From: Balanoglossus misakiensis
Lineage: Eukaryota > Animalia > Hemichordata
Direction of reading: 5' to 3'
Assembly: GCA_040954595.2 (NCBI GenBank)
Contig: JBECUI020000029.1
Location: forward strand, 124,001 to 188,000
Length of the DNA stretch: 64,000 nucleotides
Program-made: the position numbers and the translations under genes
Part shown: positions 1 to 64,000 of the stretch, one piece after another
How the letters are laid out: the number at the start of each line of letters is the position of its first letter
How positions within the stretch are numbered: position 1 is the first letter of the stretch
Notes under the pieces: generated by a model
The model's input: the letters and a program-made list of their open reading frames with translations, nothing else
What the model was told of the DNA's origin: nothing
Databases searched by the model: none

Positions 1-393
1 AGCCGTCCTGCATCAATTATTAATTGTGTACATGCACTAAAGCGCCCTCACTGCTGGGTGTGTTGTATGGTCTTTAACCCTGTTTCAAATTAGAGTACTT
101 TCTGCAATTTCAAGACAGATCTTACGTGCCATTGGAGAGCTCCATTGACTGGTCATTCATACTGTTTTCATTCATTCATTGCGGCATCAATATATTTTAT
201 CTATTCTAGCCAAAGAGCTTGGCACCTGTTGAAATGAACTCATCTGCTGTGGGCCAGTTTATTGGTGGCAGTTGAGCTGAGGAGAGCACCTTCCTTCCCG
301 GCACGCCACCAAGTAAAGTTCCACGCCGCCCACCACAGATGCCAGCATTCATTCATGCGAGTGAGTGTAATTGCAAATTTGCCTATTCTAGAT

Positions 394-570
394 CTGTAAT
401 GGAAATGGAGAAAGTACCTTATATTTTCTGTAAAATAGACATTTAATTGGCAAGCCGTCCTGCATCAATTATTAATTGTGTACATGCACTAAAGCGCCCT
501 CACTGCTGGGTGTGTTGTATGGTCTTTAACCCTGTTTCAAATTAGAGTACTTTCTGCAATTTCAAGACAG
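394..570. mobile_element. 177-bp MITE-like insert present in every 452-bp monomer (representative copy)
   Basis: Left end ctgtaatggaaatggagaaagtac vs reverse complement of right end ctgtcttgaaattgcagaaagtac: 19/24 identical. Flanked by AT on both sides (tctagAT|...|ATcttacg). Absent from short monomers. Confidence 0.7.
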
Positions 571-1617
571 ATCTTACGTGCCATTGGAGAGCTCCATTGA
601 CTGGTCATTCATACTGTTTTCATTCATTCATTGCGGCATCAATATATTTTATCTATTCTAGCCAAAGAGCTTGGCACCTGTTGAAATGAACTCATCTGCT
701 GTGGGCCAGTTTATTGGTGGCAGTTGAGCTGAGGAGAGCACCTTCCTTCCCGGCACGCCACCAAGTAAAGTTCCACGCCGCCCACCACAGATGCCAGCAT
801 TCATTCATGCGAGTGAGTGTAATTGCAAATTTGCCTATTCTAGATCTGTAATGGAAATGGAGAAAGTACCTTATATTTTCTGTAAAATAGACATTTAATT
901 GGCAAGCCGTCCTGCATCAATTATTAATTGTGTACATGCACTAAAGCGCCCTCACTGCTGGGTGTGTTGTATGGTCTTTAACCCTGTTTCAAATTAGAGT
1001 ACTTTCTGCAATTTCAAGACAGATCTTACGTGCCATTGGAGAGCTCCATTGACTGGTCATTCATACTGTTTTCATTCATTCATTGCGGCATCAATATATT
1101 TTATCTATTCTAGCCAAAGAGCTTGGCACCTGTTGAAATGAACTCATCTGCTGTGGGCCAGTTTATTGGTGGCAGTTGAGCTGAGGAGAGCACCTTCCTT
1201 CCCGGCACGCCACCAAGTAAAGTTCCACGCCGCCCACCACAGATGCCAGCATTCATTCATGCGAGTGAGTGTAATTGCAAATTTGCCTATTCTAGATCTG
1301 TAATGGAAATGGAGAAAGTACCTTATATTTTCTGTAAAATAGACATTTAATTGGCAAGCCGTCCTGCATCAATTATTAATTGTGTACATGCACTAAAGCG
1401 CCCTCACTGCTGGGTGTGTTGTATGGTCTTTAACCCTGTTTCAAATTAGAGTACTTTCTGCAATTTCAAGACAGATCTTACGTGCCATTGGAGAGCTCCA
1501 TTGACTGGTCATTCATACTGTTTTCATTCATTCATTGCGGCATCAATATATTTTATCTATTCTAGCCAAAGAGCTTGGCACCTGTTGAAATGAACTCATC
1601 TGCTGTGGGCCAGTTTA

Positions 1618-4600
1618 TTGGTGGCAGTTGAGCTGAGGAGAGCACCTTCTTTCCCGGCACGCCACCAAGTAAAGTTCCACGCCGCCCACCACAGATGCCA
1701 GCATTCATTCATGCGAGTGAGTGTAATTGCAAATTTGCCTATTTACGTGCCATTGGAGAGCTCCATTGACTGGTCATTCATACTGTTTTCATTCATTCAT
1801 TGCGGCATCAATATATTTTATCTATTCTAGCCAAAGAGCTTGGCACCTGTTGAAATGAACTCATCTGCTGTGGGCCAGTTTATTGGTGGCAGTTGAGCTG
1901 AGGAGAGCACCTTCCTTCCCGGCACGCCACCAAGTAAAGTTCCACGCCGCCCACCACAGATGCCAGCATTCATTCATGCGAGTGAGTGTAATTGCAAATT
2001 TGCCTATTCTAGATCTGTAATGGAAATGGAGAAAGTACCTTATATTTTCTGTAAAATAGACATTTAATTGGCAAGCCGTCCTGCATCAATTATTAATTGT
2101 GTACATGCACTAAAGCGCCCTCACTGCTGGGTGTGTTGTATGGTCTTTAACCCTGTTTCAAATTAGAGTACTTTCTGCAATTTCAAGACAGATCTTACGT
2201 GCCATTGGAGAGCTCCATTGACTGGTCATTCATACTGTTTTCATTCATTCATTGCGGCATCAATATATTTTATCTATTCTAGCCAAAGAGCTTGGCACCT
2301 GTTGAAATGAACTCATCTGCTGTGGGCCAGTTTATTGGTGGCAGTTGAGCTGAGGAGAGCACCTTCCTTCCCGGCACGCCACCAAGTAAAGTTCCACGCC
2401 GCCCACCACAGATGCCAGCATTCATTCATGCGAGTGAGTGTAATTGCAAATTTGCCTATTCTAGAATTCTTACGTGCCATTGGAGAGCTCCATTGACTGG
2501 TCATTCATACTGTTTTCATTCATTCATTGCGGCATCAATATATTTTATCTATTCTAGCCAAAGAGCTTGGCACCTGTTGAAATGAACTCATCTGCTGTGG
2601 GCCAGTTTATTGGTGGCAGTTGAGCTGAGGAGAGCACCTTCCTTCCCGGCACGCCACCAAGTAAAGTTCCACGCCGCCCACCACAGATGCCAGCATTCAT
2701 TCATGCGAGTGAGTGTAATTGCAAATTTGCCTATTCTAGATCTGTAATGGAAATGGAGAAAGTACCTTATATTTTCTGTAAAATAGACATTTAATTGGCA
2801 AGCCGTCCTGCATCAATTATTAATTGTGTACATGCACTAAAGCGCCCTCACTGCTGGGTGTGTTGTATGGTCTTTAACCCTGTTTCAAATTAGAGTACTT
2901 TCTGCAATTTCAAGACAGATCTTACGTGCCATTGGAGAGCTCCATTGACTGGTCATTCATACTGTTTTCATTCATTCATTGCGGCATCAATATATTTTAT
3001 CTATTCTAGCCAAAGAGCTTGGCACCTGTTGAAATGAACTCATCTGCTGTGGGCCAGTTTATTGGTGGCAGTTGAGCTGAGGAGAGCACCTTCTTTCCCG
3101 GCACGCCACCAAGTAAAGTTCCACGCCGCCCACCACAGATGCCAGCATTCATTCATGCGAGTGAGTGTAATTGCAAATTTGCCTATTCTAGAATCTTACG
3201 TGCCATTGGAGAGCTCCATTGACTGGTCATTCATACTGTTTTCATTCATTCATTGCGGCATCAATATATTTTATCTATTCTAGCCAAAGAGCTTGGCACC
3301 TGTTGAAATGAACTCATCTGCTGTGGGCCAGTTTATTGGTGGCAGTTGAGCTGAGGAGAGCACCTTCTTTCCCGGCACGCCACCAAGTAAAGTTCCACGC
3401 CGCCCACCACAGATGCCAGCATTCATTCATGCGAGTGAGTGTAATTGCAAATTTGCCTATTTACGTGCCATTGGAGAGCTCCATTGACTGGTCATTCATA
3501 CTGTTTTCATTCATTCATTGCGGCATCAATATATTTTATCTATTCTAGCCAAAGAGCTTGGCACCTGTTGAAATGAACTCATCTGCTGTGGGCCAGTTTA
3601 TTGGTGGCAGTTGAGCTGAGGAGAGCACCTTCCTTCCCGGCACGCCACCAAGTAAAGTTCCACGCCGCCCACCACAGATGCCAGCATTCATTCATGCGAG
3701 TGAGTGTAATTGCAAATTTGCCTATTCTAGATCTGTAATGGAAATGGAGAAAGTACCTTATATTTTCTGTAAAATAGACATTTAATTGGCAAGCCGTCCT
3801 GCATCAATTATTAATTGTGTACATGCACTAAAGCGCCCTCACTGCTGGGTGTGTTGTATGGTCTTTAACCCTGTTTCAAATTAGAGTACTTTCTGCAATT
3901 TCAAGACAGATCTTACGTGCCATTGGAGAGCTCCATTGACTGGTCATTCATACTGTTTTCATTCATTCATTGCGGCATCAATATATTTTATCTATTCTAG
4001 CCAAAGAGCTTGGCACCTGTTGAAATGAACTCATCTGCTGTGGGCCAGTTTATTGGTGGCAGTTGAGCTGAGGAGAGCACCTTCTTTCCCGGCACGCCAC
4101 CAAGTAAAGTTCCACGCCGCCCACCACAGATGCCAGCATTCATTCATGCGAGTGAGTGTAATTGCAAATTTGCCTATTCTAGAATCTTACGTGCCATTGG
4201 AGAGCTCCATTGACTGGTCATTCATACTGTTTTCATTCATTCATTGCGGCATCAATATATTTTATCTATTCTAGCCAAAGAGCTTGGCACCTGTTGAAAT
4301 GAACTCATCTGCTGTGGGCCAGTTTATTGGTGGCAGTTGAGCTGAGGAGAGCACCTTCTTTCCCGGCACGCCACCAAGTAAAGTTCCACGCCGCCCACCA
4401 CAGATGCCAGCATTCATTCATGCGAGTGAGTGTAATTGCAAATTTGCCTATTCTAGAATCTTACGTGCCATTGGAGAGCTCCATTGACTGGTCATTCATA
4501 CTGTTTTCATTCATTCATTGCGGCATCAATATATTTTATCTATTCTAGCCAAAGAGCTTGGCACCTGTTGAAATGAACTCATCTGCTGTGGGCCAGTTTA

Positions 4601-7600
4601 TTGGTGGCAGTTGAGCTGAGGAGAGCACCTTCCTTCCCGGCACGCCACCAAGTAAAGTTCCACGCCGCCCACCACAGATGCCAGCATTCATTCATGCGAG
4701 TGAGTGTAATTGCAAATTTGCCTATTCTAGAATCTTACGTGCCATTGGAGAGCTCCATTGACTGGTCATTCATACTGTTTTCATTCATTCATTGCGGCAT
4801 CAATATATTTTATCTATTCTAGCCAAAGAGCTTGGCACCTGTTGAAATGAACTCATCTGCTGTGGGCCAGTTTATTGGTGGCAGTTGAGCTGAGGAGAGC
4901 ACCTTCCTTCCCGGCACGCCACCAAGTAAAGTTCCACGCCGCCCACCACAGATGCCAGCATTCATTCATGCGAGTGAGTGTAATTGCAAATTTGCCTATT
5001 CTAGAATCTTACGTGCCATTGGAGAGCTCCATTGACTGGTCATTCATACTGTTTTCATTCATTCATTGCGGCATCAATATATTTTATCTATTCTAGCCGA
5101 AGAGCTTGGCACCTGTTGAAATGAACTCATCTGCTGTGGGCCAGTTTATTGGTGGCAGTTGAGCTGAGGAGAGCACCTTCCTTCCCGGCACGCCACCAAG
5201 TAAAGTTCCACGCCGCCCACCACAGATGCCAGCATTCATTCATGCGAGTGAGTGTAATTGCAAATTTGCCTATTCTAGATCTGTAATGGAAATGGAGAAA
5301 GTACCTTATATTTTCTGTAAAATAGACATTTAATTGGCAAGCCGTCCTGCATCAATTATTAATTGTGTACATGCACTAAAGCGCCCTCACTGCTGGGTGT
5401 GTTGTATGGTCTTTAACCCTGTTTCAAATTAGAGTACTTTCTGCAATTTCAAGACAGATCTTACGTGCCATTGGAGAGCTCCATTGACTGGTCATTCATA
5501 CTGTTTTCATTCATTCATTGCGGCATCAATATATTTTATCTATTCTAGCCAAAGAGCTTGGCACCTGTTGAAATGAACTCATCTGCTGTGGGCCAGTTTA
5601 TTGGTGGCAGTTGAGCTGAGGAGAGCACCTTCCTTCCCGGCACGCCACCAAGTAAAGTTCCACGCCGCCCACCACAGATGCCAGCATTCATTCATGCGAG
5701 TGAGTGTAATTGCAAATTTGCCTATTCTAGATTCTTACGTGCCATTGGAGAGCTCCATTGACTGGTCATTCATACTGTTTTCATTCATTCATTGCGGCAT
5801 CAATATATTTTATCTATTCTAGCCAAAGAGCTTGGCACCTGTTGAAATGAACTCATCTGCTGTGGGCCAGTTTATTGGTGGCAGTTGAGCTGAGGAGAGC
5901 ACCTTCCTTCCCGGCACGCCACCAAGTAAAGTTCCACGCCGCCCACCACAGATGCCAGCATTCATTCATGCGAGTGAGTGTAATTGCAAATTTGCCTATT
6001 CTAGAATCTTACGTGCCATTGGAGAGCTCCATTGACTGGTCATTCATACTGTTTTCATTCATTCATTGCGGCATCAATATATTTTATCTATTCTAGCCAA
6101 AGAGCTTGGCACCTGTTGAAATGAACTCATCTGCTGTGGGCCAGTTTATTGGTGGCAGTTGAGCTGAGGAGAGCACCTTCCTTCCCGGCACGCCACCAAG
6201 TAAAGTTCCACGCCGCCCACCACAGATGCCAGCATTCATTCATGCGAGTGAGTGTAATTGCAAATTTGCCTATTCTAGATCTGTAATGGAAATGGAGAAA
6301 GTACCTTATATTTTCTGTAAAATAGACATTTAATTGGCAAGCCGTCCTGCATCAATTATTAATTGTGTACATGCACTAAAGCGCCCTCACTGCTGGGTGT
6401 GTTGTATGGTCTTTAACCCTGTTTCAAATTAGAGTACTTTCTGCAATTTCAAGACAGATCTTACGTGCCATTGGAGAGCTCCATTGACTGGTCATTCATA
6501 CTGTTTTCATTCATTCATTGCGGCATCAATATATTTTATCTATTCTAGCCAAAGAGCTTGGCACCTGTTGAAATGAACTCATCTGCTGTGGGCCAGTTTA
6601 TTGGTGGCAGTTGAGCTGAGGAGAGCACCTTCCTTCCCGGCACGCCACCAAGTAAAGTTCCACGCCGCCCACCACAGATGCCAGCATTCATTCATGCGAG
6701 TGAGTGTAATTGCAAATTTGCCTATTCTAGATCTGTAATGGAAATGGAGAAAGTACCTTATATTTTCTGTAAAATAGACATTTAATTGGCAAGCCGTCCT
6801 GCATCAATTATTAATTGTGTACATGCACTAAAGCGCCCTCACTGCTGGGTGTGTTGTATGGTCTTTAACCCTGTTTCAAATTAGAGTACTTTCTGCAATT
6901 TCAAGACAGATCTTACGTGCCATTGGAGAGCTCCATTGACTGGTCATTCATACTGTTTTCATTCATTCATTGCGGCATCAATATATTTTATCTATTCTAG
7001 CCAAAGAGCTTGGCACCTGTTGAAATGAACTCATCTGCTGTGGGCCAGTTTATTGGTGGCAGTTGAGCTGAGGAGAGCACCTTCCTTCCCGGCACGCCAC
7101 CAAGTAAAGTTCCACGCCGCCCACCACAGATGCCAGCATTCATTCATGCGAGTGAGTGTAATTGCAAATTTGCCTATTCTAGATCTGTAATGGAAATGGA
7201 GAAAGTACCTTATATTTTCTGTAAAATAGACATTTAATTGGCAAGCCGTCCTGCATCAATTATTAATTGTGTACATGCACTAAAGCGCCCTCACTGCTGG
7301 GTGTGTTGTATGGTCTTTAACCCTGTTTCAAATTAGAGTACTTTCTGCAATTTCAAGACAGATCTTACGTGCCATTGGAGAGCTCCATTGACTGGTCATT
7401 CATACTGTTTTCATTCATTCATTGCGGCATCAATATATTTTATCTATTCTAGCCAAAGAGCTTGGCACCTGTTGAAATGAACTCATCTGCTGTGGGCCAG
7501 TTTATTGGTGGCAGTTGAGCTGAGGAGAGCACCTTCCTTCCCGGCACGCCACCAAGTAAAGTTCCACGCCGCCCACCACAGATGCCAGCATTCATTCATG

Positions 7601-10600
7601 CGAGTGAGTGTAATTGCAAATTTGCCTATTCTAGATCTGTAATGGAAATGGAGAAAGTACCTTATATTTTCTGTAAAATAGACATTTAATTGGCAAGCCG
7701 TCCTGCATCAATTATTAATTGTGTACATGCACTAAAGCGCCCTCACTGCTGGGTGTGTTGTATGGTCTTTAACCCTGTTTCAAATTAGAGTACTTTCTGC
7801 AATTTCAAGACAGATCTTACGTGCCATTGGAGAGCTCCATTGACTGGTCATTCATACTGTTTTCATTCATTCATTGCGGCATCAATATATTTTATCTATT
7901 CTAGCCAAAGAGCTTGGCACCTGTTGAAATGAACTCATCTGCTGTGGGCCAGTTTATTGGTGGCAGTTGAGCTGAGGAGAGCACCTTCCTTCCCGGCACG
8001 CCACCAAGTAAAGTTCCACGCCGCCCACCACAGATGCCAGCATTCATTCATGCGAGTGAGTGTAATTGCAAATTTGCCTATTCTAGATCTGTAATGGAAA
8101 TGGAGAAAGTACCTTATATTTTCTGTAAAATAGACATTTAATTGGCAAGCCGTCCTGCATCAATTATTAATTGTGTACATGCACTAAAGCGCCCTCACTG
8201 CTGGGTGTGTTGTATGGTCTTTAACCCTGTTTCAAATTAGAGTACTTTCTGCAATTTCAAGACAGATCTTACGTGCCATTGGAGAGCTCCATTGACTGGT
8301 CATTCATACTGTTTTCATTCATTCATTGCGGCATCAATATATTTTATCTATTCTAGCCAAAGAGCTTGGCACCTGTTGAAATGAACTCATCTGCTGTGGG
8401 CCAGTTTATTGGTGGCAGTTGAGCTGAGGAGAGCACCTTCCTTCCCGGCACGCCACCAAGTAAAGTTCCACGCCGCCCACCACAGATGCCAGCATTCATT
8501 CATGCGAGTGAGTGTAATTGCAAATTTGCCTATTCTAGATCTGTAATGGAAATGGAGAAAGTACCTTATATTTTCTGTAAAATAGACATTTAATTGGCAA
8601 GCCGTCCTGCATCAATTATTAATTGTGTACATGCACTAAAGCGCCCTCACTGCTGGGTGTGTTGTATGGTCTTTAACCCTGTTTCAAATTAGAGTACTTT
8701 CTGCAATTTCAAGACAGATCTTACGTGCCATTGGAGAGCTCCATTGACTGGTCATTCATACTGTTTTCATTCATTCATTGCGGCATCAATATATTTTATC
8801 TATTCTAGCCAAAGAGCTTGGCACCTGTTGAAATGAACTCATCTGCTGTGGGCCAGTTTATTGGTGGCAGTTGAGCTGAGGAGAGCACCTTCTTTCCCGG
8901 CACGCCACCAAGTAAAGTTCCACGCCGCCCACCACAGATGCCAGCATTCATTCATGCGAGTGAGTGTAATTGCAAATTTGCCTATTTACGTGCCATTGGA
9001 GAGCTCCATTGACTGGTCATTCATACTGTTTTCATTCATTCATTGCGGCATCAATATATTTTATCTATTCTAGCCAAAGAGCTTGGCACCTGTTGAAATG
9101 AACTCATCTGCTGTGGGCCAGTTTATTGGTGGCAGTTGAGCTGAGGAGAGCACCTTCCTTCCCGGCACGCCACCAAGTAAAGTTCCACGCCGCCCACCAC
9201 AGATGCCAGCATTCATTCATGCGAGTGAGTGTAATTGCAAATTTGCCTATTCTAGATCTGTAATGGAAATGGAGAAAGTACCTTATATTTTCTGTAAAAT
9301 AGACATTTAATTGGCAAGCCGTCCTGCATCAATTATTAATTGTGTACATGCACTAAAGCGCCCTCACTGCTGGGTGTGTTGTATGGTCTTTAACCCTGTT
9401 TCAAATTAGAGTACTTTCTGCAATTTCAAGACAGATCTTACGTGCCATTGGAGAGCTCCATTGACTGGTCATTCATACTGTTTTCATTCATTCATTGCGG
9501 CATCAATATATTTTATCTATTCTAGCCAAAGAGCTTGGCACCTGTTGAAATGAACTCATCTGCTGTGGGCCAGTTTATTGGTGGCAGTTGAGCTGAGGAG
9601 AGCACCTTCCTTCCCGGCACGCCACCAAGTAAAGTTCCACGCCGCCCACCACAGATGCCAGCATTCATTCATGCGAGTGAGTGTAATTGCAAATTTGCCT
9701 ATTCTAGAATTCTTACGTGCCATTGGAGAGCTCCATTGACTGGTCATTCATACTGTTTTCATTCATTCATTGCGGCATCAATATATTTTATCTATTCTAG
9801 CCAAAGAGCTTGGCACCTGTTGAAATGAACTCATCTGCTGTGGGCCAGTTTATTGGTGGCAGTTGAGCTGAGGAGAGCACCTTCCTTCCCGGCACGCCAC
9901 CAAGTAAAGTTCCACGCCGCCCACCACAGATGCCAGCATTCATTCATGCGAGTGAGTGTAATTGCAAATTTGCCTATTCTAGATCTGTAATGGAAATGGA
10001 GAAAGTACCTTATATTTTCTGTAAAATAGACATTTAATTGGCAAGCCGTCCTGCATCAATTATTAATTGTGTACATGCACTAAAGCGCCCTCACTGCTGG
10101 GTGTGTTGTATGGTCTTTAACCCTGTTTCAAATTAGAGTACTTTCTGCAATTTCAAGACAGATCTTACGTGCCATTGGAGAGCTCCATTGACTGGTCATT
10201 CATACTGTTTTCATTCATTCATTGCGGCATCAATATATTTTATCTATTCTAGCCAAAGAGCTTGGCACCTGTTGAAATGAACTCATCTGCTGTGGGCCAG
10301 TTTATTGGTGGCAGTTGAGCTGAGGAGAGCACCTTCTTTCCCGGCACGCCACCAAGTAAAGTTCCACGCCGCCCACCACAGATGCCAGCATTCATTCATG
10401 CGAGTGAGTGTAATTGCAAATTTGCCTATTCTAGAATCTTACGTGCCATTGGAGAGCTCCATTGACTGGTCATTCATACTGTTTTCATTCATTCATTGCG
10501 GCATCAATATATTTTATCTATTCTAGCCAAAGAGCTTGGCACCTGTTGAAATGAACTCATCTGCTGTGGGCCAGTTTATTGGTGGCAGTTGAGCTGAGGA

Positions 10601-13600
10601 GAGCACCTTCTTTCCCGGCACGCCACCAAGTAAAGTTCCACGCCGCCCACCACAGATGCCAGCATTCATTCATGCGAGTGAGTGTAATTGCAAATTTGCC
10701 TATTTACGTGCCATTGGAGAGCTCCATTGACTGGTCATTCATACTGTTTTCATTCATTCATTGCGGCATCAATATATTTTATCTATTCTAGCCAAAGAGC
10801 TTGGCACCTGTTGAAATGAACTCATCTGCTGTGGGCCAGTTTATTGGTGGCAGTTGAGCTGAGGAGAGCACCTTCCTTCCCGGCACGCCACCAAGTAAAG
10901 TTCCACGCCGCCCACCACAGATGCCAGCATTCATTCATGCGAGTGAGTGTAATTGCAAATTTGCCTATTCTAGATCTGTAATGGAAATGGAGAAAGTACC
11001 TTATATTTTCTGTAAAATAGACATTTAATTGGCAAGCCGTCCTGCATCAATTATTAATTGTGTACATGCACTAAAGCGCCCTCACTGCTGGGTGTGTTGT
11101 ATGGTCTTTAACCCTGTTTCAAATTAGAGTACTTTCTGCAATTTCAAGACAGATCTTACGTGCCATTGGAGAGCTCCATTGACTGGTCATTCATACTGTT
11201 TTCATTCATTCATTGCGGCATCAATATATTTTATCTATTCTAGCCAAAGAGCTTGGCACCTGTTGAAATGAACTCATCTGCTGTGGGCCAGTTTATTGGT
11301 GGCAGTTGAGCTGAGGAGAGCACCTTCTTTCCCGGCACGCCACCAAGTAAAGTTCCACGCCGCCCACCACAGATGCCAGCATTCATTCATGCGAGTGAGT
11401 GTAATTGCAAATTTGCCTATTCTAGAATCTTACGTGCCATTGGAGAGCTCCATTGACTGGTCATTCATACTGTTTTCATTCATTCATTGCGGCATCAATA
11501 TATTTTATCTATTCTAGCCAAAGAGCTTGGCACCTGTTGAAATGAACTCATCTGCTGTGGGCCAGTTTATTGGTGGCAGTTGAGCTGAGGAGAGCACCTT
11601 CTTTCCCGGCACGCCACCAAGTAAAGTTCCACGCCGCCCACCACAGATGCCAGCATTCATTCATGCGAGTGAGTGTAATTGCAAATTTGCCTATTCTAGA
11701 ATCTTACGTGCCATTGGAGAGCTCCATTGACTGGTCATTCATACTGTTTTCATTCATTCATTGCGGCATCAATATATTTTATCTATTCTAGCCAAAGAGC
11801 TTGGCACCTGTTGAAATGAACTCATCTGCTGTGGGCCAGTTTATTGGTGGCAGTTGAGCTGAGGAGAGCACCTTCCTTCCCGGCACGCCACCAAGTAAAG
11901 TTCCACGCCGCCCACCACAGATGCCAGCATTCATTCATGCGAGTGAGTGTAATTGCAAATTTGCCTATTCTAGAATCTTACGTGCCATTGGAGAGCTCCA
12001 TTGACTGGTCATTCATACTGTTTTCATTCATTCATTGCGGCATCAATATATTTTATCTATTCTAGCCAAAGAGCTTGGCACCTGTTGAAATGAACTCATC
12101 TGCTGTGGGCCAGTTTATTGGTGGCAGTTGAGCTGAGGAGAGCACCTTCCTTCCCGGCACGCCACCAAGTAAAGTTCCACGCCGCCCACCACAGATGCCA
12201 GCATTCATTCATGCGAGTGAGTGTAATTGCAAATTTGCCTATTCTAGAATCTTACGTGCCATTGGAGAGCTCCATTGACTGGTCATTCATACTGTTTTCA
12301 TTCATTCATTGCGGCATCAATATATTTTATCTATTCTAGCCGAAGAGCTTGGCACCTGTTGAAATGAACTCATCTGCTGTGGGCCAGTTTATTGGTGGCA
12401 GTTGAGCTGAGGAGAGCACCTTCCTTCCCGGCACGCCACCAAGTAAAGTTCCACGCCGCCCACCACAGATGCCAGCATTCATTCATGCGAGTGAGTGTAA
12501 TTGCAAATTTGCCTATTCTAGATCTGTAATGGAAATGGAGAAAGTACCTTATATTTTCTGTAAAATAGACATTTAATTGGCAAGCCGTCCTGCATCAATT
12601 ATTAATTGTGTACATGCACTAAAGCGCCCTCACTGCTGGGTGTGTTGTATGGTCTTTAACCCTGTTTCAAATTAGAGTACTTTCTGCAATTTCAAGACAG
12701 ATCTTACGTGCCATTGGAGAGCTCCATTGACTGGTCATTCATACTGTTTTCATTCATTCATTGCGGCATCAATATATTTTATCTATTCTAGCCAAAGAGC
12801 TTGGCACCTGTTGAAATGAACTCATCTGCTGTGGGCCAGTTTATTGGTGGCAGTTGAGCTGAGGAGAGCACCTTCCTTCCCGGCACGCCACCAAGTAAAG
12901 TTCCACGCCGCCCACCACAGATGCCAGCATTCATTCATGCGAGTGAGTGTAATTGCAAATTTGCCTATTCTAGATTCTTACGTGCCATTGGAGAGCTCCA
13001 TTGACTGGTCATTCATACTGTTTTCATTCATTCATTGCGGCATCAATATATTTTATCTATTCTAGCCAAAGAGCTTGGCACCTGTTGAAATGAACTCATC
13101 TGCTGTGGGCCAGTTTATTGGTGGCAGTTGAGCTGAGGAGAGCACCTTCCTTCCCGGCACGCCACCAAGTAAAGTTCCACGCCGCCCACCACAGATGCCA
13201 GCATTCATTCATGCGAGTGAGTGTAATTGCAAATTTGCCTATTCTAGAATCTTACGTGCCATTGGAGAGCTCCATTGACTGGTCATTCATACTGTTTTCA
13301 TTCATTCATTGCGGCATCAATATATTTTATCTATTCTAGCCAAAGAGCTTGGCACCTGTTGAAATGAACTCATCTGCTGTGGGCCAGTTTATTGGTGGCA
13401 GTTGAGCTGAGGAGAGCACCTTCCTTCCCGGCACGCCACCAAGTAAAGTTCCACGCCGCCCACCACAGATGCCAGCATTCATTCATGCGAGTGAGTGTAA
13501 TTGCAAATTTGCCTATTCTAGATCTGTAATGGAAATGGAGAAAGTACCTTATATTTTCTGTAAAATAGACATTTAATTGGCAAGCCGTCCTGCATCAATT

Positions 13601-16103
13601 ATTAATTGTGTACATGCACTAAAGCGCCCTCACTGCTGGGTGTGTTGTATGGTCTTTAACCCTGTTTCAAATTAGAGTACTTTCTGCAATTTCAAGACAG
13701 ATCTTACGTGCCATTGGAGAGCTCCATTGACTGGTCATTCATACTGTTTTCATTCATTCATTGCGGCATCAATATATTTTATCTATTCTAGCCAAAGAGC
13801 TTGGCACCTGTTGAAATGAACTCATCTGCTGTGGGCCAGTTTATTGGTGGCAGTTGAGCTGAGGAGAGCACCTTCCTTCCCGGCACGCCACCAAGTAAAG
13901 TTCCACGCCGCCCACCACAGATGCCAGCATTCATTCATGCGAGTGAGTGTAATTGCAAATTTGCCTATTCTAGATCTGTAATGGAAATGGAGAAAGTACC
14001 TTATATTTTCTGTAAAATAGACATTTAATTGGCAAGCCGTCCTGCATCAATTATTAATTGTGTACATGCACTAAAGCGCCCTCACTGCTGGGTGTGTTGT
14101 ATGGTCTTTAACCCTGTTTCAAATTAGAGTACTTTCTGCAATTTCAAGACAGATCTTACGTGCCATTGGAGAGCTCCATTGACTGGTCATTCATACTGTT
14201 TTCATTCATTCATTGCGGCATCAATATATTTTATCTATTCTAGCCAAAGAGCTTGGCACCTGTTGAAATGAACTCATCTGCTGTGGGCCAGTTTATTGGT
14301 GGCAGTTGAGCTGAGGAGAGCACCTTCCTTCCCGGCACGCCACCAAGTAAAGTTCCACGCCGCCCACCACAGATGCCAGCATTCATTCATGCGAGTGAGT
14401 GTAATTGCAAATTTGCCTATTCTAGATCTGTAATGGAAATGGAGAAAGTACCTTATATTTTCTGTAAAATAGACATTTAATTGGCAAGCCGTCCTGCATC
14501 AATTATTAATTGTGTACATGCACTAAAGCGCCCTCACTGCTGGGTGTGTTGTATGGTCTTTAACCCTGTTTCAAATTAGAGTACTTTCTGCAATTTCAAG
14601 ACAGATCTTACGTGCCATTGGAGAGCTCCATTGACTGGTCATTCATACTGTTTTCATTCATTCATTGCGGCATCAATATATTTTATCTATTCTAGCCAAA
14701 GAGCTTGGCACCTGTTGAAATGAACTCATCTGCTGTGGGCCAGTTTATTGGTGGCAGTTGAGCTGAGGAGAGCACCTTCCTTCCCGGCACGCCACCAAGT
14801 AAAGTTCCACGCCGCCCACCACAGATGCCAGCATTCATTCATGCGAGTGAGTGTAATTGCAAATTTGCCTATTCTAGATCTGTAATGGAAATGGAGAAAG
14901 TACCTTATATTTTCTGTAAAATAGACATTTAATTGGCAAGCCGTCCTGCATCAATTATTAATTGTGTACATGCACTAAAGCGCCCTCACTGCTGGGTGTG
15001 TTGTATGGTCTTTAACCCTGTTTCAAATTAGAGTACTTTCTGCAATTTCAAGACAGATCTTACGTGCCATTGGAGAGCTCCATTGACTGGTCATTCATAC
15101 TGTTTTCATTCATTCATTGCGGCATCAATATATTTTATCTATTCTAGCCAAAGAGCTTGGCACCTGTTGAAATGAACTCATCTGCTGTGGGCCAGTTTAT
15201 TGGTGGCAGTTGAGCTGAGGAGAGCACCTTCCTTCCCGGCACGCCACCAAGTAAAGTTCCACGCCGCCCACCACAGATGCCAGCATTCATTCATGCGAGT
15301 GAGTGTAATTGCAAATTTGCCTATTCTAGATCTGTAATGGAAATGGAGAAAGTACCTTATATTTTCTGTAAAATAGACATTTAATTGGCAAGCCGTCCTG
15401 CATCAATTATTAATTGTGTACATGCACTAAAGCGCCCTCACTGCTGGGTGTGTTGTATGGTCTTTAACCCTGTTTCAAATTAGAGTACTTTCTGCAATTT
15501 CAAGACAGATCTTACGTGCCATTGGAGAGCTCCATTGACTGGTCATTCATACTGTTTTCATTCATTCATTGCGGCATCAATATATTTTATCTATTCTAGC
15601 CAAAGAGCTTGGCACCTGTTGAAATGAACTCATCTGCTGTGGGCCAGTTTATTGGTGGCAGTTGAGCTGAGGAGAGCACCTTCCTTCCCGGCACGCCACC
15701 AAGTAAAGTTCCACGCCGCCCACCACAGATGCCAGCATTCATTCATGCGAGTGAGTGTAATTGCAAATTTGCCTATTCTAGATCTGTAATGGAAATGGAG
15801 AAAGTACCTTATATTTTCTGTAAAATAGACATTTAATTGGCAAGCCGTCCTGCATCAATTATTAATTGTGTACATGCACTAAAGCGCCCTCACTGCTGGG
15901 TGTGTTGTATGGTCTTTAACCCTGTTTCAAATTAGAGTACTTTCTGCAATTTCAAGACAGATCTTACGTGCCATTGGAGAGCTCCATTGACTGGTCATTC
16001 ATACTGTTTTCATTCATTCATTGCGGCATCAATATATTTTATCTATTCTAGCCAAAGAGCTTGGCACCTGTTGAAATGAACTCATCTGCTGTGGGCCAGT
16101 TTA
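1618..16103. repeat. Two copies of a 7243-bp higher-order repeat (20 monomers)
   Basis: Variant monomers recur at 1618, 8861, 16104. Order: 265,452,275,452,274,265,452,274,274,274,274,452,274,274, then 6x452, summing to 7243. The same period holds at 33730 to 40973. Confidence 0.97.
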
Positions 16104-16870
16104 TTGGTGGCAGTTGAGCTGAGGAGAGCACCTTCTTTCCCGGCACGCCACCAAGTAAAGTTCCACGCCGCCCACCACAGATGCCAGCATTCATTCATGC
16201 GAGTGAGTGTAATTGCAAATTTGCCTATTTACGTGCCATTGGAGAGCTCCATTGACTGGTCATTCATACTGTTTTCATTCATTCATTGCGGCATCAATAT
16301 ATTTTATCTATTCTAGCCAAAGAGCTTGGCACCTGTTGAAATGAACTCATCTGCTGTGGGCCAGTTTATTGGTGGCAGTTGAGCTGAGGAGAGCACCTTC
16401 CTTCCCGGCACGCCACCAAGTAAAGTTCCACGCCGCCCACCACAGATGCCAGCATTCATTCATGCGAGTGAGTGTAATTGCAAATTTGCCTATTCTAGAT
16501 CTGTAATGGAAATGGAGAAAGTACCTTATATTTTCTGTAAAATAGACATTTAATTGGCAAGCCGTCCTGCATCAATTATTAATTGTGTACATGCACTAAA
16601 GCGCCCTCACTGCTGGGTGTGTTGTATGGTCTTTAACCCTGTTTCAAATTAGAGTACTTTCTGCAATTTCAAGACAGATCTTACGTGCCATTGGAGAGCT
16701 CCATTGACTGGTCATTCATACTGTTTTCATTCATTCATTGCGGCATCAATATATTTTATCTATTCTAGCCAAAGAGCTTGGCACCTGTTGAAATGAACTC
16801 ATCTGCTGTGGGCCAGTTTATTGGTGGCAGTTGAGCTGAGGAGAGCACCTTCCTTCCCGGCACGCCACCA

Positions 16871-18677
16871 AGTAAAGTTCCACGTGCATTCCTGGCCCTG
16901 GTTTTATTTATGTTTACAGACAATATTGCATTTTTGTACAAGTATTTTAATCAACTATAAATTTTGAATGTGTCATTTACCTGAACCGGTCATGTTGACC
17001 AGAATGATACATTTCTGCCTTCACTCACCCTATAAATATGTGATTGAGACATAGGTCATTTGCATAAGCTAACATACCAGAAAGTAAGCATATCTGTTGT
17101 TTTCCCTGTGTCACTGCCATCAAAGTAAAAATTAGACGTTGTGTAGAGCAAACTCCAATTTTTTGTTCTCAATAAACATGGATGAATTACATAGAATGTG
17201 TTTGTTGTTTACAGTCTTTAAATGACACATTAGATTATGCACTTTACAAAACGTTTCTGAGAAACAAGTGACTAACTAGTTTCTTTCCACTGTGGCCAAC
17301 GTGGTTCACTGTTTGTGTCAGAATCTCTCTGTTTTGCAAGGATTTTGAAATCATAGTGGTGACATGCATAGTGAAAATCAGCTACTTTCAAATGTCCGTC
17401 ATGTTCATGCTGTAATTGAATTTTCAAAGCTGGGCTGGCGTGTTTTTTCTTATTTACATAAGTATCACACTTTATACATGTATCTTCATGGGGTTTTTTG
17501 AGTCCCGTATTTAGGTCCTCTCTCACAATTTTACGAAATATCGTATAACTGACAGTTGTTCTTCCCAGAAGAGATTGGTTGGTTATGAACTCTCGGTGTA
17601 ACTGCGATATACTGTGGGCCGGCGCCAGGTACGGTTTAAATCGAGGATTCCTGCAGTAGTGAGATTCTACAATTCTGTGCCTGCGTACGTGTTCAGTGAT
17701 ATCAGTCAGCAAATTTGGATTGAGTTTCCGACGATGCCCTTTGTGTCGGCCCCTTGCATCTGGCATCAGACCAGTAAAGTTCCATGTGCATTCCTGGCCC
17801 TGGTTTTATTTATGTTTACAGACAATATTGCATTTTTGTACAAGTATTTTAATCAACTATAAATTTTGAATGTGTCATTTACCTGAACCGGTCATGTTGA
17901 CCAGAATGATACATTTCTGCCTTCACTCACCCTATAAATATGTGATTGAGACATAGGTCATTTGCATAAGCTAACATACCAGAAAGTAAGCATATCTGAT
18001 GTTTTCCCTGTGTCACTGCCATCAAAGTAAAAATTAGACGTTGTGTAGAGCAAACTCCAATTTTTTGTTCTCAATAAACATGGATGAATTACATAGAATG
18101 TGTTTGTTGTTTACAGTCTTTAAATGACACATTAGATTATGCACTTTACAAAACGTTTCTGAGAAACAAGTGACTAACTAGTTTCTTTCCACTGTGGCCA
18201 ACGTGGTTCACTGTTTGTGTCAGAATCTCTCTGTTTTGCAAGGATTTTGAAATCATAGTGGTGACATGCATAGTGAAAATCAGCTACTTTCAAATGTCCG
18301 TCATGTTCATGCTGTAATTGAATTTTCAAAGCTGGGCTGGCGTGTTTTTTCTTATTTACATAAGTATCACACTTTATACATGTATCTTCATGGGGTTTTC
18401 TGAGTCCCGTATTTAGGTCCTCTCTCACAATTTTACGAAATATCGTATAACTGACAGTTGTTCTTCCCAGAAGAGATTGGTTGGTTATGAACTCTCGGTG
18501 TAACTGCGATATACTGTGGTCCGGTGCCAGGTACGGTTTAAATCGAGGATTCCTGCAGTAGTGAGATTCTACAATTCTGTGCCTGCGTACGTGTTCAGTG
18601 ATATCAGTCAGCAAATTTGGATTGAGTTTCCGACGATGCCCTTTGTGTCGGCCCCTTGCATCTGGCATCAGACCAGT
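16871..18677. repeat. 902-bp tandem duplication inside the cassette
   Basis: 16871-17775 matches 17773-18677 with a few substitutions. Junction has agt microhomology (gaccagt|aaagttcc vs gaccagt|tgaacag). Confidence 0.95.
17272..17775 (-). pseudogene. 5'-truncated duplicate of the transposase N-half gene (164-aa ORF from an internal Met)
   Basis: Matches the last 164 aa of the 18174-19136 ORF except two residues (D>A, R>K); created by the 902-bp duplication. Confidence 0.75.
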
Positions 18678-19130
18678 TGAACAGTGCATCATTTTGCTTA
18701 GAACGGTTCTAGTCCGCCTCTCACTAATGCCAAATAATTTCAGGAATGCATTTTTGCAGACAGTAACCGTTTCACCGCCTTCATTCACCAGGTGATAACG
18801 AACCGATTTCTTGTGTGACTTCATCTGCATATCCATCAGTTTGTAGAGCATCAAGTTCTGTTCATTATACACGCGACCATCAAAATATTTTCTCGTGGTG
18901 CCTAAAACATGCGTACTCCCAAGCTTCCGCATACAATTCCCTTGAACGCAGGCGCATTCCAAGGAAAGACTGTCAATATCTGGAAAAGGGCGATTTTTCC
19001 TTGGTTTTTGTCTCGGACACGTCTTTTTAGAATTCCTACGTGGCTTGTTGGCTCGAGCTGACAGTTCGGTTCTGCGTTGCTGCCACACAGGAATGGGTTC
19101 CCACGCATAAGCAACTCCCCGGCAGGCCAT
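18174..19130 (-). CDS. Sola1-like transposase, N-terminal half (putative DNA-binding/Zn region)
   Basis: Open ORF with first ATG at 19130. Motifs VCKNAFLKLFGIS, DARGRH, ESHYCR..YL, VSYTIFRKIV...KPHEDTCxxCD...HxxH resemble the N-terminal half of Sola1-type transposases. No catalytic motifs. Confidence 0.8.
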   Translation of the reverse strand: MACRGVAYAWEPIPVWQQRRTELSARANKPRRNSKKTCPRQKPRKNRPFPDIDSLSLECACVQGNCMRKLGSTHVLGTTRKYFDGRVYNEQNLMLYKLMDMQMKSHKKSVRYHLVNEGGETVTVCKNAFLKLFGISERRTRTVLSKMMHCSTGLMPDARGRHKGHRRKLNPNLLTDITEHVRRHRIVESHYCRNPRFKPYLAPDHSISQLHREFITNQSLLGRTTVSYTIFRKIVREDLNTGLRKPHEDTCIKCDTYVNKKKHASPALKIQLQHEHDGHLKVADFHYACHHYDFKILAKQRDSDTNSEPRWPQWKETS

Positions 19131-19177
19131 GGTCACAGCTGAAGTATTTGTTCAAGTACTGACTGACTAAACGCGGC

Positions 19178-20311
19178 ATGGAACAAACGAACGAACGACT
19201 TCACGTTCGGAAAAAAAATCGTTGCGAGCTGTTGGGTGCATGCCTCTATAGTTGTCGGCAACCGTTCTTTTTTATTGCTAAACAATGCTGTCAGAGCATG
19301 GAAGGTGTGGTGGAAAACGAACAGAGGTTTTGTACGACCAACGATTGGATGGTGCTACATATGGACTTCCACAAGTCATTGCCGGTTCCTAAACTCAGCT
19401 CTGAAGACTTTTACTTTAAATCGAAATTGCAAATGAAGCTCCTTGGAATTTACAACGGGACAACGGAAAAGATGCATTGTTATGTATGGACAGAGCTCGA
19501 TAGCAGAAAGTCTCCCGATGAAGTTATTACCTGTCTAAATCACTTTTTTTATAACTCGGGTGTGACCAGCAGACATGCAGTTATTTACAGCGACAACTGC
19601 CGTGCCGAATTCAAGTGTGGGAAGTTAATGTTTTACTATGACTATCTGTTACGAAAGGGCGTGTTTCGACGAATTGACTATAAAACTCTTGTGGCTGGAC
19701 ACACGTACTCCACCTGTGACCGAGTTTTTGCGTCCATTGAAAGGCATGCAAGTCGTTTCCAGAGTATAGAGACACCTCACGATTGGACATCTGTGATTCG
19801 AGGATCTTCTCTGAATGGGAACATTGGAGTTACGGAGATGACTCACAGAGACTTTTTCAATTATTCTGATTTCCTGAAAAATGAGTACGTTGTGCGTTAT
19901 GCAGATACAAACAATGTAACTTTTTACTACCAAGCCATGCACTATTTTAATTTTGGAGAAGGAGAAAGGCTTGATACCGACGGCAACCTCAGAACATTTA
20001 GTCATGCAGATAAAGTTTGGGTGAGAACATCTCTAGATCCAAGCGAGACCCCGATTGTAGTCGACTTTAGAAAGAAGAAGCAGAACCGGCGTTTACAAGA
20101 TTGTACGCTGAACAAACTTTATCAGGAACGTCGACCACTGGCGAGCAAAGTTTGGCGGGATCTTCAGAGTTTAGCCAAAAATTACCTGTCTCCGGAGGCA
20201 ATAGAATTTTATAGGAATCTACCGCTTCAGGAGAGTAGTGGCACCTCTGCAGACCCGTACGCCTTTCATGATGATGACGACGACGATGATGATGATATGG
20301 GCGGTGGTTGA
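19178..20311 (+). CDS. Sola1-like transposase, catalytic DDD half
   Basis: 377-aa ORF (alternative start ATG 19298, agcATGG). Motifs DFHKSLPVP..FYFKSKL, CYVWTE..EVITCL, SDNC, GHTYSTCDRVFASIE; acidic tail. AATAAA overlaps the stop (20311-20316). Confidence 0.88.
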   Translation: MEQTNERLHVRKKNRCELLGACLYSCRQPFFFIAKQCCQSMEGVVENEQRFCTTNDWMVLHMDFHKSLPVPKLSSEDFYFKSKLQMKLLGIYNGTTEKMHCYVWTELDSRKSPDEVITCLNHFFYNSGVTSRHAVIYSDNCRAEFKCGKLMFYYDYLLRKGVFRRIDYKTLVAGHTYSTCDRVFASIERHASRFQSIETPHDWTSVIRGSSLNGNIGVTEMTHRDFFNYSDFLKNEYVVRYADTNNVTFYYQAMHYFNFGEGERLDTDGNLRTFSHADKVWVRTSLDPSETPIVVDFRKKKQNRRLQDCTLNKLYQERRPLASKVWRDLQSLAKNYLSPEAIEFYRNLPLQESSGTSADPYAFHDDDDDDDDDMGGG

Positions 20312-20472
20312 ATAAACTGTCCTTTTCATGACGACAGTGATTTTGGATATTTGATGTGCGTGCACAGTTTATATGTAATATTTTCACACGAACGAGTTTT
20401 GACTGAATTTGATTAAAGAATGTACTCGATAATTAACAAATGTGCTGAATCGTGGTTATTATGTTGTTAATT

Positions 20473-20512
20473 TTTGTTTGTTTGTTTGTTTGTTTGTTTG
20501 TTTGTTTGTTTG
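20473..20512. repeat. (TTTG)10 microsatellite
   Basis: Read directly; same tract at 52503-52542. Confidence 0.95.
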
Positions 20513-20645
20513 TAAACAATTTCCGTTCATTCAACTGGCTACAAAGTTGGATTTTTGTACTGGGAAGCGATAAACTCGCACATCAAAACCGGGGAGACTC
20601 GATCATTTTTCCCTGCAGGTAGCCTGAAAAGCACCCGGGCAGAGA

Positions 20646-20718
20646 TTACGTCATATATGGTCCACTTTAATACGAAATTATGCAAATGTGACATTTCACG
20701 GAAACGGCGTATATAAAA
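20646..20718 (+). promoter_or_regulatory. Putative Pol II promoter of the wH-SET gene
   Basis: CRE-like TTACGTCA (20646), octamer ATGCAAAT (20680), TATAAAA (20712), about 100 bp upstream of ATG 20811. Confidence 0.55.
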
Positions 20719-20810
20719 GCGACCCTGGGCTATTGTTCGGAATGCGTCATCGACGAGAGAGTGACTGATAATTCTTCTACCTCGAGTCAACCATTCTGTA
20801 TATACTGAAC

Positions 20811-22148
20811 ATGGCTAGCTGGCGCAGGAAGAGACAAGGCAATGTGCGGTCTGTAATCAACGAACGGCACCGCTCAGTTCAGTGTCCCTTTCTTCAAAAG
20901 TGGATCGGTGAGCAATTGGTATTTTCAGGTCGTTCAGAGGATGAAGTCCAGTCCAGTACTGTATTTGAGAGCTACAAATGTTGGGTTGAAAACTATTCGT
21001 CGGCGGACAATCAAGTAATGATTATGGTTACTAAAGCTCGATTTTTCAAGGTGAGAATGATCGCATTTTTCTTTCCCCCCCCCCCCCTCCCTCCCTCCCT
21101 CCCCCAAGGGACTCGTTTTCTGTCTCTTTTAAACCTGTAACTTAACGAAAAGGAAGTTTTTCACATATCTCTTCGTTGACACTATAGCAATTTGGAGCGC
21201 GGATGCTTCAAGAGAAGAGCGTTACCAAATCAAAGTCGGCCGGGGTTAATATTTATAGAGGTGTTCGTCTGAAAGCTGGTTCGCGAAGAATCTCAACGGG
21301 GAAACCTGAGCACAGTGTACTTCAGACCAGGGCAAGGGCATTTCTTGATGACGCCAGCGTGACCGTTCCGATCGAGGTAAGAATGGTGTTTTGTTTGGAC
21401 TAGGACAATAGAACGTTGCAATGAGTGTGTCAATGGGTGTCCAAGTGCAAACGTGGTCTGCTTCTGTCCACAAATGCCATTAATTTTTGGCAGGATTTAT
21501 AAAATTGTCAATGAAGAATACAAAAATGAAAAACAACAGTTAATAGCAAACTGGTAGGATTGCAAGGGCTTGTAAAACGGTACACACTGTACCAGGAAGT
21601 TTGCAACACTAATGAAGAATGTATATGATATATTTAGGTGAGAACTGTTCGCGATCGCCGGGACGCAGGACGGTGCGCGTTTTCGACGAGGGATATTCAA
21701 GCCTGGGACGTCGTCTGCGAATACCGGGGCACGGTTATTAGCGTTGAAGAAGCTAGTCGGCGTGATGAGCTTTACAGGGCAGAGGGGAAACGACCACGCA
21801 TGTTCCATCTCTACATTGGAAAGAGACACGTTGTGTGAGTGTATCACTTAGTCGAATATATGGTCATATATTGCAAAGCATCTGTCGAAATAGAAAACGT
21901 AATATTGTCTATATTTTCCTCATTAACGCAGCATTGACGGATACGATGTCCCAGCCGGTGAAGAAAATTTAGCAGGCCTAATAAATCACAGTCAGCAGAA
22001 CGCCAACTTGGTACCGGTTCGGATCGGAGAGCGCCTGGTTTTCTTTGCAACCAGGAATCTTTGTCAGGGAGTAGAGCTTTTGTATGATTACGGTGACGGG
22101 GGTGAAGAGGATTTCTTCAGTGGTTCTCAAACTTTTCCTGAAAATTAA
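20811..22148 (+). CDS. Spliced gene (~280 aa): winged-helix-like domain + SETD8/PR-Set7-like SET lysine methyltransferase
   Basis: Exons 20811-21050, 21188-21376, 21638-21834, 21932-22148 with GT-AG introns joining in frame (phases 0,0,2). SET motifs GRCAFSTRDI..VCEYRG, IDG..NLAGLINHS..N, ELLYDYGD. N-terminal WIGEQL..SSTVFESYKCW..FFKQF..YRGVRLK resembles RFX/D5-C winged helices. Confidence 0.85.
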
Positions 22149-23051
22149 GGCATTAACACATCAACGCTTCGGGGTGTCGTAACGGCGGCGCGGCGGGGGG
22201 GGGGGGGACGTGAAAATGTTTGTATCAGGAACAAAATTCCCGTGCAAATCACCTTGATCCGGGTGGGTGGACTATTCGCGACAAATGTTGAAATCATACA
22301 AAGCATTTTACTTAATTAACCCATTTTTTTCATTTATTTGTTTACAGTTTACAACGTCATAGAGAAGTTGAACTAGAGACTGGATCAGCGTGGGTGACAC
22401 CATAGTACACCAATGTTTTCTTCAGTTTGATTCAATTGTAATTTAAAACTGAGATTGCCTAACGCTTTCCCAGATTTTTTTAACCACTGAGAAACTGTGG
22501 GTTTTTTTCTGGGTTTTGGTGCGAGGTGATCTCAGTCAGTGGTGTTAATTTAATTAATCATTTTCTTTTCCTATTTACGTCGACTGAAATGTATTTTGAT
22601 AGGTGATAGTCATACCATAAAAAAAATCTTACGGCGCGACTGCCAAAATGTACATTTATTTGTCCGTTCCAAGTTATTTTGTGTATGTGTGATGGGTGCC
22701 GGTGACTGTGCAGGGTTGATTTCCCTAGAGCGACTGTTATATTCGTTTTCCAACGATGATGAATTTACATGTTATTTGCTTGGCATTTTGACGCAGAGAC
22801 ACTTCTGAAAACACAAACCTATTAATTATGCCACGGGTGTAAATTGATCACATTAAAAGAGGCTTTAGACGTTTGCCGCGAGCTCCTGGTGGGCAGAATC
22901 TTGTCAGCCCAAATTTGACTATAAGTACATAGCCAATGATGTGACGCTCTCCCACATCCTTCGCCGCGCCTTTTCGCTGATTTACAGCATCTTGCGTAAA
23001 CACTGTCATTTGATCTTGCTTGGCAGAAGTCAACTTGCTCTATACTACATT

Positions 23052-23417
23052 ATGGCGGCCAAGCTCAACTGCATATCAGATAATGCCAAGGAGCGTTTGA
23101 GAGGCATCCTCGCCAGAAGGAGTCGCGTTTCCGGTGACTGTGTGCTCTGGACGGGTGCAGCTTGTCGAAACGGCTATGGCTCTATTACGTTCAGAGATGA
23201 GAACACTCTAACCGCCTATGTCCATCACATTGCACTCCTAATTAACGGAGTGCAATTGGTGGGCAGGCGGTTAGAGTGTTCTCATCTTTGCAACGAAAAG
23301 CTATGCATCCGCCCAGAGCACATTGTCCAGGAAACGCGACTCCTAAACATTTCACGAAAGACGTGCTTTAAATCCCCAAAAGGGGAGTGTCACCACGATC
23401 CCAGGTGCCTAAGGTGA
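23052..23417 (+). CDS. His-Cys box / His-Me finger endonuclease (I-PpoI-like), ~121 aa
   Basis: CVLWTG..NGYG..YVHH..ECSHLCNEKLCIRPEHIVQE...NISRKTC..CHHDPRC matches the zinc-binding His-Cys box pattern. ATG 23052; CCAAT upstream near 22933. A gtgagt overlaps the stop, so a small terminal intron is possible. Confidence 0.85.
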   Translation: MAAKLNCISDNAKERLRGILARRSRVSGDCVLWTGAACRNGYGSITFRDENTLTAYVHHIALLINGVQLVGRRLECSHLCNEKLCIRPEHIVQETRLLNISRKTCFKSPKGECHHDPRCLR

Positions 23418-24395
23418 GTAATCCTCTTCTCATTTGATATGTATTGTGTGACCCTGCAGTTGAAACGCTTTCATCAATAATTTGCGGCGCGTGGGTAATC
23501 TCGGTGTTATTGACAATGCAGCCGGCCCAAACATTTTTAAATTAACACTGTTTCTGACTGTATTAACGAAATGTCCAATTTGCAAGTAGCCTATAGACAA
23601 CCCTTTTGAATGAGTTTTGTCTCGTTGAGATTTTATACATAAGGAACAATCTAGATTTATTTTAGAAGACACTGTTCTTTTAAAACAGCTAGCATAATAC
23701 AGCTAAATTTCGGAATTTCCGGACAATTTTCGGAATTCCTTTTAAATTTGAGAAATTTTTCATCAGATATAAGTGTTACTATTTATTGGACATGTTTTTA
23801 TCATTGTTTACTTTTTAAGGTCATTCTCACCCCCCCCCCCCCCAAAAAAAGCCGCTTTAGGCTTCATGTTCAGTAAAAAATCTGGAAAGTTCAGCTGAAT
23901 TTTACACTGATCACACATTTTTGGGAAGGTCTGGCGCAAAATAAAGGATGACAAATGTAAATCTAATGTCACATTTGTAAACCTCTAAGTATTGTACACT
24001 CATTCTATTAAGTATATGCAAATAGTACGGATAATTTTTTCGGAATGTGGAATTCCGAAATTAGTTCGGAACGTGTTAGCAGTGAAGAGATCACCACTGA
24101 GGGTTGGAAGGCCTTGCCAGAAATTAACGCGTAAAGTACGCCCTCACAGGCCATGTAAACAAGGTCAAATAAGGCCGTCTGGCAAACGAATGATTAATTC
24201 AACGCGCCATTTGAGCCGAGCTGAGTTGGTCTGAGTTGCGTATCACACAGACTTAGGCTGAATGTCAGTGGAGTAACCAGTCCGTTTTAGATTTACCAAT
24301 GATGTGAATTTAATTTCTTCACCCAGAAAAACAGAACACAACTTGTCTGCAACATGATGCTGGAGGTGACACATGACAGAGAAGTGGATCCGCGT

Positions 24396-24730
24396 TGTCA
24401 ACACAGATGCCAGCATTCAAAAGGGGAGTGCCACCTGCTAAAATCAACTCATCTGCTGTTGGCCCATTTTACCTGTGGCAACTGTTCAGAGGAGACAACG
24501 TTTATTCCGTGCAAGCCAACACGCAATGTTGGGGTCTACCTGTCAACACAGATGCAAGCATTCATGTGAGTGAGTATCAGGACTGACCTTGTATTTGCTG
24601 AATAATTCATAATGCCTATTTTAGAATTCTTAGAGGCATTTGGAGTTCATTGCCTGGTCAACCAAACTACACCCCTTAACAGCTGAAACAAAATGCGTAT
24701 TGTGTTCATTCATTCATTGCATCAATATAT
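24396..24730. repeat. Diverged relic of the satellite monomer inside the cassette
   Basis: Colinear matches: acagatgccagcattca, cacctgctaaaatcaactcatctgctgttggcc, gtgagtgagt, tgcctattttagaattctta, ttcattcattcattgcatcaatatat. Confidence 0.85.
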
Positions 24731-25037
24731 ATAGGCAACATGAGTATCAAGTAGCACTATTTGTTTACGATTGTATTCATGAAAACTTCCCACTAACAAT
24801 TCCACAGTTAATATTGAACACATTTATCCAACAAGGTCAAAAGAAAAAGGGAATCTTCTGGTTCCAAAATACGCCACAAATGTGGGTCAACATACAGTGA
24901 AATATTATGGTGCTCAAATATGCAACATATCAAATCTGTCTCATCAAAGTCATGCTTTAAAAAAGAATTGAAAAGGTATTATTTATCCATTTGACTGCTG
25001 TATTTTCAGAAGGAAAACAAACTGAATTTGGTTTTTC

Positions 25038-28000
25038 AAGTACCTTATATTTTCTGTAAAATAGACATTTAATTGGCAAGCCGTCCTGCATCAATTATTA
25101 ATTGTGTACATGCACTAAAGCGCCCTCACTGCTGGGTGTGTTGTATGGTCTTTAACCCTGTTTCAAATTAGAGTACTTTCTGCAATTTCAAGACAGATCT
25201 TACGTGCCATTGGAGAGCTCCATTGACTGGTCATTCATACTGTTTTCATTCATTCATTGCGGCATCAATATATTTTATCTATTCTAGCCAAAGAGCTTGG
25301 CACCTGTTGAAATGAACTCATCTGCTGTGGGCCAGTTTATTGGTGGCAGTTGAGCTGAGGAGAGCACCTTCCTTCCCGGCACGCCACCAAGTAAAGTTCC
25401 ACGCCGCCCACCACAGATGCCAGCATTCATTCATGCGAGTGAGTGTAATTGCAAATTTGCCTATTCTAGATCTGTAATGGAAATGGAGAAAGTACCTTAT
25501 ATTTTCTGTAAAATAGACATTTAATTGGCAAGCCGTCCTGCATCAATTATTAATTGTGTACATGCACTAAAGCGCCCTCACTGCTGGGTGTGTTGTATGG
25601 TCTTTAACCCTGTTTCAAATTAGAGTACTTTCTGCAATTTCAAGACAGATCTTACGTGCCATTGGAGAGCTCCATTGACTGGTCATTCATACTGTTTTCA
25701 TTCATTCATTGCGGCATCAATATATTTTATCTATTCTAGCCAAAGAGCTTGGCACCTGTTGAAATGAACTCATCTGCTGTGGGCCAGTTTATTGGTGGCA
25801 GTTGAGCTGAGGAGAGCACCTTCCTTCCCGGCACGCCACCAAGTAAAGTTCCACGCCGCCCACCACAGATGCCAGCATTCATTCATGCGAGTGAGTGTAA
25901 TTGCAAATTTGCCTATTCTAGATCTGTAATGGAAATGGAGAAAGTACCTTATATTTTCTGTAAAATAGACATTTAATTGGCAAGCCGTCCTGCATCAATT
26001 ATTAATTGTGTACATGCACTAAAGCGCCCTCACTGCTGGGTGTGTTGTATGGTCTTTAACCCTGTTTCAAATTAGAGTACTTTCTGCAATTTCAAGACAG
26101 ATCTTACGTGCCATTGGAGAGCTCCATTGACTGGTCATTCATACTGTTTTCATTCATTCATTGCGGCATCAATATATTTTATCTATTCTAGCCAAAGAGC
26201 TTGGCACCTGTTGAAATGAACTCATCTGCTGTGGGCCAGTTTATTGGTGGCAGTTGAGCTGAGGAGAGCACCTTCCTTCCCGGCACGCCACCAAGTAAAG
26301 TTCCACGCCGCCCACCACAGATGCCAGCATTCATTCATGCGAGTGAGTGTAATTGCAAATTTGCCTATTCTAGATCTGTAATGGAAATGGAGAAAGTACC
26401 TTATATTTTCTGTAAAATAGACATTTAATTGGCAAGCCGTCCTGCATCAATTATTAATTGTGTACATGCACTAAAGCGCCCTCACTGCTGGGTGTGTTGT
26501 ATGGTCTTTAACCCTGTTTCAAATTAGAGTACTTTCTGCAATTTCAAGACAGATCTTACGTGCCATTGGAGAGCTCCATTGACTGGTCATTCATACTGTT
26601 TTCATTCATTCATTGCGGCATCAATATATTTTATCTATTCTAGCCAAAGAGCTTGGCACCTGTTGAAATGAACTCATCTGCTGTGGGCCAGTTTATTGGT
26701 GGCAGTTGAGCTGAGGAGAGCACCTTCCTTCCCGGCACGCCACCAAGTAAAGTTCCACGCCGCCCACCACAGATGCCAGCATTCATTCATGCGAGTGAGT
26801 GTAATTGCAAATTTGCCTATTCTAGATCTGTAATGGAAATGGAGAAAGTACCTTATATTTTCTGTAAAATAGACATTTAATTGGCAAGCCGTCCTGCATC
26901 AATTATTAATTGTGTACATGCACTAAAGCGCCCTCACTGCTGGGTGTGTTGTATGGTCTTTAACCCTGTTTCAAATTAGAGTACTTTCTGCAATTTCAAG
27001 ACAGATCTTACGTGCCATTGGAGAGCTCCATTGACTGGTCATTCATACTGTTTTCATTCATTCATTGCGGCATCAATATATTTTATCTATTCTAGCCAAA
27101 GAGCTTGGCACCTGTTGAAATGAACTCATCTGCTGTGGGCCAGTTTATTGGTGGCAGTTGAGCTGAGGAGAGCACCTTCTTTCCCGGCACGCCACCAAGT
27201 AAAGTTCCACGCCGCCCACCACAGATGCCAGCATTCATTCATGCGAGTGAGTGTAATTGCAAATTTGCCTATTTACGTGCCATTGGAGAGCTCCATTGAC
27301 TGGTCATTCATACTGTTTTCATTCATTCATTGCGGCATCAATATATTTTATCTATTCTAGCCAAAGAGCTTGGCACCTGTTGAAATGAACTCATCTGCTG
27401 TGGGCCAGTTTATTGGTGGCAGTTGAGCTGAGGAGAGCACCTTCCTTCCCGGCACGCCACCAAGTAAAGTTCCACGCCGCCCACCACAGATGCCAGCATT
27501 CATTCATGCGAGTGAGTGTAATTGCAAATTTGCCTATTCTAGATCTGTAATGGAAATGGAGAAAGTACCTTATATTTTCTGTAAAATAGACATTTAATTG
27601 GCAAGCCGTCCTGCATCAATTATTAATTGTGTACATGCACTAAAGCGCCCTCACTGCTGGGTGTGTTGTATGGTCTTTAACCCTGTTTCAAATTAGAGTA
27701 CTTTCTGCAATTTCAAGACAGATCTTACGTGCCATTGGAGAGCTCCATTGACTGGTCATTCATACTGTTTTCATTCATTCATTGCGGCATCAATATATTT
27801 TATCTATTCTAGCCAAAGAGCTTGGCACCTGTTGAAATGAACTCATCTGCTGTGGGCCAGTTTATTGGTGGCAGTTGAGCTGAGGAGAGCACCTTCCTTC
27901 CCGGCACGCCACCAAGTAAAGTTCCACGCCGCCCACCACAGATGCCAGCATTCATTCATGCGAGTGAGTGTAATTGCAAATTTGCCTATTCTAGAATTCT

Positions 28001-31000
28001 TACGTGCCATTGGAGAGCTCCATTGACTGGTCATTCATACTGTTTTCATTCATTCATTGCGGCATCAATATATTTTATCTATTCTAGCCAAAGAGCTTGG
28101 CACCTGTTGAAATGAACTCATCTGCTGTGGGCCAGTTTATTGGTGGCAGTTGAGCTGAGGAGAGCACCTTCCTTCCCGGCACGCCACCAAGTAAAGTTCC
28201 ACGCCGCCCACCACAGATGCCAGCATTCATTCATGCGAGTGAGTGTAATTGCAAATTTGCCTATTCTAGATCTGTAATGGAAATGGAGAAAGTACCTTAT
28301 ATTTTCTGTAAAATAGACATTTAATTGGCAAGCCGTCCTGCATCAATTATTAATTGTGTACATGCACTAAAGCGCCCTCACTGCTGGGTGTGTTGTATGG
28401 TCTTTAACCCTGTTTCAAATTAGAGTACTTTCTGCAATTTCAAGACAGATCTTACGTGCCATTGGAGAGCTCCATTGACTGGTCATTCATACTGTTTTCA
28501 TTCATTCATTGCGGCATCAATATATTTTATCTATTCTAGCCAAAGAGCTTGGCACCTGTTGAAATGAACTCATCTGCTGTGGGCCAGTTTATTGGTGGCA
28601 GTTGAGCTGAGGAGAGCACCTTCTTTCCCGGCACGCCACCAAGTAAAGTTCCACGCCGCCCACCACAGATGCCAGCATTCATTCATGCGAGTGAGTGTAA
28701 TTGCAAATTTGCCTATTCTAGAATCTTACGTGCCATTGGAGAGCTCCATTGACTGGTCATTCATACTGTTTTCATTCATTCATTGCGGCATCAATATATT
28801 TTATCTATTCTAGCCAAAGAGCTTGGCACCTGTTGAAATGAACTCATCTGCTGTGGGCCAGTTTATTGGTGGCAGTTGAGCTGAGGAGAGCACCTTCTTT
28901 CCCGGCACGCCACCAAGTAAAGTTCCACGCCGCCCACCACAGATGCCAGCATTCATTCATGCGAGTGAGTGTAATTGCAAATTTGCCTATTTACGTGCCA
29001 TTGGAGAGCTCCATTGACTGGTCATTCATACTGTTTTCATTCATTCATTGCGGCATCAATATATTTTATCTATTCTAGCCAAAGAGCTTGGCACCTGTTG
29101 AAATGAACTCATCTGCTGTGGGCCAGTTTATTGGTGGCAGTTGAGCTGAGGAGAGCACCTTCCTTCCCGGCACGCCACCAAGTAAAGTTCCACGCCGCCC
29201 ACCACAGATGCCAGCATTCATTCATGCGAGTGAGTGTAATTGCAAATTTGCCTATTCTAGATCTGTAATGGAAATGGAGAAAGTACCTTATATTTTCTGT
29301 AAAATAGACATTTAATTGGCAAGCCGTCCTGCATCAATTATTAATTGTGTACATGCACTAAAGCGCCCTCACTGCTGGGTGTGTTGTATGGTCTTTAACC
29401 CTGTTTCAAATTAGAGTACTTTCTGCAATTTCAAGACAGATCTTACGTGCCATTGGAGAGCTCCATTGACTGGTCATTCATACTGTTTTCATTCATTCAT
29501 TGCGGCATCAATATATTTTATCTATTCTAGCCAAAGAGCTTGGCACCTGTTGAAATGAACTCATCTGCTGTGGGCCAGTTTATTGGTGGCAGTTGAGCTG
29601 AGGAGAGCACCTTCTTTCCCGGCACGCCACCAAGTAAAGTTCCACGCCGCCCACCACAGATGCCAGCATTCATTCATGCGAGTGAGTGTAATTGCAAATT
29701 TGCCTATTCTAGAATCTTACGTGCCATTGGAGAGCTCCATTGACTGGTCATTCATACTGTTTTCATTCATTCATTGCGGCATCAATATATTTTATCTATT
29801 CTAGCCAAAGAGCTTGGCACCTGTTGAAATGAACTCATCTGCTGTGGGCCAGTTTATTGGTGGCAGTTGAGCTGAGGAGAGCACCTTCTTTCCCGGCACG
29901 CCACCAAGTAAAGTTCCACGCCGCCCACCACAGATGCCAGCATTCATTCATGCGAGTGAGTGTAATTGCAAATTTGCCTATTCTAGAATCTTACGTGCCA
30001 TTGGAGAGCTCCATTGACTGGTCATTCATACTGTTTTCATTCATTCATTGCGGCATCAATATATTTTATCTATTCTAGCCAAAGAGCTTGGCACCTGTTG
30101 AAATGAACTCATCTGCTGTGGGCCAGTTTATTGGTGGCAGTTGAGCTGAGGAGAGCACCTTCCTTCCCGGCACGCCACCAAGTAAAGTTCCACGCCGCCC
30201 ACCACAGATGCCAGCATTCATTCATGCGAGTGAGTGTAATTGCAAATTTGCCTATTCTAGAATCTTACGTGCCATTGGAGAGCTCCATTGACTGGTCATT
30301 CATACTGTTTTCATTCATTCATTGCGGCATCAATATATTTTATCTATTCTAGCCAAAGAGCTTGGCACCTGTTGAAATGAACTCATCTGCTGTGGGCCAG
30401 TTTATTGGTGGCAGTTGAGCTGAGGAGAGCACCTTCCTTCCCGGCACGCCACCAAGTAAAGTTCCACGCCGCCCACCACAGATGCCAGCATTCATTCATG
30501 CGAGTGAGTGTAATTGCAAATTTGCCTATTCTAGAATCTTACGTGCCATTGGAGAGCTCCATTGACTGGTCATTCATACTGTTTTCATTCATTCATTGCG
30601 GCATCAATATATTTTATCTATTCTAGCCGAAGAGCTTGGCACCTGTTGAAATGAACTCATCTGCTGTGGGCCAGTTTATTGGTGGCAGTTGAGCTGAGGA
30701 GAGCACCTTCCTTCCCGGCACGCCACCAAGTAAAGTTCCACGCCGCCCACCACAGATGCCAGCATTCATTCATGCGAGTGAGTGTAATTGCAAATTTGCC
30801 TATTCTAGATCTGTAATGGAAATGGAGAAAGTACCTTATATTTTCTGTAAAATAGACATTTAATTGGCAAGCCGTCCTGCATCAATTATTAATTGTGTAC
30901 ATGCACTAAAGCGCCCTCACTGCTGGGTGTGTTGTATGGTCTTTAACCCTGTTTCAAATTAGAGTACTTTCTGCAATTTCAAGACAGATCTTACGTGCCA

Positions 31001-34000
31001 TTGGAGAGCTCCATTGACTGGTCATTCATACTGTTTTCATTCATTCATTGCGGCATCAATATATTTTATCTATTCTAGCCAAAGAGCTTGGCACCTGTTG
31101 AAATGAACTCATCTGCTGTGGGCCAGTTTATTGGTGGCAGTTGAGCTGAGGAGAGCACCTTCTTTCCCGGCACGCCACCAAGTAAAGTTCCACGCCGCCC
31201 ACCACAGATGCCAGCATTCATTCATGCGAGTGAGTGTAATTGCAAATTTGCCTATTCTAGAATCTTACGTGCCATTGGAGAGCTCCATTGACTGGTCATT
31301 CATACTGTTTTCATTCATTCATTGCGGCATCAATATATTTTATCTATTCTAGCCAAAGAGCTTGGCACCTGTTGAAATGAACTCATCTGCTGTGGGCCAG
31401 TTTATTGGTGGCAGTTGAGCTGAGGAGAGCACCTTCTTTCCCGGCACGCCACCAAGTAAAGTTCCACGCCGCCCACCACAGATGCCAGCATTCATTCATG
31501 CGAGTGAGTGTAATTGCAAATTTGCCTATTTACGTGCCATTGGAGAGCTCCATTGACTGGTCATTCATACTGTTTTCATTCATTCATTGCGGCATCAATA
31601 TATTTTATCTATTCTAGCCAAAGAGCTTGGCACCTGTTGAAATGAACTCATCTGCTGTGGGCCAGTTTATTGGTGGCAGTTGAGCTGAGGAGAGCACCTT
31701 CCTTCCCGGCACGCCACCAAGTAAAGTTCCACGCCGCCCACCACAGATGCCAGCATTCATTCATGCGAGTGAGTGTAATTGCAAATTTGCCTATTCTAGA
31801 ATCTTACGTGCCATTGGAGAGCTCCATTGACTGGTCATTCATACTGTTTTCATTCATTCATTGCGGCATCAATATATTTTATCTATTCTAGCCGAAGAGC
31901 TTGGCACCTGTTGAAATGAACTCATCTGCTGTGGGCCAGTTTATTGGTGGCAGTTGAGCTGAGGAGAGCACCTTCCTTCCCGGCACGCCACCAAGTAAAG
32001 TTCCACGCCGCCCACCACAGATGCCAGCATTCATTCATGCGAGTGAGTGTAATTGCAAATTTGCCTATTCTAGATCTGTAATGGAAATGGAGAAAGTACC
32101 TTATATTTTCTGTAAAATAGACATTTAATTGGCAAGCCGTCCTGCATCAATTATTAATTGTGTACATGCACTAAAGCGCCCTCACTGCTGGGTGTGTTGT
32201 ATGGTCTTTAACCCTGTTTCAAATTAGAGTACTTTCTGCAATTTCAAGACAGATCTTACGTGCCATTGGAGAGCTCCATTGACTGGTCATTCATACTGTT
32301 TTCATTCATTCATTGCGGCATCAATATATTTTATCTATTCTAGCCAAAGAGCTTGGCACCTGTTGAAATGAACTCATCTGCTGTGGGCCAGTTTATTGGT
32401 GGCAGTTGAGCTGAGGAGAGCACCTTCCTTCCCGGCACGCCACCAAGTAAAGTTCCACGCCGCCCACCACAGATGCCAGCATTCATTCATGCGAGTGAGT
32501 GTAATTGCAAATTTGCCTATTCTAGATCTGTAATGGAAATGGAGAAAGTACCTTATATTTTCTGTAAAATAGACATTTAATTGGCAAGCCGTCCTGCATC
32601 AATTATTAATTGTGTACATGCACTAAAGCGCCCTCACTGCTGGGTGTGTTGTATGGTCTTTAACCCTGTTTCAAATTAGAGTACTTTCTGCAATTTCAAG
32701 ACAGATCTTACGTGCCATTGGAGAGCTCCATTGACTGGTCATTCATACTGTTTTCATTCATTCATTGCGGCATCAATATATTTTATCTATTCTAGCCAAA
32801 GAGCTTGGCACCTGTTGAAATGAACTCATCTGCTGTGGGCCAGTTTATTGGTGGCAGTTGAGCTGAGGAGAGCACCTTCTTTCCCGGCACGCCACCAAGT
32901 AAAGTTCCACGCCGCCCACCACAGATGCCAGCATTCATTCATGCGAGTGAGTGTAATTGCAAATTTGCCTATTCTAGATCTGTAATGGAAATGGAGAAAG
33001 TACCTTATATTTTCTGTAAAATAGACATTTAATTGGCAAGCCGTCCTGCATCAATTATTAATTGTGTACATGCACTAAAGCGCCCTCACTGCTGGGTGTG
33101 TTGTATGGTCTTTAACCCTGTTTCAAATTAGAGTACTTTCTGCAATTTCAAGACAGATCTTACGTGCCATTGGAGAGCTCCATTGACTGGTCATTCATAC
33201 TGTTTTCATTCATTCATTGCGGCATCAATATATTTTATCTATTCTAGCCAAAGAGCTTGGCACCTGTTGAAATGAACTCATCTGCTGTGGGCCAGTTTAT
33301 TGGTGGCAGTTGAGCTGAGGAGAGCACCTTCCTTCCCGGCACGCCACCAAGTAAAGTTCCACGCCGCCCACCACAGATGCCAGCATTCATTCATGCGAGT
33401 GAGTGTAATTGCAAATTTGCCTATTCTAGATCTGTAATGGAAATGGAGAAAGTACCTTATATTTTCTGTAAAATAGACATTTAATTGGCAAGCCGTCCTG
33501 CATCAATTATTAATTGTGTACATGCACTAAAGCGCCCTCACTGCTGGGTGTGTTGTATGGTCTTTAACCCTGTTTCAAATTAGAGTACTTTCTGCAATTT
33601 CAAGACAGATCTTACGTGCCATTGGAGAGCTCCATTGACTGGTCATTCATACTGTTTTCATTCATTCATTGCGGCATCAATATATTTTATCTATTCTAGC
33701 CAAAGAGCTTGGCACCTGTTGAAATGAACTCATCTGCTGTGGGCCAGTTTATTGGTGGCAGTTGAGCTGAGGAGAGCACCTTCCTTCCCGGCACGCCACC
33801 AAGTAAAGTTCCACGCCGCCCACCACAGATGCCAGCATTCATTCATGCGAGTGAGTGTAATTGCAAATTTGCCTATTCTAGAATTCTTACGTGCCATTGG
33901 AGAGCTCCATTGACTGGTCATTCATACTGTTTTCATTCATTCATTGCGGCATCAATATATTTTATCTATTCTAGCCAAAGAGCTTGGCACCTGTTGAAAT

Positions 34001-37000
34001 GAACTCATCTGCTGTGGGCCAGTTTATTGGTGGCAGTTGAGCTGAGGAGAGCACCTTCCTTCCCGGCACGCCACCAAGTAAAGTTCCACGCCGCCCACCA
34101 CAGATGCCAGCATTCATTCATGCGAGTGAGTGTAATTGCAAATTTGCCTATTCTAGATCTGTAATGGAAATGGAGAAAGTACCTTATATTTTCTGTAAAA
34201 TAGACATTTAATTGGCAAGCCGTCCTGCATCAATTATTAATTGTGTACATGCACTAAAGCGCCCTCACTGCTGGGTGTGTTGTATGGTCTTTAACCCTGT
34301 TTCAAATTAGAGTACTTTCTGCAATTTCAAGACAGATCTTACGTGCCATTGGAGAGCTCCATTGACTGGTCATTCATACTGTTTTCATTCATTCATTGCG
34401 GCATCAATATATTTTATCTATTCTAGCCAAAGAGCTTGGCACCTGTTGAAATGAACTCATCTGCTGTGGGCCAGTTTATTGGTGGCAGTTGAGCTGAGGA
34501 GAGCACCTTCTTTCCCGGCACGCCACCAAGTAAAGTTCCACGCCGCCCACCACAGATGCCAGCATTCATTCATGCGAGTGAGTGTAATTGCAAATTTGCC
34601 TATTCTAGAATCTTACGTGCCATTGGAGAGCTCCATTGACTGGTCATTCATACTGTTTTCATTCATTCATTGCGGCATCAATATATTTTATCTATTCTAG
34701 CCAAAGAGCTTGGCACCTGTTGAAATGAACTCATCTGCTGTGGGCCAGTTTATTGGTGGCAGTTGAGCTGAGGAGAGCACCTTCTTTCCCGGCACGCCAC
34801 CAAGTAAAGTTCCACGCCGCCCACCACAGATGCCAGCATTCATTCATGCGAGTGAGTGTAATTGCAAATTTGCCTATTTACGTGCCATTGGAGAGCTCCA
34901 TTGACTGGTCATTCATACTGTTTTCATTCATTCATTGCGGCATCAATATATTTTATCTATTCTAGCCAAAGAGCTTGGCACCTGTTGAAATGAACTCATC
35001 TGCTGTGGGCCAGTTTATTGGTGGCAGTTGAGCTGAGGAGAGCACCTTCCTTCCCGGCACGCCACCAAGTAAAGTTCCACGCCGCCCACCACAGATGCCA
35101 GCATTCATTCATGCGAGTGAGTGTAATTGCAAATTTGCCTATTCTAGATCTGTAATGGAAATGGAGAAAGTACCTTATATTTTCTGTAAAATAGACATTT
35201 AATTGGCAAGCCGTCCTGCATCAATTATTAATTGTGTACATGCACTAAAGCGCCCTCACTGCTGGGTGTGTTGTATGGTCTTTAACCCTGTTTCAAATTA
35301 GAGTACTTTCTGCAATTTCAAGACAGATCTTACGTGCCATTGGAGAGCTCCATTGACTGGTCATTCATACTGTTTTCATTCATTCATTGCGGCATCAATA
35401 TATTTTATCTATTCTAGCCAAAGAGCTTGGCACCTGTTGAAATGAACTCATCTGCTGTGGGCCAGTTTATTGGTGGCAGTTGAGCTGAGGAGAGCACCTT
35501 CTTTCCCGGCACGCCACCAAGTAAAGTTCCACGCCGCCCACCACAGATGCCAGCATTCATTCATGCGAGTGAGTGTAATTGCAAATTTGCCTATTCTAGA
35601 ATCTTACGTGCCATTGGAGAGCTCCATTGACTGGTCATTCATACTGTTTTCATTTATTCATTGCGGCATCAATATATTTTATCTATTCTAGCCAAAGAGC
35701 TTGGCACCTGTTGAAATGAACTCATCTGCTGTGGGCCAGTTTATTGGTGGCAGTTGAGCTGAGGAGAGCACCTTCTTTCCCGGCACGCCACCAAGTAAAG
35801 TTCCACGCCGCCCACCACAGATGCCAGCATTCATTCATGCGAGTGAGTGTAATTGCAAATTTGCCTATTCTAGAATCTTACGTGCCATTGGAGAGCTCCA
35901 TTGACTGGTCATTCATACTGTTTTCATTCATTCATTGCAGCATCAATATATTTTATCTATTCTAGCCAAAGAGCTTGGCACCTGTTGAAATGAACTCATC
36001 TGCTGTGGGCCAGTTTATTGGTGGCAGTTGAGCTGAGGAGAGCACCTTCCTTCCCGGCACGCCACCAAGTAAAGTTCCACGCCGCCCACCACAGATGCCA
36101 GCATTCATTCATGCGAGTGAGTGTAATTGCAAATTTGCCTATTCTAGAATCTTACGTGCCATTGGAGAGCTCCATTGACTGGTCATTCATACTGTTTTCA
36201 TTCATTCATTGCGGCATCAATATATTTTATCTATTCTAGCCAAAGAGCTTGGCACCTGTTGAAATGAACTCATCTGCTGTGGGCCAGTTTATTGGTGGCA
36301 GTTGAGCTGAGGAGAGCACCTTCCTTCCCGGCACGCCACCAAGTAAAGTTCCACGCCGCCCACCACAGATGCCAGCATTCATTCATGCGAGTGAGTGTAA
36401 TTGCAAATTTGCCTATTCTAGAATCTTACGTGCCATTGGAGAGCTCCATTGACTGGTCATTCATACTGTTTTCATTCATTCATTGCGGCATCAATATATT
36501 TTATCTATTCTAGCCGAAGAGCTTGGCACCTGTTGAAATGAACTCATCTGCTGTGGGCCAGTTTATTGGTGGCAGTTGAGCTGAGGAGAGCACCTTCCTT
36601 CCCGGCACGCCACCAAGTAAAGTTCCACGCCGCCCACCACAGATGCCAGCATTCATTCATGCGAGTGAGTGTAATTGCAAATTTGCCTATTCTAGATCTG
36701 TAATGGAAATGGAGAAAGTACCTTATATTTTCTGTAAAATAGACATTTAATTGGCAAGCCGTCCTGCATCAATTATTAATTGTGTACATGCACTAAAGCG
36801 CCCTCACTGCTGGGTGTGTTGTATGGTCTTTAACCCTGTTTCAAATTAGAGTACTTTCTGCAATTTCAAGACAGATCTTACGTGCCATTGGAGAGCTCCA
36901 TTGACTGGTCATTCATACTGTTTTCATTCATTCATTGCGGCATCAATATATTTTATCTATTCTAGCCAAAGAGCTTGGCACCTGTTGAAATGAACTCATC

Positions 37001-40000
37001 TGCTGTGGGCCAGTTTATTGGTGGCAGTTGAGCTGAGGAGAGCACCTTCCTTCCCGGCACGCCACCAAGTAAAGTTCCACGCCGCCCACCACAGATGCCA
37101 GCATTCATTCATGCGAGTGAGTGTAATTGCAAATTTGCCTATTCTAGATTCTTACGTGCCATTGGAGAGCTCCATTGACTGGTCATTCATACTGTTTTCA
37201 TTCATTCATTGCGGCATCAATATATTTTATCTATTCTAGCCAAAGAGCTTGGCACCTGTTGAAATGAACTCATCTGCTGTGGGCCAGTTTATTGGTGGCA
37301 GTTGAGCTGAGGAGAGCACCTTCCTTCCCGGCACGCCACCAAGTAAAGTTCCACGCCGCCCACCACAGATGCCAGCATTCATTCATGCGAGTGAGTGTAA
37401 TTGCAAATTTGCCTATTCTAGAATCTTACGTGCCATTGGAGAGCTCCATTGACTGGTCATTCATACTGTTTTCATTCATTCATTGCGGCATCAATATATT
37501 TTATCTATTCTAGCCAAAGAGCTTGGCACCTGTTGAAATGAACTCATCTGCTGTGGGCCAGTTTATTGGTGGCAGTTGAGCTGAGGAGAGCACCTTCCTT
37601 CCCGGCACGCCACCAAGTAAAGTTCCACGCCGCCCACCACAGATGCCAGCATTCATTCATGCGAGTGAGTGTAATTGCAAATTTGCCTATTCTAGATCTG
37701 TAATGGAAATGGAGAAAGTACCTTATATTTTCTGTAAAATAGACATTTAATTGGCAAGCCGTCCTGCATCAATTATTAATTGTGTACATGCACTAAAGCG
37801 CCCTCACTGCTGGGTGTGTTGTATGGTCTTTAACCCTGTTTCAAATTAGAGTACTTTCTGCAATTTCAAGACAGATCTTACGTGCCATTGGAGAGCTCCA
37901 TTGACTGGTCATTCATACTGTTTTCATTCATTCATTGCGGCATCAATATATTTTATCTATTCTAGCCAAAGAGCTTGGCACCTGTTGAAATGAACTCATC
38001 TGCTGTGGGCCAGTTTATTGGTGGCAGTTGAGCTGAGGAGAGCACCTTCCTTCCCGGCACGCCACCAAGTAAAGTTCCACGCCGCCCACCACAGATGCCA
38101 GCATTCATTCATGCGAGTGAGTGTAATTGCAAATTTGCCTATTCTAGATCTGTAATGGAAATGGAGAAAGTACCTTATATTTTCTGTAAAATAGACATTT
38201 AATTGGCAAGCCGTCCTGCATCAATTATTAATTGTGTACATGCACTAAAGCGCCCTCACTGCTGGGTGTGTTGTATGGTCTTTAACCCTGTTTCAAATTA
38301 GAGTACTTTCTGCAATTTCAAGACAGATCTTACGTGCCATTGGAGAGCTCCATTGACTGGTCATTCATACTGTTTTCATTCATTCATTGCGGCATCAATA
38401 TATTTTATCTATTCTAGCCAAAGAGCTTGGCACCTGTTGAAATGAACTCATCTGCTGTGGGCCAGTTTATTGGTGGCAGTTGAGCTGAGGAGAGCACCTT
38501 CCTTCCCGGCACGCCACCAAGTAAAGTTCCACGCCGCCCACCACAGATGCCAGCATTCATTCATGCGAGTGAGTGTAATTGCAAATTTGCCTATTCTAGA
38601 TCTGTAATGGAAATGGAGAAAGTACCTTATATTTTCTGTAAAATAGACATTTAATTGGCAAGCCGTCCTGCATCAATTATTAATTGTGTACATGCACTAA
38701 AGCGCCCTCACTGCTGGGTGTGTTGTATGGTCTTTAACCCTGTTTCAAATTAGAGTACTTTCTGCAATTTCAAGACAGATCTTACGTGCCATTGGAGAGC
38801 TCCATTGACTGGTCATTCATACTGTTTTCATTCATTCATTGCGGCATCAATATATTTTATCTATTCTAGCCAAAGAGCTTGGCACCTGTTGAAATGAACT
38901 CATCTGCTGTGGGCCAGTTTATTGGTGGCAGTTGAGCTGAGGAGAGCACCTTCCTTCCCGGCACGCCACCAAGTAAAGTTCCACGCCGCCCACCACAGAT
39001 GCCAGCATTCATTCATGCGAGTGAGTGTAATTGCAAATTTGCCTATTCTAGATCTGTAATGGAAATGGAGAAAGTACCTTATATTTTCTGTAAAATAGAC
39101 ATTTAATTGGCAAGCCGTCCTGCATCAATTATTAATTGTGTACATGCACTAAAGCGCCCTCACTGCTGGGTGTGTTGTATGGTCTTTAACCCTGTTTCAA
39201 ATTAGAGTACTTTCTGCAATTTCAAGACAGATCTTACGTGCCATTGGAGAGCTCCATTGACTGGTCATTCATACTGTTTTCATTCATTCATTGCGGCATC
39301 AATATATTTTATCTATTCTAGCCAAAGAGCTTGGCACCTGTTGAAATGAACTCATCTGCTGTGGGCCAGTTTATTGGTGGCAGTTGAGCTGAGGAGAGCA
39401 CCTTCCTTCCCGGCACGCCACCAAGTAAAGTTCCACGCCGCCCACCACAGATGCCAGCATTCATTCATGCGAGTGAGTGTAATTGCAAATTTGCCTATTC
39501 TAGATCTGTAATGGAAATGGAGAAAGTACCTTATATTTTCTGTAAAATAGACATTTAATTGGCAAGCCGTCCTGCATCAATTATTAATTGTGTACATGCA
39601 CTAAAGCGCCCTCACTGCTGGGTGTGTTGTATGGTCTTTAACCCTGTTTCAAATTAGAGTACTTTCTGCAATTTCAAGACAGATCTTACGTGCCATTGGA
39701 GAGCTCCATTGACTGGTCATTCATACTGTTTTCATTCATTCATTGCGGCATCAATATATTTTATCTATTCTAGCCAAAGAGCTTGGCACCTGTTGAAATG
39801 AACTCATCTGCTGTGGGCCAGTTTATTGGTGGCAGTTGAGCTGAGGAGAGCACCTTCCTTCCCGGCACGCCACCAAGTAAAGTTCCACGCCGCCCACCAC
39901 AGATGCCAGCATTCATTCATGCGAGTGAGTGTAATTGCAAATTTGCCTATTCTAGATCTGTAATGGAAATGGAGAAAGTACCTTATATTTTCTGTAAAAT

Positions 40001-43000
40001 AGACATTTAATTGGCAAGCCGTCCTGCATCAATTATTAATTGTGTACATGCACTAAAGCGCCCTCACTGCTGGGTGTGTTGTATGGTCTTTAACCCTGTT
40101 TCAAATTAGAGTACTTTCTGCAATTTCAAGACAGATCTTACGTGCCATTGGAGAGCTCCATTGACTGGTCATTCATACTGTTTTCATTCATTCATTGCGG
40201 CATCAATATATTTTATCTATTCTAGCCAAAGAGCTTGGCACCTGTTGAAATGAACTCATCTGCTGTGGGCCAGTTTATTGGTGGCAGTTGAGCTGAGGAG
40301 AGCACCTTCTTTCCCGGCACGCCACCAAGTAAAGTTCCACGCCGCCCACCACAGATGCCAGCATTCATTCATGCGAGTGAGTGTAATTGCAAATTTGCCT
40401 ATTTACGTGCCATTGGAGAGCTCCATTGACTGGTCATTCATACTGTTTTCATTCATTCATTGCGGCATCAATATATTTTATCTATTCTAGCCAAAGAGCT
40501 TGGCACCTGTTGAAATGAACTCATCTGCTGTGGGCCAGTTTATTGGTGGCAGTTGAGCTGAGGAGAGCACCTTCCTTCCCGGCACGCCACCAAGTAAAGT
40601 TCCACGCCGCCCACCACAGATGCCAGCATTCATTCATGCGAGTGAGTGTAATTGCAAATTTGCCTATTCTAGATCTGTAATGGAAATGGAGAAAGTACCT
40701 TATATTTTCTGTAAAATAGACATTTAATTGGCAAGCCGTCCTGCATCAATTATTAATTGTGTACATGCACTAAAGCGCCCTCACTGCTGGGTGTGTTGTA
40801 TGGTCTTTAACCCTGTTTCAAATTAGAGTACTTTCTGCAATTTCAAGACAGATCTTACGTGCCATTGGAGAGCTCCATTGACTGGTCATTCATACTGTTT
40901 TCATTCATTCATTGCGGCATCAATATATTTTATCTATTCTAGCCAAAGAGCTTGGCACCTGTTGAAATGAACTCATCTGCTGTGGGCCAGTTTATTGGTG
41001 GCAGTTGAGCTGAGGAGAGCACCTTCCTTCCCGGCACGCCACCAAGTAAAGTTCCACGCCGCCCACCACAGATGCCAGCATTCATTCATGCGAGTGAGTG
41101 TAATTGCAAATTTGCCTATTCTAGAATTCTTACGTGCCATTGGAGAGCTCCATTGACTGGTCATTCATACTGTTTTCATTCATTCATTGCGGCATCAATA
41201 TATTTTATCTATTCTAGCCAAAGAGCTTGGCACCTGTTGAAATGAACTCATCTGCTGTGGGCCAGTTTATTGGTGGCAGTTGAGCTGAGGAGAGCACCTT
41301 CCTTCCCGGCACGCCACCAAGTAAAGTTCCACGCCGCCCACCACAGATGCCAGCATTCATTCATGCGAGTGAGTGTAATTGCAAATTTGCCTATTCTAGA
41401 TCTGTAATGGAAATGGAGAAAGTACCTTATATTTTCTGTAAAATAGACATTTAATTGGCAAGCCGTCCTGCATCAATTATTAATTGTGTACATGCACTAA
41501 AGCGCCCTCACTGCTGGGTGTGTTGTATGGTCTTTAACCCTGTTTCAAATTAGAGTACTTTCTGCAATTTCAAGACAGATCTTACGTGCCATTGGAGAGC
41601 TCCATTGACTGGTCATTCATACTGTTTTCATTCATTCATTGCGGCATCAATATATTTTATCTATTCTAGCCAAAGAGCTTGGCACCTGTTGAAATGAACT
41701 CATCTGCTGTGGGCCAGTTTATTGGTGGCAGTTGAGCTGAGGAGAGCACCTTCTTTCCCGGCACGCCACCAAGTAAAGTTCCACGCCGCCCACCACAGAT
41801 GCCAGCATTCATTCATGCGAGTGAGTGTAATTGCAAATTTGCCTATTCTAGAATCTTACGTGCCATTGGAGAGCTCCATTGACTGGTCATTCATACTGTT
41901 TTCATTCATTCATTGCGGCATCAATATATTTTATCTATTCTAGCCAAAGAGCTTGGCACCTGTTGAAATGAACTCATCTGCTGTGGGCCAGTTTATTGGT
42001 GGCAGTTGAGCTGAGGAGAGCACCTTCTTTCCCGGCACGCCACCAAGTAAAGTTCCACGCCGCCCACCACAGATGCCAGCATTCATTCATGCGAGTGAGT
42101 GTAATTGCAAATTTGCCTATTTACGTGCCATTGGAGAGCTCCATTGACTGGTCATTCATACTGTTTTCATTCATTCATTGCGGCATCAATATATTTTATC
42201 TATTCTAGCCAAAGAGCTTGGCACCTGTTGAAATGAACTCATCTGCTGTGGGCCAGTTTATTGGTGGCAGTTGAGCTGAGGAGAGCACCTTCCTTCCCGG
42301 CACGCCACCAAGTAAAGTTCCACGCCGCCCACCACAGATGCCAGCATTCATTCATGCGAGTGAGTGTAATTGCAAATTTGCCTATTCTAGATCTGTAATG
42401 GAAATGGAGAAAGTACCTTATATTTTCTGTAAAATAGACATTTAATTGGCAAGCCGTCCTGCATCAATTATTAATTGTGTACATGCACTAAAGCGCCCTC
42501 ACTGCTGGGTGTGTTGTATGGTCTTTAACCCTGTTTCAAATTAGAGTACTTTCTGCAATTTCAAGACAGATCTTACGTGCCATTGGAGAGCTCCATTGAC
42601 TGGTCATTCATACTGTTTTCATTCATTCATTGCGGCATCAATATATTTTATCTATTCTAGCCAAAGAGCTTGGCACCTGTTGAAATGAACTCATCTGCTG
42701 TGGGCCAGTTTATTGGTGGCAGTTGAGCTGAGGAGAGCACCTTCTTTCCCGGCACGCCACCAAGTAAAGTTCCACGCCGCCCACCACAGATGCCAGCATT
42801 CATTCATGCGAGTGAGTGTAATTGCAAATTTGCCTATTCTAGAATCTTACGTGCCATTGGAGAGCTCCATTGACTGGTCATTCATACTGTTTTCATTCAT
42901 TCATTGCGGCATCAATATATTTTATCTATTCTAGCCAAAGAGCTTGGCACCTGTTGAAATGAACTCATCTGCTGTGGGCCAGTTTATTGGTGGCAGTTGA

Positions 43001-46000
43001 GCTGAGGAGAGCACCTTCTTTCCCGGCACGCCACCAAGTAAAGTTCCACGCCGCCCACCACAGATGCCAGCATTCATTCATGCGAGTGAGTGTAATTGCA
43101 AATTTGCCTATTCTAGAATCTTACGTGCCATTGGAGAGCTCCATTGACTGGTCATTCATACTGTTTTCATTCATTCATTGCGGCATCAATATATTTTATC
43201 TATTCTAGCCAAAGAGCTTGGCACCTGTTGAAATGAACTCATCTGCTGTGGGCCAGTTTATTGGTGGCAGTTGAGCTGAGGAGAGCACCTTCCTTCCCGG
43301 CACGCCACCAAGTAAAGTTCCACGCCGCCCACCACAGATGCCAGCATTCATTCATGCGAGTGAGTGTAATTGCAAATTTGCCTATTCTAGAATCTTACGT
43401 GCCATTGGAGAGCTCCATTGACTGGTCATTCATACTGTTTTCATTCATTCATTGCGGCATCAATATATTTTATCTATTCTAGCCAAAGAGCTTGGCACCT
43501 GTTGAAATGAACTCATCTGCTGTGGGCCAGTTTATTGGTGGCAGTTGAGCTGAGGAGAGCACCTTCCTTCCCGGCACGCCACCAAGTAAAGTTCCACGCC
43601 GCCCACCACAGATGCCAGCATTCATTCATGCGAGTGAGTGTAATTGCAAATTTGCCTATTCTAGAATCTTACGTGCCATTGGAGAGCTCCATTGACTGGT
43701 CATTCATACTGTTTTCATTCATTCATTGCGGCATCAATATATTTTATCTATTCTAGCCGAAGAGCTTGGCACCTGTTGAAATGAACTCATCTGCTGTGGG
43801 CCAGTTTATTGGTGGCAGTTGAGCTGAGGAGAGCACCTTCCTTCCCGGCACGCCACCAAGTAAAGTTCCACGCCGCCCACCACAGATGCCAGCATTCATT
43901 CATGCGAGTGAGTGTAATTGCAAATTTGCCTATTCTAGATCTGTAATGGAAATGGAGAAAGTACCTTATATTTTCTGTAAAATAGACATTTAATTGGCAA
44001 GCCGTCCTGCATCAATTATTAATTGTGTACATGCACTAAAGCGCCCTCACTGCTGGGTGTGTTGTATGGTCTTTAACCCTGTTTCAAATTAGAGTACTTT
44101 CTGCAATTTCAAGACAGATCTTACGTGCCATTGGAGAGCTCCATTGACTGGTCATTCATACTGTTTTCATTCATTCATTGCGGCATCAATATATTTTATC
44201 TATTCTAGCCAAAGAGCTTGGCACCTGTTGAAATGAACTCATCTGCTGTGGGCCAGTTTATTGGTGGCAGTTGAGCTGAGGAGAGCACCTTCCTTCCCGG
44301 CACGCCACCAAGTAAAGTTCCACGCCGCCCACCACAGATGCCAGCATTCATTCATGCGAGTGAGTGTAATTGCAAATTTGCCTATTCTAGATTCTTACGT
44401 GCCATTGGAGAGCTCCATTGACTGGTCATTCATACTGTTTTCATTCATTCATTGCGGCATCAATATATTTTATCTATTCTAGCCAAAGAGCTTGGCACCT
44501 GTTGAAATGAACTCATCTGCTGTGGGCCAGTTTATTGGTGGCAGTTGAGCTGAGGAGAGCACCTTCCTTCCCGGCACGCCACCAAGTAAAGTTCCACGCC
44601 GCCCACCACAGATGCCAGCATTCATTCATGCGAGTGAGTGTAATTGCAAATTTGCCTATTCTAGAATCTTACGTGCCATTGGAGAGCTCCATTGACTGGT
44701 CATTCATACTGTTTTCATTCATTCATTGCGGCATCAATATATTTTATCTATTCTAGCCAAAGAGCTTGGCACCTGTTGAAATGAACTCATCTGCTGTGGG
44801 CCAGTTTATTGGTGGCAGTTGAGCTGAGGAGAGCACCTTCCTTCCCGGCACGCCACCAAGTAAAGTTCCACGCCGCCCACCACAGATGCCAGCATTCATT
44901 CATGCGAGTGAGTGTAATTGCAAATTTGCCTATTCTAGATCTGTAATGGAAATGGAGAAAGTACCTTATATTTTCTGTAAAATAGACATTTAATTGGCAA
45001 GCCGTCCTGCATCAATTATTAATTGTGTACATGCACTAAAGCGCCCTCACTGCTGGGTGTGTTGTATGGTCTTTAACCCTGTTTCAAATTAGAGTACTTT
45101 CTGCAATTTCAAGACAGATCTTACGTGCCATTGGAGAGCTCCATTGACTGGTCATTCATACTGTTTTCATTCATTCATTGCGGCATCAATATATTTTATC
45201 TATTCTAGCCAAAGAGCTTGGCACCTGTTGAAATGAACTCATCTGCTGTGGGCCAGTTTATTGGTGGCAGTTGAGCTGAGGAGAGCACCTTCCTTCCCGG
45301 CACGCCACCAAGTAAAGTTCCACGCCGCCCACCACAGATGCCAGCATTCATTCATGCGAGTGAGTGTAATTGCAAATTTGCCTATTCTAGATCTGTAATG
45401 GAAATGGAGAAAGTACCTTATATTTTCTGTAAAATAGACATTTAATTGGCAAGCCGTCCTGCATCAATTATTAATTGTGTACATGCACTAAAGCGCCCTC
45501 ACTGCTGGGTGTGTTGTATGGTCTTTAACCCTGTTTCAAATTAGAGTACTTTCTGCAATTTCAAGACAGATCTTACGTGCCATTGGAGAGCTCCATTGAC
45601 TGGTCATTCATACTGTTTTCATTCATTCATTGCGGCATCAATATATTTTATCTATTCTAGCCAAAGAGCTTGGCACCTGTTGAAATGAACTCATCTGCTG
45701 TGGGCCAGTTTATTGGTGGCAGTTGAGCTGAGGAGAGCACCTTCCTTCCCGGCACGCCACCAAGTAAAGTTCCACGCCGCCCACCACAGATGCCAGCATT
45801 CATTCATGCGAGTGAGTGTAATTGCAAATTTGCCTATTCTAGATCTGTAATGGAAATGGAGAAAGTACCTTATATTTTCTGTAAAATAGACATTTAATTG
45901 GCAAGCCGTCCTGCATCAATTATTAATTGTGTACATGCACTAAAGCGCCCTCACTGCTGGGTGTGTTGTATGGTCTTTAACCCTGTTTCAAATTAGAGTA

Positions 46001-48914
46001 CTTTCTGCAATTTCAAGACAGATCTTACGTGCCATTGGAGAGCTCCATTGACTGGTCATTCATACTGTTTTCATTCATTCATTGCGGCATCAATATATTT
46101 TATCTATTCTAGCCAAAGAGCTTGGCACCTGTTGAAATGAACTCATCTGCTGTGGGCCAGTTTATTGGTGGCAGTTGAGCTGAGGAGAGCACCTTCCTTC
46201 CCGGCACGCCACCAAGTAAAGTTCCACGCCGCCCACCACAGATGCCAGCATTCATTCATGCGAGTGAGTGTAATTGCAAATTTGCCTATTCTAGATCTGT
46301 AATGGAAATGGAGAAAGTACCTTATATTTTCTGTAAAATAGACATTTAATTGGCAAGCCGTCCTGCATCAATTATGAATTGTGTACATGCACTAAAGCGC
46401 CCTCACTGCTGGGTGTGTTGTATGGTCTTTAACCCTGTTTCAAATTAGAGTACTTTCTGCAATTTCAAGACAGATCTTACGTGCCATTGGAGAGCTCCAT
46501 TGACTGGTCATTCATACTGTTTTCATTCATTCATTGCGGCATCAATATATTTTATCTATTCTAGCCAAAGAGCTTGGCACCTGTTGAAATGAACTCATCT
46601 GCTGTGGGCCAGTTTATTGGTGGCAGTTGAGCTGAGAAGAGCACCTTCCTTCCCGGCACGCCACCAAGTAAAGTTCCACGCCGCCCACCACAGATGCCAG
46701 CATTCATTCATGCGAGTGAGTGTAATTGCAAATTTGCCTATTCTAGATCTGTAATGGAAATGGAGAAAGTACCTTATATTTTCTGTAAAATAGACATTTA
46801 ATTGGCAAGCCGTCCTGCATCAATTATGAATTGTGTACATGCACTAAAGCGCCCTCACTGCTGGGTGTGTTGTATGGTCTTTAACCCTGTTTCAAATTAG
46901 AGTACTTTCTGCAATTTCAAGACAGATCTTACGTGCCATTGGAGAGCTCCATTGACTGGTCATTCATACTGTTTTCATTCATTCATTGCGGCATCAATAT
47001 ATTTTATCTATTCTAGCCAAAGAGCTTGGCACCTGTTGAAATGAACTCATCTGCTGTGGGCCAGTTTATTGGTGGCAGTTGAGCTGAGCAGAGCACCTTC
47101 CTTCCCGGCACGCCACCAAGTAAAGTTCCACGCCGCCCACCACAGATGCCAGCATTCATTCATGCGAGTGAGTGTAATTGCAAATTTGCCTATTCTAGAT
47201 CTGTAATGGAAATGGAGAAAGTACCTTATATTTTCTGTAAAATAGACATTTAATTGGCAAGCCGTCCTGCATCAATTATGAATTGTGTACATGCACTAAA
47301 GCGCCCTCACTGCTGGGTGTGTTGTATGGTCTTTAACCCTGTTTCAAATTAGAGTACTTTCTGCAATTTCAAGACAGATCTTACGTGCCATTGGAGAGCT
47401 CCATTGACTGGTCATTCATACTGTTTTCATTCATTCATTGCGGCATCAATATATTTTATCTATTCTAGCCAAAGAGCTTGGCACCTGTTGAAATGAACTC
47501 ATCTGCTGTGGGCCAGTTTATTGGTGGCAGTTGAGCTGAGAAGAGCACCTTCCTTCCCGGCACGCCACCAAGTAAAGTTCCACGCCGCCCACCACAGATG
47601 CCAGCATTCATTCATGCGAGTGAGTGTAATTGCAAATTTGCCTATTCTAGATCTGTAATGGAAATGGAGAAAGTACCTTATATTTTCTGTAAAATAGACA
47701 TTTAATTGGCAAGCCGTCCTGCATCAATTATGAATTGTGTACATGCACTAAAGCGCCCTCACTGCTGGGTGTGTTGTATGGTCTTTAACCCTGTTTCAAA
47801 TTAGAGTACTTTCTGCAATTTCAAGACAGATCTTACGTGCCATTGGAGAGCTCCATTGACTGGTCATTCATACTGTTTTCATTCATTCATTGCGGCATCA
47901 ATATATTTTATCTATTCTAGCCAAAGAGCTTGGCACCTGTTGAAATGAACTCATCTGCTGTGGGCCAGTTTATTGGTGGCAGTTGAGCTGAGGAGAGCAC
48001 CTTCCTTCCCGGCACGCCACCAAGTAAAGTTCCACGCCGCCCACCACAGATGCCAGCATTCATTCATGCGAGTGAGTGTAATTGCAAATTTGCCTATTCT
48101 AGATCTGTAATGGAAATGGAGAAAGTACCTTATATTTTCTGTAAAATAGACATTTAATTGGCAAGCCGTCCTGCATCAATTATTAATTGTGTACATGCAC
48201 TAAAGCGCCCTCACTGCTGGGTGTGTTGTATGGTCTTTAACCCTGTTTCAAATTAGAGTACTTTCTGCAATTTCAAGACAGATCTTACGTGCCATTGGAG
48301 AGCTCCATTGACTGGTCATTCATACTGTTTTCATTCATTCATTGCGGCATCAATATATTTTACAGCCGAAATTATGAAAGGTCGCCGATTCAATATGTGA
48401 TCTAGACGTCCTGTGTGCACTGAACACACGATGTGTTTATCTAACACAAACAACAGAACCTCTCATAAAAGAGATGCGGTATCATTAGACTAATTACAGA
48501 TGGTAGTCTGGAAACACGCTCCCCCTCAGAGAGAGTTGTTTACTTGGGTACGATGTCAAAGTTTAATCTCAAAGTGTATACGCTTTATGTTGAGAGTGTA
48601 CCCAAGTAAACAACTCTCTCTGAGGGGGAGCGTGTTTCCAGACTACCATCTGTAATTAGTCTAATGATACCGCATCTCTTTTATGAGAGGTTCTGTTGTT
48701 TGTGTTAGATAAACACATCGTGTGTTCAGTGCACACAGGACGTCTAGATCACATATTGAATCGGCGACCTTTCATAATTTCGGCTGTATCTATTCTAGCC
48801 AAAGAGCTTGGCACCTGTTGAAATGAACTCATCTGCTGTGGGCCAGTTTATTGGTGGCAGTTGAGCTGAGGAGAGCACCTTCCTTCCCGGCACGCCACCA
48901 AGTACAGTTCCACG
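25038..48914. repeat. Satellite array 2 (includes a rearranged HOR and one MITE insertion)
   Basis: Same monomers and orientation; resumes at aagtaccttat (25038). Confidence 0.99.
48363..48786. mobile_element. 424-bp foldback MITE, TA TSD (Tc1/mariner/pogo-type)
   Basis: 189-bp apparently perfect TIRs (48363-48551, 48598-48786), 46-bp spacer, CAG...CTG ends, TA duplicated at 48361-62 and 48787-88. Other monomers show the empty site atattttatctattc. Confidence 0.95.
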
Positions 48915-50707
48915 TGCATTCCTGGCCCTGGTTTTATTTATGTTTACAGACAATATTGCATTTTTGTACAAGTATTTTAATCAACTATAAATTTTGAATG
49001 TGTCATTTACCTGAACCGGTCATGTTGACCAGAATGATACATTTCTGCCTTCACTCACCCTATAAATATGTGATTGAGACATAGGTCATTTGCATAAGCT
49101 AACATACCAGAAAGTAAGCATATCTGTTGTTTTCCCTGTGTCACTGCCATCAAAGTAAAAATTAGACGTTGTGTAGAGCAAACTCCAATTTTTTGTTCTC
49201 AATAAACATGGATGAATTACATAGAATGTGTTTGTTGTTTACAGTCTTTAAATGACACATTAGATTATGCACTTTACAAAACGTTTCTGAGAAACAAGTG
49301 ACTAACTAGTTTCTTTCCACTGTGGCCAACGTGGTTCACTGTTTGTGTCAGAATCTCTCTGTTTTGCAAGGATTTTGAAATCATAGTGGTGACATGCATA
49401 GTGAAAATCAGCTACTTTCAAATGTCCGTCATGTTCATGCTGTAATTGAATTTTCAAAGCTGGGCTGGCGTGTTTTTTCTTATTTACATAAGTATCACAC
49501 TTTATACATGTATCTTCATGGGGTTTTTTGAGTCCCGTATTTAGGTCCTCTCTCACAATTTTACGAAATATCGTATAACTGACAGTTGTTCTTCCCAGAA
49601 GAGATTGGTTGGTTATGAACTCTCGGTGTAACTGCGATATACTGTGGGCCGGCGCCAGGTACGGTTTAAATCGAGGATTCCTGCAGTAGTGAGATTCTAC
49701 AATTCTGTGCCTGCGTACGTGTTCAGTGATATCAGTCAGCAAATTTGGATTGAGTTTCCGACGATGCCCTTTGTGTCGGCCCCTTGCATCTGGCATCAGA
49801 CCAGTAAAGTTCCATGTGCATTCCTGGCCCTGGTTTTATTTATGTTTACAGACAATATTGCATTTTTGTACAAGTATTTTAATCAACTATAAATTTTGAA
49901 TGTGTCATTTACCTGAACCGGTCATGTTGACCAGAATGATACATTTCTGCCTTCACTCACCCTATAAATATGTGATTGAGACATAGGTCATTTGCATAAG
50001 CTAACATACCAGAAAGTAAGCATATCTGATGTTTTCCCTGTGTCACTGCCATCAAAGTAAAAATTAGACGTTGTGTAGAGCAAACTCCAATTTTTTGTTC
50101 TCAATAAACATGGATGAATTACATAGAATGTGTTTGTTGTTTACAGTCTTTAAATGACACATTAGATTATGCACTTTACAAAACGTTTCTGAGAAACAAG
50201 TGACTAACTAGTTTCTTTCCACTGTGGCCAACGTGGTTCACTGTTTGTGTCAGAATCTCTCTGTTTTGCAAGGATTTTGAAATCATAGTGGTGACATGCA
50301 TAGTGAAAATCAGCTACTTTCAAATGTCCGTCATGTTCATGCTGTAATTGAATTTTCAAAGCTGGGCTGGCGTGTTTTTTCTTATTTACATAAGTATCAC
50401 ACTTTATACATGTATCTTCATGGGGTTTTCTGAGTCCCGTATTTAGGTCCTCTCTCACAATTTTACGAAATATCGTATAACTGACAGTTGTTCTTCCCAG
50501 AAGAGATTGGTTGGTTATGAACTCTCGGTGTAACTGCGATATACTGTGGTCCGGCGCCAGGTACGGTTTAAATCGAGGATTCCTGCAGTAGTGAGATTCT
50601 ACAATTCTGTGCCTGCGTACGTGTTCAGTGATATCAGTCAGCAAATTTGGATTGAGTTTCCGACGATGCCCTTTGTGTCGGCCCCTTGCATCTGGCATCA
50701 GACCAGT
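48901..50707. repeat. 902-bp tandem duplication, copy 2 cassette
   Basis: Same as 16871-18677 shifted by 32030. Confidence 0.93.
49302..49805 (-). pseudogene. 5'-truncated duplicate of the transposase N-half gene
   Basis: Same 164-aa ORF as 17272-17766. Confidence 0.75.
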
Positions 50708-51160
50708 TGAACAGTGCATCATTTTGCTTAGAACGGTTCTAGTCCGCCTCTCACTAATGCCAAATAATTTCAGGAATGCATTTTTGCAGACAGTAACCGT
50801 TTCACCGCCTTCATTCACCAGGTGATAACGAACCGATTTCTTGTGTGACTTCATCTGCATATCCATCAGTTTGTAGAGCATCAAGTTCTGTTCATTATAC
50901 ACGCGACCATCAAAATATTTTCTCGTGGTGCCTAAAACATGCGTACTCCCAAGCTTCCGCAGACAATTCCCTTGAACGCAGGCGCATTCCAAGGAAAGAC
51001 TGTCAATATCTGGAAAAGGGCGATTTTTCCTTGGTTTTTGTCTCGGACACGTCTTTTTAGAATTCCTACGTGGCTTGTTGGCTCGAGCTGACAGTTCGGT
51101 TCTGCGTTGCTGCCACACAGGAATGGGTTCCCACGCATAAGCAACTCCCCGGCAGGCCAT
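50204..51160 (-). CDS. Sola1-like transposase, N-terminal half (copy 2)
   Basis: Identical protein to copy 1 except M>L (GNCMRK vs GNCLRK). Confidence 0.8.
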   Translation of the reverse strand: MACRGVAYAWEPIPVWQQRRTELSARANKPRRNSKKTCPRQKPRKNRPFPDIDSLSLECACVQGNCLRKLGSTHVLGTTRKYFDGRVYNEQNLMLYKLMDMQMKSHKKSVRYHLVNEGGETVTVCKNAFLKLFGISERRTRTVLSKMMHCSTGLMPDARGRHKGHRRKLNPNLLTDITEHVRRHRIVESHYCRNPRFKPYLAPDHSISQLHREFITNQSLLGRTTVSYTIFRKIVREDLNTGLRKPHEDTCIKCDTYVNKKKHASPALKIQLQHEHDGHLKVADFHYACHHYDFKILAKQRDSDTNSEPRWPQWKETS

Positions 51161-51207
51161 GGTCACAGCTGAAGTATTTGTTCAAGTACTGACTGACTAA
51201 ACGCGGC

Positions 51208-52341
51208 ATGGAACAAACGAACGAACGACTTCACGTTCGGAAAAAAAATCGTTGCGAGCTGTTGGGTGCATGCCTCTATAGTTGTCGGCAACCGTTCTTT
51301 TTTATTGCTAAACAATGCTGTCAGAGCATGGAAGGTGTGGTGGAAAACGAACAGAGGTTTTGTACGACCAACGATTGGATGGTGCTACATATGGACTTCC
51401 ACAAGTCATTGCCGGTTCCTAAACTCAGCTCTGAAGACTTTTACTTTAAATCGAAATTGCAAATGAAGCTCCTTGGAATTTACAACGGGACAACGGAAAA
51501 GATGCATTGTTATGTATGGACAGAGCTCGATAGCAGAAAGTCTCCCGATGAAGTTATTACCTGTCTAAATCACTTTTTTTATAACTCGGGTGTGACCAGC
51601 AGACATGCAGTTATTTACAGCGACAACTGCCGTGCCGAATTCAAGTGTGGGAAGTTAATGTTTTACTATGACTATCTGTTACGAAAGGGCGTGTTTCGAC
51701 GAATTGACTATAAAACTCTTGTGGCTGGACACACGTACTCCACCTGTGACCGAGTTTTTGCGTCCATTGAAAGGCATGCAAGTCGTTTCCAGAGTATAGA
51801 GACACCTCACGATTGGACATCTGTGATTCGAGGATCTTCTCTGAATGGGAACATTGGAGTTACGGAGATGACTCACAGAGACTTTTTCAATTATTCTGAT
51901 TTCCTGAAAAATGAGTACGTTGTGCGTTATGCAGATACAAACAATGTAACTTTTTACTACCAAGCCATGCACTATTTTAATTTTGGAGAAGGAGAAAGGC
52001 TTGATACCGACGGCAACCTCAGAACATTTAGTCATGCAGATAAAGTTTGGGTGAGAACATCTCTAGATCCAAGCGAGACCCCGATTGTAGTCGACTTTAG
52101 AAAGAAGAAGCAGAACCGGCGTTTACAAGATTGTACGCTGAACAAACTTTATCAGGAACGTCGACCACTGGCGAGCAAAGTTTGGCGGGATCTTCAGAGT
52201 TTAGCCAAAAATTACCTGTCTCCGGAGGCAATAGAATTTTATAGGAATCTACCGCTTCAGGAGAGTAGTGGCACCTCTGCAGACCCGTACGCCTTTCATG
52301 ATGATGACGACGACGATGATGATGATATGGGCGGTGGTTGA
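51208..52341 (+). CDS. Sola1-like transposase, catalytic DDD half (copy 2)
   Basis: Identical 377-aa ORF to 19178-20311. Confidence 0.88.
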   Translation: MEQTNERLHVRKKNRCELLGACLYSCRQPFFFIAKQCCQSMEGVVENEQRFCTTNDWMVLHMDFHKSLPVPKLSSEDFYFKSKLQMKLLGIYNGTTEKMHCYVWTELDSRKSPDEVITCLNHFFYNSGVTSRHAVIYSDNCRAEFKCGKLMFYYDYLLRKGVFRRIDYKTLVAGHTYSTCDRVFASIERHASRFQSIETPHDWTSVIRGSSLNGNIGVTEMTHRDFFNYSDFLKNEYVVRYADTNNVTFYYQAMHYFNFGEGERLDTDGNLRTFSHADKVWVRTSLDPSETPIVVDFRKKKQNRRLQDCTLNKLYQERRPLASKVWRDLQSLAKNYLSPEAIEFYRNLPLQESSGTSADPYAFHDDDDDDDDDMGGG

Positions 52342-52840
52342 ATAAACTGTCCTTTTCATGACGACAGTGATTTTGGATATTTGATGTGCGTGCACAGTTT
52401 ATATGTAATATTTTCACACGAACGAGTTTTGACTGAATTTGATTAAAGAATGTACTCGATAATTAACAAATGTGCTGAATCGTGGTTATTATGTTGTTAA
52501 TTTTTGTTTGTTTGTTTGTTTGTTTGTTTGTTTGTTTGTTTGTAAACAATTTCCGTTCATTCAACTGGCTACAAAGTTGGATTTTTGTACTGGGAAGCGA
52601 TAAACTCGCACATCAAAACCGGGGAGACTCGATCATTTTTCCCTGCAGGTAGCCTGAAAAGCACCCGGGCAGAGATTACGTCATATATGGTCCACTTTAA
52701 TACGAAATTATGCAAATGTGACATTTCACGGAAACGGCGTATATAAAAGCGACCCTGGGCTATTGTTCGGAATGCGTCATCGACGAGAGAGTGACTGATA
52801 ATTCTTCTACCTCGAGTCAACCATTCTGTATATACTGAAC

Positions 52841-54181
52841 ATGGCTAGCTGGCGCAGGAAGAGACAAGGCAATGTGCGGTCTGTAATCAACGAACGGCAC
52901 CGCTCAGTTCAGTGTCCCTTTCTTCAAAAGTGGATCGGTGAGCAATTGGTATTTTCAGGTCGTTCAGAGGATGAAGTCCAGTCCAGTACTGTATTTGAGA
53001 GCTACAAATGTTGGGTTGAAAACTATTCGTCGGCGGACAATCAAGTAATGATTATGGTTACTAAAGCTCGATTTTTCAAGGTGAGAATGATCGCATTTTT
53101 CTTTCCCCCCCCCCCCTCCCTCCCTCCCTCCCTCCCCCAAGGGACTCGTTTTCTGTCTCTTTTAAACCTGTAACTTAACGAAAAGGAAGTTTTTCACATA
53201 TCTCTTCGTTGACACTATAGCAATTTGGAGCGCGGATGCTTCAAGAGAAGAGCGTTACCAAATCAAAGTCGGCCGGGGTTAATATTTATAGAGGTGTTCG
53301 TCTGAAAGCTGGTTCGCGAAGAATCTCAACGGGGAAACCTGAGCACAGTGTACTTCAGACCAGGGCAAGGGCATTTCTTGATGACGCCAGCGTGACCGTT
53401 CCGATCGAGGTAAGAATGGTGTTTTGTTTGGACTAGGACAATAGAACGTTGCAATGAGTGTGTCAATGGGTGTCCAAGTGCAAACGTGGTCTGCTTCTGT
53501 CCACAAATGCCATTAATTTTTGGCAGGATTTATAAAATTGTCAATGAAGAATACAAAAATGAAAAACAACAGTTAATAGCAAACTGGTAGGATTGCAAGG
53601 GCTTGTAAAACGGTACACACTGTACCAGGAAGTTTGCAACACTAATGAAGAATGTATATGATATATTTAGGTGAGAACTGTTCGCGATCGCCGGGACGCA
53701 GGACGGTGCGCGTTTTCGACGAGGGATATTCAAGCCTGGGACGTCGTCTGCGAATACCGGGGCACGGTTATTAGCGTTGAAGAAGCTAGTCGGCGTGATG
53801 AGCTTTACAGGGCAGAGGGGAAACGACCACGCATGTTCCATCTCTACATTGGAAAGAGACACGTTGTGTGAGTGTATCACTTAGTCGAATATATGGTCAT
53901 ATATTGCAAAGCATCTGTCGAAATAGAAAACGTAATATTGTCTATATTTTCCTCATTAACGCAGCATTGACGGATACGATGTCCCAGCCGGTGAAGAAAA
54001 TTTAGCAGGCCTAATAAATCACAGTCAGCAGAACGCCAACTTGGTACCGGTTCGGATCGGAGAGCGCCTGGTTTTCTTTGCAACCAGGAATCTTTGTCAG
54101 GGAGTAGAGCTTTTGTATGATTACGGTGACGGGGGTGAAGAGGATTTCTTCAGTGGTTCTCAAACTTTTCCTGAAAATTAA
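52841..54181 (+). CDS. Spliced wH + SETD8-like SET gene (copy 2)
   Basis: Exons 52841-53080, 53221-53409, 53671-53867, 53965-54181; the 3-bp length difference from copy 1 lies in intron 1. Confidence 0.85.
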
Positions 54182-55087
54182 GGCATTAACACATCAACGC
54201 TTCGGGGTGTCGTAACGGCGGCGCGGCGGGGGGGGGGGGGGGGACGTGAAAATGTTTGTATCAGGAACAAAATTCCCGTGCAAATCACCTTGATCCGGGT
54301 GGGTGGACTATTCGCGACAAATGTTGAAATCATACAAAGCATTTTACTTAATTAACCCATTTTTTTCATTTATTTGTTTACAGTTTACAACGTCATAGAG
54401 AAGTTGAACTAGAGACTGGATCAGCGTGGGTGACACCATAGTACACCAATGTTTTCTTCAGTTTGATTCAATTGTAATTTAAAACTGAGATTGCCTAACG
54501 CTTTCCCAGATTTTTTTAACCACTGAGAAACTGTGGGTTTTTTTCTGGGTTTTGGTGCGAGGTGATCTCAGTCAGTGGTGTTAATTTAATTAATCATTTT
54601 CTTTTCCTATTTACGTCGACTGAAATGTATTTTGATAGGTGATAGTCATACCATAAAAAAAATCTTACGGCGCGACTGCCAAAATGTACATTTATTTGTC
54701 CGTTCCAAGTTATTTTGTGTATGTGTGATGGGTGCCGGTGACTGTGCAGGGTTGATTTCCCTAGAGCGACTGTTATATTCGTTTTCCAACGATGATGAAT
54801 TTACATGTTATTTGCTTGGCATTTTGACGCAGAGACACTTCTGAAAACACAAACCTATTAATTATGCCACGGGTGTAAATTGATCACATTAAAAGAGGCT
54901 TTAGACGTTTGCCGCGAGCTCCTGGTGGGCAGAATCTTGTCAGCCCAAATTTGACTATAAGTACATAGCCAATGATGTGACGCTCTCCCACATCCTTCGC
55001 CGCGCCTTTTCGCTGATTTACAGCATCTTGCGTAAACACTGTCATTTGATCTTGCTTGGCAGAAGTCAACTTGCTCTATACTACATT

Positions 55088-55453
55088 ATGGCGGCCAAGC
55101 TCAACTGCATATCAGATAATGCCAAGGAGCGTTTGAGAGGCATCCTCGCCAGAAGGAGTCGCGTTTCCGGTGACTGTGTGCTCTGGACGGGTGCAGCTTG
55201 TCGAAACGGCTATGGCTCTATTACGTTCAGAGATGAGAACACTCTAACCGCCTATGTCCATCACATTGCACTCCTAATTAACGGAGTGCAATTGGTGGGC
55301 AGGCGGTTAGAGTGTTCTCATCTTTGCAACGAAAAGCTATGCATCCGCCCAGAGCACATTGTCCAGGAAACGCGACTCCTAAACATTTCACGAAAGACGT
55401 GCTTTAAATCCCCAAAAGGGGAGTGTCACCACGATCCCAGGTGCCTAAGGTGA
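55088..55453 (+). CDS. His-Cys box / His-Me finger endonuclease (copy 2)
   Basis: Identical protein to 23052-23417. Confidence 0.85.
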   Translation: MAAKLNCISDNAKERLRGILARRSRVSGDCVLWTGAACRNGYGSITFRDENTLTAYVHHIALLINGVQLVGRRLECSHLCNEKLCIRPEHIVQETRLLNISRKTCFKSPKGECHHDPRCLR

Positions 55454-56430
55454 GTAATCCTCTTCTCATTTGATATGTATTGTGTGACCCTGCAGTTGAA
55501 ACGCTTTCATCAATAATTTGCGGCGCGTGGGTAATCTCGGTGTTATTGACAATGCAGCCGGCCCAAACATTTTTAAATTAACACTGTTTCTGACTGTATT
55601 AACGAAATGTCCAATTTGCAAGTAGCCTATAGACAACCCTTTTGAATGAGTTTTGTCTCGTTGAGATTTTATACATAAGGAACAATCTAGATTTATTTTA
55701 GAAGACACTGTTCTTTTAAAACAGCTAGCATAATACAGCTAAATTTCGGAATTTCCGGACAATTTTCGGAATTCCTTTTAAATTTGAGAAATTTTTCATC
55801 AGATATAAGTGTTACTATTTATTGGACATGTTTTTATCATTGTTTACTTTTTAAGGTCATTCTCACCCCCCCCCCCCCAAAAAAAGCCGCTTTAGGCTTC
55901 ATGTTCAGTAAAAAATCTGGAAAGTTCAGCTGAATTTTACACTGATCACACATTTTTGGGAAGGTCTGGCGCAAAATAAAGGATGACAAATGTAAATCTA
56001 ATGTCACATTTGTAAACCTCTAAGTATTGTACACTCATTCTATTAAGTATATGCAAATAGTACGGATAATTTTTTCGGAATGTGGAATTCCGAAATTAGT
56101 TCGGAACGTGTTAGCAGTGAAGAGATCACCACTGAGGGTTGGAAGGCCTTGCCAGAAATTAACGCGTAAAGTACGCCCTCACAGGCCATGTAAACAAGGT
56201 CAAATAAGGCCGTCTGGCAAACGAATGATTAATTCAACGCGCCATTTGAGCCGAGCTGAGTTGGTCTGAGTTGCGTATCACACAGACTTAGGCTGAATGT
56301 CAGTGGAGTAACCAGTCCGTTTTAGATTTACCAATGATGTGAATTTAATTTCTTCACCCAGAAAAACAGAACACAACTTGTCTGCAACATGATGCTGGAG
56401 GTGACACATGACAGAGAAGTGGATCCGCGT

Positions 56431-56765
56431 TGTCAACACAGATGCCAGCATTCAAAAGGGGAGTGCCACCTGCTAAAATCAACTCATCTGCTGTTGGCCC
56501 ATTTTACCTGTGGCAACTGTTCAGAGGAGACAACGTTTATTCCGTGCAAGCCAACACGCAATGTTGGGGTCTACCTGTCAACACAGATGCAAGCATTCAT
56601 GTGAGTGAGTATCAGGACTGACCTTGTATTTGCTGAATAATTCATAATGCCTATTTTAGAATTCTTAGAGGCATTTGGAGTTCATTGCCTGGTCAACCAA
56701 ACTACACCCCTTAACAGCTGAAACAAAATGCGTATTGTGTTCATTCATTCATTGCATCAATATAT
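56431..56765. repeat. Diverged satellite monomer relic (copy 2)
   Basis: Same as 24396-24730. Confidence 0.83.
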
Positions 56766-57072
56766 ATAGGCAACATGAGTATCAAGTAGCACTATTTGTT
56801 TACGATTGTATTCATGAAAACTTCCCACTAACAATTCCACAGTTAATATTGAACACATTTATCCAACAAGGTCAAAAGAAAAAGGGAATCTTCTGGTTCC
56901 AAAATACGCCACAAATGTGGGTCAACATACAGTGAAATATTATGGTGCTCAAATATGCAACATATCAAATCTGTCTCATCAAAGTCATGCTTTAAAAAAG
57001 AATTGAAAAGGTATTATTTATCCATTTGACTGCTGTATTTTCAGAAGGAAAACAAACTGAATTTGGTTTTTC

Positions 57073-60000
57073 AAGTACCTTATATTTTCTGTAAAATAGA
57101 CATTTAATTGGCAAGCCGTCCTGCATCAATTATTAATTGTGTACATGCACTAAAGCGCCCTCACTGCTGGGTGTGTTGTATGGTCTTTAACCCTGTTTCA
57201 AATTAGAGTACTTTCTGCAATTTCAAGACAGATCTTACGTGCCATTGGAGAGCTCCATTGACTGGTCATTCATACTGTTTTCATTCATTCATTGCGGCAT
57301 CAATATATTTTATCTATTCTAGCCAAAGAGCTTGGCACCTGTTGAAATGAACTCATCTGCTGTGGGCCAGTTTATTGGTGGCAGTTGAGCTGAGGAGAGC
57401 ACCTTCCTTCCCGGCACGCCACCAAGTAAAGTTCCACGCCGCCCACCACAGATGCCAGCATTCATTCATGCGAGTGAGTGTAATTGCAAATTTGCCTATT
57501 CTAGATCTGTAATGGAAATGGAGAAAGTACCTTATATTTTCTGTAAAATAGACATTTAATTGGCAAGCCGTCCTGCATCAATTATTAATTGTGTACATGC
57601 ACTAAAGCGCCCTCACTGCTGGGTGTGTTGTATGGTCTTTAACCCTGTTTCAAATTAGAGTACTTTCTGCAATTTCAAGACAGATCTTACGTGCCATTGG
57701 AGAGCTCCATTGACTGGTCATTCATACTGTTTTCATTCATTCATTGCGGCATCAATATATTTTATCTATTCTAGCCAAAGAGCTTGGCACCTGTTGAAAT
57801 GAACTCATCTGCTGTGGGCCAGTTTATTGGTGGCAGTTGAGCTGAGGAGAGCACCTTCCTTCCCGGCACGCCACCAAGTAAAGTTCCACGCCGCCCACCA
57901 CAGATGCCAGCATTCATTCATGCGAGTGAGTGTAATTGCAAATTTGCCTATTCTAGATCTGTAATGGAAATGGAGAAAGTACCTTATATTTTCTGTAAAA
58001 TAGACATTTAATTGGCAAGCCGTCCTGCATCAATTATTAATTGTGTACATGCACTAAAGCGCCCTCACTGCTGGGTGTGTTGTATGGTCTTTAACCCTGT
58101 TTCAAATTAGAGTACTTTCTGCAATTTCAAGACAGATCTTACGTGCCATTGGAGAGCTCCATTGACTGGTCATTCATACTGTTTTCATTCATTCATTGCG
58201 GCATCAATATATTTTATCTATTCTAGCCAAAGAGCTTGGCACCTGTTGAAATGAACTCATCTGCTGTGGGCCAGTTTATTGGTGGCAGTTGAGCTGAGGA
58301 GAGCACCTTCCTTCCCGGCACGCCACCAAGTAAAGTTCCACGCCGCCCACCACAGATGCCAGCATTCATTCATGCGAGTGAGTGTAATTGCAAATTTGCC
58401 TATTCTAGATCTGTAATGGAAATGGAGAAAGTACCTTATATTTTCTGTAAAATAGACATTTAATTGGCAAGCCGTCCTGCATCAATTATTAATTGTGTAC
58501 ATGCACTAAAGCGCCCTCACTGCTGGGTGTGTTGTATGGTCTTTAACCCTGTTTCAAATTAGAGTACTTTCTGCAATTTCAAGACAGATCTTACGTGCCA
58601 TTGGAGAGCTCCATTGACTGGTCATTCATACTGTTTTCATTCATTCATTGCGGCATCAATATATTTTATCTATTCTAGCCAAAGAGCTTGGCACCTGTTG
58701 AAATGAACTCATCTGCTGTGGGCCAGTTTATTGGTGGCAGTTGAGCTGAGGAGAGCACCTTCCTTCCCGGCACGCCACCAAGTAAAGTTCCACGCCGCCC
58801 ACCACAGATGCCAGCATTCATTCATGCGAGTGAGTGTAATTGCAAATTTGCCTATTCTAGATTCTTACGTGCCATTGGAGAGCTCCATTGACTGGTCATT
58901 CATACTGTTTTCATTCATTCATTGCGGCATCAATATATTTTATCTATTCTAGCCAAAGAGCTTGGCACCTGTTGAAATGAACTCATCTGCTGTGGGCCAG
59001 TTTATTGGTGGCAGTTGAGCTGAGCAGAGCACCTTCCTTCCCGGCACGCCACCAAGTAAAGTTCCACGCCGCCCACCACAGATGCCAGCATTCATTCATG
59101 CGAGTGAGTGTAATTGCAAATTTGCCTATTCTAGAATCTTACGTGCCATTGGAGAGCTCCATTGACTGGTCATTCATACTGTTTTCATTCATTCATTGCG
59201 GCATCAATATATTTTATCTATTCTAGCCAAAGAGCTTGGCACCTGTTGAAATGAACTCATCTGCTGTGGGCCAGTTTATTGGTGGCAGTTGAGCTGAGGA
59301 GAGCACCTTCCTTCCCGGCACGCCACCAAGTAAAGTTCCACGCCGCCCACCACAGATGCCAGCATTCATTCATGCGAGTGAGTGTAATTGCAAATTTGCC
59401 TATTCTAGATCTGTAATGGAAATGGAGAAAGTACCTTATATTTTCTGTAAAATAGACATTTAATTGGCAAGCCGTCCTGCATCAATTATTAATTGTGTAC
59501 ATGCACTAAAGCGCCCTCACTGCTGGGTGTGTTGTATGGTCTTTAACCCTGTTTCAAATTAGAGTACTTTCTGCAATTTCAAGACAGATCTTACGTGCCA
59601 TTGGAGAGCTCCATTGACTGGTCATTCATACTGTTTTCATTCATTCATTGCGGCATCAATATATTTTATCTATTCTAGCCAAAGAGCTTGGCACCTGTTG
59701 AAATGAACTCATCTGCTGTGGGCCAGTTTATTGGTGGCAGTTGAGCTGAGGAGAGCACCTTCCTTCCCGGCACGCCACCAAGTAAAGTTCCACGCCGCCC
59801 ACCACAGATGCCAGCATTCATTCATGCGAGTGAGTGTAATTGCAAATTTGCCTATTCTAGATCTGTAATGGAAATGGAGAAAGTACCTTATATTTTCTGT
59901 AAAATAGACATTTAATTGGCAAGCCGTCCTGCATCAATTATTAATTGTGTACATGCACTAAAGCGCCCTCACTGCTGGGTGTGTTGTATGGTCTTTAACC

Positions 60001-63000
60001 CTGTTTCAAATTAGAGTACTTTCTGCAATTTCAAGACAGATCTTACGTGCCATTGGAGAGCTCCATTGACTGGTCATTCATACTGTTTTCATTCATTCAT
60101 TGCGGCATCAATATATTTTATCTATTCTAGCCAAAGAGCTTGGCACCTGTTGAAATGAACTCATCTGCTGTGGGCCAGTTTATTGGTGGCAGTTGAGCTG
60201 AGGAGAGCACCTTCCTTCCCGGCACGCCACCAAGTAAAGTTCCACGCCGCCCACCACAGATGCCAGCATTCATTCATGCGAGTGAGTGTAATTGCAAATT
60301 TGCCTATTCTAGATCTGTAATGGAAATGGAGAAAGTACCTTATATTTTCTGTAAAATAGACATTTAATTGGCAAGCCGTCCTGCATCAATTATTAATTGT
60401 GTACATGCACTAAAGCGCCCTCACTGCTGGGTGTGTTGTATGGTCTTTAACCCTGTTTCAAATTAGAGTACTTTCTGCAATTTCAAGACAGATCTTACGT
60501 GCCATTGGAGAGCTCCATTGACTGGTCATTCATACTGTTTTCATTCATTCATTGCGGCATCAATATATTTTATCTATTCTAGCCAAAGAGCTTGGCACCT
60601 GTTGAAATGAACTCATCTGCTGTGGGCCAGTTTATTGGTGGCAGTTGAGCTGAGGAGAGCACCTTCCTTCCCGGCACGCCACCAAGTAAAGTTCCACGCC
60701 GCCCACCACAGATGCCAGCATTCATTCATGCGAGTGAGTGTAATTGCAAATTTGCCTATTCTAGATCTGTAATGGAAATGGAGAAAGTACCTTATATTTT
60801 CTGTAAAATAGACATTTAATTGGCAAGCCGTCCTGCATCAATTATTAATTGTGTACATGCACTAAAGCGCCCTCACTGCTGGGTGTGTTGTATGGTCTTT
60901 AACCCTGTTTCAAATTAGAGTACTTTCTGCAATTTCAAGACAGATCTTACGTGCCATTGGAGAGCTCCATTGACTGGTCATTCATACTGTTTTCATTCAT
61001 TCATTGCGGCATCAATATATTTTATCTATTCTAGCCAAAGAGCTTGGCACCTGTTGAAATGAACTCATCTGCTGTGGGCCAGTTTATTGGTGGCAGTTGA
61101 GCTGAGGAGAGCACCTTCCTTCCCGGCACGCCACCAAGTAAAGTTCCACGCCGCCCACCACAGATGCCAGCATTCATTCATGCGAGTGAGTGTAATTGCA
61201 AATTTGCCTATTCTAGATCTGTAATGGAAATGGAGAAAGTACCTTATATTTTCTGTAAAATAGACATTTAATTGGCAAGCCGTCCTGCATCAATTATTAA
61301 TTGTGTACATGCACTAAAGCGCCCTCACTGCTGGGTGTGTTGTATGGTCTTTAACCCTGTTTCAAATTAGAGTACTTTCTGCAATTTCAAGACAGATCTT
61401 ACGTGCCATTGGAGAGCTCCATTGACTGGTCATTCATACTGTTTTCATTCATTCATTGCGGCATCAATATATTTTATCTATTCTAGCCAAAGAGCTTGGC
61501 ACCTGTTGAAATGAACTCATCTGCTGTGGGCCAGTTTATTGGTGGCAGTTGAGCTGAGGAGAGCACCTTCCTTCCCGGCACGCCACCAAGTAAAGTTCCA
61601 CGCCGCCCACCACAGATGCCAGCATTCATTCATGCGAGTGAGTGTAATTGCAAATTTGCCTATTCTAGATCTGTAATGGAAATGGAGAAAGTACCTTATA
61701 TTTTCTGTAAAATAGACATTTAATTGGCAAGCCGTCCTGCATCAATTATTAATTGTGTACATGCACTAAAGCGCCCTCACTGCTGGGTGTGTTGTATGGT
61801 CTTTAACCCTGTTTCAAATTAGAGTACTTTCTGCAATTTCAAGACAGATCTTACGTGCCATTGGAGAGCTCCATTGACTGGTCATTCATACTGTTTTCAT
61901 TCATTCATTGCGGCATCAATATATTTTATCTATTCTAGCCAAAGAGCTTGGCACCTGTTGAAATGAACTCATCTGCTGTGGGCCAGTTTATTGGTGGCAG
62001 TTGAGCTGAGGAGAGCACCTTCCTTCCCGGCACGCCACCAAGTAAAGTTCCACGCCGCCCACCACAGATGCCAGCATTCATTCATGCGAGTGAGTGTAAT
62101 TGCAAATTTGCCTATTCTAGATCTGTAATGGAAATGGAGAAAGTACCTTATATTTTCTGTAAAATAGACATTTAATTGGCAAGCCGTCCTGCATCAATTA
62201 TGAATTGTGTACATGCACTAAAGCGCCCTCACTGCTGGGTGTGTTGTATGGTCTTTAACCCTGTTTCAAATTAGAGTACTTTCTGCAATTTCAAGACAGA
62301 TCTTACGTGCCATTGGAGAGCTCCATTGACTGGTCATTCATACTGTTTTCATTCATTCATTGCGGCATCAATATATTTTATCTATTCTAGCCAAAGAGCT
62401 TGGCACCTGTTGAAATGAACTCATCTGCTGTGGGCCAGTTTATTGGTGGCAGTTGAGCTGAGAAGAGCACCTTCCTTCCCGGCACGCCACCAAGTAAAGT
62501 TCCACGCCGCCCACCACAGATGCCAGCATTCATTCATGCGAGTGAGTGTAATTGCAAATTTGCCTATTCTAGATCTGTAATGGAAATGGAGAAAGTACCT
62601 TATATTTTCTGTAAAATAGACATTTAATTGGCAAGCCGTCCTGCATCAATTATGAATTGTGTACATGCACTAAAGCGCCCTCACTGCTGGGTGTGTTGTA
62701 TGGTCTTTAACCCTGTTTCAAATTAGAGTACTTTCTGCAATTTCAAGACAGATCTTACGTGCCATTGGAGAGCTCCATTGACTGGTCATTCATACTGTTT
62801 TCATTCATTCATTGCGGCATCAATATATTTTATCTATTCTAGCCAAAGAGCTTGGCACCTGTTGAAATGAACTCATCTGCTGTGGGCCAGTTTATTGGTG
62901 GCAGTTGAGCTGAGCAGAGCACCTTCCTTCCCGGCACGCCACCAAGTAAAGTTCCACGCCGCCCACCACAGATGCCAGCATTCATTCATGCGAGTGAGTG

Positions 63001-64000
63001 TAATTGCAAATTTGCCTATTCTAGATCTGTAATGGAAATGGAGAAAGTACCTTATATTTTCTGTAAAATAGACATTTAATTGGCAAGCCGTCCTGCATCA
63101 ATTATGAATTGTGTACATGCACTAAAGCGCCCTCACTGCTGGGTGTGTTGTATGGTCTTTAACCCTGTTTCAAATTAGAGTACTTTCTGCAATTTCAAGA
63201 CAGATCTTACGTGCCATTGGAGAGCTCCATTGACTGGTCATTCATACTGTTTTCATTCATTCATTGCGGCATCAATATATTTTATCTATTCTAGCCAAAG
63301 AGCTTGGCACCTGTTGAAATGAACTCATCTGCTGTGGGCCAGTTTATTGGTGGCAGTTGAGCTGAGAAGAGCACCTTCCTTCCCGGCACGCCACCAAGTA
63401 AAGTTCCACGCCGCCCACCACAGATGCCAGCATTCATTCATGCGAGTGAGTGTAATTGCAAATTTGCCTATTCTAGATCTGTAATGGAAATGGAGAAAGT
63501 ACCTTATATTTTCTGTAAAATAGACATTTAATTGGCAAGCCGTCCTGCATCAATTATGAATTGTGTACATGCACTAAAGCGCCCTCACTGCTGGGTGTGT
63601 TGTATGGTCTTTAACCCTGTTTCAAATTAGAGTACTTTCTGCAATTTCAAGACAGATCTTACGTGCCATTGGAGAGCTCCATTGACTGGTCATTCATACT
63701 GTTTTCATTCATTCATTGCGGCATCAATATATTTTATCTATTCTAGCCAAAGAGCTTGGCACCTGTTGAAATGAACTCATCTGCTGTGGGCCAGTTTATT
63801 GGTGGCAGTTGAGCTGAGGAGAGCACCTTCCTTCCCGGCACGCCACCAAGTAAAGTTCCACGCCGCCCACCACAGATGCCAGCATTCATTCATGCGAGTG
63901 AGTGTAATTGCAAATTTGCCTATTCTAGATCTGTAATGGAAATGGAGAAAGTACCTTATATTTTCTGTAAAATAGACATTTAATTGGCAAGCCGTCCTGC
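57073..64000. repeat. Satellite array 3
   Basis: Mostly 452-bp monomers, with two 274-bp monomers at about 58731 and 59005; runs off the window end. Confidence 0.99.

Follow-up and report, generated by a model that had tools for sequence, protein, structure and literature searches.

Candidate excision scars of a MITE distinguish the monomer classes of a hemichordate satellite array

Results

Organisation of the satellite array

The window that we analysed, a 64,000-nucleotide stretch of Balanoglossus misakiensis DNA, is a satellite array that is interrupted twice by an 8-kb cassette. Every monomer consists of a 258-bp body and a junction, and all length variation is confined to the junction, where a 177-bp MITE is either present or missing. 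The body contains 54 homopolymer runs, yet no indel was found in any of the 124 bodies compared. The same number of left anchors occurs in the window, 123 of them with a complete junction and the last running off the window end. The 177-bp unit is present in 70 of the 123 junctions (filled, 452-bp monomers); the remainder fall into four empty classes, as follows.

126-383, + strand: monomer body, 258 bp; 6 distinct substitutions and 0 indels in 124 bodies
1650, + strand: body SNP C169T; the T allele precedes 11/11 deletion, 16/32 AAT, 0/5 AATT, 0/5 ATT and 1/71 filled junctions
1740-8982, + strand: higher-order repeat, 7,243 bp, 20 monomers (10 filled, 6 AAT, 2 deletion, 1 AATT, 1 ATT)
1740-1746, + strand: 10-bp-deletion junction, 265-bp monomer, 11/123; probably secondary, from an AAT monomer
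2457-2473, + strand: AATT junction, 275-bp monomer, 5/123
3184-3199, + strand: first AAT junction, 274-bp monomer, 32/123
5723-5738, + strand: ATT junction, 274-bp monomer, 5/123

The original prediction had reported the junction coordinates, junction classes and monomer lengths (452, 274, 265, 275 and 274 bp), and our retabulation over the 123 junctions returned the same values. Because the 123 junctions are copies of the 20-monomer higher-order repeat, whose first two copies are identical (1740-8982 and 8983-16225), the counts are copies of a few events and are not independent. A sub-array of filled monomers at 46029-48095 and 61855-63662, duplicated approximately 16 kb apart, is marked by a substitution in the MITE (8 of 70 copies) and by two alleles at body position 157. 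An unrelated 424-bp element is found once, inside a monomer body at 48363-48786, with TA on each side, CAG...CTG ends and perfect inverted repeats of 189 bp. We take it, by a rule of thumb for the family, to be a very young Tc1/mariner-type MITE, and its presence in a monomer body means that the array still receives insertions.

The 177-bp unit behaves as a MITE

The original prediction held the 177-bp unit to be a MITE, and this is borne out by its terminal inverted repeats, its dispersed copies and its flanking AT. Papers are cited by PMC number throughout. At 177 bp the unit lies within the length of under 500 bp by which MITEs are recognised (PMC8449440), and its inverted termini are those expected of such an element.

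394-570, strand not assigned: MITE, first complete copy, 177 bp, starting CTGT and ending ACAG
394-417, + strand: left terminal inverted repeat, 24 bp, matching the right end at 19 of 24 positions
547-570, - strand: right terminal inverted repeat, 24 bp, pairing with the left end
392-393, + strand: left AT, putative 2-bp target duplication, with the right AT at 571-572

The match between the termini is ungapped; in 200,000 shuffles the count never reached 18, and 15 was the highest value among 7,964 cassette windows. The 177-bp strand folds back with its ends paired and with AGATCT lengthening the stem (z = -2.9; 1 of 200 shuffles was as good). Among the 70 complete copies within complete junctions there are no indels and a single substitution variant. 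AGATCT forms a 6-bp direct repeat that spans both ends of the element, and the flanking AGAT/ATCT extends the symmetry, so the satellite alone would allow target duplications of 0, 2, 4 or 6 bp. All 71 left and 73 right MITE ends in the window read G-AT and AT-C.

No dispersed copy was found within the window, and an exact search for the left terminal repeat in metagenome contigs gave 0 matches. We draw on read contigs, in which the stretch was found in four runs (X1 to X4) that represent two samples at the most. X1 and X2 share a sample, contain the cassette junction and the relic described below, and may be the window's own source. The original prediction had called for a search for dispersed copies, and diverged copies with other flanks are present in X1 and X2; this evidence comes from that one sample, in contigs with short consensus flanks whose left and right sides are unpaired. 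The copies carry 11 substitutions over 81 bases, 5 substitutions and 5 gap letters over 81, and 6 substitutions and 14 gap letters over 124, and MITE positions 19-177 with the flanking AT stand in a 1,907-bp contig, where 25 substitutions and 10 gap letters were counted. The left end is preceded by (AT)n in at least three X1 contigs and at least two X2 contigs (two from X2 with an agreement of 1.0), and right ends run into (AT)n-rich letters in at least two X2 contigs. Among the rows listed, AT adjoins the MITE on both sides wherever a terminus and its flank are both displayed. Probable ligation chimeras were excluded, given that GATC is inserted at GATC sites in X1, namely loose ends before 391 and 570, joints from 394 to 570 and from 573 to 391, and insertions at 390 and 569, together with the equivalent rows at 25195-25196. 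One X1 contig matches the MITE up to position 437 and continues with 67 unlike letters; this is possibly a longer relative with the same left end and a lead to an autonomous element.

The dispersed copies keep the terminal C and G, and boundaries with 4- or 6-bp duplications were rejected on this ground. What is left is a 2-bp AT duplication or no duplication at all (a 179-bp element with T...A ends), and the two fit equally; duplication length is undefined in (AT)n sites, and no paralogous empty site was seen in the read contigs. Taken together, the observations support a 177-bp unit that behaves as a MITE.

Comparison with known transposon families

The original prediction pointed to hAT or CACTA transposases, and membership of either family fails on the length of the duplication or on the termini. 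hAT elements duplicate 5-8 bp and CACTA/EnSpm (CMC) elements 2-4 bp (PMC4482050). For hAT, a 6-bp AGATCT boundary would leave CTG/CAG outside the element, yet the dispersed copies keep CTG/CAG beside (AT)n. The putative AT duplication would fit CACTA/EnSpm in length, and this family was rejected on its termini, which are CAC...GTG (PMC12730594) and not the CTG...CAG seen here. ISL2EU elements, of the PHIS superfamily, duplicate AT, as the MITE putatively does, within an A|AT|T target, and their terminal repeats usually start with GG (PMC4482050). Their AATT target is the sequence of the relic. The MITE instead has G-AT...AT-C in place of A-AT...AT-T, dispersed sites in (AT)n and termini that begin with CT, and ISL2EU was rejected. 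Ginger2 elements end TGT...ACA, and a GATC boundary would fit the satellite, but the dispersed copies keep the C and G, with unlike 4-mers there, and Ginger2 was rejected as well. It duplicates 4 bp, as does Sola1, whose duplication is AWWT (PMC3845634); Sola1 would fit the (AT)n sites alone and was rejected because the satellite site repeats only AT outside the element. CryptonV elements target microsatellites (PMC8869645) and Cryptons are associated with short direct repeats (PMC3212892). The microsatellite targeting would fit the MITE, whereas scars of several lengths would fit a recombinase poorly; the partner expected of a CryptonV element is a tyrosine recombinase.

Dispersed copies lying between (AT)n runs recall other microsatellite-flanked elements, namely the pineapple Ac-mMITE (PMC8449440), MuTAnT and CryptonV (PMC8869645), and plant Mutator-like MITEs are known to target microsatellites (PMC8449440). 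Unlike in those MITEs, no 9- or 10-bp duplication is seen here, the terminal repeat is only 24 bp and the satellite site is not a microsatellite. Elements with terminal inverted repeats have also been described in tandem arrays, as here: Xstir and miDNA4 in Xenopus (PMC12628747) and the mariner element Mboumar in Messor satellite DNA (PMC2581405). There, either the MITE contains the repeat or a single insertion of the element breaks the array, whereas here a whole MITE lies inside each long monomer. What is peculiar to this satellite is that the presence of the MITE, or of a scar, defines the class of the monomer.

The cassette appears to be a bystander

The cassette was considered as a source of the mobilising enzyme, and the features concerned are listed together with the diverged monomer relic.

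19163-20311, + strand: cassette ORF with DUF7869 (domain match), the proposed mobiliser, a role that is unsupported
24410-24730, + strand: diverged, MITE-free monomer relic; 156 of 216 aligned columns identical (72%), 5 gap events
25038-25196, + strand: truncated MITE copy, first 18 bp absent, fused to the cassette across a microhomology of 6 bases

From their motifs, we take the ORF at 19163-20311 to be Sola-like and the minus-strand ORF at 18174-19151 to encode the N-terminal half of the same transposase. The two ORFs are arranged head-to-head and are followed by SET and His-Me finger genes. The three aspartates of the DUF7869 ORF are kept in 3 of 3 homologues. Three homologues of the C-terminal half stand alone (306-313 aa), one of them from Saccoglossus, and the split halves may represent a natural lineage. 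A weak search at 1e-10 returned no longer homologue, and the transposase (P0002) has no solved relative; its Atlas neighbours are DUF7869 proteins or unnamed.

The original prediction had proposed testing this transposase for excision of the MITE, and we found nothing that ties the two together. The best match to the MITE-type terminal repeat in the cassette is 16 of 24, which is at chance level, and the truncated MITE copy is joined to the cassette by microhomology; because of these two observations the transposase is probably a bystander.

Three further features of the cassette were observed. The coding region of the His-Me finger protein at 23118-23344 aligns to itself in inverted orientation over 254 columns (71%, E 2e-26), a long and imperfect fold-back, and yet keeps its frame open. 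The left end of the cassette carries a 905-bp tandem duplication (99.4%; 16871-17775 and 17773-18677) that copies the 3' part of the minus-strand ORF and has a 12-base word in common with the satellite body. One X2 cassette contig continues with other letters after the 6-base microhomology at 25043 and does not run into the MITE, and a second form of the right end of the cassette may exist.

Junction classes and the missing precise site

The precise empty site, a 273-bp monomer that the original prediction had likewise not seen, occurs in 0 of the 123 junctions and 0 of the 53 empty ones, with both strands of the window searched. It is also absent among the listed joints of the read contigs, where GATC cutting could deplete it in X1 and X2, making its absence there weak evidence and the window count the firmer one. 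X1 contigs contain all four empty classes of the window and a fifth that the window lacks, seen in one contig, with a joint from 392 to 574 and a single A between. In X2, the empty junctions listed are AAT and a one-base variant of AAT, and the contigs of X3 and X4 (one sample, three contigs each) contain filled and AAT junctions only.

The body sequences give some indication of how the classes are related. Because the T allele of C169T is common to the 10-bp-deletion and AAT monomers, and was found with only 1 of 71 filled junctions, we read the deletion as secondary; most simply, it is probably a 9-bp deletion in an AAT monomer. The AATT and ATT junctions sit on a filled-type body background, the AATT bodies being identical to filled ones, which is compatible with separate excisions. 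At the junction itself, AAT differs from ATT by one substitution and from AATT by one duplicated base, and one deletion in AATT is enough to give any of the other classes, including the precise site. The original prediction counted at least four independent excisions. This number goes beyond the evidence, given the link of the deletion to AAT through C169T, the single substitution between AAT and ATT and the match of AATT to the relic, and we put the count at two or three.

Evidence for excision scars

We consider excision scars of the MITE to be the best reading of the short monomers and, on balance, a probable one. Three observations speak for it: the indels are concentrated at the MITE site, the product expected of slippage does not occur, and a hairpin model yields three of the classes. 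There are no indels in the 124 bodies and 70 MITE copies, against four classes at the junction. With a uniform rate assumed and one founding event granted, 3 further events in the 17-bp junction, a window chosen after seeing the data, have a p of 0.005 given 7 background events in 435 bp. If the model hairpin is nicked 1 nt into the flank and nothing is trimmed, AATT is reached by 6 routes, AAT and ATT by 4 each and the precise site by 1, whereas an untrimmed blunt-hairpin model yields none of AATT, AAT and ATT. Plain trimming cannot reach AATT, and under trimming with random insertion AATT is 1 of 40 possible 17-nt products. The 10-bp deletion and the fifth X1 class lie outside the untrimmed hairpin model; both need trimming, and the latter also a base that trimming cannot give.

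Flank hairpins and complemented bases are the chemistry of Ac/Ds excision (PMC5873905), and the hairpin pathway is common to hAT, Transib, the MULE Muta1 and RAG (PMC5499845). The marks of a flank hairpin, a complemented innermost flank base and short deletions, are found in AATT, AAT and ATT. The putative satellite scars are like those of Ac/Ds (PMC5873905): deletions are short, and the palindromic bases have at their centre the complement of the base that adjoined the element. They differ in being fixed as monomer classes of a higher-order repeat, and the MITE site differs in its 2-bp flank repeat, against 5-8 bp (PMC4482050), and in its CTGT ends. The mobilising transposase was probably of the flank-hairpin type.

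The relic and alternative explanations

The footprint reading of the original prediction is thus favoured as far as the clustering of indels, the absent slippage product and the three hairpin-type classes are concerned; its filled-to-empty direction is called into question by the relic. The prediction had cautioned that the relic carries AATT, and we read AGAATTCT at 24613-24632. This stretch is the best 20-column window of the alignment (19/20), but other windows reach 18/20, which falls short of showing gene conversion of the relic junction. The bodies are too uniform to root the filled against the empty form. The X1 and X2 contigs contain other monomer-like families (region 24418-24730): in some, position 24730 is linked to 24418 or 24432 through 27-34 other letters, and in others 74 bases are skipped. 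These families are outgroups suited to rooting the junction. A 27-letter relic-like piece with a joint from 24561 to 25038, at the same depth as the 1,907-bp MITE contig, hints at an old link between MITE and monomer, and was not counted since it falls below our 30-letter bar.

AATT may instead be the ancestral, never-filled site, and this we hold to be unlikely though deserving of attention. The element would have entered a monomer whose central 2 bp had already gone or were lost as it inserted (in the latter case a 179-bp element with T...A ends that takes the place of AT), and AAT, ATT and the deletions would be scars or deletions from AATT. A relic that is 28% diverged and reads AATT speaks for this, as does the derivation of each class from AATT by one deletion. 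The dispersed copies also agree with the satellite copy at 83-95% of aligned letters, against 72% between relic and body, which suggests insertion after the relic split. Such a history requires that 2 bp were first deleted and that the element then landed on precisely this AT, one of 24 in the monomer, or else that the insertion deleted its target, and we know of no DNA transposon that does so. In addition, the bodies of the AATT monomers equal the filled ones and are not older, and if AAT, ATT and the other classes arose by plain slippage the hotspot (p ~0.005) is left unexplained. With MITE relatives that are 14-17% diverged, the family would be old enough for an old scar in the relic to be thinkable. 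Quite improbable, in our view, is a single excision that gave AAT, after which ordinary mutation of AAT monomers produced ATT by one substitution, AATT by duplication of one T, and also the deletions. Each class is indeed one edit from AAT, which is the commonest empty class (32/53) and the sole one listed in X3 and X4, and the deletion class is tied to it through C169T. But the 17-bp junction would then have gained 3 mutations while 435 bp of background gained 7 (p 0.005); two of the three would be indels, a type missing from the background (Fisher p 0.067), and the X1 class adds a fourth mutation.

Two further explanations do without excision by a transposase. A site-specific nuclease, such as the His-Me finger protein of the cassette, might cut the palindrome AGAATTCT, so that the short classes would be end-joining scars that destroy the target, one of which the MITE later used. 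In its favour, a His-Me finger domain is encoded in the cassette (PF05551, E 6.7e-13), enzymes related to it cleave semi-palindromic sites (PMC9587614), every class can be derived from AATT by deletion, and only 5 of 123 junctions keep AATT intact. The target of this protein is purely putative, however, a MITE landing exactly on a scar would be a coincidence, and both element ends are complete at the filled site and flanked by AT, like those of the dispersed copies; we regard this explanation as very improbable. Equally hard to credit is loss of a fold-back element that is skipped during replication. The strand folds with paired ends and AGATCT extends the stem (z -2.9), but slippage between the 6-bp AGATCT repeats predicts the precise site, found in 0 of 53 empties, and gives neither AATT nor the X1 class.

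Discussion

If the short monomers are excision scars, the array may have formed as follows. The starting point would be a 452-bp monomer made up of the 258-bp body and the 177-bp element with its inverted ends and AT on both sides, the element having presumably inserted into AGATCT and duplicated AT. A transposase acting in trans would have nicked one base into each flank and closed the flanks as hairpins, and host opening and end joining would then have swapped or lost the innermost bases to give AATT, AAT and ATT. Unequal exchange could have fixed the scar monomers at set places of the 20-monomer repeat, and the 10-bp deletion would have arisen later, likely from an AAT monomer. The AATT of the relic would then be either an earlier scar of this type or coincidental, as more routes lead to AATT than to any other product.

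Hairpin footprints are familiar, and so are satellites with MITEs; what is new here is their combination only. Among the papers that our literature search listed, judged by title or start of abstract and outside most subscription journals, none describes monomer classes that owe their identity to a transposon and to the scars it leaves, and the words excision, footprint and higher-order are absent from the main text of PMC12628747 on MITE satellites.

We tentatively suggest, as a possibility and not as the expected outcome, that an unclassified hairpin-forming family with CTGT ends, an AT duplication and (AT)n targets has repeatedly cut the MITE from the array, and may still do so. The scars would then be the letters of the higher-order repeat, the array would be a donor reservoir, and breaks made by the transposase would help to drive its turnover. 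Monomer types of higher-order repeats are usually attributed to drifting point mutation. In this array they differ almost only by a transposon or its scar, so that higher-order structure would arise directly from cut-and-paste excision. With its many identical donor sites, a large array would also serve as a natural footprint assay, in which rare scars in long reads would report on the chemistry of the enzyme and on its current activity.

Follow-up and report, generated by a model that had tools for sequence, protein, structure and literature searches.

A putative DNA transposon with a transposase split over two genes and a SETD8-like gene, resident in a hemichordate satellite

Results

Organization of the locus

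The window, by which we mean the whole 64,000-nucleotide stretch of Balanoglossus misakiensis DNA analysed here, is a eukaryotic satellite that is broken twice by a gene cassette. The satellite fills positions 1..16884 (+) and continues at 25197-48914 and 57232-64000; it is built from a 275-bp spacer with or without a miniature element (units of 452, 274, 275 and 265 bp) and has a higher-order repeat of 7243 bp. The preliminary description of this DNA had read four genes in the cassette, and all four are real: three are open reading frames at 18174-19130 (-), 19178-20311 (+) and 23052-23417 (+), and the fourth is a SET gene of four exons. The Pfam searches that it had called for returned DUF7869 for 19178-20311, SET for two exons and zf-His_Me_endon for 23052-23414.

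The cassette had also been described as present twice, in like orientation and at like junctions, and a second match with the orientation and junctions of the first was indeed found at 48915-57072. Over 8.15 kb, the copies starting at 16885 and 48915 are 99.89% identical, with 2 substitutions and 7 gap bases. Element copy 1 spans 16885..25196 and has an intact right end, while its own left TIR is missing; copy 2 (48915..57231) has the same structure. The left junction of copy 1 lies inside a spacer monomer, no left TIR was found within the cassette, and the window holds 71 left-TIR starts versus 73 right-TIR ends. Common to both copies are the lost left end, a 902-bp internal duplication and debris at the right end, and their right flanks match exactly over 1790 bp. 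As the lost left end and the duplication are found in both, one event was copied within the array: the two copies are a single damaged insertion, left end already lost, that was duplicated by array recombination. Their recurrence at the same junctions does not count as evidence of targeting; independent targeted insertion of the two is ruled out by the left-end loss, duplication, debris and flank that they share.

The tandem duplication (16871..17775, -) repeats the 3' part of the transposase N-half gene, is 99.4% identical to 17773-18677 and holds a 164-aa ORF at 17272-17766. Inside the element, at 24425..24730 (+), lie old spacer monomers in degenerate form (~71% identity), and the association of element and satellite is therefore old. 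At 24735..25000 (+), reading frames point to a candidate 3' fragment of what is presumably a CR1/L2-type LINE; Pfam returned no match there. Several smaller features were also noted. A foldback element of 424 bp (48363-48786), 93% self-complementary and with a TA duplication, is present only in the monomer to the left of copy 2. Inverted arms of 23 nt, 309 bp apart, at 23717-24071 possibly mark a nested miniature element. A poly(A)-signal-like hexamer lies on the minus strand at 16898-16903, ~15 bp from the left junction, and another overlaps the stop codon of the transposase catalytic half. Rfam had no match in window positions 15900-26200 or in the 11 of 26 relative loci searched, so that no small-RNA-gene target was seen.

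A transposase in two halves

The 318-aa ORF at 18174..19130 (-) has no Pfam match, and a word-based homologue search, which covers only near-length matches, was empty. Its product aligns with the N-terminal part of full-length DUF7869 proteins, with E-values to 4e-20, and is therefore the missing first half of the transposase; it represents the predicted DNA-binding part and carries the conserved motifs ESHY and DTCxxCD. The catalytic half (19178..20311, +; Pfam E = 1.3e-14) is a DUF7869 protein with an RNase H DDE fold, and its likely start at 19298 gives a length of 337 aa. Judging by its motifs, DUF7869 may be linked to Sola1. No solved relative was found by sequence search with this half; its structure model (pLDDT 84.8) is nearest to integrases and IstA. 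Residues D23, D99 and D141 are conserved in the alignment, as in the acidic triad of the RNase H fold, the third catalytic residue being either D141 or E148. The two transposase halves of the preliminary description are both intact genes; their arrangement is in fact divergent, on opposite strands and 47 bp apart.

A profile search with the catalytic half yielded 7804 relatives at E-values up to 0.001. The tree has 120 rows, namely the window protein and 119 of the 151 representatives tried, the remainder not covering the catalytic core. The window protein belongs to a 13-member clade with an SH-like support of 1.0. None of the 13 has the N-terminal region, and in every protein the first catalytic aspartate is preceded by at most ~25 residues; one sequence is truncated, and several come from gene callers, so that their starts are predictions. 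The next three rows also lack the N-half, two of them having a PHD-like finger. Fused forms account for 65 of the 120 rows, all of them outside the clade of 13 and its 16-member parent. Judged from these sequences, the split is an old one and a gene fission.

Other arrangements were observed among the relatives. In the sister clade, P0012 and P0031 (the latter a cluster of 32 members) have a PHD-like finger (Pfam E = 0.001-0.002, below the cut-off) fused to the catalytic half, without the N-half. P0021 has a 350-aa N-terminal extension with no N-half match, which may represent read-through of a gene on the opposite strand. At 240-447 of locus L001, the N-half stop is followed after a 41-bp gap by the ATG of the catalytic half on the same strand, a likely intermediate of the split; here the catalytic half contains an intron.

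Six N-halves could be aligned, and all stop after one conserved helix. The same terminal helix forms the predicted interface between the N-half and the catalytic half, with an ipSAE of 0.69 versus 0.09 for the best control; the runs agreed in at least 71% of contacts, with a partner pLDDT of at least 60. The mark set for this score is reached by 51 of 78 solved pairs and by 2 of 108 mismatched pairs. The model supports the prediction that the two halves reassemble, with the proviso that split halves can score through their likeness to fused forms, and fused relatives known to the model may have contributed to the score.

The SETD8-like gene

The SETD8-like methyltransferase gene (20811..22148, +) has exons at 20811-21050, 21188-21376, 21638-21834 and 21932-22148, which are separated by three GT-AG introns and encode 280 aa with no internal stop. 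Its intron positions agree with those in L004 and L022, the two loci inspected. The N-terminus of the protein is a conserved helical domain; a test of the winged-helix label that the preliminary description had given to this protein, made with exon 1 only, gave a pLDDT of 65.8 and a best Z-score of 4.5, with no match to a fold or family. With the intron-less relative L006 as query, the best-scoring solved structures from eukaryotes for the SET domain were those of SETD8/PR-Set7 (KMT5A; E = 1.6e-8), and the top PDB match overall was 4ldg (E = 9e-11). Catalytic motifs of the SETD8-like class are present, NHS and the YDY-type motif both being kept. In L006 itself, the SET gene (1402-2217) is without the introns that are present in the 87-90% identical L022, which suggests either a spliced transcript or intron loss.

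The His-Cys box nuclease gene

The ORF at 23052..23417 (+) encodes a His-Cys box (I-PpoI-like) nuclease of 121 aa (Pfam zf-His_Me_endon, 2e-13), whose alignment to I-PpoI preserves the His/Cys positions and those of the catalytic motif. A tblastn search and a motif scan of all 26 relative loci detected it in none of them, and Pfam returned no match for it among 136 relative ORFs (88 of the 95 from L013, 45 of the 71 from L022 and 3 others). The real test of its absence lies in L010-L013, which cover the whole element and form one family, most of the other loci being short. The word-based homologue search, with its restriction to near-length matches, was again empty. Because it is absent from all 26 relatives, including the four that cover the whole element, the nuclease is on these comparisons an accessory of the window's lineage, and the earlier view of it as a core part is not supported.

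Most of the nuclease coding sequence forms one hairpin, a long inverted repeat of ~230 nt (23118..23344, +) with a folding energy of -154.5 kcal/mol (z = -18.2; 0 of 200 shuffles). The complete coding sequence folds at -191.6, versus -104.5 ± 7.9 in 200 synonymous recodings, and both arms of the hairpin still lie within the nuclease family match. No comparable hairpin was present in two phage HNH genes (z = 0.0 and 0.4). We infer that the hairpin reflects selection for double-strandedness of the transcript, as a check on a toxic enzyme; it may also have originated at the DNA level, by conversion between the arms. The repeat has no fixed codon register, and its mismatches (6 G-U, 1 A-C and 3 other) give a weak hint of RNA-level selection.

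Conservation of three genes in relative loci

The relative set comprises 26 loci with a match to the catalytic half at 31-44% identity. A separate N-half ORF is found in 13 of them, a SET match in 10, and all three genes in 6, which represent three distinct sequence families (L004; L010-L013; L022). Protein identity across the loci that have the three genes together is 30-36%, and gene order varies: L001 has the N-half and catalytic half in tandem, separated by a stop and a new ATG; the two are convergent in 12 loci, whereas those of the window are divergent; and the SET gene lies upstream or downstream of the catalytic half depending on the locus. The synteny search suggested in the preliminary description did find the three genes together in distant loci, and chance capture, which it had named as an outcome that would undo its reading, does not apply to these genes. 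Its call for dN/dS among divergent copies was also answered, with values of 0.09-0.42 in 13 of 14 computable pairs (27 pairs in total, 13 of them saturated at synonymous sites); one near-identical N-half pair gave 0.81 on very few changes. The SET gene and both transposase halves form the conserved core of the family, and sequence comparison supports both the three-gene core and the split well.

Named protein relatives come from a hemichordate (47%), a sea anemone and a coral, and no relatives were found in the viral contigs scanned. Near-identical protein clusters of up to 20 members are spread across many contigs, and decayed copies with frameshifts occur in L018, L019, L021 and L023. Rearrangements were also seen at single loci. 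Partial duplications of SET exon 4 or of pieces of the catalytic half (L022 726-3085, L003 1735-2992) resemble the 902-bp duplication of the window. L002 (1-231 and 812-1472) has a 78-bp tandem repeat immediately upstream of the catalytic-half gene and a 342-bp duplication. In L013, the element contains a 137-bp stretch that is preceded by two alternative sequences (1-114 versus 13667-13780), which marks a structural polymorphism between copies.

Element ends, miniature and satellite junctions

The 452-bp monomer consists of the 275-bp spacer, which starts and ends with AT, and a 177-bp piece that has an imperfect inverted repeat, beginning with CTG, at each end. The element had been described as ending at 25037; its real end is the TIR at 25196, 159 bp further. 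These last 159 bp of the cassette are the interior and the right repeat of the 177-bp piece, which identifies this piece as a miniature form of the element. The right end common to both (25038..25196, +) includes the right TIR at 25173-25196 and is followed by AT. In the miniature, the left TIR is joined to this right end at a 6-bp microhomology; the example copy at 16501..16677 (+), one of 70 whole copies counted, has AT on both sides.

The 123 simple monomers divide into 70 with the miniature and 53 without it. The latter show four junction forms, all at the site of the miniature: both flanking bases complemented (5 monomers), a single-base loss on either the one side (32) or the other (5), and a 10-bp loss (11). 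These forms match the footprints that hairpin-forming transposases leave behind. No support for this footprint rule was found in the accessible part of PMC2862397. A 275-type junction is already present in the old degenerate monomer inside the element; it may therefore be the ancestral form, from which the 274 forms could derive by 1-bp deletions.

A complete relative is provided by L010-L013, one unit of 13.5-13.67 kb with AT-flanked TIRs and a short repeat of its own, with a 126-127-bp monomer. The contigs run from the right end through the spacer to the left end, and these circular joins may represent assembly through collapsed monomers. TIRs are therefore present in the miniature and at the right end in the window, and at both ends in L011-L013. 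The right TIR of the window resembles each of the L013 TIRs (1 of 20000 shuffles each), the likeness of the left TIR is weak (644 and 671 of 20000), and an unanchored scan was non-significant (43/100). Both lineages have AT on both sides of the element, with no untouched site among the monomers seen. The start of L012 is an element-free junction of two 126-bp monomers that is one base short of the two flanks, like the 274-bp units. An element in unique flanking DNA was seen neither in the window nor in the loci. Termini and arrays are seen in two lineages, the window and L010-L013, the other 22 loci being short and showing no TIR. What stands of the mobile multi-gene family tied to tandem arrays that had been claimed is thus the three genes and the arrays in two lineages; the membership of the nuclease does not.

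Discussion

We consider it probable that the window carries a copy, lacking the left end, that belongs to a family of TIR DNA transposons with a two-gene DDE transposase, predicted to reassemble, and a SETD8-like gene whose product likely methylates array chromatin. The two-chain transposase would cut at the TIRs, and element-spacer units would amplify head to tail through unequal exchange. Excision via hairpins on the flanking DNA would leave spacer-spacer junctions with 1-bp scars, so that the satellite would largely be the residue of element arrays. The window copies could borrow a left TIR from an upstream miniature, carrying monomers along. The SET enzyme would write H4K20me-like marks that bias the array towards repair by end joining or towards additional replication; SET8 is tied to re-replication, compaction and 53BP1-favoured end joining in the accessible text of PMC3597678, and these links suggest how an element that lives in arrays could profit from such a gene. 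The nuclease would be a lineage-specific passenger, probably restrained by its self-paired mRNA. The activities of moving, cutting and marking are predictions, and satellite building and chromatin marking are plausible and testable. We propose only tentatively, as possible rather than probable, that this is a new animal transposon group, which lives as arrays, makes satellite by self-excision, uses a two-chain transposase, biases repair or replication with its own histone mark and, in this lineage, silences its nuclease through a hairpin coding sequence.

The main alternative holds that the element merely targets an AT-centred site in pre-existing host satellites, which would then not be its product. 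Between the spacers of the two lineages (275 and 127 bp), any relation is weak at best (20 of 2000 shuffles), both sites are semi-palindromic, and the part of PMC5932611 available to us gives insertion-site preference as a known route to tandem elements. We nevertheless think this rather unlikely: the clean 273-bp form, an untouched site with an AT duplication, is found in 0 of the 123 simple monomers, and the sole element-free junction in L012 is likewise not of the clean form.

Improbable, in our judgement, is a drive of the KolobokP kind, in which the nuclease would cut the palindromic, AATT-centred 275-bp junction, the 274 and 265 forms would be repair scars, miniature-filled monomers would be immune, and the nuclease would power array turnover. 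Its I-PpoI-like motif is intact, all length variants fall at one site, and 274a and 274c both differ from 275 by a single base; moreover, multimerisation of KolobokP has been proposed to proceed via nuclease-induced unequal crossover (PMC9587614, in the portion accessible). However, L010-L013 have a similar one-base-short junction and an array with no such nuclease, and excision alone accounts for the scars.

Still more doubtful is a host-domesticated module that serves in satellite or centromere maintenance and has lost transposition. Purifying selection, introns, the missing left TIR in the window and homogeneous arrays would agree with it, but it does not sit well with the many divergent families, the shuffled gene order, the TIRs and the miniature, nor with the decayed copies and the near-identical proteins on many contigs. 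A chance mosaic of unrelated nested elements, true of the right-end debris and possibly of the nuclease, which no relative carries, is refuted for the three core genes by their recurrence in several orders and is very improbable as an account of the whole.

The transposon reading offers a concrete and testable route from transposon to satellite, through arrays in which each element-free monomer bears a scar. The transposase would be a natural, long-lived fission of a DDE enzyme into two independently oriented genes. In its SET gene, this transposon would carry a chromatin writer of its own that purifying selection maintains, and in a sister clade the catalytic half is joined to a PHD-like reader. 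Apart from this, the nuclease gene, with its long hairpin, deserves study as a curiosity in its own right. No description of the element was found in the literature searched, a scope outside which Repbase, Dfam, Repbase Reports and most subscription journals lay; the transposon lineage is real and apparently undescribed, with earlier cataloguing in Repbase or Dfam a possibility.

Among known systems, PIF/Harbinger elements place DNA binding and catalysis on separate genes and would work alike. They are recognized by Myb/SANT and DDE_Tnp_4 domains, whereas here the N-half has no Pfam match, and none to Myb/SANT, the catalytic half is DUF7869, and both genes come from the fission of one transposase. 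SETD8/PR-Set7 (KMT5A) provides the nearest eukaryotic solved structures to the SET protein and has the NHS and YDY-type motifs in common with it; the predicted methyltransferase differs in being element-borne and in having another N-terminal domain. Sola1 resembles the element in its DDE transposase with an N-terminal DTCxxCD region, its TIRs and its miniatures. As described in the accessible part of PMC3845634, Sola1 has one ORF (630 aa in one example) and 4-bp AWWT/AWDT duplications, whereas here the transposase occupies two genes, the flanks share only 2 bp (AT) in both lineages, and a SET gene and array residence are added. Measured against that description, the earlier label of a Sola1-type element is not supported on either count, duplication or single ORF. 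The portions of PMC4455052 and PMC5751038 that were accessible serve as classification context only.

Tandem transposon arrays in Drosophila are similar in that they seed satellites (PMC5932611, accessible part). There, however, the arrays are incidental, whereas here two distant lineages share them, with spacer-only monomers and a putative chromatin writer. KolobokP, to the extent that the available text of PMC9587614 describes it, likewise combines a DDE transposase with an I-PpoI-like nuclease and forms head-to-tail multimers separated by a direct repeat, and its LTDR of 450 bp is close in size to the 452-bp monomer. Both the His-Cys box nuclease, in the window only, and the head-to-tail multimers were found here. 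In contrast to KolobokP, whose LTDRs have their own TIRs and RR..YY termini, the TIRs bound the gene-bearing part and not the repeat, and the termini are CTG..CAG; the transposase is another one, the nuclease is not conserved, and a SET gene is present. The C/DxxH signature after the second D is absent from the catalytic-half alignment, as judged by inspection. By analogy with what that source reports, the element would behave like a two-gene cut-and-paste transposon that multimerises as KolobokP does.

What the first reader, a model, noticed from the sequence alone, without database searches (positions are those of the whole stretch)
18174..20311. Transposase split into two divergently transcribed, complementary genes
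Seen: the - ORF ends shortly after the CxxC..HxxH motif, and the + ORF begins shortly before the first catalytic Asp (VLHMDFHK). In single-chain Sola1-like transposases these segments are adjacent. Both ORFs are uninterrupted with their own start and stop, the ATGs are only 47-167 bp apart, and AATAAA follows each (20311 on +, ~17805 on -). All three putative catalytic Asp (DFHK, SDNC, CDRV) are present. Inference: an evolved two-subunit transposase on a bidirectional promoter rather than a broken inversion.
Basis: partly seen in the sequence, partly recalled or inferred. Interest (0 to 1): 0.85.

Follow-up and report, generated by a model that had tools for sequence, protein, structure and literature searches.

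The report
Transposase split into two conserved genes
A jumping-gene enzyme that is normally one protein is encoded here as two back-to-back genes; relatives from a coral, a sea anemone and an acorn worm fall in the same half-gene lineage, so this is likely an old two-part enzyme rather than a broken gene, although its activity is untested.

Summary
Confirmed and extended. The minus-strand ORF (18174-19130, 318 aa) and the plus-strand ORF (likely start 19298, to 20311, 337 aa) are the N- and C-terminal parts of a DUF7869/Sola-like DDD transposase. In 77 of the 150 best N-part hits the C-part follows in the same chain. The split is old: the six best N-part hits (33-40% identity) and all three C-part hits (37-51%) are stand-alone halves of matching size. 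Each half forms its own well-supported branch (97/95 and 100/99) with no fused member, and each has gained lineage-specific end or insert motifs. A distant metagenome locus (L004) has the same head-to-head layout; two others (L001, L005) do not, so the split is general but the divergent layout is not. The pair lies in an 8.15-kb block that also holds a winged-helix+SET gene and a His-Me endonuclease ORF. The block occurs twice, 32,030 bp apart, within a satellite. Best reading: one ancient gene fission gave a two-subunit transposase. Subunit binding, transcription and mobility are untested, no terminal repeats were found, and the Sola1 label is recalled, not tested against a reference.

The parts
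18174..19130 (-). N-part gene, 318 aa, intronless; predicted DNA-binding subunit (Cys cluster C61/C66/C125, DxRG, SHY, winged-helix-like 164-249, DxCxxC..H279, long helix 266-300, lineage-specific W/P tail)
19131..19297 (.). 167-bp spacer between the two starts; inferred bidirectional promoter (untested); CpG observed/expected 1.31; polymorphic 4-bp deletion at 19237
19298..20311 (+). C-part gene, 337 aa (377 aa from the upstream in-frame ATG 19178); RNase H-fold DDD core (D23, D99, G134-H135, D141), Pfam DUF7869, lineage-specific 13-residue beta-hairpin insert, acidic tail
16871..17775 (-). Tandem duplicate (902-bp period, 5 differences) of the 3' part of the N gene and its downstream DNA; holds a 164-aa truncated ORF 17272-17766
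20811..22148 (+). Predicted 4-exon gene (20811-21050, 21188-21376, 21638-21834, 21932-22148), 280 aa: N-terminal part resembling a winged helix (recalled motif, no Pfam hit) plus SET domain; degenerate homologue next to the C gene in L001
23052..23417 (+). His-Me finger (I-PpoI-like) endonuclease ORF, 121 aa, PF05551 E 2e-13; possible splice donor just before the stop
16885..25037 (.). Whole 8,153-bp non-satellite block, no terminal inverted repeats found
25038..48914 (+). Satellite array of 452/274-bp units between the two blocks; unit is 71% like block 24429-24575
50204..52341 (.). Second copy of the divergent gene pair (N 50204-51160 minus, C 51208/51328-52341 plus), 32,030 bp downstream; block 99.9% identical

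Best explanation
The two back-to-back ORFs are the two halves of one DDD transposase family, kept as separate genes in a distinct lineage of animal elements, and they likely work as a two-subunit transposase: a predicted DNA-binding subunit and a predicted catalytic subunit that would assemble after translation. Shown: homology of each half to adjacent parts of single-chain relatives; one branch of stand-alone halves on each side; intact catalytic triad; head-to-head layout here and in L004. Inferred: a single ancient fission at the junction between the long helix after DxCxxC..H and strand 1 of the RNase H fold; co-expression from the 167-bp spacer; the N subunit binds element DNA and recruits the C subunit, with the new W/P-rich tail and the new beta-hairpin as candidate contact surfaces; the SET and His-Me genes are accessory cargo. 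Whether this copy can still move is open.
For: Single-chain relatives: 77 of 150 listed N-part hits, and 49 of the 55 that are 550 aa or longer, carry the C-part behind the N-part; median 51.5 residues from the second Cys to the first Asp in 44 of 46. Stand-alone halves: top six N hits are 306-347 aa, E 4e-63 to 6.5e-30, ending where the window's ORF ends; all 3 C hits among 795 candidates are 306-313 aa. Trees: 11 N halves form one branch (97/95) and 6 C halves one branch (100/99) against 22 fused proteins chosen from 46; with all 150 hits the branch holds 16 rows, none fused (support 94). Source-named members: Saccoglossus kowalevskii (C), Oculina patagonica and Actinostola sp. (N). L004: N on minus 538-176 (E 8e-29), C on plus from 870, so roughly 170-200 bp between starts by extrapolation; its family (L002 is 90% identical) is on the other side of the deepest C-tree fork from the window. 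The best N hit (P0008) and best C hit (P0001) each lie on one 2,400-bp Logan contig, probably the same one (not verified). New conserved features: 6 of 9 full N halves end in a W/P-rich tail; C halves share a 13-residue insert and 40 residues rare in fused proteins (6 split against 34 fused rows). The C part folds alone at pLDDT 89 as an integrase/transposase core.
Against: The divergent layout is not general: of 5 loci, 3 have enough upstream DNA to test, and 2 lack the partner there (L001, 4.3 kb; L005, 3.9 kb). L004, L001 and L003 are decayed copies with stops or frameshifts. No terminal inverted repeats or target duplications were found for the block. Most stand-alone homologues are known only as proteins, and ORF callers can cut a spliced gene into look-alike halves; several members of the N branch (P0022, P0091, P0105, 124-198 aa) do look like such fragments. 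No dN/dS was measured. The trees are midpoint-rooted, use LG+G4, and sample only the 150 best of 2,593 N hits. The N model is less certain (pTM 0.53) and its best fold match is modest (Z 7.2).
Confidence: 0.72

Rival explanations
1. The fission is old and conserved, but the halves no longer transpose together. One or both serve another role, for example maintaining or cutting the satellite array, chromatin marking with the SET gene, or a host function.
For: No element ends found; near-identical blocks in a tandem macro-array suggest spread by recombination; the partner is missing upstream in L001 and L005.
Against: Catalytic triad invariant; related loci occur as several decayed copies 90-94% alike, and one cluster has two members on contigs of the same length, as expected of mobile families; both halves are kept side by side here and in L004.
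Confidence: 0.15
2. The halves are rejoined at the RNA level (trans-splicing) or, in other species, are exons of one gene, so the protein is still a single chain.
For: An AG follows a T-rich tract just upstream of ATG 19298, and an AG lies 8 nt before the N start (sequence); some N-branch proteins look like exon fragments.
Against: Opposite strands exclude cis-splicing here and in L004; conserved N-terminal Met position and conserved C-terminal tail beyond the joining point; NCBI eukaryotic gene models list halves as separate proteins.
Confidence: 0.06
3. A recent inversion broke an ordinary single-gene transposase and the dead copy was amplified with the satellite, or the junction is an assembly error.
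For: The region is highly repetitive and has a recent 902-bp duplication; no single listed long contig piece spans 19219-19240.
Against: Nearest relatives are halves at 33-51% identity; same layout in L004; both window copies have an identical spacer; contigs of runs X1 and X2 reach the spacer from both sides and a contig with a 4-bp deletion spans 19237 (these runs may be the window's own sample).
Confidence: 0.03

Closest known systems
Sola1-type single-chain DDD transposases (Repbase Sola; Pfam DUF7869/PF25273 core)
   Same: DDD triad with GH-x5-D, DxCxxC..H motif upstream, DUF7869 match in both fused relatives (5 of 7 above the cut-off) and C halves. The Sola1 label for these relatives is recalled from Bao et al. 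2009, which was not held.
   Different: Two genes instead of one 550-800-aa chain; opposite strands; lineage-specific tail and hairpin; no terminal repeats or AWWT duplication found; extra SET and His-Me genes.
PIF/Harbinger (including Nuwa) two-protein transposons
   Same: Catalytic and DNA-binding functions on two proteins (PMC12730594, passages: Nuwa families encode a transposase and a Myb/SANT DNA-binding protein). SET genes occur in HarbingerS and MuDR of Phytophthora (same paper, passage).
   Different: The Harbinger partner is an unrelated Myb/SANT protein; here both subunits map onto adjacent parts of one single-chain family, so the two-gene state arose by fission (direction inferred from nesting among fused relatives).
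KolobokP
   Same: [quoted passage not shown]
   Different: Different transposase group (no C/DxxH core between the second and third acidic residues in the alignment); His-Me gene on the same strand as the C gene; the 452-bp unit forms arrays of dozens and the block edges do not fall at unit ends with terminal repeats.
Bacterial IS3/IS1 OrfA-OrfB elements (recalled)
   Same: DNA-binding and catalytic parts in separate reading frames.
   Different: Those frames are co-directional and are fused by programmed frameshifting; opposite strands rule that out here.

Membership tests
DDD/E transposase (RNase H fold) | RNase H fold with three acidic catalytic residues | tested here: met
   AF2 model pLDDT 89; Foldseek hits IstA and retroviral integrases, E 2e-4 and weaker, probability near 1; D23/D99/D141 invariant in 40 rows
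Sola1 | Sequence similarity to reference Sola1 transposases | not testable with these tools
   No Repbase; Bao 2009 and Yuan and Wessler 2011 not held; the searchable part of the Majorek 2014 supplement had no 'Sola1' entry, one file was not searched and another was cut
Sola1 | DDD triad with a His shortly before the third Asp (recalled feature) | tested here: met
   G134-H135-x5-D141 invariant
Sola1 | One ORF encoding the whole transposase (recalled feature) | tested here: not met
   Two ORFs on opposite strands
Sola1 | Terminal inverted repeats and AWWT 4-bp target duplication (PMC3845634, passage) | tested here: inconclusive
   None found in or around the block, but both copies sit in a tandem array and no dispersed copy could be examined
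PIF/Harbinger two-protein system | Separate Myb/SANT DNA-binding protein | tested here: not met
   N protein has no Pfam match and is homologous to the N part of single-chain relatives
KolobokP | Kolobok transposase with C/DxxH and long terminal direct repeats that carry their own inverted repeats | tested here: not met
   No such motif in the C alignment; block edges at 16884 and 25038 cut satellite units internally
KolobokP | [quoted passage not shown] | tested here: met
   PF05551 E 2e-13; relationship to KolobokP nucleases not tested
Two-subunit transposase (functional claim) | Physical complex and joint activity of the two proteins | not tested
   Needs complex modelling and bench assays

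The most novel reading that the evidence does not exclude
An undescribed, widespread lineage of animal DNA transposons whose transposase underwent one ancient fission into an obligate two-subunit enzyme on a bidirectional promoter, carrying a SET methyltransferase and a homing-type endonuclease, and spreading as 32-kb tandem units whose bulk is a satellite derived from the element itself. The DNA-binding subunit would be a separable targeting module.
Probability: 0.4. Interest if true: 0.85.

Novelty: new variant of a known kind. Interest (0 to 1): 0.7.

Why it matters
Two-protein eukaryotic transposases are known, but as partnerships of unrelated proteins. A conserved fission of a single-chain family gives a natural cut point between DNA recognition and catalysis, and a direct test of how two-subunit transposases arise. 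It also shows a blind spot: annotation that expects one ORF would call these elements broken. The link with a SET gene, a His-Me nuclease and an element-derived satellite makes the locus a testable case of a transposon seeding and living in a satellite array.

Tried and rejected
No whole genome is held for this window. The word-based search with the N part found nothing among 267 candidates, and the 'longer' search with the C alignment found nothing among 4,491; both are sensitivity failures, since searches found such proteins. Viral contigs: no relative of either half. Prokaryotic genome contigs: none for the C alignment; one contig for P0070, which looks eukaryotic inside a bacterial MAG. 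No RNA holder listed. Runs X3/X4 (organism B) gave only short, low-depth pieces and were not used. A finer look at variants across the spacer and ORFs was not obtained, so copy-level variation rests alone. The protein atlas gave no answer. Foldseek found no match for the N model; VIA gave Z 7.2 over 70 residues to a chain of the TnsABCD transpososome and Z 5.4 to TnsB, both within the range of common arrangements. The sigma-70 scan is irrelevant to a eukaryote. Literature: nine full-text searches showed no split Sola transposase; 'split transposase' with 'DNA transposon' and 'Sola' with 'gene fission' returned 0 papers. Repbase Reports and subscription journals are not covered, and the supplement of PMC3845634 could not be read. 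No earlier scan notes were found. Rejected: KolobokP membership; a recent broken inversion; ATG 19178 as the main start.

Full report
OBSERVATION. Both ORFs exist as described: 18174-19130 (minus, 318 aa) and 19178-20311 (plus, 377 aa; 337 aa from ATG 19298). Base shuffles never gave an ORF above 180 aa in 300 trials. The plus ORF matches Pfam DUF7869 (E 1.3e-14); the minus ORF has no Pfam match. The window is eukaryotic by its GT-AG introns. The pair occurs twice, 32,030 bp apart, in 8,153-bp blocks that are 99.9% identical and embedded in a 452/274-bp satellite. Contigs of runs X1 and X2 cover 18648-19218 and 19241-20353 with 0-1 differences, and a contig with a 4-bp deletion spans 19237. 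These runs may be the window's own sample and are not independent. The deletion would break the frame from ATG 19178 but not from 19298, which with homologue starts favours 19298.

THE HALVES ARE ADJACENT PARTS OF ONE FAMILY. A full HMMER search with the N part gave 2,593 hits, of which the best 150 were listed. A profile of the C halves matched 77 of these 150 behind the N match, and 49 of the 55 hits of 550 aa or more. In fused proteins the first catalytic Asp lies a median 51.5 residues after DxCxxC (44 of 46 measurable). The window's N protein runs 64 residues past that motif and the C protein has 22 before the Asp, so nothing is missing at the break and both ends have gained residues. D23, D99, G134-H135 and D141 are invariant across 6 split and 34 fused rows. 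The C part folds by itself (pLDDT 89, pTM 0.87) and matches IstA and retroviral integrase cores. The N model (pLDDT 80, pTM 0.53) has helical modules and a long final helix; residues 164-249 match winged-helix DNA-binding domains weakly (best Z 7.2, rmsd 3.1, 70 residues).

THE SPLIT IS OLD. The six best N hits are 306-347-aa proteins that align over nearly their whole length and stop where the window's ORF stops (33-40% identity). All three C hits among 795 candidates are 306-313 aa and start just before HxDF (37-51%). In careful trees against 22 fused proteins picked from 46, 11 N halves form one branch (97/95) and 6 C halves one branch (100/99). Quick trees with all 46 agree, and a FastTree of all 150 hits keeps 16 rows together with no fused member (support 94). 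Both trees put the branch near the same fused proteins (P0127, P0147, P0026, P0099), with modest support and a long-branch warning for P0127. Rooting is midpoint only, so fission rather than fusion is inferred from the nesting among diverse fused proteins. Source names place members in Saccoglossus kowalevskii, Oculina patagonica and Actinostola sp.. Six of nine full N halves end in a W/P-rich tail absent from fused proteins, and C halves share a 13-residue insert within FNFGxGERxD..G.V.TF.H. Such conservation past the break argues against exon fragments and implies long selection, although dN/dS was not measured. Some short members of the N branch (124-198 aa) do look like exon or contig fragments.

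LAYOUT IN OTHER GENOMES. Five loci were recovered (4 of 287 candidate stretches; 1 of 128). L004 has the N part on the minus strand (538-176, E 8e-29) and the C part on the plus strand from 870: head to head, with a similar gap, but decayed. Its family lies across the deepest fork of the C tree from the window (via L002, 90% identical), so the divergent layout may be ancestral (inference). L001 has a C gene whose 4.3 kb upstream holds no N gene but a divergent, decayed homologue of the window's SET gene. L005 has an N gene with no C gene in 3.9 kb upstream. Both contigs end at the gene's 3' end. L002 and L003 have too little upstream DNA. P0008 and P0001, the best hits of each half, are each recorded on one 2,400-bp contig, which suggests linkage; orientation is unknown. 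So the split is general and gene order varies.

THE ELEMENT. Downstream of the C gene the block has a predicted four-exon, 280-aa gene with a SET domain (only one of the tested splice combinations gave an open frame) and a His-Me finger endonuclease ORF. Its right end contains diverged relatives of the satellite unit (71% over 147 bp), so the array likely grew from the element. No terminal inverted repeats, abutting ends or target duplications were found. The current copies may therefore spread by array recombination, and their mobility is open.

MECHANISM. Most likely (0.72) one fission, between the helix after DxCxxC..H and strand 1 of the RNase H fold, produced a DNA-binding subunit and a catalytic subunit. 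These would be co-expressed from the 167-bp spacer and assemble in trans, the new tail and hairpin being candidate contacts. Homology, conservation and layout are shown; expression, binding and transposition are inferred. Rivals: conserved but repurposed halves (0.15), rejoining at the RNA level (0.06), recent breakage or assembly error (0.03).

COMPARISON. It works like a Sola-type cut-and-paste transposase arranged like a Harbinger two-protein system. Sola1 membership is not established: the triad fits a recalled motif, the single-ORF feature is not met, ends are inconclusive, and no reference sequence was available. Papers seen: PMC9587614 (background section and passages; KolobokP has a His-Me nuclease, about 450-bp repeats and multimers), PMC12730594 (passages; Nuwa two-protein elements, SET genes in HarbingerS and MuDR), PMC3845634 (passages; AWWT hallmark of Sola1), PMC5751038, PMC3985635, PMC5753468 and bioRxiv 2021.09.26.461848 (passages only). 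Bao 2009 and Yuan and Wessler 2011 were not held and are recalled. Nine searches showed no description of a split Sola transposase; Repbase entries and unread supplements could hold one.

VERDICT. A real, conserved feature; a new variant of a known kind; interest 0.7.

Noticed in passing
window 48362-48787: A 426-bp near-perfect palindrome (398 of 426 positions self-complementary), apparently TA-flanked, inserted in the satellite beside the second block only; looks like a young MITE.
   Followed up: partly
window 23706-24078: MITE-like segment of about 370 bp with 23-nt arms (23717-23739, 24049-24071); loose contig ends at both edges suggest copies elsewhere.
   Followed up: no
window 1-16884, 25038-48914, 57073-64000: Satellite with 452-bp and about 274-bp units that differ by a 178-bp segment bounded by 28-bp inverted repeats; 7,243-bp higher-order repeat; each unit has an AG...GTGAGT pattern like a degenerate exon.
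   Followed up: partly
window 23118-23344: The His-Me ORF contains an internal imperfect inverted repeat (26-nt arms 96% complementary, 47 nt apart), so its RNA could form a hairpin.
   Followed up: no
window 24303-24583: Exon-like stretch sharing an 18-bp match with the end of the His-Me ORF (23377-23394 vs 24418-24435) and 71% identity with the satellite unit; the satellite may descend from a repeated piece of the nuclease gene.
   Followed up: partly
window 20811-22148; L001 3569-1596: Winged-helix-like plus SET gene conserved with the C gene in two distant elements but in different order and orientation.
   Followed up: partly
L005 (contig DMXI01000429.1): A contig in a Microscillaceae MAG carries an N-half gene whose relatives are from corals; likely eukaryotic contamination behind NCBI protein HAS44388.1.
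   Followed up: partly
L003 74-174: A 101-bp imperfect palindrome (87%) upstream of the C gene, absent from the otherwise 94% identical L001.
   Followed up: no
window 19868: A minority contig in both X1 and X2 has a 7-base insertion in the C ORF, so some copies or relatives are frameshifted.
   Followed up: no

Follow-up and report, generated by a model that had tools for sequence, protein, structure and literature searches.

SET genes have been described in DNA transposons of oomycetes: in Phytophthora they were acquired by the HarbingerS and MuDR families (PMC12730594), and a Phytophthora proto-Helentron has a SET ORF that was compared with Clr4, of the H3K9 type (PMC4067079). The accessory genes of some transposons have been connected with protection of the element. 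In plants, VANC of the VANDAL transposons acts in sequence-specific anti-silencing and has tandem repeats as its targets (PMC5735166), and in fungi the accessory gene of TET/JBP-bearing transposons has been proposed to guard the element against silencing (PMC12730594). Sequence-specific anti-silencing by transposons has thus been shown in plants; for fungi (TET/JBP) and oomycetes (SET) it is a proposal. In marine invertebrates, KolobokP combines a DDD/E transposase with an I-PpoI-like His-Cys endonuclease, forms tandem multimers and has direct repeats of about 450 bp in the arrangement LTDR-INT-LTDR, according to the accessible part of its description (PMC9587614).

The locus analysed here likewise pairs a transposase with a His-Cys endonuclease in one gene block. 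Unlike in KolobokP, the transposase is split and of the DUF7869 type, a SET gene is present, and the 452-bp unit around the block is a long satellite that is cut at monomer position 366 on the left, with no whole terminal repeats. The SET gene, which encodes a predicted winged helix ahead of a SET domain resembling KMT5A (SETD8, PR-Set7), is the subject of this study. By the window we mean the whole stretch of DNA analysed, 64,000 nucleotides, and all positions refer to it unless another locus is named.

Results

Joining of 20811-21050, 21188-21376, 21638-21834 and 21932-22148 on the forward strand at GT-AG boundaries gave an open frame of 280 aa with LINHS, ELLYDYGD and GRCAF, a single ATG, a single stop and introns of 137, 261 and 97 bp. 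Exon 1 encodes residues 1-80, the helical part of the winged helix, and exon 2 residues 81-143 with the wing hairpin and the pre-SET helix. The first SET half, with GRCAF and EYRG, is encoded by exon 3 (Pfam SET E 1.7e-4) and the second, followed by a short acidic tail, by exon 4 (E 1.6e-7). An identical set of the four exons lies at 52841-54181, and the frames are intact in both copies. Within the ranges tested, 10 GT-AG combinations gave an open frame with these motifs, and the 280-aa form was the best of them when scored against the homolog from Ptychodera flava (954; others 884-942). This homolog (XP_070545977.1, 278 aa) is a RefSeq gene model, a prediction with no cDNA, and it is 64% identical (179/280) over all 280 residues, crossing all three junctions. 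Its four tblastn matches begin or stop at the exon limits, with that of exon 2 extending 12 bases into intron 2. Identity to the P. flava protein is 58% in exon 1, 56% in exon 2 and 74% in exon 3, and the SET part is better conserved than the winged helix (72% vs 58%).

The four-exon gene and the fusion of a winged helix to a SET domain, both put forward in the original prediction, are thus upheld by the GT-AG frame and by a full-length, collinear homolog. Because the P. flava protein, too, is known from a predicted gene, the fusion could be an artefact of gene prediction, with winged-helix and SET exons that are in fact separate or unexpressed. However, similarity runs collinearly through all junctions of this 64% identical homolog, the exon remnants at a metagenome locus (L001, described below) stand in the same order, and the single ATG and stop and the intact frames in both copies would be difficult to reconcile with such an artefact, which we regard as extremely improbable. 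The gene is real in sequence, with its four-exon structure confirmed and its splicing predicted, and it is very probably expressed as a winged-helix/SET fusion.

Relatives of the N-terminal part are few. Exon 1 as a query against 1.84 billion representatives gave five proteins, and the four homologs from Logan contigs matched in exon 1 only, with the similarity ending at the intron 1 donor. A profile search recovered one full-length homolog and 11 SET-only matches among 4192 candidates. A word-based search with exon 1 found no homolog among 20 candidates, and blanks from this search weigh little, since a protein 58% identical in exon 1 exists and was missed. Hemichordates are the nearest named relatives of two genes.

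The structure model was built on the P. flava homolog with an 11-row alignment and is confident for residues 21-110 only (pLDDT 69-91 per block), with strands at residues 93-108, in exon 2. When this part was compared with 48,161 chains, RFX1 (1dp7) was matched with Z 9.0 (rmsd 2.4, 72 aligned), followed by RFX5 at 8.7, the origin-binding domain of phage P4 at 7.3 and the PrimPol of ASFV at 7.2. Foldseek against the PDB gave the same leading matches at E-values of 0.08 or worse, that is, short of significance, and among Atlas and viral models the closest were the C-terminal winged helices of D5/P4 primases. The Pfam scan of the homologs found SET only for P0010 and nothing for P0011-P0014, with no match to RFX or Pox_D5. 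The N-terminal domain is therefore predicted, as first suggested, to be a winged helix of the RFX/D5/P4 type. It shares this predicted fold with the RFX DNA-binding domain and the D5/P4 winged helix at 9-17% identity (17% to RFX1 in the structural alignment), but the helicase, the primase and the RFX dimerisation region are all missing from the fusion protein. The domain begins at most 20 residues from the first Met, and DNA binding is likely, as it is basic (pI 10.6) and its fold relatives bind DNA.

In the SET part, the kinship to SETD8 that had been proposed was recovered by several comparisons. KMT5A chains were the top 14 of the 34 matches among solved structures in the PDB (34-41 bits, with KMT2 and EZH2 at 30 bits or less), and the KMT5A profile match spans residues 122-266. 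In the Atlas the best structural match was a cluster of H4K20 methyltransferases (TM 0.73), and the feature neighbours were giant-virus SET clusters with no assigned substrate; in our own model the SET part has no confident fold (pLDDT mostly under 50). Eight aligned KMT5A rows have 27 invariant columns, of which the fusion protein keeps 17. With SETD8 residues numbered by counting back from the KMT5A C-terminus as 352, the equivalents of Y245, Y334, Y336, N298 and H299 are kept as Y172 (in exon 3) and Y260, Y262, N227 and H228 (in exon 4). Y260 thus places a Tyr at the Phe/Tyr switch, as expected from the original prediction, and Y245 and Y334 are named in PDB titles as studied SETD8 sites. 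The pre-SET helix and an insert helix with R-R-D/E-x-x-Y also match the KMT5A pattern. Judged from these alignments, the domain is SETD8/KMT5A-like, and its resemblance to KMT5A exceeds that to other SET classes. By eye, residues 109-116 resemble the RRSSRK segment of KMT5A; the KMT5A profile match begins only at 122.

KMT5A is thus the nearest solved SET domain (41 bits), with the active-site Tyr and NH in common, and the differences from it are also clear. The SET part is 29-34% identical to eight KMT5A-type domains, the seven animal ones of which are 45-90% identical among themselves. The C-terminal PWL motif, present in 11/11 relatives, is absent from both fusion proteins; the (H)PWL motif of KMT5A closes the SAM site. 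A PIP degron ahead of the SET domain, searched by its pattern, was matched in 8/8 KMT5A tested and in 0/2 fusion proteins, and the fusion protein has a folded winged helix where the N-terminus of KMT5A is unstructured. An assignment as the host SETD8 orthologue was rejected because of the low identity and the missing motifs.

The original prediction had cautioned that motif I reads GRCAF. The departure is real, but it carries less weight than was given to it: the P. flava protein has GRCVF, the broken copy at L001 GLCAF and four fish KMT5A GRAVF, and we regard it as minor. A weightier change is found at the Arg of RLINHS (R295, which corresponds to R265 and to fly R634), which is Gly in both the window protein (G224, exon 4) and the P. 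flava protein and Arg in 11/11 KMT5A-type relatives. In the broken copy at L001 a frameshift falls at this position. Separately, the stretch 1566-1815 of L001, in the broken copy, has Trp at the Phe/Tyr switch position. According to one study, replacing this Arg with Gly blocks human KMT5A in vitro and is the substitution normally used to obtain a dead enzyme; the corresponding fly mutant retains a non-catalytic function, with binding of the H4 peptide kept and binding of SAH lost in a model, although it could be a mere hypomorph (10.1101/2022.01.30.478405). The Gly is thus a real concern for activity, larger than GRCAF.

A SET domain that is tethered by the winged helix and binds the H4 tail with no methylation, and so shields the element from the host SETD8-SUV4-20 route to H4K20me3, would fit the Gly in both intact homologs, the loss of the PWL tail and the non-catalytic function of the fly mutant. 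On the other hand, the equivalents of Y245, Y334, Y336 and NH are kept, the SET domain is the best conserved part of the protein, and the fly mutant is perhaps only hypomorphic; we consider such a transposon-borne pseudo-methyltransferase rather unlikely. Several active SET enzymes (vSET, SET7/9, SMYD) are also devoid of the RLINHS Arg, and since they are active we would slightly favour a catalytically active fusion protein. If it is active, the balance tips a little towards H4K20 as the substrate. On the substrate side, RMFHL in the fusion protein takes the place of the KMT5A segment CYMYYF, and together with the giant-virus neighbours of the SET part and the D5-type models closest to the winged helix this could indicate an enzyme acting on a non-histone target, such as the transposase or endonuclease of the element, or on another histone lysine, with a winged helix that has no sequence preference. 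The H4K20 methyltransferase cluster as best structural match and the KMT5A-like pre-SET and insert helices argue against this, and we find it quite improbable.

What the original prediction overlooked is the context: the SET fusion gene is one of four genes in a transposon-like block. The non-satellite block covers 8153 bp at 16885-25037, and a second copy, which includes the second SET gene, lies at 48915-57072. Since the copies are 99.9% identical and share the same satellite junctions, they were probably made together with their flanks and did not arise from two insertions. Neither terminal inverted repeats nor a target duplication were found in the block or at its ends; its left end is rearranged, and the true ends of the element may be lost or lie beyond the window. 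At 16871-17772 on the reverse strand, the N-terminal transposase gene has its 3' part, together with the region downstream of it, repeated in tandem as a 902-bp duplicate. This duplicate recurs in copy 2, and its junction has AGTAAAGTTCCA in common with the satellite monomer.

The transposase of the block is encoded in two halves that stand head to head, 168 bp apart. The N-terminal half (18174-19130, reverse strand, 318 aa from the first ATG) was recognised by its homology to the N-terminal region of P0004, a DDE transposase made as one chain (31% identity over 137 aa, E 4e-12), and the catalytic half (19298-20311, forward strand) by DUF7869 (PF25273, E 1.4e-14). The catalytic half has Asp codons at 19364, 19592 and 19718, with three Asp conserved in the alignment, and its model (pLDDT 78.6) has an integrase/transposase fold (Z 8.8), with integrases and Mos1 at the top of the list; it thus shares the RNase H-fold and the three acidic residues of DDE cut-and-paste transposons. 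Its motifs make it a putative member of the Sola superfamily. Stand-alone halves of 306-313 aa make up three of the four homologs of the catalytic half, one of them from Saccoglossus, and at a metagenome locus (L004) two transposase halves again lie head to head. Going by these sequences, the split is a trait of the family. In a pairing prediction the two halves scored 0.68, against 0.00 for the best of 3 controls, with at least 48% of contacts shared between runs and a partner pLDDT of at least 61. The mark used is reached by 51/78 solved and 2/108 mismatched pairs (39/65 and 2/126 in eukaryotes), and halves of split genes tend to pass this test. The two halves are predicted to reassemble, with the last helix of the N-terminal half packing against the first strand of the catalytic half.

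After the SET gene follows a His-Cys box endonuclease gene of the I-PpoI type (23052-23417, forward strand; PF05551 E 2e-13), with a direct match to I-PpoI at E 0.004. The endonuclease gene is intact, and its coding DNA at 23118-23344, and likewise in copy 2, folds into a single hairpin roughly 225 nt long, with -154.5 kcal/mol and z -18.2; none of 200 shuffles was as good, and it was the strongest among 28 windows sampled across the block. Small RNAs made from such a hairpin might keep a toxic nuclease in check. Past the endonuclease gene, non-coding DNA contains a 23-nt inverted repeat (23717-23739 and 24049-24071, 87% complementary, 309 nt apart). Pfam gave nothing significant for six short ORFs between or after the genes, nor for 24303-24566, and Rfam had no match within 16000-26000. 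Viral contigs were searched for the transposase half, the endonuclease and the fusion protein, and prokaryote genomes for the transposase half, in each case with no relative found, and no helicase or primase family appeared in the scanned ORFs of the block. The endonuclease was the sole block gene with a match in PHROGs. A viral origin of the block was set aside, given these blanks in viral contigs and a block that showed no gene for a capsid, a polymerase or a helicase.

Four metagenome loci were found with the transposase, of which L001 is the longest and the other three measure 1.3-2.1 kb. L001 carries the catalytic transposase half and, on the opposite strand, a broken fusion gene with remnants of exons 1, 3 and 4 in order (exon 1 at 10.0 bits vs 4.2 for the best shuffle). 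The intron 1 donor and intron 3 match the window gene in position and phase; a candidate for exon 2 had no significance and was not found by the exon 2 profile. The SET gene was seen at this one of the four loci, and the endonuclease had no match in any of the four. Gene order differs between the window and L001, but the partnership of SET gene and transposase is kept in these two distant hosts. This linkage rests on two loci, the window and L001, and it makes it very likely that the fusion gene is cargo of the transposon.

The satellite itself, in 452-bp monomers with deletion variants of 269-274 bp and a higher-order unit of 7243 bp, runs through the window on the forward strand (1-64000) and occupies 47,255 of its 64,000 bases. 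The higher-order unit was seen at 1743-16229 and 27273-48362, and the deletion variants restart at monomer position 160-163. At 48363-48786, a near-perfect palindrome of 424 bp (396/424 positions) sits at a TA in one monomer and resembles a foldback MITE. The left junction of the block cuts the monomer at the same position in both copies. Inside the block, 24421-24580 (forward strand) is a diverged relative of monomer positions 253-412 (blastn 71% over 151 bp; nhmmer E 3e-17). Given this homology, the element may be the source of the satellite, or an old satellite relic may survive in the block. Three monomer-related stretches were seen at the right end of the block, at 24396-24730, of which only 24421-24580 is significant.

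It had been proposed that the protein is targeted to the satellite around it, where its mark would serve centromere function or drive, and H4K20me1 has a role at CENP-A nucleosomes. The block is present twice inside a homogeneous satellite, and with part of the monomer homologous to the right end of the block a binding site could have been amplified in the satellite, as the targets of VANC form tandem repeats. Yet in L001 the gene and the transposase stand side by side and 5.2 kb contain neither the satellite nor any long tandem repeat, and the window has 0 matches to the RFX X-box pattern vs 5.1 expected by chance, although the domain need not share the specificity of RFX. Satellite targeting therefore found no support, nor did the centromere role, and a sequence-targeted enzyme of this kind is very improbable.

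Discussion

The explanation we consider best, to which we give an even chance, is that the fusion gene plays an accessory part in a DNA transposon family whose DDE transposase is split, and that the protein it encodes binds the DNA of the element and monomethylates a nearby lysine, likely H4K20, with permissive chromatin as the outcome. The winged helix would tether the KMT5A-derived SET domain to the element's own DNA, where the SET domain would monomethylate a lysine close by, most likely K20 of histone H4, and the mark would keep the chromatin of the element permissive. Such an anti-silencing purpose, which the original prediction had also raised, is plausible by analogy with VANC and the TET-bearing transposons. 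As the winged helix occupies the place of the KMT5A PIP degron, the fusion protein would also escape the degron-based cell-cycle limit on host SETD8. The block would have entered the satellite once and would then have multiplied with it by unequal exchange.

A bolder version would be an undescribed family of animal DNA transposons. Its transposase would be made as two chains from head-to-head genes and accompanied by a homing-type endonuclease, and a sequence-targeted winged-helix/SET protein in one chain, free of the degron, would either write H4K20 methylation on the element or prevent it there. The site bound by this protein would have been amplified from the right end into the satellite, and the element would then control the chromatin of a satellite that it had created. 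We regard this whole combination as decidedly unlikely. If the explanation preferred here, a DNA-tethered enzyme acting against silencing, is true, anti-silencing by an animal transposon becomes directly testable with one protein of 280 aa. The natural Gly at a position used to inactivate SETD8 offers a test of whether the loss of the Arg can be compensated or a dead SET domain is retained to act as a decoy. The transposase, with its conserved division into head-to-head genes, is unusual in itself and merits a separate study.

A full-text literature search returned no fusion of a winged helix with a KMT5A-like domain in an animal transposon, nor this split transposase, and no mention of DUF7869 in the papers examined for it; Repbase may already have a name for the family. 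Searches by term in the accessible text of PMC5034662, PMC4455052, 10.1101/2021.09.26.461848, PMC10629977 and PMC11175523 found nothing on the transposon family. With VANC and the TET/JBP transposons the likeness is one of functional analogy only, and here the targeting and modifying modules would be in one chain. SETMAR/Metnase, a gene domesticated in primates, has a mariner transposase and a SET domain of another class, and it is presumably comparable in that a SET domain is brought to DNA by a DNA-binding domain of the mobile-element type; in contrast to it, the fusion gene remains within its element. The SET genes of oomycete transposons are likewise separate SET ORFs in DNA transposons, with other transposases, and the accessible parts of their descriptions mention no fused DNA-binding domain (PMC12730594, PMC4067079). 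A SET gene in a transposon is thus in itself already known, and what is new in this locus is that a winged helix is fused to the SET domain, that Gly naturally replaces the Arg and that the transposase is split.

Follow-up and report, generated by a model that had tools for sequence, protein, structure and literature searches.

A palindrome within the coding sequence of a predicted His-Cys box nuclease, carried by a transposon-like cassette embedded in satellite DNA

The window analyzed here, by which we mean the whole 64-kb stretch of DNA, contains two copies of a multi-gene cassette embedded in a satellite array. The first copy (16885-25037, 8153 bp) is flanked by positions 366 and 1 of the satellite monomer, and the second (48915-57072) is 99.9% identical to it and has the same junctions. 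Each cassette carries, in order, a minus-strand Cys/His-rich ORF, a DUF7869 ORF placed head-to-head with it, a SET gene and a small nuclease gene. The nuclease had been described in the initial annotation as free-standing; instead, its gene belongs to a cassette that also contains the transposase and SET genes. At the left end, a tandem duplication of about 900 bp (16871-18677, with units at 16871-17775 and 17773-18677) repeats the 3' portion of the minus-strand gene along with 14 bp of satellite, and diverged pieces of satellite monomer (about 71-72%) are located within the cassette at 24396-24730 on the plus strand. Element ends and target duplications of the cassette were sought, and none were found. 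A separate short element with 23-bp inverted arms occupies 23717-24071, downstream of the nuclease; its other copies have different flanks.

The ORF at 23052-23417 on the plus strand (121 aa), which recurs in identical form at 55088-55453 (+), is an intact predicted nuclease of the His-Cys box (His-Me finger) family, with an I-PpoI-like fold and its catalytic residues present. It matches the Pfam profile zf-His_Me_endon (PF05551) with 51.1 bits (E 2e-13; cut-off 27). The sequence match to I-PpoI is weak (E 0.002), and residues S77, H78, C80, C85, H90, E94, N99, C105, C113, H115 and C119 align to the catalytic and zinc residues of I-PpoI, for which the KolobokP report gives S97, H98, H110, E114 and N119 as catalytic together with eight zinc ligands (PMC9587614). 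The predicted model has a pLDDT of 94 and finds I-PpoI as its best Foldseek match (E 8e-4), with I-PpoI filling the top four rows at TM 0.43-0.57; additionally, C30 is invariant in all 19 alignment rows. With ORF, Pfam score and I-PpoI residues in agreement, the compact His-Cys motif and the I-PpoI-type family assignment made initially are sustained. So is the absence of an rDNA or group I intron context: no Rfam family reached its gathering score in the 64-kb window, none appeared at E ≤ 1 in 14000-28000, and ARAGORN detected no tRNA in the window. The nuclease stops at the position of I-PpoI residue 140 of 163, and the last 23 I-PpoI residues, a tail that we take to be part of the I-PpoI dimer, have no counterpart. 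A consensus splice donor encloses the stop codon of the nuclease (23414-23459) and is followed by an acceptor 46 nt on; splicing there would alter only the last residue.

Eighteen single-domain relatives of the nuclease, chosen among the 150 matches listed, are 30-38% identical to it and have 12 invariant columns in common; one cluster among the relatives contains UniRef entries bearing the name of this domain. A tree of 26 homologues, from which four further rows lacking the motif were left out, did not resolve the branching and included no named KolobokP or intron rows. Word-based protein searches returned no relatives of similar length for either the nuclease or the minus-strand ORF. Scans of viral contigs with the window nuclease, a 6-row alignment and the homologue P0031 yielded no nuclease relatives, and neither did a scan of prokaryote genomes; the scan with another homologous nuclease, P0130, led only to three phage HNH loci, two of which were folded as controls (z 0.1). 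Six short nuclease motifs sought in the supplements of the KolobokP paper occurred there 0 times (PMC9587614).

The DUF7869 ORF (19178-20311, +), which probably starts at its second Met (19298), appears to encode the catalytic half of a transposase with an RNase H/integrase-like fold. DUF7869 is the only Pfam match above cut-off for the transposase, and its low-confidence model (pLDDT 54) superimposes on a retroviral integrase with Z 10.1 and an rmsd of 3.2 over 128 aligned positions; three Asp residues are invariant in 4/4 rows, as in an RNase H core with an acidic triad. No Pfam match was obtained for the Cys/His-rich ORF on the opposite strand (18174-19136, -), which, from its arrangement, its homologue at another locus and its likeness to such proteins, probably encodes the transposase's N-terminal half. 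The split falls just before the first catalytic Asp and gives two head-to-head genes (18174-20311). In a scan of metagenome contigs for the transposase, four loci (L001-L004, 1.3-5.2 kb) were retained out of 287 candidates, and in L004 (197-1356) the transposase likewise has, head-to-head with it, an ORF homologous to the minus-strand one (E 2.6e-7). L001 (4326-5227), L002 and P0001-P0003 agree with the window in where the catalytic half begins, and one Saccoglossus model has 38 additional aa. Cnidarians, arthropods and molluscs have DUF7869 clusters of 306-334 aa, one cluster measures 717 aa, and no relatives of the transposase halves were found in viral contigs or prokaryote genomes. Two of the metagenome loci have inverted repeats of their own: in L002, the 33-bp transposase start region (192-224) is repeated in inverted orientation 1.5 kb downstream (1674-1706), and in L003, a 101-bp palindrome (74-174) lies upstream of the transposase gene.

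Between transposase and nuclease, a predicted four-exon gene with GT-AG introns (20811-22148, +; exons 20811-21050, 21188-21376, 21638-21834 and 21932-22148) encodes an unassigned N-terminal domain followed by a SET domain, whose closest named structures are SETD8/KMT5A. The N-terminal domain, which we label as presumably winged-helix, scored nothing above the Pfam cut-off and had no BLASTP match to the L001 frame. In L001, homologues of three SET-gene exons stand beside the transposase (1596-3569, -) in an orientation different from that in the window. Among the diverged SET-exon paralogues, 8 of the 12 changes listed are silent, which we count in favor of the reading preferred below, and one listed change is a stop unless an unlisted neighboring change accompanies it. 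The nuclease is present in none of the four loci L001-L004; a multi-gene element family with a split transposase and a SET gene thus exists, and the membership of the nuclease in it is seen in this genome only. The SET gene, travelling with the transposase, could mark the element's own chromatin.

The satellite array covers about 47 kb of the window and consists of 452-bp monomers (reference monomer 25490-25941, +) and variants of 265-275 bp, organized in a 7243-bp higher-order repeat. A hammerhead, spliced-leader or other RNA gene within the monomer was considered and dropped, as neither Rfam nor ARAGORN supported one. At 48363-48786, a 424-bp insertion, 396 positions of which are self-complementary, sits at a TA of one monomer. 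The monomer itself includes a MITE-like piece of 177 bp (25472-25648), with terminal inverted repeats (TIRs) of about 80% and AT on both sides. This piece is full at 71 sites and has been lost at 53 of 124, in four footprint classes (32, 5, 5 and 11), none of them precise. These two-ended losses of the TIR-bounded piece are the only scars in the array, and loss at both TIRs points to a transposase rather than to a single nuclease cut. We take the footprints to resemble hairpin-type excision, in the manner of Ac/Ds.

The initial annotation proposed that the nuclease cuts cassette-free monomers within a segment missing at the cassette site and thereby drives homing or homogenization of the array. 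Monomer positions 367-452 (86 bp) are indeed absent at both cassettes, and its observation of fixed junctions stands for the two copies in the window, which share both junctions and show no target duplication; these shared junctions, the intact catalytic residues and the near-identity of the monomers speak for such an activity. The segment 367-452, however, is exact in all 71 intact copies, and its first 62 bp (367-428) together with the left-junction site are exact in all 124; no repair scars or escape variants were found among these sites. Empty sites are thus neither depleted nor scarred, and about 60 monomer units per cassette are still empty (the window holds 62 units per cassette). Additionally, the two cassettes differ in their register within the 7243-bp repeat, and the higher-order register is lost across either. 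The palindromes that had been put forward as a special target do not single out the 86-bp segment: a 10-bp perfect palindrome of the gcaaatttgc type is found in 9% of 2000 simulated sequences of 86 bp, tctaga/agatct is one end of the MITE-like piece, and two further palindromes in the monomer lie outside the missing segment. The shortened C terminus, which lacks the presumed dimer tail, also argues against homing.

The cassette flanks bear on the same question. Two runs, X1 and X2, come from one sample, which may be the one that the window itself derives from. In their contigs, the left flank of the cassette is joined to diverged monomer-like DNA (24518 to 17774), 24730 is linked to 24432 in monomer order, and a diverged copy spans the left junction. 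The left junction therefore seems to be an old feature of the element itself and not a product of homing. Two X1 contigs leave the window six bases past the right junction (25038-25043), one of them at cassette-level depth, and an X2 contig bridges it. In X1, most of the cassette is covered at a depth of about 700-1000 and the satellite at 33,000-53,000, a ratio near 62, with depth not to be equated with copy number. With exact targets, differing registers and an apparently old left junction, we consider homing into cassette-free monomers highly improbable. We infer instead that the monomer repeat was an old spacer of the element family, from which, together with a MITE, the satellite would have grown; the satellite may have expanded from a transposon spacer while the MITE excised repeatedly.

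Comparison of the window with itself revealed the main feature, which the initial annotation had overlooked: the nuclease ORF matches its own reverse complement across 23118-23344. The resulting imperfect palindrome takes up 227 of the 366 coding bases, with 99 predicted pairs, 92 of them Watson-Crick. Its left arm (23118-23238, +) encodes R23-L62, including C30, W33, G35, Y42, G43 and H58; its right arm (23247-23344, +) encodes G66-L98, including S77, H78, C80, C85, H90 and E94; the predicted fold places an 8-nt loop between them (23239-23246, +). A long inverted repeat within an ORF, with conserved residues encoded on both arms, is what defines a coding palindrome. The ORF is predicted to fold as RNA into one long hairpin of -191.6 kcal/mol (z -14.7), which none of 100 dinucleotide shuffles equaled; against three synonymous recodings of the nuclease, z was -11.3, -12.4 and -13.7, and none of 120 sequences in each (0/360 in total) was as stable. 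In the tested 7.26-kb cassette, this palindrome is the sole inverted match at E<0.1, with 111 bits compared with 37 for the best of 30 simulated cassettes, and the cassette outside the nuclease gene folds normally, so that one gene of four is affected. Among the 40 variant rows listed out of 58, paralogue changes occur at 23344-23399 and none in 23118-23343. An assembly fold-back artefact can be dismissed, as the arms are imperfect and both in frame, the two copies are identical, and an X1 contig matches 23198-23453 without differences.

The internal structure of the palindrome is informative about its origin. Its perfect runs measure 15, 10, 23 and 10 bp and are in codon phases 3, 2, 1 and 1; bulges are present, and the innermost perfect stem spans 10 bp around the 8-nt loop. 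Stems in all three codon phases rule out a single inverted duplication as the origin. Among the 31 pairs that join two non-degenerate codon positions, 27 are Watson-Crick, which indicates that amino acids were reshaped. The conserved RRLECSHLC (0.57), which includes the catalytic SHLC, pairs with the variable FRDENTLTAY (0.11), and the conserved VHH (0.57) pairs with the variable LVG (0.13), H58 facing the variable loop; one stem, CVLWTGA opposite CIRPEHI, is conserved on both arms. The palindrome folds better as the sense than as the antisense strand (-153.5 vs. -139.3), and wobble-type mismatches lean towards the sense RNA (6 G.T, 1 A.C and 1 other; p 0.06, with the stems defined on the sense fold).

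A second palindrome of this type may exist in the same protein family. In a protein-only test of 108 homologous domains, one, that of P0130, was compatible with a 49-nt two-helix coding stem in a different register; 47 of the 49 pairs are feasible with exact codons, and none of 3000 shuffles did as well, which corresponds to about p 0.04 after 108 tests. The longest single stem of P0130, at 25 nt, does not exceed what shuffles give (maximum 30). The test has low power, as the window's own nuclease reached z 1.4-2.0 and ranked ninth.

Judged from its sequence, the palindrome looks like the outcome of segment-wise copying within limits set by the protein. In our preferred reading, to which we assign a probability of roughly 40%, a predicted His-Cys nuclease with a coding palindrome of about 100 bp would belong to a likely transposon, beside the split DUF7869 transposase and the SET gene, that was co-amplified with its own repeat, and the mRNA hairpin would damp nuclease expression. 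The palindrome may have been assembled piece by piece as template switches copied sequence between the two arms at places where the protein could bear the change, and it may have been retained because an mRNA for a genotoxic enzyme that contains a long duplex would be diced, edited or poorly translated, leaving only traces of the nuclease. Rare nuclease cuts could then stimulate both unequal crossover and the formation of multimers, an effect proposed, without experiment, for the KolobokP nuclease (PMC9587614; PMC13565253), and the cassettes would have been copied along with the array through unequal exchange. Work on phages favors restraint by an mRNA hairpin insofar as translation of phage homing endonucleases is limited by RNA hairpins; against it, the same source reports no nuclease-mediated effect on phage viability after deletion of the I-TevI hairpin (PMC2988022). 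Likewise, in the Nematomorpha study, perfect coding palindromes do not keep genes from being translated, and no difference in transcript levels was seen (PMC6649704). The proportion of Watson-Crick pairs is what DNA-level copying alone would yield, and this, together with the weakness of the G.T bias, also counts against hairpin restraint.

Copying alone is the basis of a close rival, which we nevertheless hold to be somewhat unlikely: repeated template switching would have perfected a chance inverted repeat, with selection on the protein only filtering the survivors and the hairpin having no role. The prevalence of Watson-Crick pairs and the perfect runs fit this neutral origin, which is also the preferred reading for Nematomorpha (PMC6649704), and in yeast genes template switching is described as altering neighboring codons without adaptation (PMC8604942). 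By contrast, the Nematomorpha have perfect repeats distributed among many genes, whereas here one gene of four is affected and the rest folds normally; the slight sense-strand wobble bias and the possible second case in P0130 also weigh against it. The palindrome could alternatively act as DNA, as a cruciform or fragile site or as the nuclease's own binding site, starting breaks and unequal exchange that multiply the cassette. Both DNA strands are predicted to fold stably (-88 and -83 kcal/mol), the cassettes occupy different registers of the higher-order repeat, and the KolobokP nuclease has been proposed to induce unequal crossover (PMC9587614). Nonetheless, the two nuclease copies are identical and free of break scars, the innermost perfect stem is merely 10 bp with its 8-nt loop, and an asymmetry towards the sense strand would not be expected; we regard such a role as improbable.

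Returning to the preferred reading of a hairpin that damps nuclease expression, we speculate further, and hold it unlikely as a whole, that a lineage of animal DNA transposons not described before, with a split DUF7869 transposase, a SETD8-like methyltransferase and a His-Cys nuclease, converged on the lifestyle of KolobokP and seeded its own satellite, and that its nuclease gene silences itself, having been rewritten as a hairpin RNA, a change that would have occurred repeatedly among these nucleases. The transposon is apparently undescribed, and the palindromic nuclease gene is the real surprise. In listings of the open literature, no coding palindrome in a His-Cys nuclease and no split-transposase element like this one were reported, and DUF7869 gave 0 matches. 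Long palindromes within working ORFs are rare, and the one strong precedent found is mitochondrial. The occurrence of one in the only genotoxic gene that a mobile element carries offers a clean test of whether such a palindrome is selected as a regulator or is a mutational by-product, and the element provides a second transposon system in which the KolobokP idea of a captured homing nuclease driving multimers can be tested.

Among known systems, I-PpoI and other His-Cys homing endonucleases share with the window nuclease the fold, the catalytic His/Asn and two zinc sites; I-PpoI, however, has 163 aa and an intron/rDNA setting, whereas the present enzyme has 121 aa, no C-terminal tail and no sign of a depleted target. 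Sola transposases presumably resemble this element in having three Asp in an RNase H core and a Cys/His-rich N-terminal region, but here the gene is split, nuclease and SET cargo are present, and no TIRs or 4-bp target duplication were found. In T-even phages, RNA structure in the messages of I-TevI and MobE can restrain translation, as predicted here, although those hairpins are short and cover the ribosome-binding site (PMC2988022), whereas ours, in a eukaryote, would be a 100-bp duplex formed by the coding sequence itself. The mitochondrial genes of Nematomorpha likewise have a long inverted repeat inside an ORF with both arms conserved; their arms are perfect (PMC6649704), whereas the palindrome described here is imperfect, runs in three phases and is confined to the nuclease gene of an intron-bearing, likely nuclear element.

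The KolobokP transposons, to which the initial annotation had rightly pointed, combine a DDD/E transposase with a small I-PpoI-like nuclease in marine invertebrates, and the motif pattern of our nuclease fits their published nuclease alignment; tandem multimers and the loss of TIR-bearing units with small footprints are further points of likeness (PMC9587614). Unlike KolobokP, the cassette has a DUF7869 transposase in two divergent genes, a distinction drawn from the Pfam matches, contains a SET gene and carries the nuclease on the strand of the catalytic half. KolobokP elements are described with LTDRs of 450/660 bp, TIRs of 11-18 bp and RR..YY ends, whereas the piece found here is 177 bp long, starts with CT and has AT flanks, and the 452-bp monomer agrees with the LTDR in number only; the main text of the KolobokP paper has 0 mentions of hairpin, satellite or SET domain (PMC9587614). 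The cassette is thus like KolobokP in its layout and unlike it in transposase and LTDR, and the mitochondrial palindromes of Nematomorpha and the KolobokP transposons together constitute the closest precedents.
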